Part shown: in pieces, positions 1-64,000 of the stretch
Layout of the letters: every line of letters begins with the position of its first letter
Numbering within the stretch: position 1 is the first letter of the stretch
Origin: a virus
Lineage: Duplodnaviria; Caudoviricetes
DNA: 64,000 nt
Strand: one strand, 5' to 3'
IMG/VR virus record: IMGVR_UViG_3300029288_000109
Span: 1 to 64,000 of that record
Position numbers and translations under genes: made by a program
The notes under the pieces: generated by a model
Database searches by the model: none
Seen by the model: the letters and a program-made list of their open reading frames with translations, nothing else
Told to the model about the DNA's origin: nothing

Positions 1-33
1 CTTTTTTATCTGAGCTTTCAATTATATCAACCC

Positions 34-747
34 CTATGCCCTAAAACCACCACATAATGACCTCATGCCGCCACCCATACCAGGATGAATTAATAAACCA
101 CCCTCTGAACCTATATCAAATTCTGCTACTGGCGGAGTAAAATTACTAGTGTATCTCGCAACATTACTGATTCTTATTTCGTCTATATTCATTTCACTAT
201 AATATCCTGAACCATCATAGCCTATATTAATATTTCTAGTCGTATCTATACTTGTACCTTTAGATACAGTAACATTACCAGCTACCCCGTCTCGATATAG
301 TGTTATTGTACTACCGACTCTTACAGCAGCAACATGATACCACACACCCTTAGAGAATCCTCCAAATGCTGTTGATGAATAAGCGTCTGTCCCCCACGGA
401 CACATGAATCTAATGTTATAAGTACCGTCCCACCAAAAACCCCACCCATCGCCCCAAGACGAAGGTTGCAATTTACCAAAAGAAACATCGAATGTCTGAA
501 CAGTATTATTATACCTCAGAAAAAATTCAATAGTAAATTCACCAGTTCCAAAATTAAAATCAGAATGATGATTTATTCTTGCATAATCGTTTATTCTATC
601 AAAATATCCTGAACCTGCACCAAACTTCTTAACTGTTGTAGATATAATTGCTCCACTAACAGTGTCAACATCGTGTCCATACGTAGACGAATCTGTCCAA
701 TCATCATTTAAATGTAAAAGCAATTTAGTATTATAATCTATAGGCAT
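34..747 (-). CDS. LamG/concanavalin-A-like beta-sandwich protein, probably virion-associated
   Basis: LLLHLN...DSS start, KFGAGS, FTIEFF, WYHVAAVR...TLYRDG, IDEIRIS.VARY..NFTPP: typical phage LamG-like motifs; lies in the structural operon. Confidence 0.8.
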   Translation of the reverse strand: MPIDYNTKLLLHLNDDWTDSSTYGHDVDTVSGAIISTTVKKFGAGSGYFDRINDYARINHHSDFNFGTGEFTIEFFLRYNNTVQTFDVSFGKLQPSSWGDGWGFWWDGTYNIRFMCPWGTDAYSSTAFGGFSKGVWYHVAAVRVGSTITLYRDGVAGNVTVSKGTSIDTTRNINIGYDGSGYYSEMNIDEIRISNVARYTSNFTPPVAEFDIGSEGGLLIHPGMGGGMRSLCGGFRA

Positions 748-1121
748 TATTTATTCCATTCCTTACAAGTACCTGTAGATTCCACATATTTGTCTGTCAT
801 ATGAATAAGTGTTCCATCTTCCAATCTTTTACCTTCGCAACCAAACCAACATTCGCCACGCTGAGGAGCAATCACATAGCTGCCACAAGTGGCACATATC
901 TTTTCGATGTTTTCTGGAGTCTTCTCAAATACACATGTTTGGCACATCCACTCTTTGGATGTGATTACCTTATCTTCTGTTACACCATAAAATTCAGACA
1001 ACATAGCTTTTATTTTCTTCGTAACTTCTTCGGTTAAAGTATTTTTATAATCAAAAATATTAACCTCAGCAAGAACGCTTCCGTTAATATTATCCGCAAT
1101 AATCTTAAATGACTCATTCAT
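747..1121 (-). CDS. hypothetical Cys-rich protein
   Basis: ORF coupled to both neighbours by start/stop overlap; CxxC pairs. Confidence 0.55.
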   Translation of the reverse strand: MNESFKIIADNINGSVLAEVNIFDYKNTLTEEVTKKIKAMLSEFYGVTEDKVITSKEWMCQTCVFEKTPENIEKICATCGSYVIAPQRGECWFGCEGKRLEDGTLIHMTDKYVESTGTCKEWNK

Positions 1122-2332
1122 TTTATTGCCACCTCGTCTAAAACCTTAGAAACACCTATACCTGTTTCTTGCCATGTATATTTTTGTGAAAACTTTAATG
1201 CCTTCTGTGACACACTTTCTCTAACCTTCTTATGCTTTATCAGGTTGTCTATATCATTCGCTAATGACCAATCATCAATTATAGCACAACCAGACATAAA
1301 CCTTGCATCCATTAAATATAGCGGCTCACCATCTGTTTTTTGAACAACCCTGGTTAAAACACCACGACCGTCTTTCAACAACTCAACAGGAACACTATAT
1401 TTAGTAGAAATACACGGAGTACCAGCCTGCATACATTCAAGAATCTGCAAACCAAAGCCCTCGCTTTGTGATGGAAAAACAGCAACATCAGAAATATTGT
1501 AAAGCATATTTAGTGTAGTATCATCAACTGGCTTGTTCGTAGACTTCTCATAAAATATAACACTATTTTCAGACTTAACCAACCTCTTACAGGCCAATTG
1601 AATATCTACTCCAAAACCATCATTTAGGTTTGAAACAATAAATAATTTTATCTTTTCGCCCCATTTTAATGACTTCTTGCCTTTGCCAAAAGCGCTAATT
1701 AGGTGTTCAAGCCCCTTCCTGTTCTGATTTCTACCAAAAAACCCAATCAAAAAATCATCAGGGCTTATACCTATATTTTCTCTATACTGTTTTTTATCGT
1801 CATCACAAACTGGCTTAAAAATATTTGGGTCGCTACCAAGATAGACGCAATCGGCCTTAATATCAACCCCGCTATCCTTAATCGCATTAACCCCATGTAG
1901 TGAACAACAAATTACTCTATCTGCTGCTCTAATAGTGTCTATCCATACAGGATGTAGTGGCACACCATCTATTGTTATATACTGCACCCATTTAAATTTA
2001 TCCCTATGTTTAGATTTTGCAATATATTTTACAGCCCAAACATCCCCAAAAGTAATAACAATATCTGGATTAATCTTATCTACCACTTCATCAAAAAGAT
2101 ACTCGCCATAAGCATCTTTTTTAATATTACCATTTGGTAATCTACACATTGCAGCAGGACACGGTATTTCGTCCCATTTGCCATTATCGTGCGGTTTATC
2201 CAAAAACCATCCTAATTCGTGTATATCATATTTTCCCGTACTACTTAAAAAAGAAAGAACCTCGTAAGAAGTCCTTCCCATGCCTGTCTTTAAACCTGAC
2301 CAGTCACTTATCCAAAGGATTTTAGCCACCAA
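1118..2332 (-). CDS. GT-B fold glycosyltransferase (GT4-like)
   Basis: GRNQNRKG and VFPSQSEGFGLQILECMQAGTP (E-x7-E) motifs; C-terminal YTW. Confidence 0.88.
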   Translation of the reverse strand: MVAKILWISDWSGLKTGMGRTSYEVLSFLSSTGKYDIHELGWFLDKPHDNGKWDEIPCPAAMCRLPNGNIKKDAYGEYLFDEVVDKINPDIVITFGDVWAVKYIAKSKHRDKFKWVQYITIDGVPLHPVWIDTIRAADRVICCSLHGVNAIKDSGVDIKADCVYLGSDPNIFKPVCDDDKKQYRENIGISPDDFLIGFFGRNQNRKGLEHLISAFGKGKKSLKWGEKIKLFIVSNLNDGFGVDIQLACKRLVKSENSVIFYEKSTNKPVDDTTLNMLYNISDVAVFPSQSEGFGLQILECMQAGTPCISTKYSVPVELLKDGRGVLTRVVQKTDGEPLYLMDARFMSGCAIIDDWSLANDIDNLIKHKKVRESVSQKALKFSQKYTWQETGIGVSKVLDEVAIK

Positions 2333-2350
2333 GCCTCTCCTTAAACACTA

Positions 2351-2860
2351 TTATTCAATATTGCCTACCAGAATACCAGTGCTTGAACTTGCAATTTTAC
2401 TTTTTACAACAGAAATAACGCCCTTTCTACCGCCATTATTTAATACGCGTTCTCTGTTCCATAAGCTTTTAAGAATTCTAATGTCGTCAGTATTAGCAAC
2501 ATATTCTTTAACTTCTGCTACAGTGCCGCTCAATATATCGTCTAAATCCGAATTGCGTATAACATTAGCAGAAAGCTTAGGAACGTTTTTTTGCTTCTGT
2601 ATAGCAAGAGCCCCTTCTGTTTTAACGTACTTTTTAACTTCTGATGGAGTAAGCTTAACAAGGCCACCTGACAATATTTCTAAACGATATGCCTTAATTT
2701 CTTCATCGTCCAACATAGTTACGTCGCCAGGATCAATAAGTCTCCTTGCTCCAACATGCGGTTTCTTATCCTTAAACAATTTCAAACCCAGTGACACGCC
2801 ACTCTCATTACGAAAATACGTAAAATCACCTTTTTCTTCAATAATTCCTGTCTCTTCCAT
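2351..2860 (-). CDS. hypothetical protein downstream of the capsid gene
   Basis: Start moved to ATG 2860, which follows a GAGGTG SD; the longer ORF-track start overlaps the capsid gene and a hairpin. Confidence 0.6.
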   Translation of the reverse strand: MEETGIIEEKGDFTYFRNESGVSLGLKLFKDKKPHVGARRLIDPGDVTMLDDEEIKAYRLEILSGGLVKLTPSEVKKYVKTEGALAIQKQKNVPKLSANVIRNSDLDDILSGTVAEVKEYVANTDDIRILKSLWNRERVLNNGGRKGVISVVKSKIASSSTGILVGNIE

Positions 2861-2889
2861 GTTAATCACCTCACCAAGCAATTTTATAA

Positions 2890-2918
2890 TGCGGCGGCTG
2901 AAAAAATCAGCCGCCGCA
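2890..2918 (-). terminator. GC-rich hairpin just after the major capsid gene
   Basis: TGCGGCGGCTG / CAGCCGCCGCA perfect 11-bp stem; weak U-tract. Confidence 0.55.
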
Positions 2919-2931
2919 CATTTCATTTCAA

Positions 2932-3864
2932 TTACACCACGCCACGAACACAAGCACGAATATCAGTAATACCAAATCCAACCTCTTCTGTCCCTATTAC
3001 TTTCTGGCGCAAGCTAGAAATAGCAGTAGGATCATCATAAGTTACAAAATCAAGGCGAACTGGCATCCATCCAAAGTTACCTGTATCAAAACCATAAATG
3101 TAAGTATCGCTGATATAAGGGCTGCGAACAACCATTACGTCTGCGCCCCACACGTTGGTAAGACCAAAATTCAACCATATTTCACGCTGAGTTACAGCAT
3201 CAATAGCATGTGTTACAGTTGTCGTATCGGTGCTTGACCATTCTCTGATATAAGCAGCGTTAGTAGGAGACATTACAAGAAGGTTGATCTTGAAATCAGA
3301 TGTTTCTTGCATTTTTGTCCACATCATGTTCAAAAGAACCTTTGTTACACCACTAACTCCAGCTTCATCAACTGAACGAGTATCTGCTGTTCCGTCATAA
3401 GCGGTAACAGCGGTGTCAATAAGGCTCCATGCGTAGCTCTCTTCTTGCTCGATAATGGCGCGTTGAAGCTTCTCGCGTGAACGCGATACAACGTCAAACC
3501 TAGCCATTCTAGCAAACCTAAGTTCCCATTCAACACTTGAACCTATTGAGAACGTGTTAATTGCAACCTCTCCAGAATGCACAATGTTTTGTGGCACTTT
3601 GGCACGAGGAGGCAATACCCACGCATCAATATTTTCAATGTCAACGGGGAAGATAGCGTCTCCGCCGCTAGTCAAATCACCATACTGGAAGATACGTCTT
3701 GCGGTAGAAAACTGATCCAAATCTGGTTGAATTACAGCGCCCATCTCAGCAGCAATAGCCTTACGAGCCTCTGCCCCTTCCATGGTGTTTGAACCAGAAG
3801 TTATAAGCTGTTTCTTAGCTTCTGCCTTAAGCAACTCATTGCGTTTAATTTCTTCAGATGTCAT
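2932..3864 (-). CDS. major capsid protein (HK97 fold)
   Basis: 310 aa; follows terminase-portal-protease-decoration; ARFDVVSR..AI.EQE and GTEEVGFGI patterns resemble HK97/encapsulin-like capsids; strong GGAGG SD. Confidence 0.8.
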   Translation of the reverse strand: MTSEEIKRNELLKAEAKKQLITSGSNTMEGAEARKAIAAEMGAVIQPDLDQFSTARRIFQYGDLTSGGDAIFPVDIENIDAWVLPPRAKVPQNIVHSGEVAINTFSIGSSVEWELRFARMARFDVVSRSREKLQRAIIEQEESYAWSLIDTAVTAYDGTADTRSVDEAGVSGVTKVLLNMMWTKMQETSDFKINLLVMSPTNAAYIREWSSTDTTTVTHAIDAVTQREIWLNFGLTNVWGADVMVVRSPYISDTYIYGFDTGNFGWMPVRLDFVTYDDPTAISSLRQKVIGTEEVGFGITDIRACVRGVV

Positions 3865-3891
3865 ATTGTTTTTCCCTCCTTCTCTATAAGG

Positions 3892-4359
3892 TTATACCAA
3901 AAGCTGTACTTGAGCTTCTGTTGAGGTTACACCAGTAACCATTAATACTTTTTGGCTGCTACCGACCTCAAAGCAACCAGCATAAGAAGTATGTGGCTGT
4001 AAATAATCGCCAATGGACAAACCAGATGGCATAACAACCCTACCGTCCGTATCCTCCATACCCATAACGTACCTATAAATACCACCATCTACATACACAC
4101 CAGTCTTATCATCTGGATATGCAATAGTAGGATCAATAGGTTTTACAAAACCCTTATCTGTACCAGGATCAGCAATTACAGTAACAGTGCAAAGACCAAG
4201 CGTTTTATTGCTAGTTCCAGTAGCGCCAACCACTTCTCCGGTATCCCACGTTACAACACAACCAGGAACAAGATTATCAACATTCGCTGTGGTATTATCA
4301 AGGTCTTTGGTAATCAAGGTTCCTTCAAATTCAGCATTAAAATTCCTTGTTGTTGACAT
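3892..4359 (-). CDS. probable head decoration/cement protein
   Basis: Small Gly/Thr/Val-rich beta protein between scaffold and capsid genes. Confidence 0.55.
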   Translation of the reverse strand: MSTTRNFNAEFEGTLITKDLDNTTANVDNLVPGCVVTWDTGEVVGATGTSNKTLGLCTVTVIADPGTDKGFVKPIDPTIAYPDDKTGVYVDGGIYRYVMGMEDTDGRVVMPSGLSIGDYLQPHTSYAGCFEVGSSQKVLMVTGVTSTEAQVQLLV

Positions 4360-4377
4360 AAATACTATTCACCTCGC

Positions 4378-6255
4378 TTATTTTCTCAAATCAAAGATGC
4401 TACGAATTGCTTCCTTGGTACTAGGACCATCGGACTCATTATCAGCATCGCTACTACCATCTTCGGCCACACCTTTGTTGTTCATAACAAACAACGCTCT
4501 AGCTATAGCTCTGGTATCAAATACTTCTGTTTCCACAGCTACGGCCTGTTCAGTTGGCGGTTCTTCAACAGCAACAACTGGTTCTTCCAGTGCGGCTTCG
4601 CTGCTAGTTTCTGGCGTCTTAACAGAAGCCATGTCTTTTAAGATATCAAGAAAACTACTAAAATCTTCGTCTGACATACTAGCAACTTTTTGTTTTACAT
4701 CTTCCTGCTTTGCTTCTGAAAACTTAATTCCAGCGTCTTCGATTACACACATTCTAGCGTTAATCATTTCTGCAAGCGCAGCATCAGAATTCTTCTGCAC
4801 CATTTTCTCAACAAGACCAGTAAGCTCCGCTATCTTAGCTTCAAGTCCTTCGACTTTTGCTTTAACAGCGTCTTCTTCAGGAGCCGGTGTTTCGACAACT
4901 TCAGGAGTTACAACAGGATTTATCTCTGCTGTAGCTTCGACCTCTTGAGGATTGTCCGCTACAATTTCTTCCGCCGGAATTTCAGTAGCCACAACTTCTT
5001 GTTCAGAAGCACTTTCGGGCGTTTTTTCTGTCATAGCAATAGACTCTCCTTCCTTGCTTTGTGTTTCTTCGGTTGAAGATAAAGCGTCAATTAGCTCATC
5101 GTTTGTAAACTCATCATAGTCCTCTTCTGAAGCCTCCCCCTCTTTCTTGTAAGACTTCAAAAGGGCTTTTGCGTGTTTACGAAGATGCGCCTCTGCTTTT
5201 TTTGCCATTGATTCTTTGCTTATGCTATCTGTAACAGGCTTTGTTTGAGATGCTCTAGCTAAAGCGTTTTTAAGATGCACAATATCCACACTAGTGTTTT
5301 CTGCCGCACTTTTAACCCCTTTATTATGATGCGGTAAATGTCTAGTGTTCTTGTTGTCAACTTCGCCACGCTTAAAAGCCGGTTCAATAACAGCAAAAGC
5401 TGCGTCGGGAAGGTCGTTTATGTACTTTCGCGTCCATTTTTCTCCGGTAGAATACCCTTCAACAGCGTCTTCTACCATTTCCGCAATAAGACTAACAATA
5501 TCTTCGTTTATGTCGTTTTTTCCCACACACTCCCCTCCCTTCGTATTAGTATCTATAATACCATTATCAGACACCGTTTCCCCCTCGAATTGGCCTCTAG
5601 ATATAGGCTTATATCCAATTTTAATAACCTTTCTATCGTCCTGCAACGCAGCAACAGACAAAAAAACAGCCGCTTTATCAGCAGGATTTTCAACAATACC
5701 GCTTGCGCTAAAAAACAAGTTTTTAAAACCACGAAAAACAGGTTTGCCATCATATGCGCCTTTATTGGCCCAAGTCATTTGGAGTTGGTCAGCCAATTGA
5801 TGATCGGATGGTATCTGATAAGATTCGTCTCCAACTATCCACACATAGTCGCTAAAATAACACTCCATGCTTACGGCAAGCTCCCCATTCATGGCTTTTT
5901 CTCTAATTTTTTGTGCATACTCTTGATAAACCATAGCCCATACAACACCAGTACAACTTATATGTCCTTTTGATCCAATCATAGTAGACGAAGGAGTATA
6001 CCAACTATCTGTTATTGTCCCAATATTAAGCAACGGATCGTGTTCCCAATTCATTGGCTTGTTTACAGGGGTTCTTGCTGCCACCTCAAGCTCACTCTCG
6101 AAAAAATAATCACCGTTTGCGTTGGCCCCAGCATGACACAATATAAATGACAAGTGTAAAAGATCTGGCGTTTTTATACCTTCATCAAAATTGTATGCAA
6201 TAGCATTAGTAATACCAATTATTTTTGGGGCAACAGTTACAAAAAATTTTCCCAT
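4378..6255 (-). CDS. prohead protease fused to acidic scaffold region
   Basis: NANGDYF, PMNWEH, VSMEC, GIVENPA protease-like motifs in the N-terminal third; Glu/Ala/Pro-rich coiled-coil C-terminus; position between portal and capsid. Confidence 0.72.
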   Translation of the reverse strand: MGKFFVTVAPKIIGITNAIAYNFDEGIKTPDLLHLSFILCHAGANANGDYFFESELEVAARTPVNKPMNWEHDPLLNIGTITDSWYTPSSTMIGSKGHISCTGVVWAMVYQEYAQKIREKAMNGELAVSMECYFSDYVWIVGDESYQIPSDHQLADQLQMTWANKGAYDGKPVFRGFKNLFFSASGIVENPADKAAVFLSVAALQDDRKVIKIGYKPISRGQFEGETVSDNGIIDTNTKGGECVGKNDINEDIVSLIAEMVEDAVEGYSTGEKWTRKYINDLPDAAFAVIEPAFKRGEVDNKNTRHLPHHNKGVKSAAENTSVDIVHLKNALARASQTKPVTDSISKESMAKKAEAHLRKHAKALLKSYKKEGEASEEDYDEFTNDELIDALSSTEETQSKEGESIAMTEKTPESASEQEVVATEIPAEEIVADNPQEVEATAEINPVVTPEVVETPAPEEDAVKAKVEGLEAKIAELTGLVEKMVQKNSDAALAEMINARMCVIEDAGIKFSEAKQEDVKQKVASMSDEDFSSFLDILKDMASVKTPETSSEAALEEPVVAVEEPPTEQAVAVETEVFDTRAIARALFVMNNKGVAEDGSSDADNESDGPSTKEAIRSIFDLRK

Positions 6256-6264
6256 AATTCACAC

Positions 6265-7773
6265 CTACAATCCTGGTGGCGGCTTAATGTCGCTTTTCTT
6301 GTTCCTGGGTTTAATATCTTTTTTATTCGGTGGTCGCCCAGGAGCATCTTCAACCGTCTTAGGTGTTTCTTGTGTGGACGGAGAAGCTTGATACGGAGAC
6401 TGTCTTGGCACAAATAAATCTGAGTATTCTTGTTCTGTAGTAAGTCTTTCTATTTCTGTATTCAAATTTGATATTTTTGTACTTTCAAGAGCAGACCTAA
6501 CTGACAAAACACCACGATCTATTAATCCAAGTACAAGCTGATTTACAGTCGCCTGATCATCAAGGTCAGGCGTATCTAAACGCACAGAAGGTGGGTCAAC
6601 CCTAAATTCCTCACCAAGTACCCCCCATTCGTGTTTTAGCCAGTTGTTTATTCCACGAATACCATCTTCAAGCATTTTCTTCATAACTTTAAAAGCCATT
6701 ACATAACCAGAAAAACCACCCTCACCAGTAATTAGAGATGTTGGAACACCTATAACTTCACTTAGTTCCCTATTTGGTTGTATATACTTGTCTGCATCAA
6801 ACACATCTGTATTGGGAGTAATCTGATTTATCTTTAACGTGTGGTCATAAACAAGCATATAACTAGGAGAAGGCGTCTTCAACATTGTTGCCACATCTGT
6901 TAATTGGGCCCTTGTCGCTGGAAATTCATCGCTACCTATGGTTACAACAATAAGCTGATTAATAAACCCTTTAGCAGTAATACTTTCGGCTACTCTTTGG
7001 GTTTGAATATAATCCATTGTTGGAAAACCAGGAGTAATAGATGGTATTGCATATTCTTGATAATTCATTTTCTTTTTGTATATTGCATATGTTTTTTCTG
7101 GATCAAGTGGAATTTTACTACCTGCTTTAATAGCGGTTTGCCAATCTTTTGGTAACGCCTTAAACATCTCTTTAATCTCTTTAATAGAAGAACCGGCCAT
7201 TTCTTTCATCTTATTAGTAACTTTATACGATAAATAAACATCTCCAAATGGAGAAACGGCTTCTACATTAACTAATGTCGGATCAAGAATGGTGTATATA
7301 ACCTTTGGTGGTTCCTTTTTAGTACCTTTTGATAAAATCTCTCTGTATATAAAAACATTTCCACTAATATAGTATTCAAGTAATATTTGTTTTATAATGC
7401 CATCAATATCGTTATTTTCTACAAGTATTTTAAAAAACTCTACGCCCTTTGTTTCTCCCTCGTTAATAATTCCACTAAAAGAAAAGTCTACCATTATATT
7501 TGTAGCGGTAGCATACCTTCCGCAATTAAAATGATATGCATCCCACGCCATTTTAATTAGTTCTTTTGGATGTGTTGATGTATTAACGCTAAAACTACGA
7601 CGTTGTTCCTGAAAAGTTAATAAAGAATCATATCTGTCGTACACATCGGCTGTGACGTGCTGATATTTTTTACCACCAAGCCACGCACTATCTTCAATCT
7701 TTATTATAAATGGTGATAGATCCGTGTTTGCAACAGACAATGGTTCTTTTGCAGTATTAGTGTTTTCTTCCAC
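6265..7773 (-). CDS. portal protein
   Basis: 502 aa immediately after TerL; EYYISGNVFIY motif; low-complexity basic tail. Confidence 0.72.
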   Translation of the reverse strand: MEENTNTAKEPLSVANTDLSPFIIKIEDSAWLGGKKYQHVTADVYDRYDSLLTFQEQRRSFSVNTSTHPKELIKMAWDAYHFNCGRYATATNIMVDFSFSGIINEGETKGVEFFKILVENNDIDGIIKQILLEYYISGNVFIYREILSKGTKKEPPKVIYTILDPTLVNVEAVSPFGDVYLSYKVTNKMKEMAGSSIKEIKEMFKALPKDWQTAIKAGSKIPLDPEKTYAIYKKKMNYQEYAIPSITPGFPTMDYIQTQRVAESITAKGFINQLIVVTIGSDEFPATRAQLTDVATMLKTPSPSYMLVYDHTLKINQITPNTDVFDADKYIQPNRELSEVIGVPTSLITGEGGFSGYVMAFKVMKKMLEDGIRGINNWLKHEWGVLGEEFRVDPPSVRLDTPDLDDQATVNQLVLGLIDRGVLSVRSALESTKISNLNTEIERLTTEQEYSDLFVPRQSPYQASPSTQETPKTVEDAPGRPPNKKDIKPRNKKSDIKPPPGL

Positions 7774-7837
7774 TAAAAACCACCCTTTATAGCTTGCTTG
7801 TTACTTTATATACCCCTGTTTATATAAAATATAACAT

Positions 7838-9430
7838 TTAAACCCAAATACCGCCTGCTAATTTTCCTTGCGGTTTTAATCCCTCGGCTAAGAAGTTCTT
7901 GGCAGCCCAATGCGCAACCAATAATGACGAATATAAATCTTTGTGCTGACTAGGCGGGTCTATATCAAACTTTAAATTGCCAAAAGTACCACCATCATAG
8001 GTAACAATACAACTCAATTGCTCTTTTGCCTTCTCTATTTTGTCACAAACGTCGCTAACAACAGCATTATATACCTCATCTGTTTCACTCATGTTGTTAG
8101 AAACAACAGATGGGAAATATATACCGCCGTTTTCCATAGACGCTTTTAATGCAAAATTCATGTCATTAACAATCTGAGGTCTAAACGCGATAGTCTCTAT
8201 AATACGTTTTCCTTTTATTTTATTATCTGAATCTATTGGAAATAAAGGAGTATCGATGATTTTATTACCAGTGATTGGGTGAATCATTGGATAATCTTCG
8301 CTAAGAGCGTCTAAAACTGCATAACCACCACCACCGAGATCCAAACCAATACGCGAAACATTAAACTTAATGGCCAATTCTCTAATTTGTCTAGCTAACC
8401 ATTGGAATTTCATTTGATGATACGCATTAACATAACACACACGAAAACTATTGCTGCCAATTTCAAGGATAGTAATAGCGGCCCAGTCGTATGAACGAGC
8501 AGGGTCAACGCCCATAACATAATAAAATTGAGAATCACCCTTGTCTCTTATTATAACATTAGACGAAGTACACATATCAATAAGACTTCTTGGGAAGAAA
8601 CCAGCAGAATCAGCAGGAAAATGACGCTCCCACTCCATCAAAAATATGGTTCTTGGTGTTCTTTTACGAGCATCTTCTATGATAGACGGATCATAGAAAT
8701 CATACATTTCTGCGTCTCTATAATCATATTCGTGAACAGAATGATTAGTGTCTCCATCACGAACCATCGCTTTATATTCCAAAAATGTCTTAAACAGGTG
8801 ATTAAAACGATAATAAGCGGAACTAGCCATGATAAGTTTGTTGCCACCAAACGAGTCTTTTACTCCCCAATCGTCTTTTTTACGCAAAGTTCCACGTTTG
8901 ATGGCCATAAATGGGAAAATAACCTGATAAACAATATTCTCAGGCACAAAAGCAAACTCATCTATAAACAAAACGTTAAATCTTGCTCCACGAATGTTTT
9001 CTCCGTCTTCGGTAAGTGGTAAAGCAGATATCTCTGAACCAGATTTTGTAGACCAGAACGTTCTAGTTGGGGATTTTGATGGGCCCTTATCGGTAGAATC
9101 AACTAAAAAGTCAGAACATCTTACGAGTTTACTAACTTCACCAAATAAATAATCAGAAGCCTGCCTATACGTCTTAGACAAAAGCCCTATTTTTATACCA
9201 GGATATAATACCGCCATCAAAACCGACGAAAGAGCCATTGTATATGTCTTTCCGGCTGCTCTTCCCCACACCATTAGTGTAAATTGCTTGTTCCATATAT
9301 CGCTAATAGTCCTACGCTGATACCACGTAAGTTCTCCATACGGACCAAGCAAAAGTCTTGCTGCTAAAATTGGATCGCTACGACAACTATCTATAAAATC
9401 TCTATATTTTTCTACATCAATATCGGCCAT
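7838..9430 (-). CDS. terL: terminase large subunit
   Basis: Walker A GRAAGKT, RGARFNVLFIDE Walker B, nuclease GVDPAR..D and late KD motif. Confidence 0.92.
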   Translation of the reverse strand: MADIDVEKYRDFIDSCRSDPILAARLLLGPYGELTWYQRRTISDIWNKQFTLMVWGRAAGKTYTMALSSVLMAVLYPGIKIGLLSKTYRQASDYLFGEVSKLVRCSDFLVDSTDKGPSKSPTRTFWSTKSGSEISALPLTEDGENIRGARFNVLFIDEFAFVPENIVYQVIFPFMAIKRGTLRKKDDWGVKDSFGGNKLIMASSAYYRFNHLFKTFLEYKAMVRDGDTNHSVHEYDYRDAEMYDFYDPSIIEDARKRTPRTIFLMEWERHFPADSAGFFPRSLIDMCTSSNVIIRDKGDSQFYYVMGVDPARSYDWAAITILEIGSNSFRVCYVNAYHQMKFQWLARQIRELAIKFNVSRIGLDLGGGGYAVLDALSEDYPMIHPITGNKIIDTPLFPIDSDNKIKGKRIIETIAFRPQIVNDMNFALKASMENGGIYFPSVVSNNMSETDEVYNAVVSDVCDKIEKAKEQLSCIVTYDGGTFGNLKFDIDPPSQHKDLYSSLLVAHWAAKNFLAEGLKPQGKLAGGIWV

Positions 9431-9442
9431 ACCTTCTCCTGT

Positions 9443-9757
9443 TTATTTCCATAATTTTAACGCAATACCTAAAGCACTCATAATAAACAATATTACTGCT
9501 GCTGCACCACCCCACTTAGCTATCCATATCTCGTGTTTATTAACTATCCCATTTAAATTATTTATTTGTAGTGTTGTTGCAACAAACTTCTTGTCGTACT
9601 CTTCTTGTGATAAACATTCTTTTTCTGATATTTCGTCTAACGATCTCTTAATATCATAAACATTCATTGCCATATAAACTTTATACTCACCGTCAGTCAT
9701 GTCTTTTACACGAGAAATTTCTTCGCCGCCATTCATAAAAGGCCCCCTTGTTTCCAT
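9443..9757 (-). CDS. small coiled-coil protein with C-terminal TM helix (holin/XhlA-like architecture)
   Basis: Hydrophobic WGGAAAVILFIMSALGIAL followed by KLWK. Confidence 0.45.
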   Translation of the reverse strand: METRGPFMNGGEEISRVKDMTDGEYKVYMAMNVYDIKRSLDEISEKECLSQEEYDKKFVATTLQINNLNGIVNKHEIWIAKWGGAAAVILFIMSALGIALKLWK

Positions 9758-10272
9758 TTCATAACAATTTCGACATCACAATTATAACATTTGCCACAAT
9801 AGTTAGAAGTTTCATTACTAACGTCTATCATAACTGTTTTTTCTCCACAATTAGGACAAATTCTCCATTTATCGCTACCAAGTATGCCATTATATGACAC
9901 AATATTGCCATACCCAATACACTCTGCGCTATTATCTATTAATACATTATTTAGTATTTGTACTACAACACAATGATTATAATACAGTGGGGCATTAACT
10001 TTAACAAAAAGACCAATCTGTCCAAATTCAGTAACAAGTTTAAACACAGAACCATGTGTTATTGCACCAATTTCTGAACTGTTACCTACTCCGTTTTCAA
10101 ATTTATCTGATACATCACCAATACAAACACATTTCGCAGCAGGCGGCAACAAAAAGTAGGAGCCAACATCTCTAGCGCAAACAAACCTGTCAGATACTAC
10201 ATCGCTTGTTCTTACCATAAGGGCGGATCCGAGCAGAAACAAACCACCTGGTTTAATATCACACACGTTCAT
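9733..10272 (-). CDS. hypothetical protein with C-terminal zinc ribbon
   Basis: CPNC...CYNC; start set at the ATG after a GAGGTG SD. Confidence 0.5.
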   Translation of the reverse strand: MNVCDIKPGGLFLLGSALMVRTSDVVSDRFVCARDVGSYFLLPPAAKCVCIGDVSDKFENGVGNSSEIGAITHGSVFKLVTEFGQIGLFVKVNAPLYYNHCVVVQILNNVLIDNSAECIGYGNIVSYNGILGSDKWRICPNCGEKTVMIDVSNETSNYCGKCYNCDVEIVMKWKQGGLL

Positions 10273-10996
10273 CGTCAGACACCTCATCAAATATTTCTGG
10301 CTCAACGTCTATAATATCTGGGGTTCTATCAGAATGCACTCTCATCATGCGCTCTTCTTCAGCAATATCACTATCTTTTTTCTTATTATATTCTAGTGTA
10401 AAAGTAGCTTTATCAAATTTTGAAACAAGTTCAGCAAGATTTACCCCGTTATCATTACGATGCATCATAAGCCTCTGCTCTCTAAGAATGCCTAGTGACT
10501 TCATGTCTAAAATCATACGTTTATGATTGTTTGTTAGAGCAAAATCTGTACCAGCGGACAACCCATTGTCTCCATTTGTTTCGTTTATAGCCTTTGACAA
10601 CAACCTGCGGTGCAAAATCTCTTCAAGGACAAGAGATGATACAAGCATATCGTCAACACTATTGTTTAACTCAAATTCTCCCTTATACGTCTCCTGTCTT
10701 TCTAAAAAATACCCAAGTTCTTTTGTGTCTTTAATAGCGGGTAAAAAACTGTTGTTGGCTTTTGCCCTGCTTTGTAAACTCATCTCCGTCTTTTCTGAAC
10801 CAATAACAATATTTTCGTTTTTCTTTTTTTCTCCACTCTCAGTGGTACAACCGTTAGACAAGCCATTCCTCTGGTGGATAGAACCTTGTACAAAACTGTA
10901 TGGATCACTCTCTATAAGTTCGTCTACGCGATTAACCAAATTATCAAGATCTTCGTTTATATCATCCATATTTACCACCATTTTCTTTTTACCCAT
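10259..10996 (-). CDS. probable terminase small subunit
   Basis: Helical protein upstream of TerL with a ...SLGILREQR motif; first gene of the packaging operon. Confidence 0.5.
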   Translation of the reverse strand: MGKKKMVVNMDDINEDLDNLVNRVDELIESDPYSFVQGSIHQRNGLSNGCTTESGEKKKNENIVIGSEKTEMSLQSRAKANNSFLPAIKDTKELGYFLERQETYKGEFELNNSVDDMLVSSLVLEEILHRRLLSKAINETNGDNGLSAGTDFALTNNHKRMILDMKSLGILREQRLMMHRNDNGVNLAELVSKFDKATFTLEYNKKKDSDIAEEERMMRVHSDRTPDIIDVEPEIFDEVSDDERV

Positions 10997-11059
10997 AAAT
11001 CACAATATCGTAACATTTCCCTTGTTTTTGATCAAAAACAACGCTACTAACATAATACC

Positions 11060-12226
11060 ATGAAAACATTTTATCAAAAAGAAGCATCATTTTCTACTTA
11101 CATCGAAGTAGTAGTAAAAGCCGGATCTCTTAGAGACCCAGAAGAATGTTTAGGTTTATCGCATATTGTTGAACACACATTGTTACTTGGTGCCAACAAA
11201 GATCTTACAATACTAGAAGACTTTGGCGGATACTACAACGGATACACAAGACAAACATCAGTTTCGTATGTCTTTTCGTTCCCGTCGCATATAGCCGCAA
11301 CAATCATACCAAGGATCTTTAACGTTTTTAACATTAAAACACCACCACAAGAACAAATTGTTAAAAACTCTATCTCTTCAGTGCTTGAAGAGATGCATTC
11401 AGATTCCACAGAGCCCCACTCTACAATGATTGAGGCTTTTATAAAGCACGGGTTTACAACTGATAAGCCAGAAGCTATAAGAGTTTTTGGCAATCCAGAG
11501 AATTTTCATTACGCAACACCCGACTTGATATTCAAACACATTAAAAAGTTTTACAACATTAATAATATTGACGTGCTTATAGTCGGACCTACCGATGTTT
11601 CAGGCCTTGTAGCCAAAGAAGCTGAAAAAATTCTACCAAAAGGCCAACGGTTCAGCACTTCACTACAACACGTTAAACAAAAACAATTCGATTCGGCCAC
11701 GCTAAACATCACAACTGGGTATGAATCATCAGGTATTTTAGCGTTTTGTTCTCACTTATACAGAAACGATGAATTGAAAAGCCTTCTTTTGGCATCAATT
11801 ATAGGCGATTCTTCAATTTCAAGGTCCCTTGTTAACAAACGCCTTGTTGTTCCTGGTTTGATATACAACGGAGCAACAACGGCGGTTCATTTTAACAACT
11901 ACAATATTCTATTTTCAACAATAGAAACATCAACAAAAAACTTTCGTAAGGTTAAAAACATCTATAAAAAAACACTATCCATGGCTTTTACCATGGACTT
12001 TCCAGAATACGAGTTTAAAAAGCTAAAACAAAACTTCTTTTACAGCCAAAAAATGGCCCAAGACAACATACAGGACAAGATTGATGGTTATTCTGATTCT
12101 GTTCTCAAGGGCCATTTTCCGCAAAACAACGAAATTGACGAACTTGACTCAATATCGTTAGACGACATGCGCAAATTCAGTCTAAAATCATTCAACATGG
12201 GGAACTTGTTCTTCATCGTTAGATGA
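11060..12226 (+). CDS. M16-family zinc peptidase
   Basis: KAGS..DP...GLSHIVEH (HxxEH), YNGYT, VLEE motifs. Confidence 0.8.
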   Translation: MKTFYQKEASFSTYIEVVVKAGSLRDPEECLGLSHIVEHTLLLGANKDLTILEDFGGYYNGYTRQTSVSYVFSFPSHIAATIIPRIFNVFNIKTPPQEQIVKNSISSVLEEMHSDSTEPHSTMIEAFIKHGFTTDKPEAIRVFGNPENFHYATPDLIFKHIKKFYNINNIDVLIVGPTDVSGLVAKEAEKILPKGQRFSTSLQHVKQKQFDSATLNITTGYESSGILAFCSHLYRNDELKSLLLASIIGDSSISRSLVNKRLVVPGLIYNGATTAVHFNNYNILFSTIETSTKNFRKVKNIYKKTLSMAFTMDFPEYEFKKLKQNFFYSQKMAQDNIQDKIDGYSDSVLKGHFPQNNEIDELDSISLDDMRKFSLKSFNMGNLFFIVR

Positions 12227-12475
12227 TTCAATTACGCTTTCGGCTTTTTCCAACGACATAAGCTCTTCTTTTACGACATCTTCCTTAGATATGAAACCGG
12301 CTTTTTCACACAAAGCAAAAATTAGATTCACAAGAACCTCCGTCTTTGACGGAGTGTGTGTAAATCCATCAATACTTATTACTTTGCTTTTACAATACTC
12401 ATCAAACGCCTTCCATAACCTGTCCTCAATCTTAAACGTCCTTAACACCTTTGCGTCTTTTGCCACTTCAATCAT
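12188..12475 (-). CDS. ribbon-helix-helix-like DNA-binding protein
   Basis: RTFKIE.RLWKAF..YC...SKTEVL..LI pattern. Confidence 0.5.
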   Translation of the reverse strand: MIEVAKDAKVLRTFKIEDRLWKAFDEYCKSKVISIDGFTHTPSKTEVLVNLIFALCEKAGFISKEDVVKEELMSLEKAESVIESSNDEEQVPHVE

Positions 12476-12779
12476 CTCCCATCACAACACACTCAGAACT
12501 TATTGACTCTTCTCCACTACTATTCATTAATCCAGAGATAAACCCTAATACAAAAACAAGCATGGTCATATCAATGTCCTGCTTGTTTTTTGTATTTATA
12601 CCAGCAAAATACCCGTTTATGTTATTTAATATAAATTGATCGTATATATCAATAACGCTATCAGAAATAGAATTGCCCATTAATCTAAGATAAACGTCTG
12701 GATTCCACTCTTTAATCCTAGATAAAACAAAACCACACGTTTGTATAATTGACATAGTTTTCTGTGACAATTCTGGCAT
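12468..12779 (-). CDS. hypothetical protein
   Basis: ORF with GGGAG SD, coupled to the next gene. Confidence 0.5.
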   Translation of the reverse strand: MPELSQKTMSIIQTCGFVLSRIKEWNPDVYLRLMGNSISDSVIDIYDQFILNNINGYFAGINTKNKQDIDMTMLVFVLGFISGLMNSSGEESISSECVVMGDD

Positions 12780-12859
12780 TTTATTTATCTCCCATATAAA
12801 TATAGTAGCAATATATCAATCAATAATAAAGGACATTTTATATATTTTTATATATTTAC

Positions 12860-12893
12860 TAGTAAAATTATTAAAAAACACGTTACTATTATA
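12860..12893 (+). promoter_or_regulatory. putative phage promoter TAGTAAAA-N14-GYTACTATTATA (copy 1)
   Basis: Same boxes and spacing recur at 50105-50138; both sit just upstream of an SD and ATG. Confidence 0.6.
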
Positions 12894-12908
12894 ACAAAGA
12901 GGTGTAAT

Positions 12909-13382
12909 ATGATAATAGGAATAGATCCAGGATGGGGAGGAGCAATAGGCATATATACAAACAACAAAGAATCGCTTGTATTTGACTGCCCAGAATCTCC
13001 ATTAGCAATGCACAATCTAATATTAAAACACATGGGACAAGATAGAAACTTCTGTTGTATCGAAAGGGTACATGCGTCACCACAATTCGGTGCAATAGGT
13101 AATTTTAGACTTGGAGAAAACTTTGGAGCATGGCAAACTATCCTAAGCGTATTAGAAATCTCATATGAGACATGTACTCCTGGTATATGGCAAAAAACAA
13201 CCTCTCACGAAGAAGGAACAACAACAAAAGCAAAAGCGTGGAACTTTGCAAGAAAGAAATTTCCAACATTATCTAACTTGTTAGGCGATAAAATGCCGAG
13301 TAAAACAAGTCGTGGTGCTGGCAGGGCTGACGCACTCTGTATACTTGCTTATGCAATAGACAGAAATAAAGAAATAGAATAG
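12909..13382 (+). CDS. RuvC-like Holliday junction resolvase
   Basis: IIGIDPG, IERVH, P..WQK, GRADALCI motifs. Confidence 0.82.
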   Translation: MIIGIDPGWGGAIGIYTNNKESLVFDCPESPLAMHNLILKHMGQDRNFCCIERVHASPQFGAIGNFRLGENFGAWQTILSVLEISYETCTPGIWQKTTSHEEGTTTKAKAWNFARKKFPTLSNLLGDKMPSKTSRGAGRADALCILAYAIDRNKEIE

Positions 13383-13395
13383 AAAGGAATACTTT

Positions 13396-13596
13396 ATGCC
13401 CATTTACTCGTTTTTTTGTTTAAAATGCGACAATGAATTCAAACTTAACCTTCCTCCAAAGAGGAAAAACTCCATTTTCTGTAAAGAATGTGGCGGTCCA
13501 ACAAAAATTACAGCGGAAGAACAGGCTCCTTACAATGATTTCAGATCAAAAAAAGACAATTATAAAAAAAACTACTCCAAGAAACCTATGGGTTAG
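13396..13596 (+). CDS. FmdB-like zinc-ribbon protein
   Basis: MPIY.F.C..C...F...C..CG signature. Confidence 0.7.
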   Translation: MPIYSFFCLKCDNEFKLNLPPKRKNSIFCKECGGPTKITAEEQAPYNDFRSKKDNYKKNYSKKPMG

Positions 13597-13658
13597 GAAC
13601 CCTGTAACCAAAATAAAACCAAACGCCAAAAAAGAGCAAGAAAAAACATCCTGCCGTA

Positions 13659-14740
13659 CTAATCGGCGTAAACCATTTCATACGCCTGATGAGTAATTGG
13701 CCATTTATGATCGCATTTACATACAAACACTAGAATATTTTTCTTTTTATCCAAATCTGTTTCAGTAGCAACGCTTACTGGATGTTTTCCACACTCTGGA
13801 CATCTAACCCTATCTGCTATTTTATTAAAAATTGTTATGTTTATAGGCAACATTATAATACCTTCTTTTCAAAATTGATACATTTAAACCCAAACAACAT
13901 TGATGGTTTATGTATCATTACGCTTCGGCCCTCTGCTACACATACCCCTATAAGATCATCGTTTATATCATCGTGAGCTATTTCAAACCCCTCGCCGCAC
14001 CCACACCACAAATACCTAAAATTATCACAATCAATACACCTATATACCATAGGCACCATTATTTTACCTAACAGCTTATTAATTGTTTTTTGTATATACA
14101 AAACAAACCGCATCATTGTTTTTAAACACCCTTTCGGCAGGAACAGTCTCAATATCTACCCCGTAATTAATAACCTTGTTTCCAGATATAGCTATCCAAA
14201 ACGCTTTTACCTTCTCCATCTCGTATTCAATCCAATTTATATTTATTTGTTTATAATCTGAATACACTTTGTCTTGAACGTGCTTCGGCATCCTTTCCCA
14301 CAACGACCATAAAATAAATGGCGTTGTTCTTACACATCTGTCGTAAATACACTTGACCATACGTCTTAATGTCGCATTAGGCATTCTAGACGACTTTACT
14401 ACTAACGCAAGGGCTACGCCCTCCCAGAGCGTAGCCCTGCATTCAGAACACAACGGCGCTATTATTTTAACTTCCACGTCGGGAGGAGAGAAGTCAAAAT
14501 ATTTAACACCCACATCTGATCCGCATTTTTCGCAAATCATTAAATCATCCCAAGCGTTTCCATAGCCTTGCGGATTTTTTTCATTTGTTTCCTTCCTATC
14601 TTTACATCATGGTCAATCAAGTTAACAAACATTATCTCAACGGCCTCTTTGCAGCACTCTATAGCCGCTTCTACGCATCCTGCACACGCTACTGTCTTAA
14701 TATCACCAAGACAATCCTTCCTGTGCTCAATATTTGCCAT
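13659..14740 (-). CDS. run of four small hypothetical genes, mostly with CxxC motifs (13659-13853, 13853-14152, 14079-14540, 14540-14740)
   Basis: Abutting or overlapping ORFs on the minus strand. Confidence 0.5.
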
Positions 14741-14744
14741 GCAA

Positions 14745-15188
14745 TTACCCCATTTCTTTATAGAAATTTTGCCACTTTTTTACCATTTTATATATGTTTT
14801 TTGTATAAAAAGTGTGTCCAGACCGCATTTTTCCGTATAAATAAACGTTTAAAACACTAATATAGTCGGTTTTTTTGTAATATTTACGTAAATAATCGAT
14901 ATATTTGACGCTTCCGCACACATTTTGCTCAATATCGAACGAATCCTTAACACCCATCTTACGAGCAGTTGCAGGCGTTAATTGCCCCAATCCTCTTGCT
15001 CCACGCCTCGAAATTGCCTTTTTATTAAACCTTGACTCAACCCAAAACAACCCTACTGTCACATCTTTATCAACTTTATACTGACTTGAGCATTTTATAG
15101 TGTAAAAAGCTATCTTAACCGCGTCTTTCTTTGCAACCTTCGGGTTTAAGAGGGTAATAAAATAGGCCATAATCAACACTGTTTTCAT
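14745..15188 (-). CDS. SLT-family lytic transglycosylase
   Basis: VESRFN..AIS..GARGLGQL.P.TA, D.EQNV.GS..Y; hydrophobic N-terminus. Confidence 0.88.
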   Translation of the reverse strand: MKTVLIMAYFITLLNPKVAKKDAVKIAFYTIKCSSQYKVDKDVTVGLFWVESRFNKKAISRRGARGLGQLTPATARKMGVKDSFDIEQNVCGSVKYIDYLRKYYKKTDYISVLNVYLYGKMRSGHTFYTKNIYKMVKKWQNFYKEMG

Positions 15189-15189
15189 A

Positions 15190-15429
15190 TTATTCCCCCT
15201 TCAACTTATGCAAAAACGGCAACTCAAGACAATAATTGGTTGCGTCCACCTTTTTTGATAAAGTCTTGACCTCCTCGATAAGTTTATCTATCTTTGCCTC
15301 AAGCTGCTCAACAGATACAGATTTGGGCGGCTCAACAACCTCGTTGCTACCACCAAAACTAGTCAAACCCAACGCGGCCACCACAAAAATAACACACGCG
15401 GCCACAAAAACCTTTATCTTTATGCCCAT
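15190..15429 (-). CDS. membrane-anchored coiled-coil protein
   Basis: N-terminal hydrophobic helix followed by a heptad repeat. Confidence 0.5.
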   Translation of the reverse strand: MGIKIKVFVAACVIFVVAALGLTSFGGSNEVVEPPKSVSVEQLEAKIDKLIEEVKTLSKKVDATNYCLELPFLHKLKGE

Positions 15430-15438
15430 TCTCGCCTC

Positions 15439-15726
15439 CTATTCCTGTATGCATACAATTTCTCCACACAACTTATGCATCTTACCCTTGGAGAAAAACA
15501 CTATGCGTCCACCATTCTCAGTAGTAGGATAACCATCGCTCTCCCACGCTCCTACCTCTTTTCCTCCCGAATAAGCAGTTACTTTATATTTACCCGAAGA
15601 ATAACGAGCCATATCGTGTTTTATGCTCGTTCCTATCTTTCCACAGCCTGCCATAAACAAACACAAGGTTGCCGCAACGACAACACCACGAGGTTTACCT
15701 TTTGGAACCGGCCTCCACTTCATCAC
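15439..15726 (-). CDS. predicted lipoprotein
   Basis: Basic N-terminus, hydrophobic stretch, lipobox-like MAGC. Confidence 0.5.
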   Translation of the reverse strand: MMKWRPVPKGKPRGVVVAATLCLFMAGCGKIGTSIKHDMARYSSGKYKVTAYSGGKEVGAWESDGYPTTENGGRIVFFSKGKMHKLCGEIVCIQE

Positions 15727-16384
15727 GCATCACCCTTTCTTAAACTGCCCAACAAGGCCCCTGAGAGGTCTTCTACGCCATTTCTATAAACCTGACCATC
15801 AGATATGTTTAAAAGACGTTCGGCCTCGTTTTGGACCATTTCTATAATATCTTTGTTTTTACACCTTACGTCCTTGAGGACAAGACGTTTAATATTACGA
15901 AGCACCTGAACCATGGCATCATTCTTAGTTACCTTGGCCGACTTTATAACAACGTCTATATATTCAAGAAGTTCTTTCAAAGTTGCCGCCCCTTAGCGTC
16001 AGACAGATTTACTATAACAGCACCCATGGCGTCCCCATAAACCCTATTAACCTCAGCAATCGTTTTCTGTCTCATTTCGTCTATCTTGGCAACCACATAG
16101 GTCCTGTCTCTATCGTTTTTTGTGAACGAAGCACCTATACCAAAACTCTGGGGCTGCACATTAATGGTAAGACACTCACCAAGAAAACTATTATAATTGT
16201 CAACCCTATACGAAACAACTGGGCCACTATTCTCTCGTTCAACAATAACGTTATATTTGCGCCTAATGCTTTCCATCTCGTTTTTGATTTCACTAAGCAA
16301 CTTCTTTATTTCAATAAGGTTAACAAAAATCTGTGCCATATTCGTTGGTATTGCTAAAATTATCTCCTTCAGCCTTTTAAACAT
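15723..16384 (-). CDS. two hypothetical genes (15723-15980, 15977-16384)
   Basis: Coupled ORFs within the operon. Confidence 0.5.
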
Positions 16385-17141
16385 CTTGTAACCTCCCGCG
16401 TATTATTTGACAATACTTTTCGTCGCTTTCTATACCTATATATCTTCTACCCAACCTTTTGGCAACCACGAGGGTTGAACCGGACCCAGCAAACGGGTCG
16501 AGCACAACATCCCCCTCTGCACTGGTTGCTTCAACAATTTTTTCAAGCATTTTTTCAGGAAGCTGACACGGGTGCTCGGTCTTTTCTTTTGATACGTTCT
16601 TAACCTGATTAAAATACCACCAGTCTATTTCTCTTGGTCTACGCCCCTCTTTTTCAAGCTGCTGTATTCTCTTGTCTGTATGGTTTATATACTCACCATA
16701 AAACATGGTTACTGGCGGTTCTTTTTTTACTTTACTAAGCCACAACCACGTCCTTGATGCTTTTCTAAGAGGGTGTCCGCCCATGTTGGAATTATATACC
16801 CACGTAATTATTTCCTGCGGCTTGATACCTATATCCTTATTAAAAAACAACCACGCATACATAAGAGAATTAAACTCAGGGTAGTTCAAATAAAATATAC
16901 TTCCGGTCGGCTTTATAACCCTATCCATCGCCTCCATTACCCTGCCCTGCCACTCAAGATACTCAATAGACTCAAGATTATCCTTGTAGGAGTTATACTT
17001 ATATCTGACATTATATGGCGGATCGGCGACTATAAGGTCAATCGACTCCGGCTCCATTTTTTCCATCGCGGCTATACAGTCATCGTTTATTACCATTTTT
17101 GCACTCCGCATCCATAATTTCTCCAAACTCAATTTCTTCAT
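16377..17141 (-). CDS. N6-adenine/N4-cytosine DNA methyltransferase (beta class)
   Basis: IDLIVADPPY, HPCQLP, VLDPFAGSGST motifs. Confidence 0.92.
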   Translation of the reverse strand: MKKLSLEKLWMRSAKMVINDDCIAAMEKMEPESIDLIVADPPYNVRYKYNSYKDNLESIEYLEWQGRVMEAMDRVIKPTGSIFYLNYPEFNSLMYAWLFFNKDIGIKPQEIITWVYNSNMGGHPLRKASRTWLWLSKVKKEPPVTMFYGEYINHTDKRIQQLEKEGRRPREIDWWYFNQVKNVSKEKTEHPCQLPEKMLEKIVEATSAEGDVVLDPFAGSGSTLVVAKRLGRRYIGIESDEKYCQIIRGRLQDV

Positions 17142-17586
17142 CCGTCATCGAATTCGGCTCGACAACCTTATTAAACTTTTTTTGAACGACTTCGCCATCT
17201 CCAATCTCCCATGGAAAATATATATAATCTGTATAACCAACGGTCTTTGCGGCCACCACATTCAACGAACTATTTACCTTGGCAACAGCGCGACTAATCA
17301 GAACGGCAAACCTCGGCTCGGTCTCGCTTTTCAAACAGCGCCACGCCGTGTCTATTGTTTTTCCAGTATTATATACATTATCCACCACAATAACCCTTTC
17401 GCCTCTTTTTAATACAAAGCCAGGATCATATATACTTTTTACAGGTTTATCAAAATGATAAGACAGGTGTACCGCGACCGGCCATCCGCCCCTCGGAACG
17501 GCGACTATCTGATCAAACTTGGTGTCGCGCAGCATAAAACACAAATGGTCGAGCAACACCTCGTACTCAGAATACGTGACTATCAT
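17080..17586 (-). CDS. type I phosphoribosyltransferase (purine PRTase-like)
   Basis: AVPRGG, VIVVDNVYNTGKT PRPP loop, YIYFPWE. Confidence 0.85.
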   Translation of the reverse strand: MIVTYSEYEVLLDHLCFMLRDTKFDQIVAVPRGGWPVAVHLSYHFDKPVKSIYDPGFVLKRGERVIVVDNVYNTGKTIDTAWRCLKSETEPRFAVLISRAVAKVNSSLNVVAAKTVGYTDYIYFPWEIGDGEVVQKKFNKVVEPNSMTDEEIEFGEIMDAECKNGNKR

Positions 17587-18059
17587 ATGGCCTCACCAAG
17601 CCTGAGCAAGTCGTCAACAAACAGTGACTTAAATCCGTCCGCACCATTATATATAACCTCGACAATCCCAGCATTAACAAGGACTCTTGAGCACAGCTTG
17701 CAGGGAACAATATCAACCGTATCCACCTTCTTATGGCAATCCCATCCGTACAGATAAAGCTTCCCGCCGACCACGGAAACCCCATTACGAGCCGCATTAA
17801 TGACAGCGTTCATTTCGGAGTGGACCGAGACGCAAAGCTCATAGCGCTCACCGGGCAGAGCACCGGCCTCATCGCGGCGGCAAGAGCCGACCTCGCAGCA
17901 ATTAGCGGCCCCACGCGGCGAACCACAATATCCGGTCGACAGAATGGACCCGTCGCGCACTATGACCGAACCATATATACGTCTCAGGCAAGTTCCGCGA
18001 CTGGCAACCGCGCAAGCAATATCATAAAAATATTCGTTGTGGTTAACCCGCTCATTCAT
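17583..18059 (-). CDS. dCMP deaminase family protein
   Basis: TGYCGSPRG, VHSEMNA, PCKLC zinc motifs. Confidence 0.9.
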   Translation of the reverse strand: MNERVNHNEYFYDIACAVASRGTCLRRIYGSVIVRDGSILSTGYCGSPRGAANCCEVGSCRRDEAGALPGERYELCVSVHSEMNAVINAARNGVSVVGGKLYLYGWDCHKKVDTVDIVPCKLCSRVLVNAGIVEVIYNGADGFKSLFVDDLLRLGEAI

Positions 18060-19183
18060 CTATAATCCCTCCAAGCCTAATCTTATTTGATCTGTGTGGG
18101 TTTTTAAATATTCGGTAAAGAAATCAGTAAGATCCAACAAGAATGGACAAACGTCTCTGGTGCAAAGATTATATTTAACCTTGTCCCTTCTGCTGCCAAT
18201 ATATGTTCCTGGAACAAATCTGCGTTTGCATTTAAAACCAATCGGGGCGTCCTCTGCACAATTAAAATCTCTGTGGCGGCAAAGGCTTGCCATAATCTGA
18301 AACTGGGCTTCGAGTTCTGTATTATCCATTTTTAGACTCAACCCAATTTGGATCAAGAATTTTATGGGCCACCGTCCACGCACCATAAGGATTTATTTTA
18401 CCAAAGAACATATCCGGTATTCCATCTTCCTCATTGCCCCACAATTTCATAGCATCACATAAAACACTAAGCATACCTCTTAGAGTACAATATACTTCCT
18501 GGTCTATATCTTTTTTCTCTATGAGCTCGGCAAACCCATCTAATTTTTTAGCGTGTTTCCAAAGCGCAAAAACTTCCCAATCTGAATGCTCTCCGTCATC
18601 AACATAATTTCCAAATTGTTCCTCACTCATTGATAATAGTTGCCGTGCAGCAAGTTCTTCATCATCGTAATCTATTTCAGGATAAGCGGACATCTTGGCC
18701 TCCAGTTCGATCTTTGCTTGTTCCAAGTCAGCACACTTCATGGGCGTGTCCTCTGGTTCCCAATCTGGGCATTTACCATCGCATTCTGAGCATCCGACAA
18801 TCTTTGCCGCAGAGCGACATTGTTTTAATTTTCCACAGGTAGAACATTTATGTTGCACCTTGACTCCCCCTTCGCGCAACCACGGGCAACCCCCTGAGCA
18901 ACTTCTTGGCCCACTTGACAAACTTGAGGGCCTCGGCCTCGGTCGGGAATGGATAAAGCTCCATGCGCCCTATGCGGACCAGATAGGGGAACTCGGCCTT
19001 GATCGCAACCACACACCCCGCAACCCCATCCTTGGCGAACTTCTTAAACGGGCACCCCTTGCAGGCGGCGACCAGATAAGCATCACACAACGGGCAACCC
19101 TCCTTGAAGACCACCCATTTTTCTTCGGAGCGGCTATCAAGAATCCGCGACCTCGAAACCACCGCAATCGTCTCTTTAATCAT
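18060..19183 (-). CDS. three small Cys-rich hypothetical genes (about 18060-18329, 18322-18860, 18848-19183)
   Basis: Coupled ORFs; GAGGT SD before 19183; starts approximate. Confidence 0.5.
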
Positions 19184-19760
19184 TATGTGTACCTCGCATC
19201 CTTCGACAACCGCGATTTTGGGCGGCTATAGTGATAGTAGCGTGGAATGGGGCGTATATACAAGGGTTTTGAAAAACAGTCCCCAAAAATTTTGGAAGGC
19301 GTATATACGGTATATGGGAAAAAGGGGAAAAGAAGATGGAGCGTATATAAGGGGTATATTTTACAGGGGAAAAGAATGGGGAGAAGTTTTAACCCCCTCA
19401 CTACTGCATTTTGCAGCGCATGAACGCAAAATACGGCACCCGTCTCATTTTGAAACGTTCAATAATTATGCAATTTCAATGTTTTTCAATGTTTTTCCAT
19501 GTTTTGACGTATAACTATTGAACGATCGTCAAACATGGCATATCCTGTGCGATATATACCACTATGGAACAAACACAGTAAAGCAGAATAGAAAAACCCC
19601 GATTGTATCCACTATATTCCCATTGGGAACTAGGATATAACGGATAACATGAACGGAGATGTAAAGTAATATGTTACAATCAAGCAATTGGAATAGTTCT
19701 TTTGAATTGACGGATTTTTCCGGAGGATCCACAACAATATTCCCAAGTGATAACAGGATC

Positions 19761-20492
19761 ATGGAAAATTATCCTACTGTCGAAATTCCGATTTTAACTA
19801 GGAAAATCGGCAAAAAAGCGGTTTATTGCAGATATATCAATAATAAGCTGGTCAAAACGATCGCAACAAACAAAGAATTGACTAGCGTTATTGACACAAC
19901 GCCAGAGTTTTTCGCGTCAATGCCGTCAACTAATCCGATCGGCGAGTCTTATAACGCAATTGCTAGCGACGGTGTTATTACTTTCAATTGGGATAATTAC
20001 ATTTTAGAATTATCCAAAGAAGAGCAAAAGAAAAACCAGTGGGATAAAACCGTAAAATCCGCAAGTAATGTTGTGGTAACTCAATTCACGGCATTACATA
20101 AGGATTATATCAAGATAACCGTTAACGGCATTGAATTAAAACCACTTGCCGAAAATAGGGAATTGATATATTCCGATCGGTATAATGCTTTTGATGTTGA
20201 CGCAGTAACCAGTTGGCCGATCGCAAAAAACATTGATAACACCGATTTTCTTACATTCAACGATATTGCAATCAAAACAGTAATACTTGCTTACACAACA
20301 CAATTCGTTGACGACATTGACATTGACGATCGGCAAGTTGTTATGGCCATAATCAAGGGGATCGTGTCGCCGCGAAAGCGGCGACACGAATTGCCGTATA
20401 ACAAAGCAATCATGGATAACGTTATCCGTCATAATTGCGACACAGTAAAGCAATTGCGCATTGAACAAAAGATCACAACTTGCTTATGGTAA
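19761..20492 (+). CDS. hypothetical protein in the divergence zone
   Basis: Long ORF; ATG 19761 follows AGGA; ends just before a 17-bp hairpin. Confidence 0.6.
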   Translation: MENYPTVEIPILTRKIGKKAVYCRYINNKLVKTIATNKELTSVIDTTPEFFASMPSTNPIGESYNAIASDGVITFNWDNYILELSKEEQKKNQWDKTVKSASNVVVTQFTALHKDYIKITVNGIELKPLAENRELIYSDRYNAFDVDAVTSWPIAKNIDNTDFLTFNDIAIKTVILAYTTQFVDDIDIDDRQVVMAIIKGIVSPRKRRHELPYNKAIMDNVIRHNCDTVKQLRIEQKITTCLW

Positions 20493-20502
20493 AATCAAGA
20501 TA

Positions 20503-20539
20503 CAATCAAGGCAAGGGATTTTATCCCTTGCCTTGATTG
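20503..20539. repeat. perfect 17-bp inverted repeat (GCAAGGGAT-N3-ATCCCTTGC core), possible terminator
   Basis: CAATCAAGGCAAGGGAT ttt ATCCCTTGCCTTGATTG. Confidence 0.8.
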
Positions 20540-20775
20540 ACGCAATACAATACACTAAAGGGAATTGATAAAGAATGGTAAAGAATATGCCGATAGAATC
20601 AAGCTGGAATAGAATTAATGAGTTGTTTGTTCCCGGATTGCCAGTTTCCGATCAACCGCCGATCCCCGATTGTATCCTGAACAATATAGTAATTGTAGCA
20701 AAATACGGAATAGAATCAGTATACGCTATAATGGCAAGTGAGAATGAGTAATGACAACACAACACAAAGCATATA

Positions 20776-20800
20776 ACGCAAGGGATTATATCCCTTGCGT
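20776..20800. repeat. second inverted repeat with the same core
   Basis: ACGCAAGGGAT tat ATCCCTTGCGT. Confidence 0.8.
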
Positions 20801-20875
20801 GTTGTGGGAACAAGGGATACTTGTCTCTATTTATAGTAATATATGTTTACTGATTATTGTTATGATTATTAGCTT

Positions 20876-20891
20876 TGTTCCACGTGGAACT
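20876..20891. promoter_or_regulatory. parS: parS-like site 1
   Basis: TGTTCCACGTGGAACT, 15/16 match to the palindrome TGTTCCACGTGGAACA. Confidence 0.72.
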
Positions 20892-20914
20892 ATTAGAATT
20901 GATATATTAAATAT

Positions 20915-20930
20915 TGTTTCACGTGAAACA
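20915..20930. promoter_or_regulatory. parS: parS site 2 (perfect consensus)
   Basis: TGTTTCACGTGAAACA, the canonical bacterial chromosomal parS palindrome. Confidence 0.82.
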
Positions 20931-21045
20931 TTTATATATACCATATATGCAATCATTAATATATTGATTTTTTTTGTTCCCCAAAACAATGCAAAAAATG
21001 GTATTTTTTTGATATTAACCCTATATATTAAACCTTAAAAACAAT

Positions 21046-21308
21046 ACTAGGGTTACTGCAAATAGAATACTATAGGCTGTTCAACCTTCATAATCCGTGG
21101 CGCTTTATCCATCCCACCTACCCTAACTACCCCTACTTAAATAAGATATGTTTATGATTGTTTGTTCTCAATAATGCTTAAAGCAGAGAACAAACAACAG
21201 AAAAGCATACCCCACCCTTAAAACATTACACACCCCTATTAACACTAGGGTTACTGCAATGATAGATAATAAGTCTGTTCCCCCTCGTGAATCCGTGGCG
21301 CTTTATCC
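21046..21308 (+). repeat. two 65-bp bipartite direct repeats (21046-21110, 21244-21308)
   Basis: ACTAGGGTTACTGCAA-N30-AATCCGTGGCGCTTTATCC in both; partial copies of the first box at 21490, 22001 and 22515. Confidence 0.85.
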
Positions 21309-21609
21309 CACGATCAAAGCAACGTCAAGGTGATGCGGCTTGTGCCCATATGCTATGGGCAGGCACAAGCCGCTTAACAACGCTTGAGAAAAACACATAC
21401 AACAGTCCTCTACGGGCAACGACCCGTTCCTCGTTCCTCGTCTTCCTTGGCCTGGACCTACCTCTACCAGGCAACCTTTTAAGAACTTCCTAGGGTTACT
21501 TCAACCTAGGTGAAATAAGTTCATTACGCTTACAACGTGGCACCAATAAACTACCTCACTAAGAAAGGGTGGGGGAGGTGCCTGAACCGATCATCGGTGG
21601 GAAGATGCT

Positions 21610-21992
21610 CGCCGCCCCCCGTTCTGTGAACGGGGCGGACTCGCCCCATACGCTTGTGAGTTGTACTTATATGATTCCCGTATCGGCCTACGTGACACTG
21701 AAAGGAGACACGTATGAGACTACGAGGTAGTATTTAAGCGCTTGTTCCATGGTTGGTGGCGCTAACACAAATATCCAATCATGGGACGTAGAGACGACTC
21801 TCATCAGTCTAGCGGTCTCTACGCCAACCTGCGACACGGAAAAAAGGTGCACCCGTGCAAACCACAGCGAGACTGAAGCCAGTCGCAAGCCTAGAAACGG
21901 GACATGCGCACCCACTCAGGCTTCCTGGCGCCGACTACGCACTAGCGTGCAATAGGCTGTGCACGGCCTATAGGGACGGGGCGGAACCGTCT
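21610..21992. ncRNA. candidate structured non-coding RNA, family unknown
   Basis: GC-rich, no convincing ORF, at least seven consecutive stems visible by eye. Confidence 0.4.
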
Positions 21993-22104
21993 AGTCAGTT
22001 ACTAGGGTTATAACAATAATAATAATAAGATAAGTCAACCCTGTGAGAATGTTTTTGGCCCCTTTTTTAATTGTTAGGGGGCCAAAAACAAAGGAGGGCA
22101 TAGG

Positions 22105-22416
22105 ATGATAAAAGTAATTTCGGTAAAACAAGCACCTGCGGATTGGAAAAACAATAAGACCTATGTTTACATAGGCAGGGGAAGCAAATGGGGCAACCCG
22201 TTCTTGATAGGTAGGGACGGGGACAGGGCAGAAGTAATACAAAGATACAAGTGGGCAATTCAAAACGGGGGATTGAGACACCTCCAGGCCCACCTTCCTG
22301 AACTGTTAAACAAAATCCTCGTATGTTATTGCAAGCCTCAAGCTTGCCACGGGGACGTTTTAAAAGAAATGGCAGAGGGCCTGATCTGCCAGGACGGTAA
22401 AGGGGTTGAGCTTTAA
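22105..22416 (+). CDS. DUF4326-family protein
   Basis: YIGRGSKWGNPF and LVCYCKPQACHGDVL signature. Confidence 0.85.
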   Translation: MIKVISVKQAPADWKNNKTYVYIGRGSKWGNPFLIGRDGDRAEVIQRYKWAIQNGGLRHLQAHLPELLNKILVCYCKPQACHGDVLKEMAEGLICQDGKGVEL

Positions 22417-22634
22417 TGGGCGGAATAATAACGCTCGTCGTAATGATAGTGTTTGTTTGCTCCCTAGAAGTCATAGGGGACATCATCTATAGGAGGAACC
22501 AGTCGTGAAGATTTCCAGGGTTACTGCAATAAGAAAGATTCAAAGACCCTCGAAAGTTTCGCATCGCACGGCGTTCGCGTCCCACGTTGTGGGACGACGC
22601 GAACGCTCAAACCGCGTCAACGGAGGTAATCAAC

Positions 22635-22817
22635 ATGAGGGACATAAAACAACTGCTTGAAGACGACGAGCAAGAAGAACTCCCAGAAAGGGCGTTCATA
22701 ATTACACGAAAGGGGATTAAAGAGATTGGCGTGGGAAGCAACATCCACGCACTGCTGGAAAAACCGTTTCGCGCTGCACGTCGTGCGGCCCAACGGCGCA
22801 GAACCAAAAACCTGTAG
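22635..22817 (+). CDS. small hypothetical protein
   Basis: GGAGGT SD before ATG 22635; long hairpin upstream. Confidence 0.55.
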   Translation: MRDIKQLLEDDEQEELPERAFIITRKGIKEIGVGSNIHALLEKPFRAARRAAQRRRTKNL

Positions 22818-22835
22818 TACAGGAGTTTGAGTATT

Positions 22836-23582
22836 ATGGCAAAAACAACCGTTAAGCAGGAACTCGAAAGCAAAATCGAAGAGCAGAACAAACAGATCGC
22901 TTATTTGCAGTCCATTGCCAATACCGCAGCCGCCGTCCAGACCACGAAGGCCCAGACCTTCGACCCTGATTTTGACGCCTGGGACCTCGCCAGGTCCAAG
23001 CGCCAGAACGAGTGGCAGGCCGCCATTCGCATCGATGAGACCACGGGGCACACCCTGGTCCGCTTCACGCGCAGCACCGATTCCGAAGGCAAAGCGTTGC
23101 TTTATCACAAAGTGATGCTTCCTCCCGCATCGGTTCTCAGGAACAATCCGTCCCTGATAACGGGCTACCAGCCCGACAACAAGGGCGTAACCAGGATTCT
23201 CAAGTCCGTCAGCACCGACAGCGAGTACATCAGGGTGCTCTCCAACCCTGAAACGGGTGAGCCGAGCCGCCTGGCTGGTTTCTGGGATCTGAACGTCCTT
23301 CGGGACATCAAGATTAACTCCATCAAAATCATCGACGGAGCCAGGACCAAGGCCGAGCTCAAGTTCGCGTCGGTGGGCCATAACATGGCCGCCCTGAATA
23401 TGTCGGTCGAGAGCGAGAGCGGCGAGCTTATCAGCCGCCCCGAAGCGCCCAACAGCGGCATCGTCTCAGCCGTCAACTACGCCATGAACGCCATGCTTCA
23501 GGCCCCCAAGAGCTGGCTCTTCGCCAACATTCCTGGGTTCAAGGCTGCCGCCGCTGCGACCACCGCAGTGGCCGCAAGCTAA
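22836..23582 (+). CDS. hypothetical protein with GC-rich codon usage
   Basis: AGGAG SD; N-terminal coiled coil; strong C/G bias at third positions. Confidence 0.7.
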   Translation: MAKTTVKQELESKIEEQNKQIAYLQSIANTAAAVQTTKAQTFDPDFDAWDLARSKRQNEWQAAIRIDETTGHTLVRFTRSTDSEGKALLYHKVMLPPASVLRNNPSLITGYQPDNKGVTRILKSVSTDSEYIRVLSNPETGEPSRLAGFWDLNVLRDIKINSIKIIDGARTKAELKFASVGHNMAALNMSVESESGELISRPEAPNSGIVSAVNYAMNAMLQAPKSWLFANIPGFKAAAAATTAVAAS

Positions 23583-23674
23583 GCAGTTGCACTACCACGC
23601 TCAGCGTGAGGGAGAAATCCCTCCGCTGGGCCTATCCCGTATGGGACGAAGTAAACCAAGAAGGGGGTGATAAA

Positions 23675-23950
23675 ATGGCAGTAATTGCCAGAATCACCAT
23701 TGTAGGTCACGGAAAAAGAAGGACCGAGACCCGAAGGTACAACGAGCTGACCGCAAAAGCGGCCAGAGCCACCCTGGACAATGCAATAAACGCAGGAAGT
23801 ATCTTTCACCTTGCTGGGAAAGTCGACGGCAAAGTCGTATATAAAAAGTCAAAACCCAGCAAAGTCCGCATAGTAGTCGGCGACAAGACAGTTGCCAGTT
23901 TCACAAAGTATCCCTACGAAGTAACCGAAATCATGGGGGTACAAGAATGA
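23675..23950 (+). CDS. small basic hypothetical protein
   Basis: GGGGGTGA SD before ATG 23675. Confidence 0.55.
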   Translation: MAVIARITIVGHGKRRTETRRYNELTAKAARATLDNAINAGSIFHLAGKVDGKVVYKKSKPSKVRIVVGDKTVASFTKYPYEVTEIMGVQE

Positions 23951-24330
23951 CACCTCCAGAAGACGGCCTCGAAGCAATTGAATGTCAGACATGCAACCAT
24001 CAGTCAGGTTGCCCTGGCAACTGCCCAGAGGAAGCACCGTGTGCGTCATGCAACGCCGAACCAGAAGAATGCGCCAACTGTCACTGGAACGGCGTATGAA
24101 CGCAAAGACGTGGTTTTCCTGGACAAGTCAGCCTAGTTACACGTTCCAACAATGGCTGATAAGTCTAGGAGCAAAATACCGAGGGAGGCATGTAGCAGTA
24201 GCACAACTTGAGCTGGACAGATCTAGCATAGAACGTTTAATACAAATAGCCTCGCCTGGAGTGTCAATCTTTCTGATTACTCCAGGGCCAGAAAGGGGAT
24301 TTGTAAATGATCAACAAGAGGTGATAAACC

Positions 24331-24783
24331 ATGAACATATGGAAATTATGGGATGAAGGATATTATATCGTCATCCCAACGAATATTGGATGGAAAAGAA
24401 ACGGCTTAGCCGTGATGGGCGCTGGACTGGCTTCGCAAGCTAGGGACAGATTCCCTGGGATAGACCTAGAATATGGACGATGGGTACAGAAGTATTTGGG
24501 AGACCCCATGGTGGACCCCACCAGAAGGTTAATCCTAATCCCAAGTAAAGACCTGAACCCAATAGAGCCCCATATGTCCTGGAAACAACCCGCCAGTCTA
24601 ACGCTGGTAAAGAAAGCATATGCTTGGTTATACAGCTGGGCCATGGCACACCCTGAAAGGCGAGTAGCCACAGTATATCTGGGTATCGGCCTTGGCCAGC
24701 TCAAGTTCTCTGACGTTTACGAGGCCGTACAGAAATATAACTGGCCTCCCAACGTCGTATTTGTAGGACCATCAGTTAAATAG
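24331..24783 (+). CDS. macrodomain-like (ADP-ribose-binding/processing) protein
   Basis: IVIPTN...G.AVMGAGLA.QA..RFP and LGIGLGQL motifs. Confidence 0.72.
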   Translation: MNIWKLWDEGYYIVIPTNIGWKRNGLAVMGAGLASQARDRFPGIDLEYGRWVQKYLGDPMVDPTRRLILIPSKDLNPIEPHMSWKQPASLTLVKKAYAWLYSWAMAHPERRVATVYLGIGLGQLKFSDVYEAVQKYNWPPNVVFVGPSVK

Positions 24784-24790
24784 GCTTTAC

Positions 24791-24866
24791 AAAAGCCCTA
24801 GGCCCTGGACTTTCCTAACTCACCTTCTTAAAAAGGATAAGTCCAGACAAGCCTAGGGCTTTTTTT
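24791..24866 (+). terminator. intrinsic terminator with extended stem
   Basis: AAAAGCCCTAGGC...GCCTAGGGCTTTTTTT plus inner CTGGACTT/AAGTCCAG stem. Confidence 0.7.
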
Positions 24867-25570
24867 ATGCCAGTAGTTCTTCCCCCTGGTTGGTTGTGTG
24901 TATAAGTCTAGACAAAAATCGACCCTGGTACCAGTATATACTGCATCAACAGAAGTCTTAAAGTTGAGTGTTATAGTATCAACTAAGACATATAATGCTA
25001 CTGGATACTACTGGTACAGTTTTTCTGGTGATTCTGTTTCTTGATGATAATAAGTCTAAAGGGTTTTATACCCTCAAAATCCAGTATGCCTCAAAAACAC
25101 GTCTATTTGCCCCTAGGATTGATTTCTATAAAAACTAATATCATTCTGCTATTCGCTTGTCAAACTGTCTTAGAAAGGCTCACAGGGCTATCTACGTGCA
25201 TGTTATTTAACCAGTGCTTTCTGATTTACAAATTCTGCTATGCAGAAGTCTTAATAAACTTAACTTATCCCCCTTACTATAATAGTAGCGTTGTTTCTCT
25301 GATATGGTAAGGTAATATGATCTTACTAGTATTTATATTCTAGTCTAGTTTTTCTAGATTCTAGTTAGTATTTGAGAGAATTTTTTTATCCTAACGGAAA
25401 AAATTCTCAAGTAAGTTATAAATACTAGCATAATACAAAAGACTTCTTCTTTACTTCTTTTCTTTTCTTTATTAACCTTTCTTTTCTTTTCTTCCTTTCT
25501 TCTTCGTTGCTGCCGCTTCGTCCTGTTTTGACTATCGCGGCAGCGCCGCCGCGCTTTCGATGGAGGAGCC

Positions 25571-25786
25571 ATGTTAAAAATTGGAGACAGAGTAAGGGTA
25601 CGACAATCAAGCATCCATACAGAACTCAGGGGTAAAACAGGAACGGTGCTAAGCATAAATCATCTTGAAAACGATATTAATGTGCTTATTGATGGAGTGC
25701 GCACAAACAGGTCAGACGGAACATATGGCTTCTATGCTAAAAATCTTGAACTGCTAAATAACTACAAACTTGAGGAAGATATATGA
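25571..25786 (+). CDS. EDI-tail protein 1, SH3/KOW-like
   Basis: KIGDRVRV...GKTGTV; ends YKLEEDI. Confidence 0.8.
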   Translation: MLKIGDRVRVRQSSIHTELRGKTGTVLSINHLENDINVLIDGVRTNRSDGTYGFYAKNLELLNNYKLEEDI

Positions 25787-26031
25787 GTATAAAAATCGGT
25801 GACCGAATCAAAATCGACGACTATACAAAAAAACGCCACTACTCAAATGACCCTGAATATGTTGGTGCAGAAGGTATTGTTCTGAATATATGTGGAAAAG
25901 TAGTATTTGTCGACCTTATAAAGAAACCAAGCGGGATAAATCTAAAAGAACTGACCGACGGTTCAGAATTCAAATTCAACATAGAAAATGTATTACCTGT
26001 AAAATCTTATGTGCTTGAAGAGGATGTATAA
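25783..26031 (+). CDS. EDI-tail protein 2, SH3/KOW-like
   Basis: KIGDRIKI...GAEGIV; ends YVLEEDV. Confidence 0.8.
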   Translation: MSIKIGDRIKIDDYTKKRHYSNDPEYVGAEGIVLNICGKVVFVDLIKKPSGINLKELTDGSEFKFNIENVLPVKSYVLEEDV

Positions 26032-26033
26032 AT

Positions 26034-26282
26034 ATGAAAATGCCACTTGATGTTGCTAAACAAATATATAATAGCGGCTGTATATTTAATCATACTATAG
26101 AATGTAGAAACTGTACATATGGTGATTCAGAAGTGATACCAGACAAACTATTCGGCAACAGATGTCATGTTGGTGTATGTGGTGTAATATATACACATAG
26201 AAACAGTAAACCATTAGAAGAGGTACTTGAAATGATTAAGCCGTGGACTAAACAACCATTCATACTGGACGAAGACATATGA
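26034..26282 (+). CDS. EDI-tail protein 3, Cys4 class
   Basis: C..CxxC..CG..PW; ends FILDEDI. Confidence 0.8.
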   Translation: MKMPLDVAKQIYNSGCIFNHTIECRNCTYGDSEVIPDKLFGNRCHVGVCGVIYTHRNSKPLEEVLEMIKPWTKQPFILDEDI

Positions 26283-26482
26283 AAATCGGCGACCGCGTTC
26301 GTATAAAAGATACATGCAACATACATCATCTAAGAAATAAAATGGGAACCATAAAAGGTTTTGCATATAACATAGCAAATGTTTTAGTAGATGGATATAA
26401 TTCAAGTAAAGACGACCGTACATGTGGAATATATAAAAGAAATCTAATAATAGCAAATATGGTAATTGATGAGGACATATGA
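26279..26482 (+). CDS. EDI-tail protein 4, SH3/KOW-like
   Basis: KIGDRVRI...NKMGTI; ends MVIDEDI. Confidence 0.8.
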   Translation: MKIGDRVRIKDTCNIHHLRNKMGTIKGFAYNIANVLVDGYNSSKDDRTCGIYKRNLIIANMVIDEDI

Positions 26483-26742
26483 TTAGAATAACCATGGAAG
26501 AATTTGAACGGTTGTGGAGTGGTAAAAATTGTCATGTACTTAAAAGAGTAGGAAATAAAACATGTTCTACTTGTCCATTTGGAGGAGATGGCGATGATAT
26601 ACCAAGACAACTTCGAGGTAGCTATAGTGGGCTCTGTGGTGTATTTTGTAAAAGTCGAGACCTGGGCGAGACAAGAGAACAGTGTTTAGCAAAAGTACGT
26701 CCATGGCTTGTAAATAACTATATATTTGAGGAAGATATATAA
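26479..26742 (+). CDS. EDI-tail protein 5, Cys4 class
   Basis: ITMEEF..LW, C..CxxC..CG..PW; ends YIFEEDI. Confidence 0.8.
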   Translation: MIRITMEEFERLWSGKNCHVLKRVGNKTCSTCPFGGDGDDIPRQLRGSYSGLCGVFCKSRDLGETREQCLAKVRPWLVNNYIFEEDI

Positions 26743-26984
26743 TGCTTACAAAAGAAGAGTTCAAAATATTGTGGACTACAAGTAAATGTTTAAGTTTTGA
26801 TTGCAATACATGTAAAGCTGGAATAAAATATACTCCACAACATATTAAAGATAAGTTTAAGAAACTATCTGGAAAGTCTGTTTCTTGTTGCGGAATGATG
26901 GAATGGTTCAAAACAGAACAATGGTCGATGGAGCAAGTATCTAACTTTCTGTTTGAAAAATACAGTATTGTAGAGGATATATGA
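26742..26984 (+). CDS. EDI-tail protein 6, Cys4 class
   Basis: LTKEEF..LW, C..CxxC..CG; ends YSIVEDI. Confidence 0.8.
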   Translation: MLTKEEFKILWTTSKCLSFDCNTCKAGIKYTPQHIKDKFKKLSGKSVSCCGMMEWFKTEQWSMEQVSNFLFEKYSIVEDI

Positions 26985-27235
26985 CATATATAACAATGGA
27001 AGAATTTAAAACAATATGGAGAGGCGGCTGCGTAAAAGGCGCACAGGAATGTAAAACATGTCGTGTTGGTGTACCATCAAACGACGACGCACCAAAACAC
27101 CTACGAGAGAATAAACATGGAATATGTGGAATCATTGTTCATCAAAAACATATGCAAGGTCTAGATAAGGCAATTGTATTAGAAATAATGAGACCGTGGA
27201 TTAAAAAGAACTATAAAGAGTACGAAGACATATAA
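26981..27235 (+). CDS. EDI-tail protein 7, Cys4 class
   Basis: ITMEEF..IW, C..CxxC..CG..PW; ends YKEYEDI. Confidence 0.8.
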   Translation: MTYITMEEFKTIWRGGCVKGAQECKTCRVGVPSNDDAPKHLRENKHGICGIIVHQKHMQGLDKAIVLEIMRPWIKKNYKEYEDI

Positions 27236-27263
27236 TTTGATACCCCCTAAAGGGGGTATCAAA
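27236..27263. repeat. intergenic hairpin inside the array
   Basis: TTTGATACCCCC taaa GGGGGTATCAAA; no downstream U-tract on either strand. Confidence 0.7.
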
Positions 27264-27292
27264 AAAATATTTCGCGGGGGGATAAACCCTAT

Positions 27293-27574
27293 ATGGAAAA
27301 GGTTATAAAATATAAGCCATATATAACAATAAAAGAGTTCAACCACCTATGGGAGAATGGTTCAGGAAACGGATTAAAGAGAGCTATATGTAATACAGGT
27401 CCTTCTCATTGTCTTGATTGTCCTCTTGGTGAACATGATGACTTCCCATCGTCTATTCATAGAGGTACTGGCCTCTGTGGTTGTATAGTATTAAGGAACA
27501 ACAGAATAACAAAGGGTGAGATGATAAAGCTGTTGAGCAAATGGATACAGAAGCCTGAATATGAAGATGTATAG
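27293..27574 (+). CDS. EDI-tail protein 8, Cys4 class
   Basis: ITIKEF..LW, C..CxxC..CG..KW; ends KPEYEDV. Confidence 0.8.
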   Translation: MEKVIKYKPYITIKEFNHLWENGSGNGLKRAICNTGPSHCLDCPLGEHDDFPSSIHRGTGLCGCIVLRNNRITKGEMIKLLSKWIQKPEYEDV

Positions 27575-27950
27575 TATAGAGGGAGTGAGGGGAAGACTTC
27601 TCCACCCCTATTTGGACACTGTTTGGACGTTATTTCGTACTTACCCACATCTGTTTAGACACTATATAGACCTTCCACCCCCTATATCCCTTATACTATT
27701 CTATCCTTTATATCATATACCGTATATCTTGTTTGGAGCCGCCGCCAAAAATTCATTTGAGACAAGGATAGGAGTCGCAGAGAGACACCGTACTGCGGGA
27801 TTACCAACTCTATCTAATACCTGCTATGAGGCCCATTAACCGGCCATAGAAGGTTGGCAGAACCTCCAATACCAGGAGTCTCCAAGAAAATTAGATATAG
27901 TGTCTCCCTTGTTTCAATCTGTATAGCCACCCAAAAAAAGGAGGTGCACC

Positions 27951-28811
27951 ATGATGAACGAGAATGGGCATTTCGATTTGCAGGACCATATATACCCCTG
28001 CGATGAACATGAAATGGAAATAGATACTAATCCTACCATAGACGATGTTATTGACTTCTTTGTGGGGATTAAAAATCAGATTAATGGGAGACCGCATCGT
28101 ATTGAGTTTCAGGAGCATCATCAAAGATATTATATAAACGGATATATCAGGTTTATTCAGCCGCCAAAAAATAAGGAGGATAACCAATGACAACCGTTAT
28201 AGCAATATGCTGGAAATGCGGTATGACGTTTCACAACCAGGATGAGATAGAATTATTATCTGTCATGGTTGATGGCAAACTTGTTTGCATGGATTGCGAC
28301 ATTAAAAGCAAATGGGAGGAGTTACACAACAATGCCTGATCCAGTCTTGATATGGGTAGCTATGGGAGGAGGTTATCCTCTTTATCACTTTGAAAGCATC
28401 GCTGAAGCCGCCAAATTTGTCGCTGACCACTCAAACGCTTATTCATGGTTTGTAGAAGATGGTATACGACTTAATAAAGGTACTATGCTAGTTCAGCTTT
28501 TTATAGGCTATAAAGACGGAAAATTAGTAAGATTCTTTAATGACGCAGAAAAAAACTTCTTTAAACACTGGTATTTAGACACACAAAAGAAAAAGGAGGA
28601 GAAACAAATGAAAAACAATAAAGTTACTACTGTTGCCGCGCCAGAAGAACCAAAGAACGACCAATGGATGAGTATATTGTGGACCCCAACAGATTCAGCA
28701 CCGTTAGAAATTATTGTTAAAAACAATATGAATTACAACAAAGGCATTAATTTAACCAAAGAACAAGCAATAATAGTAAAGAAAGCAATAGAAGCGTTTT
28801 TTGGAGACTAA
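27951..28811 (+). CDS. untagged hypothetical genes interrupting the array (27951-28190; 28332-28811 with internal start at 28608)
   Basis: GGAGG SDs precede each ATG. Confidence 0.55.
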
Positions 28812-29033
28812 ATGGAACCAAGAATCGGAGATAAGGTTTTTGTAAATCATAAATGCGAAATTCCTGATCTATGGAATAAGGTTGGTATTTTAAGAGAAAT
28901 AAGAAATTCACTTCATGCAGATCAAACCTTAAGAATATGTATTATATATATTGAAAAAGAAGATAGACATGAAGCAATATATTTAAGAAGCATTACCCCC
29001 GTAAAAAAACCATTAGAATTTGAGGATATTTAG
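28812..29033 (+). CDS. EDI-tail protein 9, SH3/KOW-like
   Basis: RIGDKVFV...NKVGIL; ends PLEFEDI. Confidence 0.8.
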   Translation: MEPRIGDKVFVNHKCEIPDLWNKVGILREIRNSLHADQTLRICIIYIEKEDRHEAIYLRSITPVKKPLEFEDI

Positions 29034-29038
29034 CCGCC

Positions 29039-29266
29039 ATGATAAATGTTGGAACAAAAATACGAATCAATGATAGCTATGATTCACGTCATTTTAAAAA
29101 CAAGGTTGGAACAATTGTTAAAATAAACGAATATTTTGATAATGGGACTAAAAATGAATATGAAGTTATATTTGACATAGAAGAAAACCTAGGAACATGT
29201 AGATATTACTTTCACGATAACGAATTTAAACTATTACATAATTTTAAGTTTGTGGAGGATATATAA
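29039..29266 (+). CDS. EDI-tail protein 10, SH3/KOW-like
   Basis: NVGTKIRI...NKVGTI; ends FKFVEDI. Confidence 0.8.
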   Translation: MINVGTKIRINDSYDSRHFKNKVGTIVKINEYFDNGTKNEYEVIFDIEENLGTCRYYFHDNEFKLLHNFKFVEDI

Positions 29267-29267
29267 T

Positions 29268-29474
29268 ATGATTAAAGTTGGCTCAAGAGTTATTATAAAC
29301 TCATCTACTGGTATAAGGTCACATATAGGAATGAAAGGAATTGTAACACGAGCCAATACTGGTATAGATATAAGCTTTTTTGAGGTCGCGTTTGGTGATA
29401 ATGATTCATTGGTGTTTCTAAAATCATCTCTTAGAGAAATAAAACCTGCTTTTACAATAGAAGAGGACATTTGA
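29268..29474 (+). CDS. EDI-tail protein 11, SH3/KOW-like
   Basis: KVGSRVII...GMKGIV; ends FTIEEDI; start moved to ATG 29268. Confidence 0.8.
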   Translation: MIKVGSRVIINSSTGIRSHIGMKGIVTRANTGIDISFFEVAFGDNDSLVFLKSSLREIKPAFTIEEDI

Positions 29475-29477
29475 CAT

Positions 29478-29672
29478 ATGTTAACAAAAGGAACAAGAAT
29501 TGTTGTTAATAAGAAATGCGATTTACAAACAATAAGAGGAAAAAAAGGAACAATAGTAAGTATTATAAATAAAGGTTTTTTTACAATCAATCTTGACAAT
29601 GGAGAAAGTTTTAATATGTATCATTCTATTTTTGATAAAATAGAAAAATACGTACATGATGAGGATATATAA
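29478..29672 (+). CDS. EDI-tail protein 12, SH3/KOW-like
   Basis: TKGTRIVV...GKKGTI; ends YVHDEDI. Confidence 0.8.
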   Translation: MLTKGTRIVVNKKCDLQTIRGKKGTIVSIINKGFFTINLDNGESFNMYHSIFDKIEKYVHDEDI

Positions 29673-29785
29673 AAAGTCAACAAAAAATAGTTATTACTTG
29701 TTTAAAACTCAATAAAGACAACAAAAGATAGTAATATATAGTAGTACATAACAGATACATAGTATATACCATGAAGGAGAGTAAA

Positions 29786-30013
29786 ATGAGAAATCAAACC
29801 ATACTAGAAATAGAAGAATTATTTGATGGAGCATGTCCATTTATAACATTAGATAATCGTAATTGTGAAAAATGCAAATACGGGGAAAATAAAAAGATAA
29901 ATGGATATCTATGTTCATACATAAATGAGCACAGAGACGAAGGAATTGAATGGGTGAAAAAAACATTTCCAGAATTGTTTCCAAAAAAATTTAGTATAGA
30001 CGAGGATATATAA
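29786..30013 (+). CDS. EDI-tail protein 13, Cys4 class
   Basis: EIEELF..ACP..CxxC..C..FPELFP; ends FSIDEDI. Confidence 0.78.
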   Translation: MRNQTILEIEELFDGACPFITLDNRNCEKCKYGENKKINGYLCSYINEHRDEGIEWVKKTFPELFPKKFSIDEDI

Positions 30014-30234
30014 TGAGCCTTTCATCTGTAGTTTGTTTATCTTCAACAATTGGATGGGGACCAGATAATAGAGAAGCATTTATAAAGAAATGTCAGGAAA
30101 TTCAAAGTAAACAAAAACATATTATGGATGATGTTATATTTGACATATTTATTGATAATATAAATAATAAAGTAGATTGTAGAGATTATAAAGAATTTAA
30201 AAAGAACGTTGCAAAGGAAATTAATAACTTATGA
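30013..30234 (+). CDS. untagged hypothetical protein
   Basis: Coupled to both neighbours (TAATG, ATGA). Confidence 0.55.
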   Translation: MSLSSVVCLSSTIGWGPDNREAFIKKCQEIQSKQKHIMDDVIFDIFIDNINNKVDCRDYKEFKKNVAKEINNL

Positions 30235-30461
30235 AGTTTAGACTTGGTGATAAAGTAAGGATTACGCAAGGAAACGTAAAAACACCAGTACTGGTTTCAA
30301 TTTATGAAGGAGCAACTGGAATAATAGTAAAACTTGTTCCTATGTATAAACAATATGATGTAAAAATAAAATGTAAGGATAATAATATTAATGGAATCTT
30401 TACATTTAATGAAAAGTTTGTAGTCGCTCAAAATACTTTTAAACTTGAAGAGGACATATGA
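30231..30461 (+). CDS. EDI-tail protein 14, SH3/KOW-like
   Basis: RLGDKVRI...GATGII; ends FKLEEDI. Confidence 0.8.
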   Translation: MKFRLGDKVRITQGNVKTPVLVSIYEGATGIIVKLVPMYKQYDVKIKCKDNNINGIFTFNEKFVVAQNTFKLEEDI

Positions 30462-30655
30462 ACATTGGTGACTTGGTAATTATTAATAACAGTTGTATGT
30501 GTACTAATTTAATAGGTAAAAAGTTCAGGATAAATAGTTTTCCATCAGATTCAGAAATTGGTTTATCCAAATCAGATAAACATGCACATATTGGAACTGT
30601 ATATAGAACATCAGTTAATAAAATTAATCATTTTAGACACGAGGAGGATATATGA
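30458..30655 (+). CDS. EDI-tail protein 15, SH3/KOW-like
   Basis: NIGDLVII...GKKFRI; ends FRHEEDI. Confidence 0.8.
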   Translation: MNIGDLVIINNSCMCTNLIGKKFRINSFPSDSEIGLSKSDKHAHIGTVYRTSVNKINHFRHEEDI

Positions 30656-30873
30656 CAACAGAAGAAGAAATAGAGAAATACTTGTTTAAATCTAAATGCC
30701 CAATTCCTGAAAACAAACGTAATTGTAATCCATCATGTAAATATTCAAACAAGGATAGAACAACCACCATTTGTAATGATATATATCATATGAAGCTTAA
30801 AGGCTTAGCCGCTGTAAAAAAGAAATATCCTCATTTATTTCCAAATAGATTCAAGTTTGATGAAGACATATGA
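30652..30873 (+). CDS. EDI-tail protein 16, Cys4 class
   Basis: TEEEI..YLF..KCP..CxxxC..C..YPHLFP; ends FKFDEDI. Confidence 0.78.
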   Translation: MTTEEEIEKYLFKSKCPIPENKRNCNPSCKYSNKDRTTTICNDIYHMKLKGLAAVKKKYPHLFPNRFKFDEDI

Positions 30874-31118
30874 AAATTTCAGTTAAAAAAGACCTCAAAA
30901 TAGATATTGAAGAAGTAAAAAACTTTATTTTAACTGGGTCATGTAGAGGACAAATATGTGATAATTGCAATTTATATAATCAACAAGACGGTTATGATGA
31001 AAATACTTTTGATATATGTTCTTTTATAATGAAATTTAAAAAAAGAATGAGCCTTGATGAAATAGTTGCTGCAATAATGAAAACACAATACAAATTTATA
31101 ATTGATGAAGATATATAA
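30870..31118 (+). CDS. EDI-tail protein 17, Cys4 class
   Basis: DIEEV..FI..C..CxxC..C; ends FIIDEDI. Confidence 0.78.
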   Translation: MKISVKKDLKIDIEEVKNFILTGSCRGQICDNCNLYNQQDGYDENTFDICSFIMKFKKRMSLDEIVAAIMKTQYKFIIDEDI

Positions 31119-31131
31119 GGAGGATATAAGA

Positions 31132-34100
31132 ATGTTTGGTCTTAACGATATAAGAGAAAGAACAGAATATTTGATAACCCTGGCAATAGAATCAATATGT
31201 AACAACTACACTAATCCGAAGTTCTCAATTCCGATGTGTATCGAGGAGACAATCAATGAGGCTACCAAAAATACAACAGTATGTTTAATCCTGTTTGAAC
31301 ATTACAAAGAAATCATGTATCACTACACGTTGTTTGTAGATGATACTAATATAAATGTTCCAGTTGATGAAATAAGCAAGATTATAGCCTTTATTGTAAA
31401 AGTTGGTATATATGACATAATTACAAGTAAGATTATTAAAAGAGGTATTGAATATTCATCTGATTATGATATTGAATTTATTGAGAGTATAAAACAATGA
31501 CTCATGGTGATGCTTTGATGATTGGCGCAACAATAGCAAATAAAGTTCGTACCAAGCAAGAAATTACTGAAGCAGAAACGGTTATATACTTCTTATATAA
31601 AGAAGTAGAACATTTATCACAACAAGTAGATCATGGAATGTATTTAAAAAAAGAACCTATACCAGAAGTTTTGATAACCGCCGAAAAAGAAAACCTTGAT
31701 ATTGTTGACGAAGCACTTAAAAAGATTAAGGAAAGTTGTATACACTTTCCAAAAGGAGACTAAACAATGTGTATAGACTATATAGCAAAAATTCCAATTA
31801 AAAATAAAATAATAATTGATGGAAAAGAATATTATTATGGTTGGAAAATATATGAAAAAAGTAAAGTATATAAAGAAAACGGAAAACGAGTTTTACACAA
31901 TATGTATTTTTTTACTAATGATATAATACCAATAAACAAATGGATTAAAAGATTTATCCATTTTAATGGAATTGAAAAAATAACAACTTCACATAGCACA
32001 ATATTTAATAAAGAATACTATGAAGCCGGTATTCATGTATACGTAAATAGACCCCGCCACAAAGTTAAATATCCTTTTGTTATTAGAAAAGTTATTTTTA
32101 CTAAAAATAGTATTTTAACAACTGGTTATGAATCATCTAAAAAAGTAGTTGTTGTAAAAAGAATGAAAATACTATAAAAGGAGAATAAACATGAAACAAC
32201 AAAAACCACAAGAAGAAAAACGAATTGAAATAGATGGATTATCTGATACAACTAATGAACTGGAACGGACAATAAAACTACTTAATAGAGCTTGTATGGA
32301 TGCGGTATGGGCCTTCTGCAAAAGTGAGCCTGAATGGAGAGGTAGATACTGGAGTGGTGGACATAAAAACGATTAGATTAAAAGAAAAGAAATACTTAAA
32401 AAAATTAAGGAAAGTTGTATATACTTTCCAAAAGGAGAATAAACATGAGTAACCATATAAAGAGAGAAGAAAAATTATGAAACATTATTGTAAAGATACA
32501 AAAAATTGTCCATGGATGAAACCTAATATGTCTCTATGTCATGGATGTAATATATACCATGATTCAGGAACAAAACTTTATATACAGCTACATAATGGAA
32601 TGCCATTTAAATTTTTCAATACAATTGAAGCCGCCGGTAAATTTTTTGCACATAATACGATACTTATTGATGGATGGTTACTTCAGGGTCCAACAATGCA
32701 TAGTGAGAGTCAACCATCATTAATTTTTTGGGCTAAAGAATCATATCTAGAAAAAAGAACATATTTAACACAAAAAGAAATTACAATATTTAGTCAATCA
32801 TTTTTTAAAGAAAGAGGAAAAATAATGGGAAGTAAGGTTATATAAGGAAACAGAATGACACCAAAAGAAAAACTCAAGAAACTAATAGGATATCTTATTA
32901 AGAATCAGTTTTGTCAAAACGATGAACATAAAAGTTGTAACAAAATATACAAAGATGATGGAACAAGAATATCTGGTGCTGACAAAATATGTGAAAAATG
33001 TTGGGAGGAAAGATAAATGAAAGGTATGGGAGAAATAACAAATCTATTAGGTGAATTATCTTCTTTAGAAAAACAACAAGAAAATTTGACACAAAAAATA
33101 CAAGAATTCAATAATAAAATTATTGAAACAGCCGCTCGAACTTATCCGATATCTGTTTATATTGAAAGGTGTACACAAATATTTGAAAATGAAGAAAACG
33201 ATTCTTATTTAGATGATTCCGATACTCTTAGGTACATATATAACATAATAAATAAAGCAGAAGTAAAAATAGAAGAAATTAGATGGGTAGAATACCATCC
33301 TAGGAGATATACTATTGTTTTAAACACATATGATAAATATGCACCTGGTTATCAATTTGATTTAACTCTTTCTCCTGGTTTTAAAACATTAAAAGAAGCA
33401 CAAAAATGGGTTAAACTACTTGGATTTAAAGAGGTGCCATAATGTGTCTAGACACAATTGAACCAATACGTGTACGAAATAATTACGGATGGAAAGTATT
33501 TAAAGAATATCCAATTATAGGGAAAAAGAATACATCATATTTTCAAGGATTGTTTTATCCAATAGCAAAAATGGTAAAGAATAAGTTATATAAAGCGCCT
33601 AAATCAGATACACTAATATCTACAGACTATTTTGGACACATGTATGTGCCAGGATTTCATGTTTTTCTTAGAAAACAAGACGCAAAAGAAGTATGCGTGG
33701 ACGAAATAGAAAGTAGATCATATGATAAAGGTAACGGTTATAAAATATCCTTACAAAAAGTAATGTTTAATAAAAAAGATATTATAGTAACAGGAACACA
33801 AGATGGCTATCCTGTTGTTGTTGTTAAATCTATAAAAATAGTATAAGGAGTAACAAATGAAGAAAAAAGATCAAAAAAAGTTTAATAAATTAGTATTTAA
33901 TGCTATTAAAGCACAATATAAAGCACACAAAAAAGAAATTATTTCTAAAATTAAAGATGTTACCAAAGAAGATATATACATAAAAGATTTTTGTAAAATG
34001 TTTATACCTTTTATTCTTTTTGGGCAATATGATGAAGGATTTACCCCCAAAGAAATAATTAATGAAATAGAAAATATGGCAAATATTATAGCAAAAGTAA

Positions 34101-37100
34101 TATCAACTAATTATGAATTTGGTTTTGAAAAAGAACTTCGTATAATATTTAGACAAAAAATCTTTGATTGTATTATGAGCAATATTGCTTATTTTATAAC
34201 CACACGTTTGATTTCGTTAGATAATAATCACACAGCTATGATTGAAAAGATAGCGTATTTAAATAAATGGGCCAATAATGATTTCAAGGAGTAACATATG
34301 AAAATAGGCATATCAGCAAAAGATTATCGTGGATATGATAACGGAATACTAGACGAATCAAAAGAAAATCACGAAATAACTTTTCTTATCCCTTGTTGTA
34401 GTAATGATAGAACACAAGGAATACTTAATTTAAATGGTGACATGAAAGACAATATTGTAATAGTATTTGAAAAACCAGAAGAAATAGAAGATATGCTAAC
34501 AGCATTAGGAACAATGATAAGACTTATGTTGAAAACAAAAGGAAAATAAAAATGAAAGAACATAAAATAATAATTACAATATGTACAAATGATAATAGTA
34601 TTTGTAATAGCAATATATGCGATATTACAAGTGGCTACTGCGAACAACGTTGTAAATTTTTAGCAAAATATAAAGATCATCGCGGAAATCTAACATTAGA
34701 CCCAAGAATATGGGCCCATAGAAGTCTATATTGTCATCTATTTGAGGTTTTACTTCCTAATGGTGCACGATGTCAAGAATGTCTTGATGCAGATATAAAT
34801 GATAAATAAGGAGCCTTAATGAAAATAAGAATTTACCCCGTTGACGAAAAGTTAACGGTATTATATACAGAATTAAGTGTAGCAGAAGCTATATGTAATC
34901 ATTGTGACGCAAAAATAATACGTAAGACATGGCATCGAGAAATGGGTCGTGGATTTATCATTGATAAATCAGTAAAGGAGATAAAACTGGTATGATTACA
35001 ATAAAATTAGAAGTTAAAATGGCACATGACAATACAATCATAAAATGTTCAAAATGTGATAATCCAGTTCCAAAAGAATCAGGATGGATATTAAAAGATT
35101 TTACTCAAGAAATATTTATATGTAATACATGTGTACAAAAAGGAGTAACAAATGAAAATAGCAGTTCTGATAGCTGATGGACCAAATGAAGTTGAGATTA
35201 CAAGCATGGTCTTTTCATCAATTGAAAAGGGTCTTGCAAAAGTAAAAGAAATTACTGGTAAAGATATGGAATTTAGTCATGGACAAAAAGAATGGCGTTT
35301 AGACATAGCAGATCTTCTTGAAAAAGAAGCAGACATAGAAAAAGAATTATATAAGAAATTTAGATCCAACAAAGACGATGACAATATACATGAAAAAGTA
35401 TATAAAGAAAAAGAAAGACTTGGCCATACATGTCTTACTAATAAATTATTTACTTATTATAATGGTGGTTGTGGAGAAATGTGGAATTTGCGCCTTAAAG
35501 AAGTAGAAGAAGGTACTCCATTCTGTTGTTTTGATTTGGACTGAAAAGGAGAAACAAATGGCTAATGCTCTGATAATAGGTCTTGTTATAGCGGTAATGG
35601 CAATTGGTGATCAAGTTGGTTTAGGATGTAATTTTAAAACAAACAACAATATTATATGGAGTATTTCTTTAATAATTATACAAGCAGGATGGTTATTACA
35701 GACAACATATGGTTTATCAGAAGAAAGAAAAATAAATGCTATATATGAATATATAAGGAAACAAAAAAATAATGACTGAAGAATCAAACTCAATAGATAT
35801 TTTAATTACAAGACTTAGGGAACTAAAAAATAAAATGAAATCTACACATCAAGAATGGTATGAAGCTTTTAATTTCGATGCTTATCATTCACACGAAAAT
35901 CCTCGTCCACCATCTACAACTCATGCTAAAGCGATTATTATGAACAAAGCATAACAGGATTATCTACGCGCTTTAGAAGACGCAGAATTGCCAATTCTTG
36001 GAATAACAAAATTTGACGCTTATAAAAGGCTTAGTAAAGCATATGGTGATTTTAAAATGGATAGCTCTACTAATTATTTTGAAATGGAAATAACCCCAGA
36101 ACTAAAAGAAAAGTGGGACACATGGCTTTTCGTATCAAAGAAACATAAAGAAATTAATGATAAATGGAAAGAGTTTTTAAAAACTATCGAGGAGGATACA
36201 TAATGACACCAGTAGAAATGCTTAAACTTATAAACTTTTGTATTATTCTAAAACTTGCTGGATATGATAAAGAGGCGCCACTTTTGGCAAAAGCATTAAA
36301 ATATATTGATAAACTCGAAAAGAAATTAAAGGAGAATCATATAAATTATGACTAAAGAAGAATTTAATAACCTGGAAATAGGTGATATTATATATCGTAA
36401 TAGTGAAGATTTAGAAGATGATATTCAAGGAAAATTAAAAGTTGTTTATAAAAATGGACAACATATTGGAATAGAAACCATATTTGATAGGCGCTATTCT
36501 GCACATTATGAACATTTCAGAACCACCAAAAAGAAACTTAAAAAAGATGATGATATAGTAACATTAAAAATAATAAAAACAATAACTGGGCTAACAAGAG
36601 TAGAAGCAAAGAAAGTAGCTATTGATATAGGATTTACTGTTCCGCAATTTGATAGTAGCAAAGATTTTAAAATACAAACAAAATGCAAAATTAAGGAGAA
36701 AATAAATAATTAAATCATTACGCGAAGAATTAAAACCATTTTGGGTAACAAATTTCTTTAATGCTCAGTCAATGGACCATCAAAAACATTCCAAAATATT
36801 GCGAACAAAAATAGAAGAAATAATTGAACAAACCAATAACAATACTAAAAAATTAGAATTAATTGAGAATAAAGTTGAATTACTTATTTATAATACAGCT
36901 CGTTTTCAAGAAATATTATCTCAATATAAAACACAAAGGAGAAAATAGATGGACGACGCATATTAAGATGTTGAAATGAGTCTTTATCGTAACCCCGATA
37001 TATTTGAAATATGTTATGACGACGAAGAAGTCGATATACAAATGAGTAAATCTTTTGCTAAACGAATAGTAAAATTTCTCACAGAGCAATACAATCTGTA

Positions 37101-37823
37101 AAGGAGACAAGAAAATGGATGATTATATAAAGCAAGCAATAGAATGTTTAATATGGTATACCGATAAGCAAATAAAGAAATATGAAAACTTAATAAAAGA
37201 TATGTCAATTCAGTATCAAGAATCAAAACGCGGGACAATGCAAAAACAAATATTTGAAAGATATCTTAGGGATTATAGAAGCACTAAAAATGCTTTGAAA
37301 AGGCTTACGGCATGATTTATACATTCCTATTCTTTGGATGGCTAATAGGATTTATATCACATATGATACTTTTTTCATTGCTTGCACAGAAAACATATGA
37401 CCATGAACACACATCAACAGGAATTGAAATAATAGGTGTTTTATTTTGTTCTGCCATATGGCCAATAATATGTATAACTGGTTTTATTTATTTTGTAATT
37501 CTTATTATATGGAAAAGCTTAATGATTCTTTTTGACAAAACGGTGAAATAAAAATGGCAAAAACCAAAACATATTATGGTAACCTTTATTTTGGCGATAA
37601 TGTATTTTCATTTTCTACAACAAAAGAAATAATAGAAAAATTCGCTGAAACATTAGAACAACAATCACAACAAATAATGAAAGAATTTAAACACAAATAC
37701 CCAAAAGGCAAAATAATACAAACTGAATATGGTGCAGACCATATACGAGCATACCTTCCAGGTGGTGACAGAAAAGATCACATAATACCAATATTAATAA
37801 TACATTTTGAAGATCAAAAATAA
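31132..37823 (+). CDS. dense run of about 20 small hypothetical genes, including paralogues 31767-32177 and 33442-33846
   Basis: Consecutive plus-strand ORFs with GGAG SDs and start/stop overlaps; no recognisable family motifs. Confidence 0.6.
31715..32444 (+). repeat. 51-bp near-identical direct repeat (31715-31765 and 32394-32444) containing a hairpin and an SD
   Basis: ACTTAAAAA(G/A)ATTAAGGAAAGTTGTATA(C/T)ACTTTCCAAAAGGAGA(C/A)TAAAC. Confidence 0.85.
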
Positions 37824-37908
37824 TGCTAAAAAAGAAAAAACCACCAAGCAAAATAGTTTACAATATAGTTTGTGGTGAAATGGTAATAACATTACAAAAG
37901 GAGAAAAA

Positions 37909-38658
37909 ATGTATAAAATAGGATTTGAATATGAAGGAGTAATAACAAACACAGAAACAGGTGTAATAACACGATGGTCAAACATACAACAAGGAATAAG
38001 AGACAAAATTAAAGAAAGAGCCCCAAGAGGATATTTGATAGACCCTGTAGACAATTATGATTGTCTCGCAGAAGTTCGTGTATTACTCGATGCCAATGAA
38101 AATTATGAACCAGAATATATGCTTTTTGCATTATTCAGAAATATCGTAGCAGTAAATAATGCATTTTTGCAAAATGGTTATACTATTATATGGGGAGAAA
38201 AACTAATCCCAAAAGAATTACATAATCAAATCATTGGCTCAACACTGGACAAAGAAAAATGTAAAAACGAAAAAGAAACATTTACGTTTAATGGTCATTA
38301 TGGTGTTATGCGATTTCATAATAACCCCAAAGATTTTTATAGAGGCGGCGGACTACACATTAATATTTCTGGAATAGATAAGAGAGATTATTTTGCATTT
38401 ATTATAAACATGCATCGATATATGCAGTCATGGTTAGGCCATAAATGGCATTCTCATTATCGTGACAATATTTTATGGCGCGACAAAACAATAAATAATA
38501 TTCCAGTTATTGAATATATGAGTTTTGGTTTAAACATTGGTGCTCTAAACGACAAAAGAGAATTCATAGAAATGTATAACTTTGTAAAACACCAGTTTCA
38601 CTGGGCACAAACATTAATCCAAACAGTAAAAAAGTATACAAAGGAGAATAAACAATGA
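37909..38658 (+). CDS. COOH-NH2 ligase (glutamine-synthetase-like fold)
   Basis: IGFEYE, D..AEVR, GGGLHINIS, VIEY motifs in the expected order. Confidence 0.6.
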   Translation: MYKIGFEYEGVITNTETGVITRWSNIQQGIRDKIKERAPRGYLIDPVDNYDCLAEVRVLLDANENYEPEYMLFALFRNIVAVNNAFLQNGYTIIWGEKLIPKELHNQIIGSTLDKEKCKNEKETFTFNGHYGVMRFHNNPKDFYRGGGLHINISGIDKRDYFAFIINMHRYMQSWLGHKWHSHYRDNILWRDKTINNIPVIEYMSFGLNIGALNDKREFIEMYNFVKHQFHWAQTLIQTVKKYTKENKQ

Positions 38659-40130
38659 AATATATTTATGAATTAAAAATAGAAGAAGTAAAAGATGAAG
38701 TTATTGCAACCGAAATAAGAGTATTTTCAACACAAAAAATGGCTGAAAATTATGTAGAAGAAAATTGGGGTGTTAATAGATGGACAATAAATATGTTATT
38801 TCCTTGGCCATCACAATGGTGTATTTTTACAAAGAATTTTAAATTCACAATTACAAAACTTCCAATAGATAAAAAGGACTAATATGATAACCCAAAAAGA
38901 AACGATTTTCGTCCCCAAAAGAATTAGAAAAACACTAAATAAACTATCGGCAAAAGCCTATCATGGAATGTGGGCATCATTTTCACATGGTTCAAATATA
39001 CTAAATATTATCGCTATAATAAAAGAGAGAGAAAAAGATCCACAATATATACCAAATAAAAAAGTATATAAAATATATGAAGCAAGAGCCAATGGTAATC
39101 AATTGGAAATAAAAGTTACAAGCGAACATCACAATGTAGACGATGCTTATAGAGCATTTGATTTAGTTGATAGACAACAAACTATAGAAGAAAGTAGTGA
39201 TCAATATGACAACTAAATTAATGTCTCCAAAAGAATACAGAATAGCACGTAAACAACAAATAGTTGCAAGATTTAAAGAACTATATCCTAATGGATGCTT
39301 TATCATAAGTAAACAATTTTATACTAATGAATCACGTAGATGCCCTATATGGGATCATAAAGACCATACAGGAGAAACTCATCGTATAAGACGTGGTGTG
39401 CCACTTGAAATAGTACATGAATATACCCTATGTCTTGATTTCAATACTGGTGCTATTGGATACGAAAAAGGAATAGAATACATTAGAAATAAAAGTTTTA
39501 CTGTATTTGAAAATGGTGAAATACAAAATAATGCATCATTTAATAGATTACACGGTATTATAAGACGATACAGTTCACTTGAAAAATTCTTGGCCGCTAC
39601 CAAAAAATATGCTGTGCCACAAATAATGATTGATACATTCATGGGAAAGTACAACGAGGAGAACAAACAATGACAGCACGAGAAGCATTAGCATTTCTGG
39701 ACAAAATTAAAGCATGTGATGATATTAATATTCAAATGGAAGGATATTATTCAAATAAAATAATAAAAATTGAATTTATTAATAATGATACTAGAAAAAA
39801 TATTGTCTTAGTTCCGCATTCTGGTATGGGTGACGCAGAAATAAGAATTGAAAAGGAAATATAACAATGAAATGCATGGTATGTGGAAAACTTCTTGATT
39901 GCAATCAAAGTTATAAGCTTACAATCGAGGAAGAACACTGGATGCATAAAAATTGCCGCCATAATATTACATTTTCATTATGCGAAGAGCACAAAAAGCT
40001 TTTTGAAAGCTATATTGATTTTGCAGGAGATGCTTTCTATAAGGAATATTGTGAGGCAGCGCAAAAAGCAACCGATAAAATCCTTTTTCAAAATACCATA
40101 GACGGAATAATGGATAATACACGAATTTAA
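38655..40130 (+). CDS. five small hypothetical genes
   Basis: Coupled ORFs 38655-38882, 38884-39216, 39197-39673, 39670-39864, 39867-40130. Confidence 0.55.
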
Positions 40131-40374
40131 AATTGGAGAAGTAGTTATTTTATCAAATCTAACCTCTTTTAGTGTAAGTATTAGACCGCACCTAAAAGGT
40201 GCTATTGTAAGAATAATAGAATTCTATGGTGATAAAGATTGTAGAGTAGAATTTAAAACAAAAGATATACCAGGAAAACTTGGAAAACAATATTATGGAC
40301 GTAATGGAACATGGGGTGTAATGATGCAAGAATTGACAAAGAAATATAATTTTAAAATTGAGGAGGATATATAA
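40114..40374 (+). CDS. EDI-tail protein 18, SH3/KOW-like; absent from the ORF track, non-canonical start
   Basis: Hand translation IIHEFKIGEVVILSN...HLKGAIVRIIEF...CRVEF...KYNFKIEEDI-stop; TAATG overlap with the next ORF. Confidence 0.72.
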   Translation: MIHEFKIGEVVILSNLTSFSVSIRPHLKGAIVRIIEFYGDKDCRVEFKTKDIPGKLGKQYYGRNGTWGVMMQELTKKYNFKIEEDI

Positions 40375-40521
40375 TGGAACCAGAATTTGAAAAAGAAGTA
40401 AACAACCTGCTTATTTTAGAAAAAACAAATTTTAAAGGACATAAAACAAAAGAATTGTTTGCAACCGTTAAAAGATTTAGAATGGCAATGAAAGAAAAAA
40501 CTATAGGAGAGGCCCAATACC

Positions 40522-40953
40522 ATGATTTCAATAATCGCAACTTTTAAACCAACTTCGGACGAAACAAAAATAAAAGAAATAAAATCAGAAATAGCTCATT
40601 TAATCGAATTAAAAGGTACAACTTGCTGGGATATAGTTAAAGACGAAACACAAATTATAGGAATGAGAATTTCATTACATAGTTATGAACTTAAAGAAAT
40701 AATGAAAATATATAAAACAATTCAAAATACAAAAATAAACGAAGTATCATTAGAGATAGTTCAACATGGCGCTTTTAACGAAGAAAATACATCTTCAAAA
40801 GATATTGAATCATTTATAATAAAAGTATCAAAAATGCGTCAAGTTATTGATGCCATGATTATAACAATAAGTGATTTTAATATAAATGATTTTGATAAAC
40901 ATTTTAAAACTTTTGAAAATACTTCAAAATCAATATTAAATCAAGTGATATAA
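40522..40953 (+). CDS. hypothetical protein heading the ligase cluster
   Basis: GGAGAGG SD; abuts the amidoligase gene. Confidence 0.6.
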   Translation: MISIIATFKPTSDETKIKEIKSEIAHLIELKGTTCWDIVKDETQIIGMRISLHSYELKEIMKIYKTIQNTKINEVSLEIVQHGAFNEENTSSKDIESFIIKVSKMRQVIDAMIITISDFNINDFDKHFKTFENTSKSILNQVI

Positions 40954-40954
40954 A

Positions 40955-42217
40955 ATGAAAATCGGAATAGAAATGGAATTTAATCGTGTAGTAGACAAAT
41001 CATCTGAATGTCAAATCTATACATGTGATAATTGCGGAGAAATAATTTATTCCAAAGAAAAAGACATATTATGCAAATGCGGAAATAAGATAGAAAAAAC
41101 AAAATGCATCCACCATTGTGCAACGTGTAAAACAAAAGAAAGAACTCCACAAATCATTAAAGAGTGCCATTCCTGTGTAGATTATCTGCCTTGTAAAAAA
41201 CAAGTATTTAATAAAAACCTTTGTATGTTATGCAAAAATTGTGTTACAAAATGTAACAAATATGAAAATACATGGGAATTTATGGAAAAATATCCACTAT
41301 GTGGATTTATAGGAAATGCAACATGTAAAATATGTGATTTCAATTCTGAAAAATATTGTTCTTATTGTAATCACATATGTACATCATGCGCAGTAATGTG
41401 TTCAAAAATATCATGTCCACCATGTAAGCTATTTGGCAAATGCGACAAATCTGATAACGATTATGATATAATAATAAATTCTTCTAAAAAACAAAAAGGC
41501 ATAATGAATGTAGTAAGATGTGGATACGAACATACTAATCAAAATACAGACCTTATCTTAAAAAGTGATGAGTCATGTGGACTTGAGCTTGTTACTCCGC
41601 CAATGGAACTAAGCAATATAGATAAAATAGAAACGTTTCTTGAAAAAATTAAAATTAGGGGATTACACATAGATAGGGCATGTGGTTTGCATGTTCATTT
41701 TTCAAGAGACAATTTCACTTTGTTTGAAACAGCAAAAGTTATTGGATACTATTATCTTATTCAAAATATATTATTTAAAATGATGCCAGAAACAAGAAAG
41801 AGTAATCAATACTGTTCAAAAATAAATGTTGATAAAATGAAAAATCTATTTTGCGCAAATATAAAATCAAACGATAAACTAACTTCAAATAATATACTCT
41901 CTTTTATACATGATATAAGTTGTTCTCATTACACGTTTATGAACCTTTCTCAACATCATGCAACATTTGAGCTAAGGATACACGAAGGAACAATGCAATT
42001 TGAAAAGATTAAACAATGGGTAATTTTTAATTATTTTCTTATAAATGCATTTAGAAACATAAGTAATGATGAGTTCGGAAAAAATATGGATACAAGCTCA
42101 ATGAAATTGAAAGATTTAATTAACATAATTGAACAAGCACCAGTTATTAAAAATATTAAAAAGAAAGATATAATAAAATATATATATAAAAGAATAATAG
42201 AAAATGGGAGCGTATAA
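40955..42217 (+). CDS. amidoligase (Amidoligase_2-like COOH-NH2 ligase) with large Cys-rich insert
   Basis: IGIEMEF, DESCGLELVTPP, CGLHVHF, TFELRIHEGT motifs. Confidence 0.85.
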   Translation: MKIGIEMEFNRVVDKSSECQIYTCDNCGEIIYSKEKDILCKCGNKIEKTKCIHHCATCKTKERTPQIIKECHSCVDYLPCKKQVFNKNLCMLCKNCVTKCNKYENTWEFMEKYPLCGFIGNATCKICDFNSEKYCSYCNHICTSCAVMCSKISCPPCKLFGKCDKSDNDYDIIINSSKKQKGIMNVVRCGYEHTNQNTDLILKSDESCGLELVTPPMELSNIDKIETFLEKIKIRGLHIDRACGLHVHFSRDNFTLFETAKVIGYYYLIQNILFKMMPETRKSNQYCSKINVDKMKNLFCANIKSNDKLTSNNILSFIHDISCSHYTFMNLSQHHATFELRIHEGTMQFEKIKQWVIFNYFLINAFRNISNDEFGKNMDTSSMKLKDLINIIEQAPVIKNIKKKDIIKYIYKRIIENGSV

Positions 42218-43083
42218 TGATTGCTATAATAGCAAATAAATTTGGAAGAATTACATGTAAAAGACTTTCTGAACAAAGCGATATAAAACTTATAAAAACA
42301 CATGTATTAACAAAACAGTTCAGAACACAAGATTTTACAAATGTAACTGGTGTTATACGGTTTGGAACAATAAAAACCCTACCAGGAAGTTTTGCTGAAG
42401 TAAATAATATATCAGCAATATCAAAAGCTATAGATAAAATAAAAACCAGAACCATTCTCCAAGAACATGAGATAAGAACACCAAAAACGTGGCAAGTGTC
42501 AGAAGTAGAAGATATAAATAGTTTGCCACTTCCGCTTATAGCACAACCGCGATTTCATTTTGGTGGAAATGGTCTTGAATTTATTGATACAATAGAATCT
42601 ATAAATAACTATATTAATAACCACGATTGTTCTAATTCGTATTTTAGTGAATATATTAACAAAAAACGAGAATTAAGAGTATTCGTAACACACGGAATGT
42701 GTCTTACTGTATTTGAAAAAATACCACCAGAAAATACTAATTGTACTGTATGGAACAGGCATATATCAAATTGCAAATTTGTACCAATAAGACAAAACGA
42801 ATGGCCAAAATTTACAGTTAAAAAATGTATAAAAGCTGTTGAAGTGCTTGGATTAGATTTTGGAGCAGTAGATGTAATGATAGGAAGAGAAAATACACCT
42901 AAATATTATATCTTAGAAATAAATACAAGTCCAGGACTAACTGGAACTTATAGCCAAACAAAAATGGCTAGTTATTTCAAATGGCTTAAAAATTATTTTA
43001 ATGAACATAATTCATTTCCTCCACACAAAAATACAGAAATGGCAGAACGAATTTCAGATATTGTTTTTAAGGAAAACACATGA
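42217..43083 (+). CDS. ATP-grasp peptide ligase (RimK-like)
   Basis: IRTPKT, SEYINKKRELRVFV, LGLDFGAVDV, ILEINTSPGL. Confidence 0.88.
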   Translation: MIAIIANKFGRITCKRLSEQSDIKLIKTHVLTKQFRTQDFTNVTGVIRFGTIKTLPGSFAEVNNISAISKAIDKIKTRTILQEHEIRTPKTWQVSEVEDINSLPLPLIAQPRFHFGGNGLEFIDTIESINNYINNHDCSNSYFSEYINKKRELRVFVTHGMCLTVFEKIPPENTNCTVWNRHISNCKFVPIRQNEWPKFTVKKCIKAVEVLGLDFGAVDVMIGRENTPKYYILEINTSPGLTGTYSQTKMASYFKWLKNYFNEHNSFPPHKNTEMAERISDIVFKENT

Positions 43084-43799
43084 GTATACAAAGTTCAACA
43101 ACAAATACTGCACAATACGATATAGAATATGAAGATGTCTTAGCTGCTGCAAGATGGGCAGCAATAGTATCTGGACAAAAAAATTCTGTTTTTGTTATTG
43201 GAACAGGTGCTATGGATGCCATCTTCAGGAAGAACACTGATAATAAATTTAAGATAAAAAACGCAGAATCAGAAATTTTGTTTATATCAGAAATAATTTA
43301 TCCTTTATTTAATAACCTTCTACGTTTGATAAAGGATAAAAAAACAAACGATCCAGAAATTTTATACTATATTGATAAATCACCAAATGTTGGAGAAATT
43401 AAACAAATACCACACAATGTTAAAGATAGAAAAACAATTACTAAGTTCATCTATGAAGAAACTAAAAAATATTTTGTTTCAATGAATATAGATAATCCGT
43501 TGACATCAAGATTCATCTCAGCAATACCATCAACACAGATAGATGTAAACGAGTTATGGGAACCAGATGAGATATCAACCTTCTGGTCAGACAAAAGTGG
43601 ATGCGAAAATGAAGACGTAGCAGCATTTATACTTATGATATCTTCTATTAATCGCGAGTTTAAAACTAAATTTGTATATGAAAAAAAAGAACTTGAAAAA
43701 ATAATAAAGTTATGTGAACAAAGCTCGTTTAAAAAATACAATTCAAAAATAGAAGAAATAATTAAAAATCTAACAGGAGACAAAATAGAAAATGTGTAA
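43080..43799 (+). CDS. hypothetical protein in the ligase cluster
   Basis: Overlap-coupled on both sides. Confidence 0.6.
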   Translation: MSIQSSTTNTAQYDIEYEDVLAAARWAAIVSGQKNSVFVIGTGAMDAIFRKNTDNKFKIKNAESEILFISEIIYPLFNNLLRLIKDKKTNDPEILYYIDKSPNVGEIKQIPHNVKDRKTITKFIYEETKKYFVSMNIDNPLTSRFISAIPSTQIDVNELWEPDEISTFWSDKSGCENEDVAAFILMISSINREFKTKFVYEKKELEKIIKLCEQSSFKKYNSKIEEIIKNLTGDKIENV

Positions 43800-44988
43800 A
43801 ATTTCTGCATTTACTGTACATGATACAAAAAGCATAACAATTAAGAAACAACAACAAACACTGGCGCGACTATTTCTTTTTAATTCTATTATTAAGCTAT
43901 ATAGGGAAGGTGGAAATTCACACGCAACTGGATTTTGTATAAGATATATTGAAAATAATAAAACTAAATATATTTCATATAAAGCACCTATAGATGGTGA
44001 AGAATTTGTTCTTTTACCAATATTTGACGATATAATGAATAATAATATGGATATAAAATCCATAATAGTACATGCAAGACTAGCAACAACTGGTTCAAAT
44101 AGCATTAATGACAATAATCATCCTGTTACAGATATAAATAACCAAGTGTTTCTTGTTCATAATGGAGTTGTTTCAAATCATACGGAACTATTTAACAAAC
44201 TCGAAATAAAAAGACGAGCAAGTGTTGATTCTGAAATACTCCCAAACTTAATGGCATTAAAAGACTACCATAATGATACAACTATATTTGCAATGCCTGT
44301 AGGATGGATAATAGCTGCTGCATTGGATAGGCGCTTTAAAGACGAATTAGTTATTATAAATAATGTTGATCAAAGTGGATATTTTGTTATTAATGATGAA
44401 AAATTACTAGTAACAATGATGTCAACAAAAAGCGCATTTACTAGCTTAAAAACTATAATAGAAAATACAAATATAAAATTTGAAGGATTAAATATCATAG
44501 TATTACCACGCGCCACAACAATTATAAAATTAAATGGAGAAATAAAAACAATAGATATAAAAAAAGAAACAAAAAATGAATTGACTAAATCATCAACTGT
44601 TCCAAAAGTTAAATATGATAAAAAAGGTATTTATTCTGTATTATTTCGTATGCATAATTATGTTTTTGATAAAAACAACGCCGCCCCACCAGTAGATGAA
44701 AAATTTACTGTAATAGATACCATAGTCGCTGGAATGTTAAAAGGCGATATGTTTGAAGAATTTTATAAAAAATATTCAACAACTGGAATAGTAACTGGAT
44801 GGCTTTCAAATTATATACATGTTTTTTCAGGAGTTGAAAGAACACATATTGATGTTCACGCTCCATTTTTATATTCTATTGAAAAAGTAGCTGAAGAAGT
44901 ATTTGGAAGTCAGGTAGAAAAAACTAACGATATAATGAATACTGAATTTAAAGAAAAATGCGAACAATTTGTAAAGGATAACAAATGA
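43792..44988 (+). CDS. class II (Ntn) glutamine amidotransferase
   Basis: Cys2, HARLATTG, NNHP, VHNGVV, VDSE. Confidence 0.88.
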   Translation: MCKISAFTVHDTKSITIKKQQQTLARLFLFNSIIKLYREGGNSHATGFCIRYIENNKTKYISYKAPIDGEEFVLLPIFDDIMNNNMDIKSIIVHARLATTGSNSINDNNHPVTDINNQVFLVHNGVVSNHTELFNKLEIKRRASVDSEILPNLMALKDYHNDTTIFAMPVGWIIAAALDRRFKDELVIINNVDQSGYFVINDEKLLVTMMSTKSAFTSLKTIIENTNIKFEGLNIIVLPRATTIIKLNGEIKTIDIKKETKNELTKSSTVPKVKYDKKGIYSVLFRMHNYVFDKNNAAPPVDEKFTVIDTIVAGMLKGDMFEEFYKKYSTTGIVTGWLSNYIHVFSGVERTHIDVHAPFLYSIEKVAEEVFGSQVEKTNDIMNTEFKEKCEQFVKDNK

Positions 44989-45446
44989 CAGCAATAATGG
45001 TAAACGAATTAAAAGAAGAAAATAAAGAATTATATGATTTTACATTAAGTACAGTATTACAAAAATATATTCCAATACATAAATCAAATATTACAGATAC
45101 AAAAATAATTAAAAAGAAAGTTAATAAAATAATTCGATGGATGTTTGAAAATAAGGAAATTAACGCTTCTGGAAATCATCTTTTGATAAGACATGAAATA
45201 CCATTTATAACAATAAATGAACTAGATCAATTTTTAAAAGGAAAGAAAACAGATAGTATAAGAAATGGTTCATTTAGTACAAAAAATAATACAATTACAA
45301 TTGATATGTTTCTTATAAAAAATTCTTTCTTGTTCATTGCTGCCGTATGTAATGAATATATAGCGGCATTATATTTGTATGGATTATATGGTGAAATCAA
45401 TTTCAATCATCCGATTGAAATAATATTAACGGAGGAAACAGAATGA
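44985..45446 (+). CDS. hypothetical protein in the ligase cluster
   Basis: ATGA overlaps on both sides. Confidence 0.6.
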   Translation: MTAIMVNELKEENKELYDFTLSTVLQKYIPIHKSNITDTKIIKKKVNKIIRWMFENKEINASGNHLLIRHEIPFITINELDQFLKGKKTDSIRNGSFSTKNNTITIDMFLIKNSFLFIAAVCNEYIAALYLYGLYGEINFNHPIEIILTEETE

Positions 45447-46636
45447 ATTCTGGCGATATAAAAAGCTTTCTTCAGAAACTAAAAAGAGGAAACGAAACAG
45501 AAAAAGTGTTTCGTATATGGAAAAACGAAAATACAGAAGAAACAAATACGACAACTACTAAGTATGAAAATTTGCTTAAAAATATTAAAGCAACTACAAT
45601 TAGTATAATAATGTTATTTGAAGCGGATAATTCCTCTCACAAATGCGATAATTGTAAAGAAGATTGTAATCACATATATGATTGCAAAAATATTAATATA
45701 TTAGAATGCACAAAAAAGACATGCATTATAAAAGACGAAAAAAACATATGTTCTCCACCGTCTTGTTCAAAAGTAAAATTTAATACTACTGTATGTAAAA
45801 AATGCGAGGACAAAGTTGTTGATTGTGTAAGATGTTTTTTAGAAAATAAAAATGTAGAAACGATTTTCAAACCATATGTTGATGAAACATGTGACAAACC
45901 ATTTAAAACAGCAGCAAAAGGTCCTTCTGGACTTCTTTTGATTGAAACAAATCCAATAAAAGTGGATATACAAATTATTCATAAAATAGATGGAATTATT
46001 AATCTTATTACAACAAAGTTTCCTCTTAAACAAGTAGGAGAAACTAGGATAGCATTTAATCTTAGTAAAGATTTTGATGAAAATATAATTAATAATACAA
46101 TAGTAATACTGAATATGCTTATTCCATCATTAAATTTAGCTATTAAAAACGAAAAAAATAATGCAAATATTAAAAGAAGCAATATCAATATACAAAGGCC
46201 ATCAACTGAAACAGAATTTTGTGGAATAAACACCGACACTTTCTTAACGCAAAATATTACTTACACAGACAATAAATTAAACATACCTATTTATGGAATA
46301 AATATCAATGGTTCAGAACTATATATAATCAAAAAAATAATAATGGAGATATTGACAATAGCAACATACATTGCAAAAGAAAATAGAATATTAAACATCC
46401 TAAGTAATAATATGATTAATGAAATGATATCTATATGGTCATTGTCACAAATGAGTACAAAAAATATGCATAAAAATATAAGTTCAAAGATAAATAGGGA
46501 ACAAGTTGCCTTAAATAACATATTTAGTGGATTTTTACCAGATTATTTAACAAAACTTATTTTAAAAGAATTTAAACATCCTGATGGCGTAAAAGAAGAA
46601 ATTAAAAATATTTATAACAAAGGTGAATGTTCATAA
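45443..46636 (+). CDS. probable degenerate amidoligase paralogue with Cys-rich insert
   Basis: Same layout as 40955 and 47675 (ISIIMLF, Cys tract, LIETNPI, GETRIAF) but GxExE and HxH residues are missing. Confidence 0.5.
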   Translation: MNSGDIKSFLQKLKRGNETEKVFRIWKNENTEETNTTTTKYENLLKNIKATTISIIMLFEADNSSHKCDNCKEDCNHIYDCKNINILECTKKTCIIKDEKNICSPPSCSKVKFNTTVCKKCEDKVVDCVRCFLENKNVETIFKPYVDETCDKPFKTAAKGPSGLLLIETNPIKVDIQIIHKIDGIINLITTKFPLKQVGETRIAFNLSKDFDENIINNTIVILNMLIPSLNLAIKNEKNNANIKRSNINIQRPSTETEFCGINTDTFLTQNITYTDNKLNIPIYGININGSELYIIKKIIMEILTIATYIAKENRILNILSNNMINEMISIWSLSQMSTKNMHKNISSKINREQVALNNIFSGFLPDYLTKLILKEFKHPDGVKEEIKNIYNKGECS

Positions 46637-47700
46637 TGTGTGGAATTCTTGGACTTACATTTCTTGACGATTCTCATAAAGTTAAAGAAAACAATAATCT
46701 TATAAAATTGCTTATGGCTTGTTTTGAAATAGGAATGAGAGAAACAGCAATCCGTGGTTATGATGCGGCTGGAGTAGCATATATAACTGGACATGAAAAT
46801 TCATTTAAAACAAATATTTTTAAAAGCAAAAAGAACGCATGGAAAGCTACTATATCTGAAGAGTGGATTGAGACTATACAATCAATGAGAAAAAATTCTG
46901 ACGCTAAAGATGTGCATATGCATTGGATTGGTCATTGTCGTAAAATGACAGAGGGTAAAACAGATAATAATGAAAATAATCACCCCCTTGAAATTGACAA
47001 TAGGCTTATCATGGTGCATAATGGGTCTGTTAAAGATTTTAAAGAAATTATAAAGAAAGATACATCAAATTTTATAAAAAACACTATGCCTGGTGAAGTT
47101 GATTCAGGTGTGTTCGGAACGCTTGCTCTAAAATATCTAAAAGATAACAAAACAGACCTTCAAAATGGAATAAAGGAAGCTTTTGAAAACAAAGACCTGT
47201 ATATTCCATTAGAAGGCGCAGTAGTAATTCTAGATAAACTTGATGCTAACAAAATATTTATGATAAGGACATATGATAGACCGCTATATGTATCAAGCAT
47301 AAGCCAAATAAATGCTATAATTTATGCATCTCAATCAGAGTTTATTTATAATTTTATTTATAATGTTTGTGGTCTTGCAAATGTATTTAATGCAGACCCA
47401 GGATTAATGAACTATTCATTGCCACAAGAATTGTTAACTGATAAAATCTTTAAAATAGATAGGAATGAACATATGTCAAAAAAGGTCTTTTCGTTTATAG
47501 ATACAAAAATAAGAAAAAGTTTTTGGAATGAATATGTTTATTCATCTACTTCGTTATATGATGGAGAAAAAGTATACAACGGATCGGAATATTACTGGGA
47601 AAAAAATAAAAACAAGGTAATTAATGCAACAATAGTAGTTCCAGAAGAAAATATATTCATGCAAATGGCGGAGGATGAAAATGAAGTTGGAATTCACTAA
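46636..47700 (+). CDS. second class II glutamine amidotransferase
   Basis: MCGILG start at 46636 (TAATG overlap), RGYDAAG, GHCRKMT, NNHP, VHNG, VDS. Confidence 0.9.
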   Translation: MCGILGLTFLDDSHKVKENNNLIKLLMACFEIGMRETAIRGYDAAGVAYITGHENSFKTNIFKSKKNAWKATISEEWIETIQSMRKNSDAKDVHMHWIGHCRKMTEGKTDNNENNHPLEIDNRLIMVHNGSVKDFKEIIKKDTSNFIKNTMPGEVDSGVFGTLALKYLKDNKTDLQNGIKEAFENKDLYIPLEGAVVILDKLDANKIFMIRTYDRPLYVSSISQINAIIYASQSEFIYNFIYNVCGLANVFNADPGLMNYSLPQELLTDKIFKIDRNEHMSKKVFSFIDTKIRKSFWNEYVYSSTSLYDGEKVYNGSEYYWEKNKNKVINATIVVPEENIFMQMAEDENEVGIH

Positions 47701-49270
47701 ACATAATATATATAATACAATATCTGTAGAAGAATCAATAATGTGGAATAAAATACTTAAAGATTATTTGCAGATAGGAATTGAAATAGAACTTTCAAGT
47801 AAAGACGCTGGTAAAAAAATAAAAAATAACTGTACGGTAAATAATATTTGTGATAAACAATGCAAAAGATTCCCATGTGAGCTAATATGCGAATCACAAA
47901 GTATTGGAAATGAATGTAGTATAGAAAATCCATATAGTTGTGTAAGATTTTACGAAAGAGAATGTGACATAATATTAACCGAACAAGATAATTCTATTGC
48001 TATAAACAAAAGATGCCAAACATGCAGCAGGAGAATACCAATACAATGTCACGAATGCAGATTCCCTAAATCAGTTGCAAGAAAATATGTTCAAAAATAC
48101 TGTTCAAATTGTAATAATTTTGAATCAAGATGTTTTGATTGTGATTCTGGAGGAAATATTTTAAGAAATATGTTTGCTGACAATGGTATTGTTCAGTCTT
48201 ATTCTCCAATAAGAGTTAATAAAAGCGGAGTAAATGTTATAAAACATGATCATTCAATTGCTCCATATGGAACAGAAATAACAAGTTCTGGACTTCCATG
48301 TAATGATGTAACAATAATGAATTATATATATGAAATAAATAAGGCAGCTATAAACTGTGGATTTAAATCAGACCCGTCATGTGGGATACACTTTCATTTC
48401 CTGCTTCCGTATCAACCAATGAGAGATCCATATGCACAAAGAGAAAATATAATAGAACCATTCCCATCAATAATAATGATGAATATAATAAATTTATTTA
48501 GAATATGGTCTCCAAATCTTATATGGCTTTCAATGAATGGAAACGATATAAACGCTCTAACAAGATATTCTATATTCAGACAAAGCATATTTCATTTTGC
48601 TCCATCTAAAAATACTATTGATAATATTATTTCAAAAGCAATACATTCGTATGGAAAATATGGATTTCTTAATATAAATAATTCTACATTTATAAAAAAT
48701 GAAAACGGAAACAACATACTTAAAACTTTTCATATTGAATGTAGATTTATAGACTCAATGATGATTCCAACTGCAATATATGCATATTCTGTTATATGTT
48801 ATGCAATAATCTTAAAAGCAATAAAAGATTCTATATATGGAGTAAGAAGCACAGATAAAAAAGGAGTAACACGTATTGCGGAACTATTTAATAAACTTTG
48901 TAATAGAGGACTTGAAGATAGAGAGAGCAACACGTCAAATTTAACAAGAGAAGATATGAATGAAATACACGATAATACCGAAGAAATGTTGAATGAGCTT
49001 AAAAACGAGATTTGCTTTATAAGTGAACCAGCTTATAAAATTCTATGTGATTTAAATAATGAACCAATCCCATTTAGAAAAATCAGTGGAGAAACAGAGG
49101 AAACAATAGAAAAGAAATTATGGAATGAAAATATTAAAAATACATTTTTAGATAATACATATTCAGAAGAAATAATTAAAAGACTATATAATAACGAAAC
49201 AACAATAGAACGAATATTAAAACAAAATGATGGTAAAAAAATTCTCGAAAAAATAGGAATAGCAAGTTAA
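47675..49270 (+). CDS. second amidoligase with Cys-rich insert
   Basis: IGIEIEL, HDHS...TEITS, SCGIHFHF, HIECRF. Confidence 0.8.
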   Translation: MKMKLEFTKHNIYNTISVEESIMWNKILKDYLQIGIEIELSSKDAGKKIKNNCTVNNICDKQCKRFPCELICESQSIGNECSIENPYSCVRFYERECDIILTEQDNSIAINKRCQTCSRRIPIQCHECRFPKSVARKYVQKYCSNCNNFESRCFDCDSGGNILRNMFADNGIVQSYSPIRVNKSGVNVIKHDHSIAPYGTEITSSGLPCNDVTIMNYIYEINKAAINCGFKSDPSCGIHFHFLLPYQPMRDPYAQRENIIEPFPSIIMMNIINLFRIWSPNLIWLSMNGNDINALTRYSIFRQSIFHFAPSKNTIDNIISKAIHSYGKYGFLNINNSTFIKNENGNNILKTFHIECRFIDSMMIPTAIYAYSVICYAIILKAIKDSIYGVRSTDKKGVTRIAELFNKLCNRGLEDRESNTSNLTREDMNEIHDNTEEMLNELKNEICFISEPAYKILCDLNNEPIPFRKISGETEETIEKKLWNENIKNTFLDNTYSEEIIKRLYNNETTIERILKQNDGKKILEKIGIAS

Positions 49271-49423
49271 AGGAGAGAAAAATGGAAGTTCTGGTTGGTG
49301 GAAAAACTACTGCTGCTACAACAACTACATATGTAACAAAAACAGATAAAGAAAAAGAAGATGAATTTATAAAATTTCTAATTTATCCTCTATTAAAAAA
49401 GAAACCAAAACAAGAGGTTAAAA

Positions 49424-50107
49424 ATGATAACATTGTATGATATATTAAGATATAGAAAAGATCCAGATGGATATACAGAATTAAGAAAAGTAATAGTTAA
49501 TAACTTTAAAAAAAGAATAGTTGATTGGGGAAATAAATATAAGAAAACACTACAATCAACAAAAAGTGACCTTAATACACAAGACGTAGACGACTTGTTT
49601 CAAATTGCTGAAATTGGAATAGATAGGTGCATAAAGCGCACAAGAACAAACCCATTTAATGAAAAAGAGTTTTTTGCATTCACATCAAAAACTATAGAAA
49701 GAGATATTAGGCGATTTATAAATAATTATTATAAAATAGATTCATACGGAACTGATTGTGGTTCAATAGGACAAAGTACGTATTCTGAAAATACAACTAT
49801 GTTATCATCAAGTGGTTACAAATCTACATTCTTTAACTCTTTATCTATCGTTGATACATTACCAACAACATCATCTTTAGAAGAAACATATTCTCCAGAA
49901 GAAATTGTAACAAATAGCATGTTTTTTACAAAGAAAACATGCGAAGAAAAAATGCAAAAATTGAAATTAACAAAACGTGAAGTAGAGTTTGTTAAGTATC
50001 TACTGAATGGAAAAACAAAGAAACAGTGTGCAATAGAAATGGGGGTAAGTAATAAATGCATTGATTATTTTGAGCTCAATATTAAAAGAAAAATTGGAAG
50101 ACAATAG
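49424..50107 (+). CDS. sigma70-family sigma factor
   Basis: Region-2-like DDLFQIAEIG...FFAF...I and region-4 HTH LTKRE...G.T..QCA.EMGVS. Confidence 0.8.
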   Translation: MITLYDILRYRKDPDGYTELRKVIVNNFKKRIVDWGNKYKKTLQSTKSDLNTQDVDDLFQIAEIGIDRCIKRTRTNPFNEKEFFAFTSKTIERDIRRFINNYYKIDSYGTDCGSIGQSTYSENTTMLSSSGYKSTFFNSLSIVDTLPTTSSLEETYSPEEIVTNSMFFTKKTCEEKMQKLKLTKREVEFVKYLLNGKTKKQCAIEMGVSNKCIDYFELNIKRKIGRQ

Positions 50108-50138
50108 TAAAAAACAACATTATTATGCTACTATTATA
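50105..50138 (+). promoter_or_regulatory. putative phage promoter TAGTAAAA-N14-GYTACTATTATA (copy 2)
   Basis: Matches 12860-12893 in both boxes and in spacing. Confidence 0.6.
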
Positions 50139-50151
50139 TTAAGGAGGAACT

Positions 50152-51144
50152 ATGGATGAAACAATAATACTACCATCAGGAGTAAAAGAAATTGGAGGTT
50201 TTAACGATTATGTTGGACAGGAGGAAATAAAAAATAGTTTAAAAATAGCAATCAGTAGTGCACAAAAATTAGGTCAGAACTTGCCAAACATAATGTTGCA
50301 CGGATCGGCTGGACTTGGTAAGACGCAGATGGCCGATGTGATAGCAAAAGAAGCTGGACGTAAACTTTGTACCGTGATAGGAGGAACAATAGGTAAAAGC
50401 GACGAGATGTTTGGAATAATTTACGCCGCTCTTAAAGAAAAAAGAATAACAAACATCATTCCTATAGTATATATTGATGAAATACACAGGCTTCCAAAGA
50501 AAGTTGAGGAGTTTTTGTACCCCGTTTTACAAGACAATATTGTTCAAATAACTTCAGATGATGGATACCTTACAAAAAGAATAGAATCTGTTCCTCTTGG
50601 TGAAATCTCTTTCATAGGGGCTACAACGCTCCTTGGAGACCTCTCAAGGCCATTAAGGGACAGATTCAGATGTTCATTTCAATTACAACCTTATTCAGTT
50701 GTTGAAATGATAAAGATAGTAAAAATCCACTTTAGCTTGAACAAGTTTGCTTGTACTGCTGAAGCGATAGAATCAATTGCAAGGAGGGCAAGAAGCACTG
50801 GTCGTGTAGCGGTTAACCTTGTAAAAGATTGTATTGATGATGCAGTAGTAAGTAATCAGGATATTGTAACAACAAAGGTTGTAGAATCAACATTTGCTCG
50901 TCTTGGGATAGATGAGGATGGATTAACAAGGGGGGATGTGATAGTCCTAAAAGCACTTAGCAAAACAAGACGACCAGTTGGTATTGACTGTTTATCAGCA
51001 GCAACAGGTATTGAAACAATAACTATAACAGAAACTATAGAACCATTTCTTCTACAGCAGGAATTAATAAGTAGAACGCCTCGTGGTAGGGTAGTCACGT
51101 TCAAGGGCATGGAAAAGGCAGGCGTAAACCCGTTTGCCGAGTAA
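50152..51144 (+). CDS. ruvB: Holliday junction branch-migration ATPase
   Basis: DYVGQ, GSAGLGKT, IDEIHRL, GATT..G.LS.PLRDRF, IEPFLLQ..LI.RTPRGR. Confidence 0.93.
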   Translation: MDETIILPSGVKEIGGFNDYVGQEEIKNSLKIAISSAQKLGQNLPNIMLHGSAGLGKTQMADVIAKEAGRKLCTVIGGTIGKSDEMFGIIYAALKEKRITNIIPIVYIDEIHRLPKKVEEFLYPVLQDNIVQITSDDGYLTKRIESVPLGEISFIGATTLLGDLSRPLRDRFRCSFQLQPYSVVEMIKIVKIHFSLNKFACTAEAIESIARRARSTGRVAVNLVKDCIDDAVVSNQDIVTTKVVESTFARLGIDEDGLTRGDVIVLKALSKTRRPVGIDCLSAATGIETITITETIEPFLLQQELISRTPRGRVVTFKGMEKAGVNPFAE

Positions 51145-51184
51145 TTCCTCCCAAATAACGTATAATAATAAAGGGGAGCAAATA

Positions 51185-53325
51185 ATGAGTAATATCAATA
51201 AGGCAGAAGTAGAGTATCGTGTTGATGGTGTTCTTAACGTATTTGCAAATGTAATTACAAATCTTATCACCAATCTTGTAAAAGAGAATGTTATTGAGGA
51301 AAATATTTCAGAAATAAGCAGAGTTATGATTCTTGAAGAACTTGTTTATAGCGCTCCTATGAAAGATAAAATTTCAAACATATTGACCTGTGATACAAAT
51401 GTAAATGTAACGGTGAATTAACATGGAAACATGGAAATTATGGGAACAATACCAAGATTTAAGTGAAAAAATAAAACAATTAGAAATGGAAAAAGATGGT
51501 TTAGAAGACATAATAATGGCCGCTGTTAAAAGAACGCCACATAAACAAATTCGTATTAATGATGGTAAAAACAGTGGCAATATTATTAAACTAATTTCTA
51601 CAAAAACAATTAAACAGGATAAAGTAAAAACAATAGTATCTCCAGAACAATGGAATACGTTGATTAAAGAAACGCTTGATATTGCAAAATTTAAAATATT
51701 TGCTTCAGATAATAGTATTGATATTGATAGTGTAAGCGAAGAGAAAGCGCCGTATATAAGAATGGTGCATCAAGGAAGGATGTTTTAACAGCATTATGGG
51801 CCAGACGGGATAATTATTTTCCGTCTGGCCCTGAAATGGGGAGCGAAATGACACCACTTTATGAATATTTTAAAGAACTTTTGACAGAACGACAACTAAT
51901 GCTTCTTGATTTAATTTATCGTGGATATGACCTTTATGATATAAAATTAAGAATAAATTCAGATACAGCAGGAACATATGACGCAATCAGTCTTTTCAGA
52001 GATATAGGATTTGTTGTTATCGAACAACTACCAAATGATCTAACTTATTATATGGAAAGAAATAGAAAAAATATAGCGGTAAAAGTTATTGCGGTAGATG
52101 ATGAACCAAGCGATGCCTTTTATATTAAAATTATTATGAAAATAGTGAAAATATTGCAAACACGTTCTCCATTAGTATATTTCTAGGGGATAAACATAAT
52201 GTGTAAACATGGTATTCAGGAAGAATTTTGCTCAATATGTAAAAAAGAAAAAGAAAACAGGGAAAAAGCAAAAGTTATTAAAATATGTTCCAGTTTTTGC
52301 AAAAAAGAAAAGGAGGAATATGAAAGTGAACAAAGTAAAATTGACTGATATTATGACGGAAGAAGAATATAACAGTTATATGAATAGCAGCATACTTATT
52401 AAAAAAATTAAAACAAAACATGGTAGTCTTAAAGGATTTATCGTTGGTCTTCCGCCAGAAGAGGATAATAATAAATTCAGGATAGGTTATTCAGCCCATA
52501 ATCCAATAGATGCAATGGATACAAAATTTGGTAGGGCTCTCGCTATTAAAAGAGCCACGAATCCTGATTTTATTCTAAAGAATAAAGGCCCACGAGCAAT
52601 AGAACAACAAATAAATAAATTCATGGATAGGTATGAAAGGTGTTTTTTCAAAAATGACAAGTGAAGAATGGCGTAAAATGCTTATAAAAATGTCTGAACA
52701 ACCAGTCTCCTGTCGCATTTGTGGCAGGAGACTGTATATCTTTCACCCAGAAGAAGAAACAACAGAGGTATTAAACAATTATGCTCAGGTACGTAACAAT
52801 GACAACTTTGATTGGTGTGATTTTTGTGAGGATTGTTTTAATGGGATAATGACCGTGGCTAAAGCAGTTATTAATAATGGCGTTAAAGAATTCAAAAAGG
52901 AGCAATTAACCAAATGACACAAGAAATCATAAAGAAATGCTTAGACAGAATGGGTTTAGAACAATTAGAAAGTCTACATATACAAGAATTTATTGAGCCG
53001 CCTGAAATCAGAATAATTGCTACACAAAAAGGCGCATGGTATCCTTATGGAACATGGTATTTTACACCAGAAGGTAAATTAAAAGACTTTATGAAAGGAT
53101 AGGTGAAAAACAATGTTTAAAATAACAATAGGAAAGATTTATCCAACCGATTGTAGTCTTTTTTTATTCAATCCTAATGGTGAAAAAAAGGTAGCCAATA
53201 TAGGAAGCCCGGTGTGGGAAATGCTTGGATTTCATTTTGATATAGGTAATCCAAAAGCTATTGATGGAGCAATCACACAAAAACGATTAGCCACAATATG
53301 GAATATGCCAGATAGGGATTGGTAA
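51185..53325 (+). CDS. run of about seven small hypothetical genes
   Basis: Consecutive plus-strand ORFs with SDs. Confidence 0.55.
51798..51831. terminator. intergenic GC-rich hairpin
   Basis: GGGCCAGACGG / CCGTCTGGCCC 11-bp stem; no clear U-tract. Confidence 0.5.
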
Positions 53326-53328
53326 ACT

Positions 53329-54225
53329 ATGAAATATCCACGTACACCACATCTTCCTTTTTCGCCTGGCGTGACAAAAGATGATAGAATCATATCAAAC
53401 GCAGGCTTAAATTACTTATTTAATTGCCCAGTTATTATCACAGAGAAAGTAGATGGTTCAAACATATGTCTTTCGGCTAACGGAATACACGCAAGATCAG
53501 TAAATGGCGAACCGCGCCACAAATCGTTTGACTTATTAAAAGCAATGTGGGCCTCAAAAATCCACAGGTTTAACGCTCTCTGCTGGGACAATACATACAT
53601 TTATGGTGAATGGTGCTATGCTAAACATAGTATTAAATACAATAGGCTTCCTGGATATTTGCTTATTTTTGGAGTGCGCCAATCCTATACATGGTGGAAA
53701 TGGGAACAAGTAGAAGAACTTGCTAGAGAATTAGACATACCAACTGTGCCTATGATTGGAAGCAACGTGTTTATTAGACCAAACGGTGAGAGATTTACAA
53801 CTTATTTAACAAGTTCTTATCTTGAAGAAATGTTTCGACAAGCAATTATTAATGGTAGTCTTTTAGGTGGAGAACACATCGAAGGCTTTGTTATAAGAAA
53901 TTACTATGCTTTTGATAATAGAGATTTTGAAATGAATATTGCTAAATGGGTACGTAAAGACCATGTGCAAACAGATGTTCATTGGACAAACCAGAAAATA
54001 ATTAAGAATGAATTAGGGGGAAAAACAATGAAAACAAATGAAACAGACGAATTATTAAAATCACTTACAATGTATCAACGATTTTTAGCATATAAATGGG
54101 GTATGGAACACGTGGCAGAAACACGAGCTTACTTATTCACTATCGAGCAAATTGAAAAATTGCTTAAAGAAGATGGATGGATGGAGATAGCCCCATTATG
54201 GGCCAGAATAATATTAAAAGGATAA
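53329..54225 (+). CDS. ATP-dependent RNA ligase family protein
   Basis: KYPRTPHLPFSPG, TEKVDGSN (motif I), GEW, EGFVIR, AKWVR. Confidence 0.85.
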   Translation: MKYPRTPHLPFSPGVTKDDRIISNAGLNYLFNCPVIITEKVDGSNICLSANGIHARSVNGEPRHKSFDLLKAMWASKIHRFNALCWDNTYIYGEWCYAKHSIKYNRLPGYLLIFGVRQSYTWWKWEQVEELARELDIPTVPMIGSNVFIRPNGERFTTYLTSSYLEEMFRQAIINGSLLGGEHIEGFVIRNYYAFDNRDFEMNIAKWVRKDHVQTDVHWTNQKIIKNELGGKTMKTNETDELLKSLTMYQRFLAYKWGMEHVAETRAYLFTIEQIEKLLKEDGWMEIAPLWARIILKG

Positions 54226-54229
54226 CATA

Positions 54230-54586
54230 ATGCTTGATTTCGAGAATATAGCCGCGTTTATTGAACACGCACCAGATTATATTCCTTCTATCTTTATTGA
54301 CGTTGATGATACACTTGTGTTTGGATATGCCAGTAAGCCTAATCAGAAACTTTGTGATACAATAAAACAACTTAAAATAACATTTGGTGACAAGATATGT
54401 ATTGTTGTATGGAGTCAGGGTGGTGCAGGATATGCAAAGGAAGCAGTAGAACATTGTAAAATATCTGAATATGTTGATCATTGTCTTGCCAAGCCACTTT
54501 ATATAATAGATGATATGGAGAAACAATTTGGCGGAGGGATAACACAATTTGTGTTGCCACCAGAATTTGGAGGAGAAAACAAATGA
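54230..54586 (+). CDS. HAD-superfamily phosphatase
   Basis: DVDDTL, VWSQGG, KP, IDD motifs. Confidence 0.8.
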   Translation: MLDFENIAAFIEHAPDYIPSIFIDVDDTLVFGYASKPNQKLCDTIKQLKITFGDKICIVVWSQGGAGYAKEAVEHCKISEYVDHCLAKPLYIIDDMEKQFGGGITQFVLPPEFGGENK

Positions 54587-55722
54587 CATACGATAGACAA
54601 GTAACGCAATGTTCAAAAAGCAATTACGCTAAAATGGTTACAATTTCAGATGTTGTACCAGCACAGAATTCAGATAATCTAGATTGCATCCAATTCAAAG
54701 AGGTTGGGTGGCAAACCATAGCTAAAAGAGGCGAGTTTAAACCAGGGGCTAAGGTTATGTTCCTGCCGCCCGAATCTGTTCTACCAAAAGAACTTATAGA
54801 CGAGCTTGGTGTTGAGGGGTATTTATCCAAGGGTAAGGTAAAAGCTATTAAACTGCGTGGAAACCGCTCAGAAGGGCTTATAGTGGACCACAGCATCGTT
54901 AAACCATACGTTGACTATATACTTCACTGGGAAGAAATTGTGCCTATAGCATCTGAAATGAAGGGACAAACACAGAAAAAGATTGAAACACCTGGTTCAT
55001 TTCATATATTCTACAAGATACAGAATCTTTTGAACGAACCAGATACTTTTGTCACAGGCGAAAAAATATTCCATTCAGAAAAGGTCCATGGAACCAATTG
55101 CAGATTTGGCTATCTGTTGAATCCACGCAACAAAAAGTATCAACTATATGTAGGATCTCACAACACCGTAAGGAGAGAATTTCCGTTAGACCCGCCATTC
55201 GTAGAAAAATTTATAAAAGCGTTCAGAAGGCTTAAAAAAGACAAAATATTTATTATTAAAAGGATATTAATGGCAGCAAAAAGAGCAACGGTAAAGGTAC
55301 CAAAAGAAAGCGGCCTTTATTGGCGCGTTGTGCGTAATTACGCCCAGGACGAGACCACGTTGCCCAAGGATATTGTTTTCTATGGTGAAATTTATGGGGC
55401 TGGCGTTCAAGACCTTACTTATGCTCTTGACAACCAGAAACTTATTGTTTTTGCCGCATCCGTCAATGGAGAATACCTTAATGCCAACGAGGTAACAGCA
55501 TTGTGCGCTATCCACAATCTTCCATGTGTTAAATTTTACGGGACAATATATAAAGATATTGAACAGATAAGGAGTTTTGCAGAAACAAAATCAGAGATGC
55601 CAGGCTTTGAAAAGAGTTTTAGGGAAGGCGTTGTGGTTGTCTCAGATGCAAAACCAATAAGGATGGCCAAGATGATTAGTCTGGAATATCTTTCCAGAAA
55701 GAAAGGAAGCGAGAAACACTAG
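54583..55722 (+). CDS. RNA ligase, DRB0094-like with N-terminal OB-type domain
   Basis: KLRG.RSEGL, SEKVHGTN, FYGEIYG.GVQ, REGVVV, K.IS.EYL. Confidence 0.88.
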   Translation: MTYDRQVTQCSKSNYAKMVTISDVVPAQNSDNLDCIQFKEVGWQTIAKRGEFKPGAKVMFLPPESVLPKELIDELGVEGYLSKGKVKAIKLRGNRSEGLIVDHSIVKPYVDYILHWEEIVPIASEMKGQTQKKIETPGSFHIFYKIQNLLNEPDTFVTGEKIFHSEKVHGTNCRFGYLLNPRNKKYQLYVGSHNTVRREFPLDPPFVEKFIKAFRRLKKDKIFIIKRILMAAKRATVKVPKESGLYWRVVRNYAQDETTLPKDIVFYGEIYGAGVQDLTYALDNQKLIVFAASVNGEYLNANEVTALCAIHNLPCVKFYGTIYKDIEQIRSFAETKSEMPGFEKSFREGVVVVSDAKPIRMAKMISLEYLSRKKGSEKH

Positions 55723-55723
55723 A

Positions 55724-56987
55724 ATGGCTATTATAAGAACTAATGCGCTTGTTGATTATCCAAAAATCCTATTGTCCCCATCATTAAATTTGTTTGTAGA
55801 AATACAAATAGAATATATCGAAACAGACATAAGACATTATTACAAAGGGGACTACGTAGTAAAATATTTATTATTTGAAAACGAACACTTAATTTATAAC
55901 ACAGATTTATCAATATTAAAGTCTGAAATGGCAGCTAAAAGATTTGCAAACGCTATATACAAAAAAGTACATTACGAAGGGTATGGAGAATAGAATGCTT
56001 AATACAATTATTAAAAAACTATATAATATATATAACAATATAGACGAAGGAATAGTAGCAGAAACAGTAAGATTATGCGAAGAAGAAACAAAAAATAAGA
56101 TTAAAAAACTTAACCAAATAATTCAGATGCTTGTTGAATATATTCTTGAGAGTGTCGATTTTCAACCCGATGAATTTTATAATAATTGTATAGATAAAGA
56201 TGGTAATATCACTACTGATTCTGTTATAGCATGGTTTGAAGAAAGAGTAAACAGGAGGAATAAAAATGGCTAAATGGGAACTACGACCAAATGATGAAAC
56301 AATGCTTGAAGAATATAAAAAAGGTAATGTAAAATTAAGTCATGGCGGAATGAATATGGATTGTGGTAATGGACTTATTCTTTTCTATGAGTTCCCTGAG
56401 TGGCTAAACCTGTTTATTGAAGATATTAGTGAAAAAGCTTATACAAATGGACAAAATAATATAATTGAGAATTGGTAAAATGATAGGATATAAAATAATG
56501 TTGTGGCCAAATAAATCCGAATTACGTATAACATGCTATCGTAGCAAAAAACATAAATTTTCATATATGATAGATATTGAAGATTTACATGAAGCATTAG
56601 AAGATATTGAAGCTTATTTAACACAAAAAAAATCAGAGGACCCATGGCATGACACTTCAACAGATTAGAGATAGGCTTAAAGAGGCCCAACGCTGCCCAA
56701 AATGTAATGGCGGTGGCGTGATAATTCATCCAGAATGGGAAACATTTTATAAGAATGAAACATCTTCCAAAATACTTAAACTTATAAATGAATGTACTGA
56801 CAAACATCAAATACGATTTTTACAGAAACAACTTGTGGATAAAGAACCTAAAGTACAAGAAAAGATACAATGCCCAGAATGTAGCGGCGCAGGTAAAAAA
56901 ATAATGATGCACGATGAAACAGTAGGGATATTACTTGACTTGGTGGGCTTTATTGATGATATAACACCAAATTATTTAGGAGGATAA
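55724..56987 (+). CDS. five small hypothetical genes; the last has DnaJ-type CxxCxGxG repeats
   Basis: CPKCNGGG and CPECSGAG in 56649-56987. Confidence 0.55.
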
Positions 56988-56989
56988 AA

Positions 56990-57952
56990 ATGGATACAAA
57001 AAATGTAATGTATCTGCCAAGTGGCCGTATATTTCTTTTAGATTGTGGTGGTTATACAATTGAATCTACAGAAATGAGAGACGTAAGTGTTGATGGTAAA
57101 CTTCACGAGGCAGTAAGAGAAGCCACCGATCCACACATTATATGGAAACATCTTGTGCCATATAAAGATAAATGGCTTTTAACCGTTTCTACACAAAAAG
57201 GCTGTACGCATAATTGTAAATTTTGTGATGTAGCAGATTTGCCCTTCAAAGGTAATCTCACACAATATGAAATAGAATATCAAATCTGGAATTTACTTAG
57301 GTCAACTCCCTATGTTACCGAATGTGCCAAGGCAAAAATAGGATTTGCAAGAATGGGTGAACCATCGTGGAACCTACACAATGTACTTGGTGCCATGTGT
57401 AATCTAGGAAGAATTGCTAATGAGGCTTCAGTCAAAAGCTTCAGATGGCTTCCGTGTTTCAATACTATTCTACCAAGAAAAGCAGACTGTATATATGATG
57501 TATTAGATATTAAAGAAGGGGTATTTAATGGTTTTCTACATTTTCAAATAAGTTGCAACTCTACGGATGAAGAAAAACGAAGAGAACTTTTCGGCGGAGC
57601 CGACGTTCTTACTCTTGAAGAAATTATTACAAAGATAAACAAACGCAAAATAACCAACAGAACTGTTACTCTTAACTTTATTGTTATGAAAGATGTAGAA
57701 GTTGATGTACAGAAACTTAAAAAATTGGGTCTCAATGGTAATAAGTTTGCAGTTAAACTAATCCCACTAAATCGCACTATTAAAGCAGAAGAAAACAATC
57801 TTGAAACATATGCCAATTATTCTAATTATGATGATCTTTTGCGGCTTAAAGATTCTTTTGAAAAAGAAGGAGTCCCAGTTGTAGTAGACGCTATTGCAAG
57901 ATGCGAGGAGGCTGGACTATGTTGCGGACAGTTAGCCCAAATATTTCAATAA
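56990..57952 (+). CDS. RlmN/Cfr-like radical SAM protein
   Basis: VSTQKGCTHNCKFC, GNLT..EI..QI, MGEP, C-terminal CGQL. Confidence 0.82.
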   Translation: MDTKNVMYLPSGRIFLLDCGGYTIESTEMRDVSVDGKLHEAVREATDPHIIWKHLVPYKDKWLLTVSTQKGCTHNCKFCDVADLPFKGNLTQYEIEYQIWNLLRSTPYVTECAKAKIGFARMGEPSWNLHNVLGAMCNLGRIANEASVKSFRWLPCFNTILPRKADCIYDVLDIKEGVFNGFLHFQISCNSTDEEKRRELFGGADVLTLEEIITKINKRKITNRTVTLNFIVMKDVEVDVQKLKKLGLNGNKFAVKLIPLNRTIKAEENNLETYANYSNYDDLLRLKDSFEKEGVPVVVDAIARCEEAGLCCGQLAQIFQ

Positions 57953-58611
57953 TAACTAATTGGGGATGTCGCGCAAATTGCTGGTACTGTATATGGAAAG
58001 AACACGAACTAGAACATGTAAATGAACCCACTCGTTGGGGCAAATTGGGTAAATTTCTTTATGACAATAAAGAAAAGAAAAAAGTCTCTATATCTGGTGG
58101 TGGCGATCCACTTTATAAATTTTGGGTAAATTCCTTATGGTGGGACAAACTACTTCATACAACCAGTAAATTAGATATGAAGGTTGATATTCATACAAGG
58201 GAAGTGTTTGATTTTGATTCGTTTTGGAAAAGAATAAATAGATGTGTAATATCAAGCGATAGGCTTACGATAGAACAAAAATTATATTTCAGATATTTGT
58301 TATCATTGACAAAATTAAGAATTACACATGTTGTTACCGCCAATACCACCTTTGAAATGATTGATGAGTATTTGCTATTCCAAAAAGAATACAATAAAAT
58401 GGAGGTTGTTGGAACCAAACAAGCCTTCTGGTTTGTGCCAAGGTGTCAGTTTACGATTAAGGAATTGTCGGGACACGACGATAATGGAATGTATAAAAAG
58501 ATTAGAGAAAAATATCCAGATATATACTACCTTGATGATGGTGATTATAATATCTATTATATGCCAGATAATTCAATAAGAACAGAGTTTATAGGAGGAA
58601 AACCACAATGA
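57919..58611 (+). CDS. short radical SAM protein
   Basis: GCRANCWYC and SISGGGDP; GAGGAG SD before ATG 57919. Confidence 0.8.
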   Translation: MLRTVSPNISIITNWGCRANCWYCIWKEHELEHVNEPTRWGKLGKFLYDNKEKKKVSISGGGDPLYKFWVNSLWWDKLLHTTSKLDMKVDIHTREVFDFDSFWKRINRCVISSDRLTIEQKLYFRYLLSLTKLRITHVVTANTTFEMIDEYLLFQKEYNKMEVVGTKQAFWFVPRCQFTIKELSGHDDNGMYKKIREKYPDIYYLDDGDYNIYYMPDNSIRTEFIGGKPQ

Positions 58612-59771
58612 ATATAACAAGAAACCAACCAGTTACAATTAAAGTTGATTCACATAATACTAAATTGTGCTTACCATCTTGTGAATTTTTTGCTTTTGAA
58701 TCATCATGGATGGCAAACGACTGCCTATATTGTAATAAATATCGTCAAAGACTAGAAAGGATGCGTTATAACCCAGAACACAAAACGCAATATAATTACG
58801 ACAAAGGTGAAAGATGCAGAGCTTGTTTAGCTGATTTCGGGGAGGATAAATGACCAATAAGGAATTAGTAGATAAAATACTTGTAGCACTAAATAAAAGA
58901 CAAGGTGAATACGACCTAGAATCAAGAAGAAAAGAGTTTAGTAAAGAATTTTGCATGTTTAAACATTATGGTTTTGCTATGGGTGAAGCCAAAGTTATTG
59001 TTTTGAAATGTTTTAAAGGAGAGGAATAATGTCAACAATAAAAAAATGTTGTGATAAAATGGATAAATATATAGAAGATAAAGATGGATTTTTTAGTATT
59101 GAGCTAAGCCTTGGTCAAACAGGTGTCTTACTAAGCTTTAACCATGATTATTATCGTCAAATTTCTTTTTGCCCATTTTGTGGGACAAAAATAGAAATTA
59201 TAAAGGATGACACATAATGGACTTACAAAAAATACGCGATTATTCAATAAAGAAATTCGATGAAGAAATAGCCGAACTCCAAAAATATATGGACGAAGAT
59301 AAAGATATTGCGCTCTTTGTAGAAAAGCTCTTCTATGGTTTTGGCAAAAATGATATTTCAGAAGAATACAACAATGATATTGATTGTCGGATATCTGAAG
59401 TATTAAACAGATTTATATGGTCAATATGGAATACAAGCCCATTACACGATTTAGGGAATAAGTACCACTTTAATGGCGGATGGGTATATAACCTAAATAA
59501 CTTTATTGGTAACGTTTTTTGGGACGATGCTGGATTCAGTATTAGCCGCGATAATAAACGTTATACTAAAGAATGGGTTGTGGCCCCAAACACTGATGAC
59601 ATGTTTTTACAAGAACCTACGATATTAATTGCGGCGGCAGAAGACATCGCAAAATACTGGATTGAATGCGAAGCTGCACCAGATGGCAAACAAAAACGTG
59701 AAATACTTGAAAGAGGAATGATTTCAAGCGGCAGAGTAGAAGCACTACTAAAGGAGCATTATAGAGAATAA
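58608..59771 (+). CDS. small hypothetical genes (58608-58853, 59029-59217, 59217-59771)
   Basis: Coupled ORFs with SDs. Confidence 0.55.
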
Positions 59772-60094
59772 TGAATGAACTATTCATATCAGTAGATATA
59801 GAAACAGACGGTCCAATCCCTGGTGAATACAGTATGTTATCATTCGGGGCCTGTCTTGTTGATAATCCATCAGAGAAAATATATATTGAATTTAAGCCCA
59901 TATCAGACAACCATGTTCAAGAAGCGTTGACCTGTAATGGGCTCAATATCGCAATGCTTGAAAAACACGGCTTAACGCCCCATGAGGGTATGAATACCAT
60001 TGATCGGTGGTTAAAAGCCGTTAGCGGGGCAAATAGACCTGTTGTTGTTGTGCCATTCATATCGTCTAATGCTTCATGCATCATTTTGAAATAA
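59771..60094 (+). pseudogene. DEDD 3'-5' exonuclease, apparently C-terminally truncated
   Basis: [20 protein letters not shown] ExoI motif present; ExoII and ExoIII motifs absent after RPVVV. Confidence 0.62.
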
Positions 60095-60215
60095 GCTTCG
60101 TCTGGTATGTTTACAACATCCTCTTTCTTTTCTTTTAATTTTTTTGAAAGACATTGAAGCTTTTTCAGTTTTTCTTCTTTTGTCATTTTTGTTTTCTCCA
60201 TATATGAATTACCCC

Positions 60216-60247
60216 ACCCAACGGCCTAAAAACCGTTGGGTTTTTTT
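60216..60247 (+). terminator. intrinsic terminator ending the plus-strand arm
   Basis: CCCAACGG / CCGTTGGG stem followed by T7. Confidence 0.75.
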
Positions 60248-60407
60248 ATGATCACTACTACTAGGCGAGAGAGTTTTATTTTATTTTAATATTTATTATT
60301 TTTTTTAGTAGTAATAAAAATTTTTTTAACGAGCCGCCGACCCCCGCGCCGTAGGTAAATATAAGTCTAGCCGCAATGAGAATCCGGGGCTAAAAATCTT
60401 GCCATTG

Positions 60408-60867
60408 TCACCCTTTCTTATCCCAATTCTTTTTATATCGTTGCGGTAAATGACCGCTTTTTATTATTTCCCATTCTTCATCAGTACCCAATCTTGGACA
60501 AGTTTTATAATTACATTCCCATGGGCAAGAAAATACTTCTTCTAGAAGTATAAGACAATCTCCATCTACAAAAGAACGACAATGCCTACGATATAACCAC
60601 CACTGTATATATTTAAACATTATCTATCTCCTTAAAACATAAATCACAAACATCTATATAATATTTTAAAAGTAAAGATCCATCATCTGGATTTTTCTGG
60701 CTATAACATACATCAAGAAACCCACTAAAAATATCCGCATCTGGATGATAAATTTTATGACAAGGTGTGCGTATAGCATGATAAAACCATAATATCATAC
60801 TTTGTGTAGCAGGATGATAGCTATCAAATTCTTTAACAAGTAAAAAAAGAAGTTGGTAAAATGACAT
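60408..60867 (-). CDS. two small hypothetical genes (60408-60620, 60613-60867)
   Basis: Coupled ORFs. Confidence 0.5.
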
Positions 60868-61008
60868 TATTCTTCACCGTGTTTTTCTACATCTATAAAA
60901 TGTATTGTGCATTCAAAAAATTCCATACCAATACTTCTTTTCTCTTCAACTGTCATTGCTTGCCACGTATCCATAAAATATGCCCACTTTATCCATGGCA
61001 TTAGAAAC

Positions 61009-61224
61009 CTATATTCCTTTTTCAACAAGCCGCTTAAACGCTATCTTTTTGTTTTTGTGTTGATCCCTTGTTTCGCGGCACTCACCAACGGCACCAGACT
61101 CACGATGAATAATTCTGACCCCCGATTCAACTTTATCGCGGTTTTGTCCACCGCAACCACCACACCGAAAGGTCTGAACATCAAAATCATCTTTAGTTAT
61201 AGAAAATAATAGTTCACGCGCCAT
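61009..61224 (-). CDS. stand-alone GGQ peptidyl-tRNA hydrolase domain (class I release factor / ArfB-like)
   Basis: TFRCGGCGGQNRDKVESGVRIIH..SG....RETRDQHKNK..A..RL. Confidence 0.88.
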   Translation of the reverse strand: MARELLFSITKDDFDVQTFRCGGCGGQNRDKVESGVRIIHRESGAVGECRETRDQHKNKKIAFKRLVEKGI

Positions 61225-61808
61225 ATTTAGCCTTTAACCTTTCATAAACAGCTTTTTCTTGTTGTTCTTTAACATTATTGTCTTGTATGCTTCTTTTTTG
61301 TCGTATTTTAATATCAATTGGTTCACGCAAGGCATCTTCTTCAAATATTCTTTCATAGTATATTTTGCCGCCAATAATAATTTCGTGATTTCCTGATTCA
61401 ATATAAATAGCAACAACCCTACTTTGATCGTCTTTTTGAAACCTCAAACAATCTATATTTTTAAAAGCAAATTGTATATCGTTTTTTACCTCATCTACAT
61501 CAACATATTTATTATTAATAAATATGATACCCATAATTTTAGTTACCCCCCTATATCCCTAATACTTTTTTAATTTCATTCTGCTTATCTCTTTTGCCTT
61601 CTTCAAAACTATTTTTAGCAATATCATCTATAAACGCTTTTAACCATTTAGGCATATCATAATAAATAGAATCATCTGTTTTAGAATTGTAAACAGAAAA
61701 TCTACCAAATTCATACTCTATATCGCCCTTTTTATACTTTTGCATCATAACAGACGCTTTAGGTAAATCAGACCAACTATCCATTGGTTGCCTCCGATAT
61801 ATCCTCAA
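61214..61808 (-). CDS. two hypothetical genes (61214-61534, 61551-61808)
   Basis: Minus-strand ORFs in the operon. Confidence 0.5.
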
Positions 61809-62571
61809 AAAATATAGGCATTACTTTATTAAACTCTTTTAATATCTTACCAAATATCAAGGCTGTTTCAGGTTGTACATGTGGATTAAGCACACGCTCT
61901 TTAAAAATATGTCGCCACTCACGCAAATTACAAGACATAATAAGCTCGGTCTTAACGCAGTTAGGCAAATGATACCTGGCCGCTTCTGGCGGTTGTTTAT
62001 GTTTTTTAATCTTGTTTTCATATCTTTGAAAATCAATCAAACATCCATTCAAAGAATCCAAGGCAACTTCGTCTAAATTGGCAATCTCGCGTTTTGAATT
62101 CACCCAATACGAAATAGGTTTGTCAACAACAAAGATGTAGGTATCTGGTGGCACATTGTCTTCAGGCGGCAACACAATAGTATAACTATGTTTTGACGCA
62201 TAATTATTGTATCGTTGCGATTCCTGCGAGAAAGCGCATAAACGGTGCCGCACTATCTGATGACTTGTAACGCGGCTACAAACGACTCTAACAGTCTCTG
62301 AATGATGTTCTAAGACACTTTCGTGGCCACGCTTGATAAGACTTCTAATAAACGATTTATATGAGTCTTTGGTGGTTCGTCTCTGGCTCTGATAACAAAC
62401 CCTTCCAATGGCTTCTATTTTACGCTCTACCTCGCCAGCAACATTATAAGGGATATAATCGGCCCAATCAAATCCCATGAAATCGGTGGGCTCAAATGAA
62501 TCCGATGTATATAAAAACTTCTGGTCATAGCAACCAAACTGTACAGATGGCTCAACAACCTTAATCATCAT
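61777..62571 (-). CDS. thyX: flavin-dependent thymidylate synthase
   Basis: GHESVLEH, SR..SHQIVRHR..FSQESQRY, EAAR..LP, NLREWRH. Confidence 0.95.
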   Translation of the reverse strand: MMIKVVEPSVQFGCYDQKFLYTSDSFEPTDFMGFDWADYIPYNVAGEVERKIEAIGRVCYQSQRRTTKDSYKSFIRSLIKRGHESVLEHHSETVRVVCSRVTSHQIVRHRLCAFSQESQRYNNYASKHSYTIVLPPEDNVPPDTYIFVVDKPISYWVNSKREIANLDEVALDSLNGCLIDFQRYENKIKKHKQPPEAARYHLPNCVKTELIMSCNLREWRHIFKERVLNPHVQPETALIFGKILKEFNKVMPIFFEDISEATNG

Positions 62572-63765
62572 GGTTATATTTCCTCACTATTTCGGCACCA
62601 ATAGTACCCATTACGAATTTAACTGCTTTTTCTGGACAATAATTTTCAACACTAGTTGCTATACCTAATTCTCTTGCTAGTTTATTACAAATTTGTTGAT
62701 ATACGCTTAATGCACACTTAGTACATAAATCAGTTATCTCATTATCATCATTATAACCATTACCAGATGGGTCCATTGACCTATCATAAGCAAAATAATA
62801 TCTTTCAACATCTTTGGTTGAGTCACATTTATCACAATGTTTTTTATCCATTATTCTTCTCCATTATGTGGCCCATTAGGTGGCGCACCCTTAAGATAAG
62901 AAAACATAAGTTTTAGGACATCTATCAGTTTTCTAAGCCATGATTGCCGTAATTCAAAATCAGGACAATGACCATTAAAATTCTTTTTATCACAATCAGA
63001 ATAAAAATAAATTGGACCCATTACAAAATCAATTGTTTTACGTGGATGAGCCATGCATCGTGCAAAAATACGACCATTTCGCAATCTATCTATAAAACCA
63101 ATATGTTTACATTTGCGGCACCAAATTATTTCTTCATTATCCATATTAATCACACCAATTAAAAATATTTTTATTCTCAAATTTGGCCGTAATATCCCTG
63201 ACAAAAGCATTCCATTTACAAGAGAAAGGTAAAAGAAACAACCTTCTTATGGTCCCAATGTTTTCAGATGTAATTAGAATCATCTTTATTCATCTCCCTT
63301 AACTGGTCTCTGCTTATTTGATCCTTCACGAATCAATACATTCTTTGGTCGTTTGGGTTTCTTAGGAAACTCATCAGGAGAACATCTCTGTGATGGAGTA
63401 TCAGATGGTTGCTTCCATTCTGGCATTGTAATTTTAAATACTTCGCCAGGTTCTATTGGTGTTTCACCATCTCTTACTTCGTCTACAAGAACTAGTTGTG
63501 TATCGTTTCCTCGTTTACCATACAAACTATTCAGATATTGCAGTACAATCAGCCCCACCCTACACCTATCTGCTACACTGGCAGTCTTTGCCCTATCTTC
63601 TGTAGCAATAGTGCTGACAATATATATATAAAGTTTTAAAGCGCAATCGCTGCACAAATAAATTACCACGGCATGGTCTAATACTTCTTTACCAGTAAAA
63701 ATTAAATCATAAGCAAAATTATATTCTTTTATATTCTCTTCTGAATTACAATGATTACATTTCAT
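62561..63765 (-). CDS. three Cys-containing hypothetical genes; 62561-62851 and 63286-63765 look paralogous
   Basis: Shared C..C.S......Y.FAYD...LC..CAL..Y pattern. Confidence 0.55.
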
Positions 63766-64000
63766 TAGAACGACACTCCAATAAGTGTTTTAAAAAACAC
63801 ATCAGTACCAAACATAAGTATAAATGACTTTTTATTATAGTCAGGGTGTAAAAGAACATCGGTTGCACCACTCCATGCGTAAACACCATCGGTCAACATA
63901 AATGGTTCACCAAACTTACTTTTTAGTGATGTCGTGGTTGAAGCAAAATATAGATAAAAATCACTACCATTATGTGGTTTAACATATAATACAATCGCGT

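Follow-up and report, generated by a model that had tools for sequence, protein, structure and literature searches.

An array of small genes with a common C-terminal tail

The genome studied here belongs to an uncultured tailed phage (103,320 bp), and the window, meaning the whole stretch of DNA analyzed, comprises bases 1 to 64000. The head of a rightward gene block, probably an early or middle one, is formed by small genes whose products share one C-terminal tail. An earlier note on this DNA listed 17 such open reading frames (ORFs), and all 17 were recovered on the plus strand with coordinates and tails exactly as it gave them, each ending in E-D-[IV] and a stop codon. We found an 18th carrier farther downstream. 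The bodies in front of the tail belong to family A, a KOW/SH3-like barrel (10 members), or family B, a helical four-Cys domain (8 members).

The array opens with two family A genes, at 25571..25786 (tail NNYKLEEDI, with the stop overlapping the next start as ATGA) and 25783..26031 (KSYVLEEDV). A family B gene at 26034..26282 follows (QPFILDEDI, encoded with GAC GAA GAC and lacking GAGG despite a follower), and then a family A gene at 26279..26482 (ANMVIDEDI). The next four genes are of family B and lie at 26479..26742 (NNYIFEEDI), 26742..26984 (EKYSIVEDI), 26981..27235 (KNYKEYEDI; GAA GAC ATA, with no follower and a hairpin at 27236-27263), and 27293..27574 (QKPEYEDV; GAA GAT GTA, likewise without a follower). 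Three tail-less genes occupy 27951..28811 (+) within the array, encoding 79 aa, a 50-aa product with CxxC...CxxC, and ~158 aa; no family match was found for them or for a tail-less 73-aa gene in the array interior at 30013..30234 (+). Tail genes resume with four of family A, at 28812..29033 (KKPLEFEDI), 29039..29266 (HNFKFVEDI), 29268..29474 (PAFTIEEDI; ATG at 29268, with TTG at 29250 as the start in the ORF list), and 29478..29672 (EKYVHDEDI; ~100 nt from the next gene). The remainder consists of a family B gene at 29771..30013 (KKFSIDEDI; alternative start at 29786), family A genes at 30231..30461 (NTFKLEEDI) and 30458..30655 (NHFRHEEDI), and family B genes at 30652..30873 (NRFKFDEDI; GAT GAA GAC, without GAGG despite a follower) and 30870..31118 (YKFIIDEDI; the next gene has its own GGAGGA). 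The 18th carrier, at 40111..40374 (+), is a family A-like open frame with the tail YNFKIEEDI inside a coupled ligase operon. It lacks an ATG, GTG, or TTG start, and translation could possibly begin at ATA (40114/40117) or ATT (40132), just past the upstream stop.

One tail on two unrelated folds

That the bodies represent two unrelated folds, as had been claimed from the letters alone, is borne out at the level of both sequence and predicted structure. Nine family A sequences (alignment A1) and eight family B sequences (A2) each align coherently, and when A1 and A2 were compared with hhalign, the aligned part was restricted to the last 10 columns, that is, to the tail. The AlphaFold model of family A is a five-strand KOW/SH3-like barrel (pLDDT 88.6) with Foldseek matches to L24 and Spt5/NusG KOW, while that of family B is a different, three-helix domain with four conserved Cys residues (pLDDT 76.8), for which no fold match was found. 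Paralogs within a family are only 18 to 42% identical, and E-D is invariant all the same. In models of both folds the tail has low pLDDT and no secondary structure, which is in keeping with a linear docking motif. The tail carries a charge of -3 to -4, and the bodies are neutral to basic in 16 of 18 cases (net 0 to +6). All told, the tail sits on 18 single-domain proteins, most of them basic, which diverged long ago and fall into two unrelated folds.

In a logo of all 18 members, Glu at position -3 and Asp at position -2 are invariant and position -1 is I (16) or V (2). Upstream of these, position -4 is E (7), D (6), V (2), Y (2), or F (1); position -5 is I (6), L (4), F (3), E (3), or H (2); position -7 is F (9), Y (6), M (1), K (1), or P (1); and positions -8 and -9 are N or K in most members. 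Hydrophobic and acidic residues stand in reversed order at -5/-4 in three members, and the -7 aromatic is absent from two to three. Against a background expectation of 0.10 from amino-acid composition (189 ORFs), the 18 tails ending in ED[IV] confirm that the motif is genuine and far above chance. Besides the 18 carriers, a six-frame scan of the whole genome found ED[IV]-stop on one other ORF of at least 40 aa, an M15 peptidase/endolysin-like gene (genome positions 89428-89898, minus strand).

Selection on the peptide rather than on the Shine-Dalgarno sequence

The tail often doubles as the Shine-Dalgarno (SD) sequence of the next gene, as the earlier note had observed: GAGGA occurs in 12 of the 14 tails with a coupled follower, and 10 of these 14 use the Glu codon GAG (P = 6e-6 versus 16% GAG in the bodies). 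Tails without a coupled follower use GAG in one case of four and the genome-typical GAA in the other three. Because GAG enrichment is confined to follower tails and Glu is present either way, GAGGA is an add-on. The same note had argued for protein-level selection from codon variation, stop codon usage, and the persistence of the tail away from coupled genes, and each of these observations held. Asp is encoded by GAT (11) and GAC (7) as in the bodies (P = 0.62), and all three stop codons are in use (TGA 8, TAA 8, TAG 2). The tail is present at 27235, 27574, and 29672 with no coupled gene downstream, and the gene after 31118 has an SD sequence of its own. The -7 aromatic lies outside the SD sequence, as do the N/K residues at -8 and -9. 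Moreover, GAGGAN permits Glu at -2, yet Asp alone occurs; NNA-TGA permits 14 residues at -1, yet Ile and Val alone occur; and ~45 other coupled junctions in the genome have unrelated C termini. Tails on GAA/GAC codons without a follower, the unforced Asp and Ile/Val, and the tail-less coupled junctions therefore argue for selection on the peptide, and these comparisons among tails of one genome support the view that the tail is kept for its peptide and not as a by-product of an SD sequence and start. Duplication or recombination inside the array may have been the source of the similarity but would not account for its retention.

It could still be supposed that only the nucleotides matter, as an SD sequence with an overlapping start or as a cassette-shuffling junction, and that the peptide is incidental. 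The GAGGA and GAG frequencies in follower tails fit that supposition. So does the finding that GARGAYATATGA turns up elsewhere, in phage and metagenome DNA, as an SD sequence with ATG whose reading frame yields something other than E-D-I; at two of the five viral loci from the 211-241 gap scan, and at most of the 50 metagenome loci, the tail did not terminate any ORF of 40 aa or longer. We nevertheless judge it highly improbable and largely refuted by the codon analysis, since tails on GAA/GAC codons persist without a follower, GAGG is absent from two follower tails (26282 and 30873), an SD sequence leaves Asp at -2, Ile/Val at -1, and positions -7 to -9 unexplained, the tail is missing from the other coupled junctions, and the nucleotides of the tail vary too much to provide homology for recombination. 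The ending, ~9 residues long, reads [NK]-[NK]-[FY]-x-hydrophobic-[DE]-E-D-[IV]-COOH. It is a flexible short linear motif, and what selection maintains is the peptide.

Relatives and a second tail-bearing contig

No relatives of the phage were found among ~15 billion proteins, in any collection searched; the phage is a singleton known from three near-identical contigs, two of them from one metagenome. A tail-pattern scan led to an unrelated 262-kb viral contig in which 61 of 452 genes end in K-hydrophobic-E-[ED]-[ILVM]. Tail codons are unbiased there. A 51%-identical relative supplies 39 syntenic ortholog pairs, in which the tail pattern is kept while 44 of 142 identical residues are encoded by different codons; judging from these codons, this tail is also maintained at the protein level and offers an analogy to that of the phage. 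It is not identical to the phage tail and is probably helical and hence may belong to a separate system. The contig also carries an Amidoligase_2 gene (156261-157100), with three tail-bearing genes directly upstream.

Candidate functions of the tail

An expanded cluster of carboxylate-amine ligase genes at 37909..49270 (+) is the context of the 18th carrier and a candidate reader of the tail. It includes Amidoligase_2 (40955-42217, +), a RimK/MptN/LysX-like ATP-grasp gene (42217-43083, +), class II amidotransferases (43792-44988 and 46627-47700, +), and further ligase-like genes (+). The ATP-grasp protein scores 62.7 bits to MptN, 47.9 to the RimK family, and 36.4 to LysX, all far below curated cutoffs, and the link between tail and cluster is weak.

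We tentatively propose, with a chance of being right that approaches even, that the tail is a common handle on the 18 proteins, read noncovalently by one shared partner. In this model, a pocket of the reader would hold the terminal carboxylate, which is free, together with the Ile/Val side chain; a basic rim would contact the Glu-Asp pair; and the upstream aromatic would contribute affinity. One partner, from host or phage, would then recruit or handle all of the variable bodies. The same mode of binding is seen in PDZ class III domains, the TPR “carboxylate clamp,” and readers of the SSB tip. Among the phage proteins that were run against Pfam or PHROGs, none showed a PDZ, TPR, or protease domain. 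The -5/-4 swaps in three members and the missing -7 aromatics suggest that a strict pocket model may be too rigid. That there is a single reader, how it binds, and that the carriers act like adaptors are our inferences.

Other uses of the tail have to be weighed against docking. The ligase cluster (ATP-grasp, PafA-fold-related amidoligases, and class II amidotransferases) might use it as a recognition or attachment site, with the 18 proteins being modified at their acidic tails or acting as LysW-like carriers or Pup-like modifiers. This is unlikely but not far-fetched: the 18th carrier lies in the translationally coupled operon of the ligases, with Amidoligase_2 following 580 nt downstream, ligases and tail proteins are both expanded in this genome, and the ATP-grasp protein is nearest to alpha-L-glutamate ligases acting on acidic C termini or carboxylates. 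Precedents exist in LysX, which loads its substrate onto the small carrier protein LysW at the C-terminal Glu (PMC12998189), and in RimK, which extends the acidic C terminus of S6 (PMC10375531). However, 17 of 18 tail genes lie 10 to 15 kb from the cluster, the tails end in Ile/Val instead of the Glu used by RimK, LysX, TTL, or Pup, and the ATP-grasp scores are low. The module is, moreover, widespread (ATP-grasp in 301 phage records and amidoligase relatives in 44), and the three loci inspected (cr108_1, Bacillus phage 035JT001, and Clostridioides phage AR1086-1) show no shared C-terminal tails. The three tail genes before Amidoligase_2 in the 262-kb contig are weak evidence because 13 to 23% of its genes carry a tail.

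Distinctly unlikely, too, is a degron or timer that marks the 18 proteins for joint removal by a host or phage protease or unfoldase at a set stage of infection. An exposed, flexible C-terminal tail on many otherwise unrelated proteins would suit it, as would the place of the genes at the front of the rightward gene block if the products are needed only briefly, and C-terminal degrons read by AAA+ proteases, such as ssrA-type tags, are well established; yet known bacterial C-terminal degrons are mainly nonpolar, unlike the invariant Glu-Asp, and the scan of phage proteins revealed no protease gene. It is quite improbable that the tail acts in cis, folding back on the body to mask a nucleic acid- or protein-binding surface in a form of autoinhibition, with no common partner. 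The acidic C-terminal tails of SSB, T4 gp32, and T7 gp2.5 do act in cis as well, and the charges of tail and body would allow it, but the models leave the tail undocked on either body, and masking of charge would not need anything as specific as the strict E-D-[IV] order, the aliphatic end, and the -7 aromatic, which are identical on two unrelated folds. Loading into the procapsid, an option named in the earlier note and comparable to the T4 internal-protein sequence or encapsulin cargo peptides, is very improbable. For HK97-fold shells, there are known cases of variable small proteins that share a short targeting peptide (encapsulin survey, bioRxiv 10.1101/2021.03.18.436031), but the tail genes share their rightward block with replication and nucleotide metabolism genes, the portal and terminase genes lie on the opposite strand 16 to 20 kb away, and no link to a prohead protease was found.

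Comparison with known systems

The earlier note knew of no described system of this kind, which stands only in part. Acidic docking tails shared by unrelated proteins are known (the SSB tip, T7 gp2.5/gp4, EEVD-TPR, and LysW-LysX), whereas we found no description in the literature of such an array in phage early regions. Bacterial SSB ends in D-D-D-I-P-F, and T7 gp2.5 and gp4 have in common an acidic tail with Phe as its last residue. Like these, the phage tail is flexible, acidic, and separable from its basic bodies, with a hydrophobic end and a free carboxylate, and as in gp2.5 and gp4, which both dock on one partner, one tail is placed on two unrelated folds. It differs in ending in E-D-I/V instead of I-P-F or D-F, in having KOW-like and four-Cys bodies instead of OB folds or helicases, and in being carried by 18 proteins in one array. 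E-D-[IV]-COOH also fits the PDZ class III ligand pattern (x-[DE]-x-hydrophobic-COOH), and its acidic end resembles EEVD, by which chaperones unrelated to one another dock on common TPR readers; these systems, however, are mainly eukaryotic or periplasmic, and neither domain turned up among the scanned proteins of the phage. SspB-type adaptors consist of a variable binding domain, a flexible linker, and a C-terminal ClpX-binding peptide, and the phage proteins would likewise join a small recognition domain to a short C-terminal docking peptide, although the sequences are unrelated and SspB is one protein rather than an array.

As with T4 internal proteins and encapsulin cargo, one short peptide on variable small proteins may allow one machine to handle them as a group, but the T4 signal is N-terminal and cleaved, the cargo-loading peptides differ in sequence (bioRxiv 10.1101/2021.03.18.436031), and gene position in the phage argues against late, capsid-linked expression. 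LysW (PMC12998189) is likewise a very small protein with a conserved acidic C-terminal tail, and family B is Cys-rich as well; in LysW, however, the terminal Glu is the attachment site and the body is acidic. As in the LysW/LysX and ArgX systems, the phage encodes an ATP-grasp protein of the RimK/LysX superfamily, but LysX adjoins lysW, while nearly all the phage tail genes are distant from the ligase, and the phage protein scores 36 bits against a LysX-model cutoff of 276. S6 ends in Glu-Glu and is the single substrate of RimK (PMC10375531), and the phage ATP-grasp falls below the 143-bit RimK cutoff; the likeness is that in RimK-S6 an ATP-grasp enzyme both reads and extends an acidic C terminus.

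A shared C-terminal tail on two unrelated protein families

All 17 small open reading frames (ORFs) that the earlier note had named as an array at 25571 to 31118 on the plus strand are present, and their endings are as quoted there, following the pattern [FY]-x-hydrophobic-[DE]-E-D-[IV]-COOH. An 18th member, the frame at 40111 to 40374 on the same strand, clearly belongs to the barrel family described below, has the tail YNFKIEEDI, and is without an ATG, GTG, or TTG start. This frame opens after a TAA at 40108 to 40110, and its first bases are shared with the 3′ end of the upstream gene, whose stop is at 40128 to 40130. The only start candidates are ATA at 40114 or 40117 and ATT at 40132, one base past the upstream stop; the frame may be translated by reinitiation, or the assembly may contain an indel here. 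Across the 18 members, position −1 is Ile (16 members) or Val (2 members), Asp at −2 and Glu at −3 are invariant, −4 is mostly Asp or Glu, and −5 is mostly aliphatic or aromatic, with the order of −5 and −4 swapped in three members. Farther in, −7 is predominantly Phe (9 members) or Tyr (6 members), and −8 and −9 are mostly Asn or Lys.

A scan of the whole genome for ORFs of at least 40 amino acids (aa) that end in E-D-[IV] found one other ORF only; from composition, 0.10 such ends would be expected by chance among 189 ORFs. This ORF encodes an M15-family peptidase (endolysin-like, 156 aa; genome positions 89428 to 89898, minus strand, beyond the window) that ends in YPKWVEDI, and it may be a 19th carrier, in which case an enzyme would be the third kind of body with the tail, or it may match by chance. 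There is also a near miss, a 71-aa ORF at 35988 to 36203 with a body of neither family, which ends in FLKTIEEDT and thus has Thr replacing Ile or Val.

The claim that two unrelated folds share one tail is confirmed: when the profiles of the two families are compared with hhalign, the alignment is confined to the final 10 columns (“i..f..eEDI”). Family A, comprising nine array members and the 18th, is one alignable family with the pattern IGDRVxI...GKxGxI, and its AlphaFold model is a confident five-strand barrel (pLDDT of 88.6). Among PDB structures, this barrel is matched best by ribosomal protein L24/L26 and by the KOW domains of Spt5 and NusG. Family B, with eight members, has four conserved cysteines (C...CxxC...C) and is modeled as three helices plus a small knuckle (pLDDT of 76.8), for which neither the PDB (Foldseek), the VIA wide search, nor BFVD returned a fold match. 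In the models of both families, the tail is predicted at low confidence and without secondary structure. Members within each family are only 18 to 42% identical, so that the array must be old. Neither Pfam nor PHROGs returned a significant family match for members 1 to 10, the tail-less genes interspersed with them, or most neighbors.

Selection on the tail as a peptide

One rival explanation is that the tail is a nucleotide-only element at the gene junction, with the peptide following from a Shine-Dalgarno (SD) sequence for the next gene. The earlier note had raised this double use as a caveat, with good reason: in 14 of the 18 tails, the stop and the start of the next gene are at most a few bases apart. 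The next start is often ATGA, with the GAGGA from the Glu-Asp codons 3 to 6 nucleotides (nt) upstream, and a GGAG-like purine run lies 3 to 9 nt before the overlapping or abutting start in 12 of these 14 tails. Codon choice bears the same mark. Glu codons in the bodies of the tail genes are GAA (84%) or GAG (16%), and GAG is used at −3 in 10 of the 14 tails with a coupled follower (P value = 6e-6) versus 1 of the 4 without; likewise, GAGGA is present in 12/14 tails with a follower versus 1/4 without (Fisher P value = 0.044). The Asp codon at −2, with 11 GAT and 7 GAC, shows normal usage (P value = 0.62). These codon statistics split two layers of constraint: the SD function is real, but it is superimposed on a residue that is retained with or without it.

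Several further observations concern the residues themselves. The tails ending at 26282 and 30873 are followed by a gene, yet contain no GAGG. Asp at −2 is invariant, although Glu would serve GAGGAN as well or better, and only Ile and Val occur at −1, although NNA-TGA permits many residues. The conserved aromatic and the Asn/Lys positions lie outside any SD, and the C-termini at about 45 other tightly coupled junctions in the same genome are unrelated to the tail. Our conclusion is that selection acts on the tail as a peptide and that the SD or coupling junction does not account for it; the proposal of protein-level selection is supported by codon evidence within the genome and by analogy. Read-through or recoding of TGA was considered and set aside, as the frame past the TGA stops at once.

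Searches for relatives of the phage and analogous tails in a second lineage

This phage is known from three near-identical contigs, of which the two retrieved are both from JGI sample 3300037067. No relative of the phage was found among GenBank phages (blastn and tblastn) or in IMG/VR with the terminase as query. Word-indexed profile searches with the alignments of both families recovered the same phage only (3300037067 contigs, 99.7 to 100% identical), and an exhaustive HMM search with the family B alignment, covering 1.84 billion representatives of ~15 billion proteins, returned its own eight members, two spurious repeat proteins, and nothing else. We also scanned DNA for two tails, i.e., two copies of GARGAYATATGA separated by the length of one small gene, in IMG/VR and in metagenome contigs. 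Among viral contigs, there were no matches at a gap of 180 to 210, five loci at 211 to 241, one of them informative, and two loci at 242 to 272, neither bearing two tails. The metagenome contigs yielded 50 loci with no relative of the phage among them. These are mostly tandem repeats or an SD plus ATG in other frames, which shows that the string of nucleotides is common by itself and as a rule does not code for the tail; many consist of tandem 75- to 120-nt units containing GAGGACATATGA, or of microsatellite-like DNA, and are not phage gene arrays.

The informative match is IMGVR_UViG_3300005259_000074, a contig of 262,470 bp (GC content of 49%) classed as a provirus. In this contig, 61 of 452 greedy gene calls end in E-[ED]-[ILVM], with the consensus A(−10)..hydrophobic(−8)..K(−5)-[LMI](−4)-E-[ED]-[LI], and the commonest C-terminal tripeptides are EEL, EEI, EDI, and EDL. 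A looser hydrophobic-[ED]-x-hydrophobic pattern is present in 103 genes, and the share of genes with the K-hydrophobic-E-x-hydrophobic end is 13 to 23%. Tail genes are dense at 31 to 96 kb and 253 to 258 kb of the contig. Many belong to a small-protein family with six cysteines (45 matches in the contig), and others have no Cys or are as long as 402 aa. Codons at −3 are unbiased (32 GAG, 29 GAA).

A diverged relative of this contig, the 14,670-bp metagenome contig JGI 3300033121 Ga0364571_10996 (L052), carries about 40 consecutive genes with 4-nt overlaps that encode proteins of 63 to 105 aa with six to eight cysteines and K-[LMI]-E-x-[IL] ends. The two contigs are syntenic at 35 to 86% identity, with −2 free to vary but the class of tail retained. 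In 39 ortholog pairs from syntenic positions, whose identity averages 51%, the K-hydrophobic-[ED]-x-hydrophobic end is kept, and 44 of 142 identical tail residues are encoded by differing codons. The comparison of peptide and nucleotide conservation in relatives that the earlier note had proposed thus favors the peptide, a result that belongs to these 39 pairs of the 262-kb contig/L052 lineage rather than to the array phage.

We do not claim that the E-D-I tail and the tail of the 262-kb contig are the same system, because the two-tail scan was built to find E-D-I ends, and because the tails themselves differ: that of the 262-kb contig has a different register (hydrophobic at −4, with −2 variable in L052) and a spacing that looks helical. 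Nor did hhalign show a relationship between the Cys-rich families, with a probability of 0.3% between family B and the Cys-rich family of the 262-kb contig.

Possible roles of the tail and candidate readers

We tentatively favor the reading that the tail is a flexible C-terminal docking motif, by which one partner would handle 18 variable small binding domains docked on it through their common end. In kind, it resembles the tip of single-stranded DNA-binding protein (SSB), the acidic T7 gp2.5/gp4 tails, the EEVD-TPR pair, PDZ class III ligands, SspB-type adaptors, and the LysW-LysX pair; the array is a member of none of the systems compared, and our literature search found no description of such shared-tail arrays. 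The PDZ class III pattern x-[DE]-x-hydrophobic-COOH fits 18/18 tails as a sequence pattern, with PDZ positions −2 and 0 corresponding to tail positions −3 (Glu) and −1 (Ile/Val). An SSB-type tip is an acidic run with a hydrophobic end, joined by a flexible linker to a nucleic-acid-binding domain; here the end is flexible, acidic, and hydrophobic at its last residue, with no I-P-F end and no OB fold in the bodies. Pup is disordered, ends in G-G-Q/E, and is ligated by a PafA-type enzyme, whereas the bodies here are confidently folded and have no G-G-[QE] end.

Other readings compete with docking. As a degron, the tail would mark its carriers for proteolysis. No PDZ, TPR, or protease domains were seen among the phage proteins scanned. 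Autoinhibition in cis would have the tail act on its own body; the tail contributes three to four negative charges to bodies that are neutral to basic. Capsid loading through the tail would recall the T4-type capsid-targeting sequence, but that sequence is N-terminal, is cut by the prohead protease, and belongs to late genes, whereas the tail is C-terminal and its genes lie in a rightward nonstructural block.

A covalent handle, read by an amide-ligase cluster, is quite unlikely in our estimation, although the cluster at 37909 to 49270 (plus strand) is the only genomic hint to a tail reader. It comprises an Amidoligase_2 gene (40955 to 42217), an ATP-grasp gene (42217 to 43083), two class II amidotransferase genes, and further ligase-like genes. 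Member 18 lies inside this translationally coupled ligase operon, and three tail-bearing genes stand immediately before an Amidoligase_2 gene of the 262-kb contig. Action on acidic protein C-termini has precedents in these enzyme families: RimK works on that of ribosomal protein S6 (PMC10375531) and LysX on that of the small carrier LysW (PMC12998189). The nearest families of the ATP-grasp protein are the MptN, RimK, and LysX glutamate ligases, far below their cutoffs (36 bits on the LysX model, with a cutoff of 276). LysW-type carriers have a LysX/ArgX ATP-grasp gene next to them; here, only member 18 is near the ATP-grasp gene, and the other 17 of the 18 tail genes are 10 to 15 kb from the cluster. 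The tail ends in Ile or Val rather than Glu. Moreover, the ligase module is common, with ATP-grasp genes in 301 phage records, including phiEco32-like, LUZ24-like, and crAss-like phages (PMC3890496), and no shared tails were found at the three other phage ligase loci inspected (crAss-like phage cr108_1, Bacillus phage 035JT001, and Clostridioides phage AR1086-1).

The known substrates of such ligases also differ from the tail-bearing proteins. Attachment to LysW is at the side-chain carboxyl of a C-terminal Glu (E-D-W-G-E-type end), whereas all 18 tails end in Ile or Val with Glu at −3. LysW is a small globular protein that binds zinc and has an acidic surface, whereas the four conserved cysteines of family B have no counterpart in family A, and the body charge runs the other way; LysW was not among the matches of either PDB-wide fold search. 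S6 ends in Glu-Glu and is extended by glutamates, in contrast to the E-D-[IV] ends here. Separately, we observed that the Amidoligase_2 of the phage carries a large Cys-rich insert of ~170 residues and that the gene set of the ligase cluster, which cr108_1 shares, is expanded here. The amidoligase of the 262-kb contig had no relatives in IMG/VR.

The other genes common to both tail-bearing genomes encode RNA ligase, ThyX, a RecA-like protein, deaminase, dUTPase, DnaB, glycosyltransferase, terminase, and a radical-SAM-like protein, which are ordinary phage functions. The radical-SAM-like gene (56990 to 57952) was considered as a reader and rejected, as its family is widespread among phages and there is no sign of a tie to the tails. 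Its product matches phrog_24834 and Atlas clusters partly annotated as Radical_SAM, and its homologue in the 262-kb contig (44592 to 45482) lies midway within a stretch of genes rich in tails and in Cys.

If one reader does handle 18 unrelated small proteins, the E-D-I tail becomes an experimental handle on phage “dark matter” genes, i.e., a single peptide for pull-down, deletion, or transplant, and the identity of the reader would reveal the host or phage machine on which these small proteins concentrate. A short tag for docking or ligation that can be moved between proteins would have uses as a tool as well. The logic of a shared tail seems to recur, with different tails, in large uncultured phages beyond this one, as seen in the 262-kb contig; surveying each genome for C-terminal tags could therefore sort many orphan phage genes by function. 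A broader generalization is doubtful: as an undescribed strategy, large phages might generally label dozens of unrelated small nonstructural proteins per lineage with a C-terminal address of their own, each with one dedicated reader, the E-D-I tail being one instance (its reader perhaps the ligase cluster) and the 262-kb contig a further one.

Genomic setting of the array

The record is 103,320 bp long, and the window is its first 64 kb. The phage is tailed, with terminase and portal genes at 6 to 9.5 kb on the minus strand. GC skew changes sign at ~22 to 24 kb of the window, and beyond this point lies a long plus-strand block of replication, nucleotide, and RNA-repair genes, at the head of which stands the tail array. 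The region at 27236 to 27950 splits the array into two parts, with a 12-bp-stem hairpin directly 3′ of member 7 and, after member 8, ~380 nt that are comparatively GC-rich and without a convincing gene or Rfam match. Rfam had no match anywhere in the window, and a promoter and terminator scan gave background levels only. Just downstream of the array is a duplicated family of two 135-aa orphan paralogs (31767 to 32177 and 33442 to 33846; 29% identical, pairwise E value = 6e-7), both of which start with MC[IL]D and end in VVVVK-x-[MI]-K-I-[LV].
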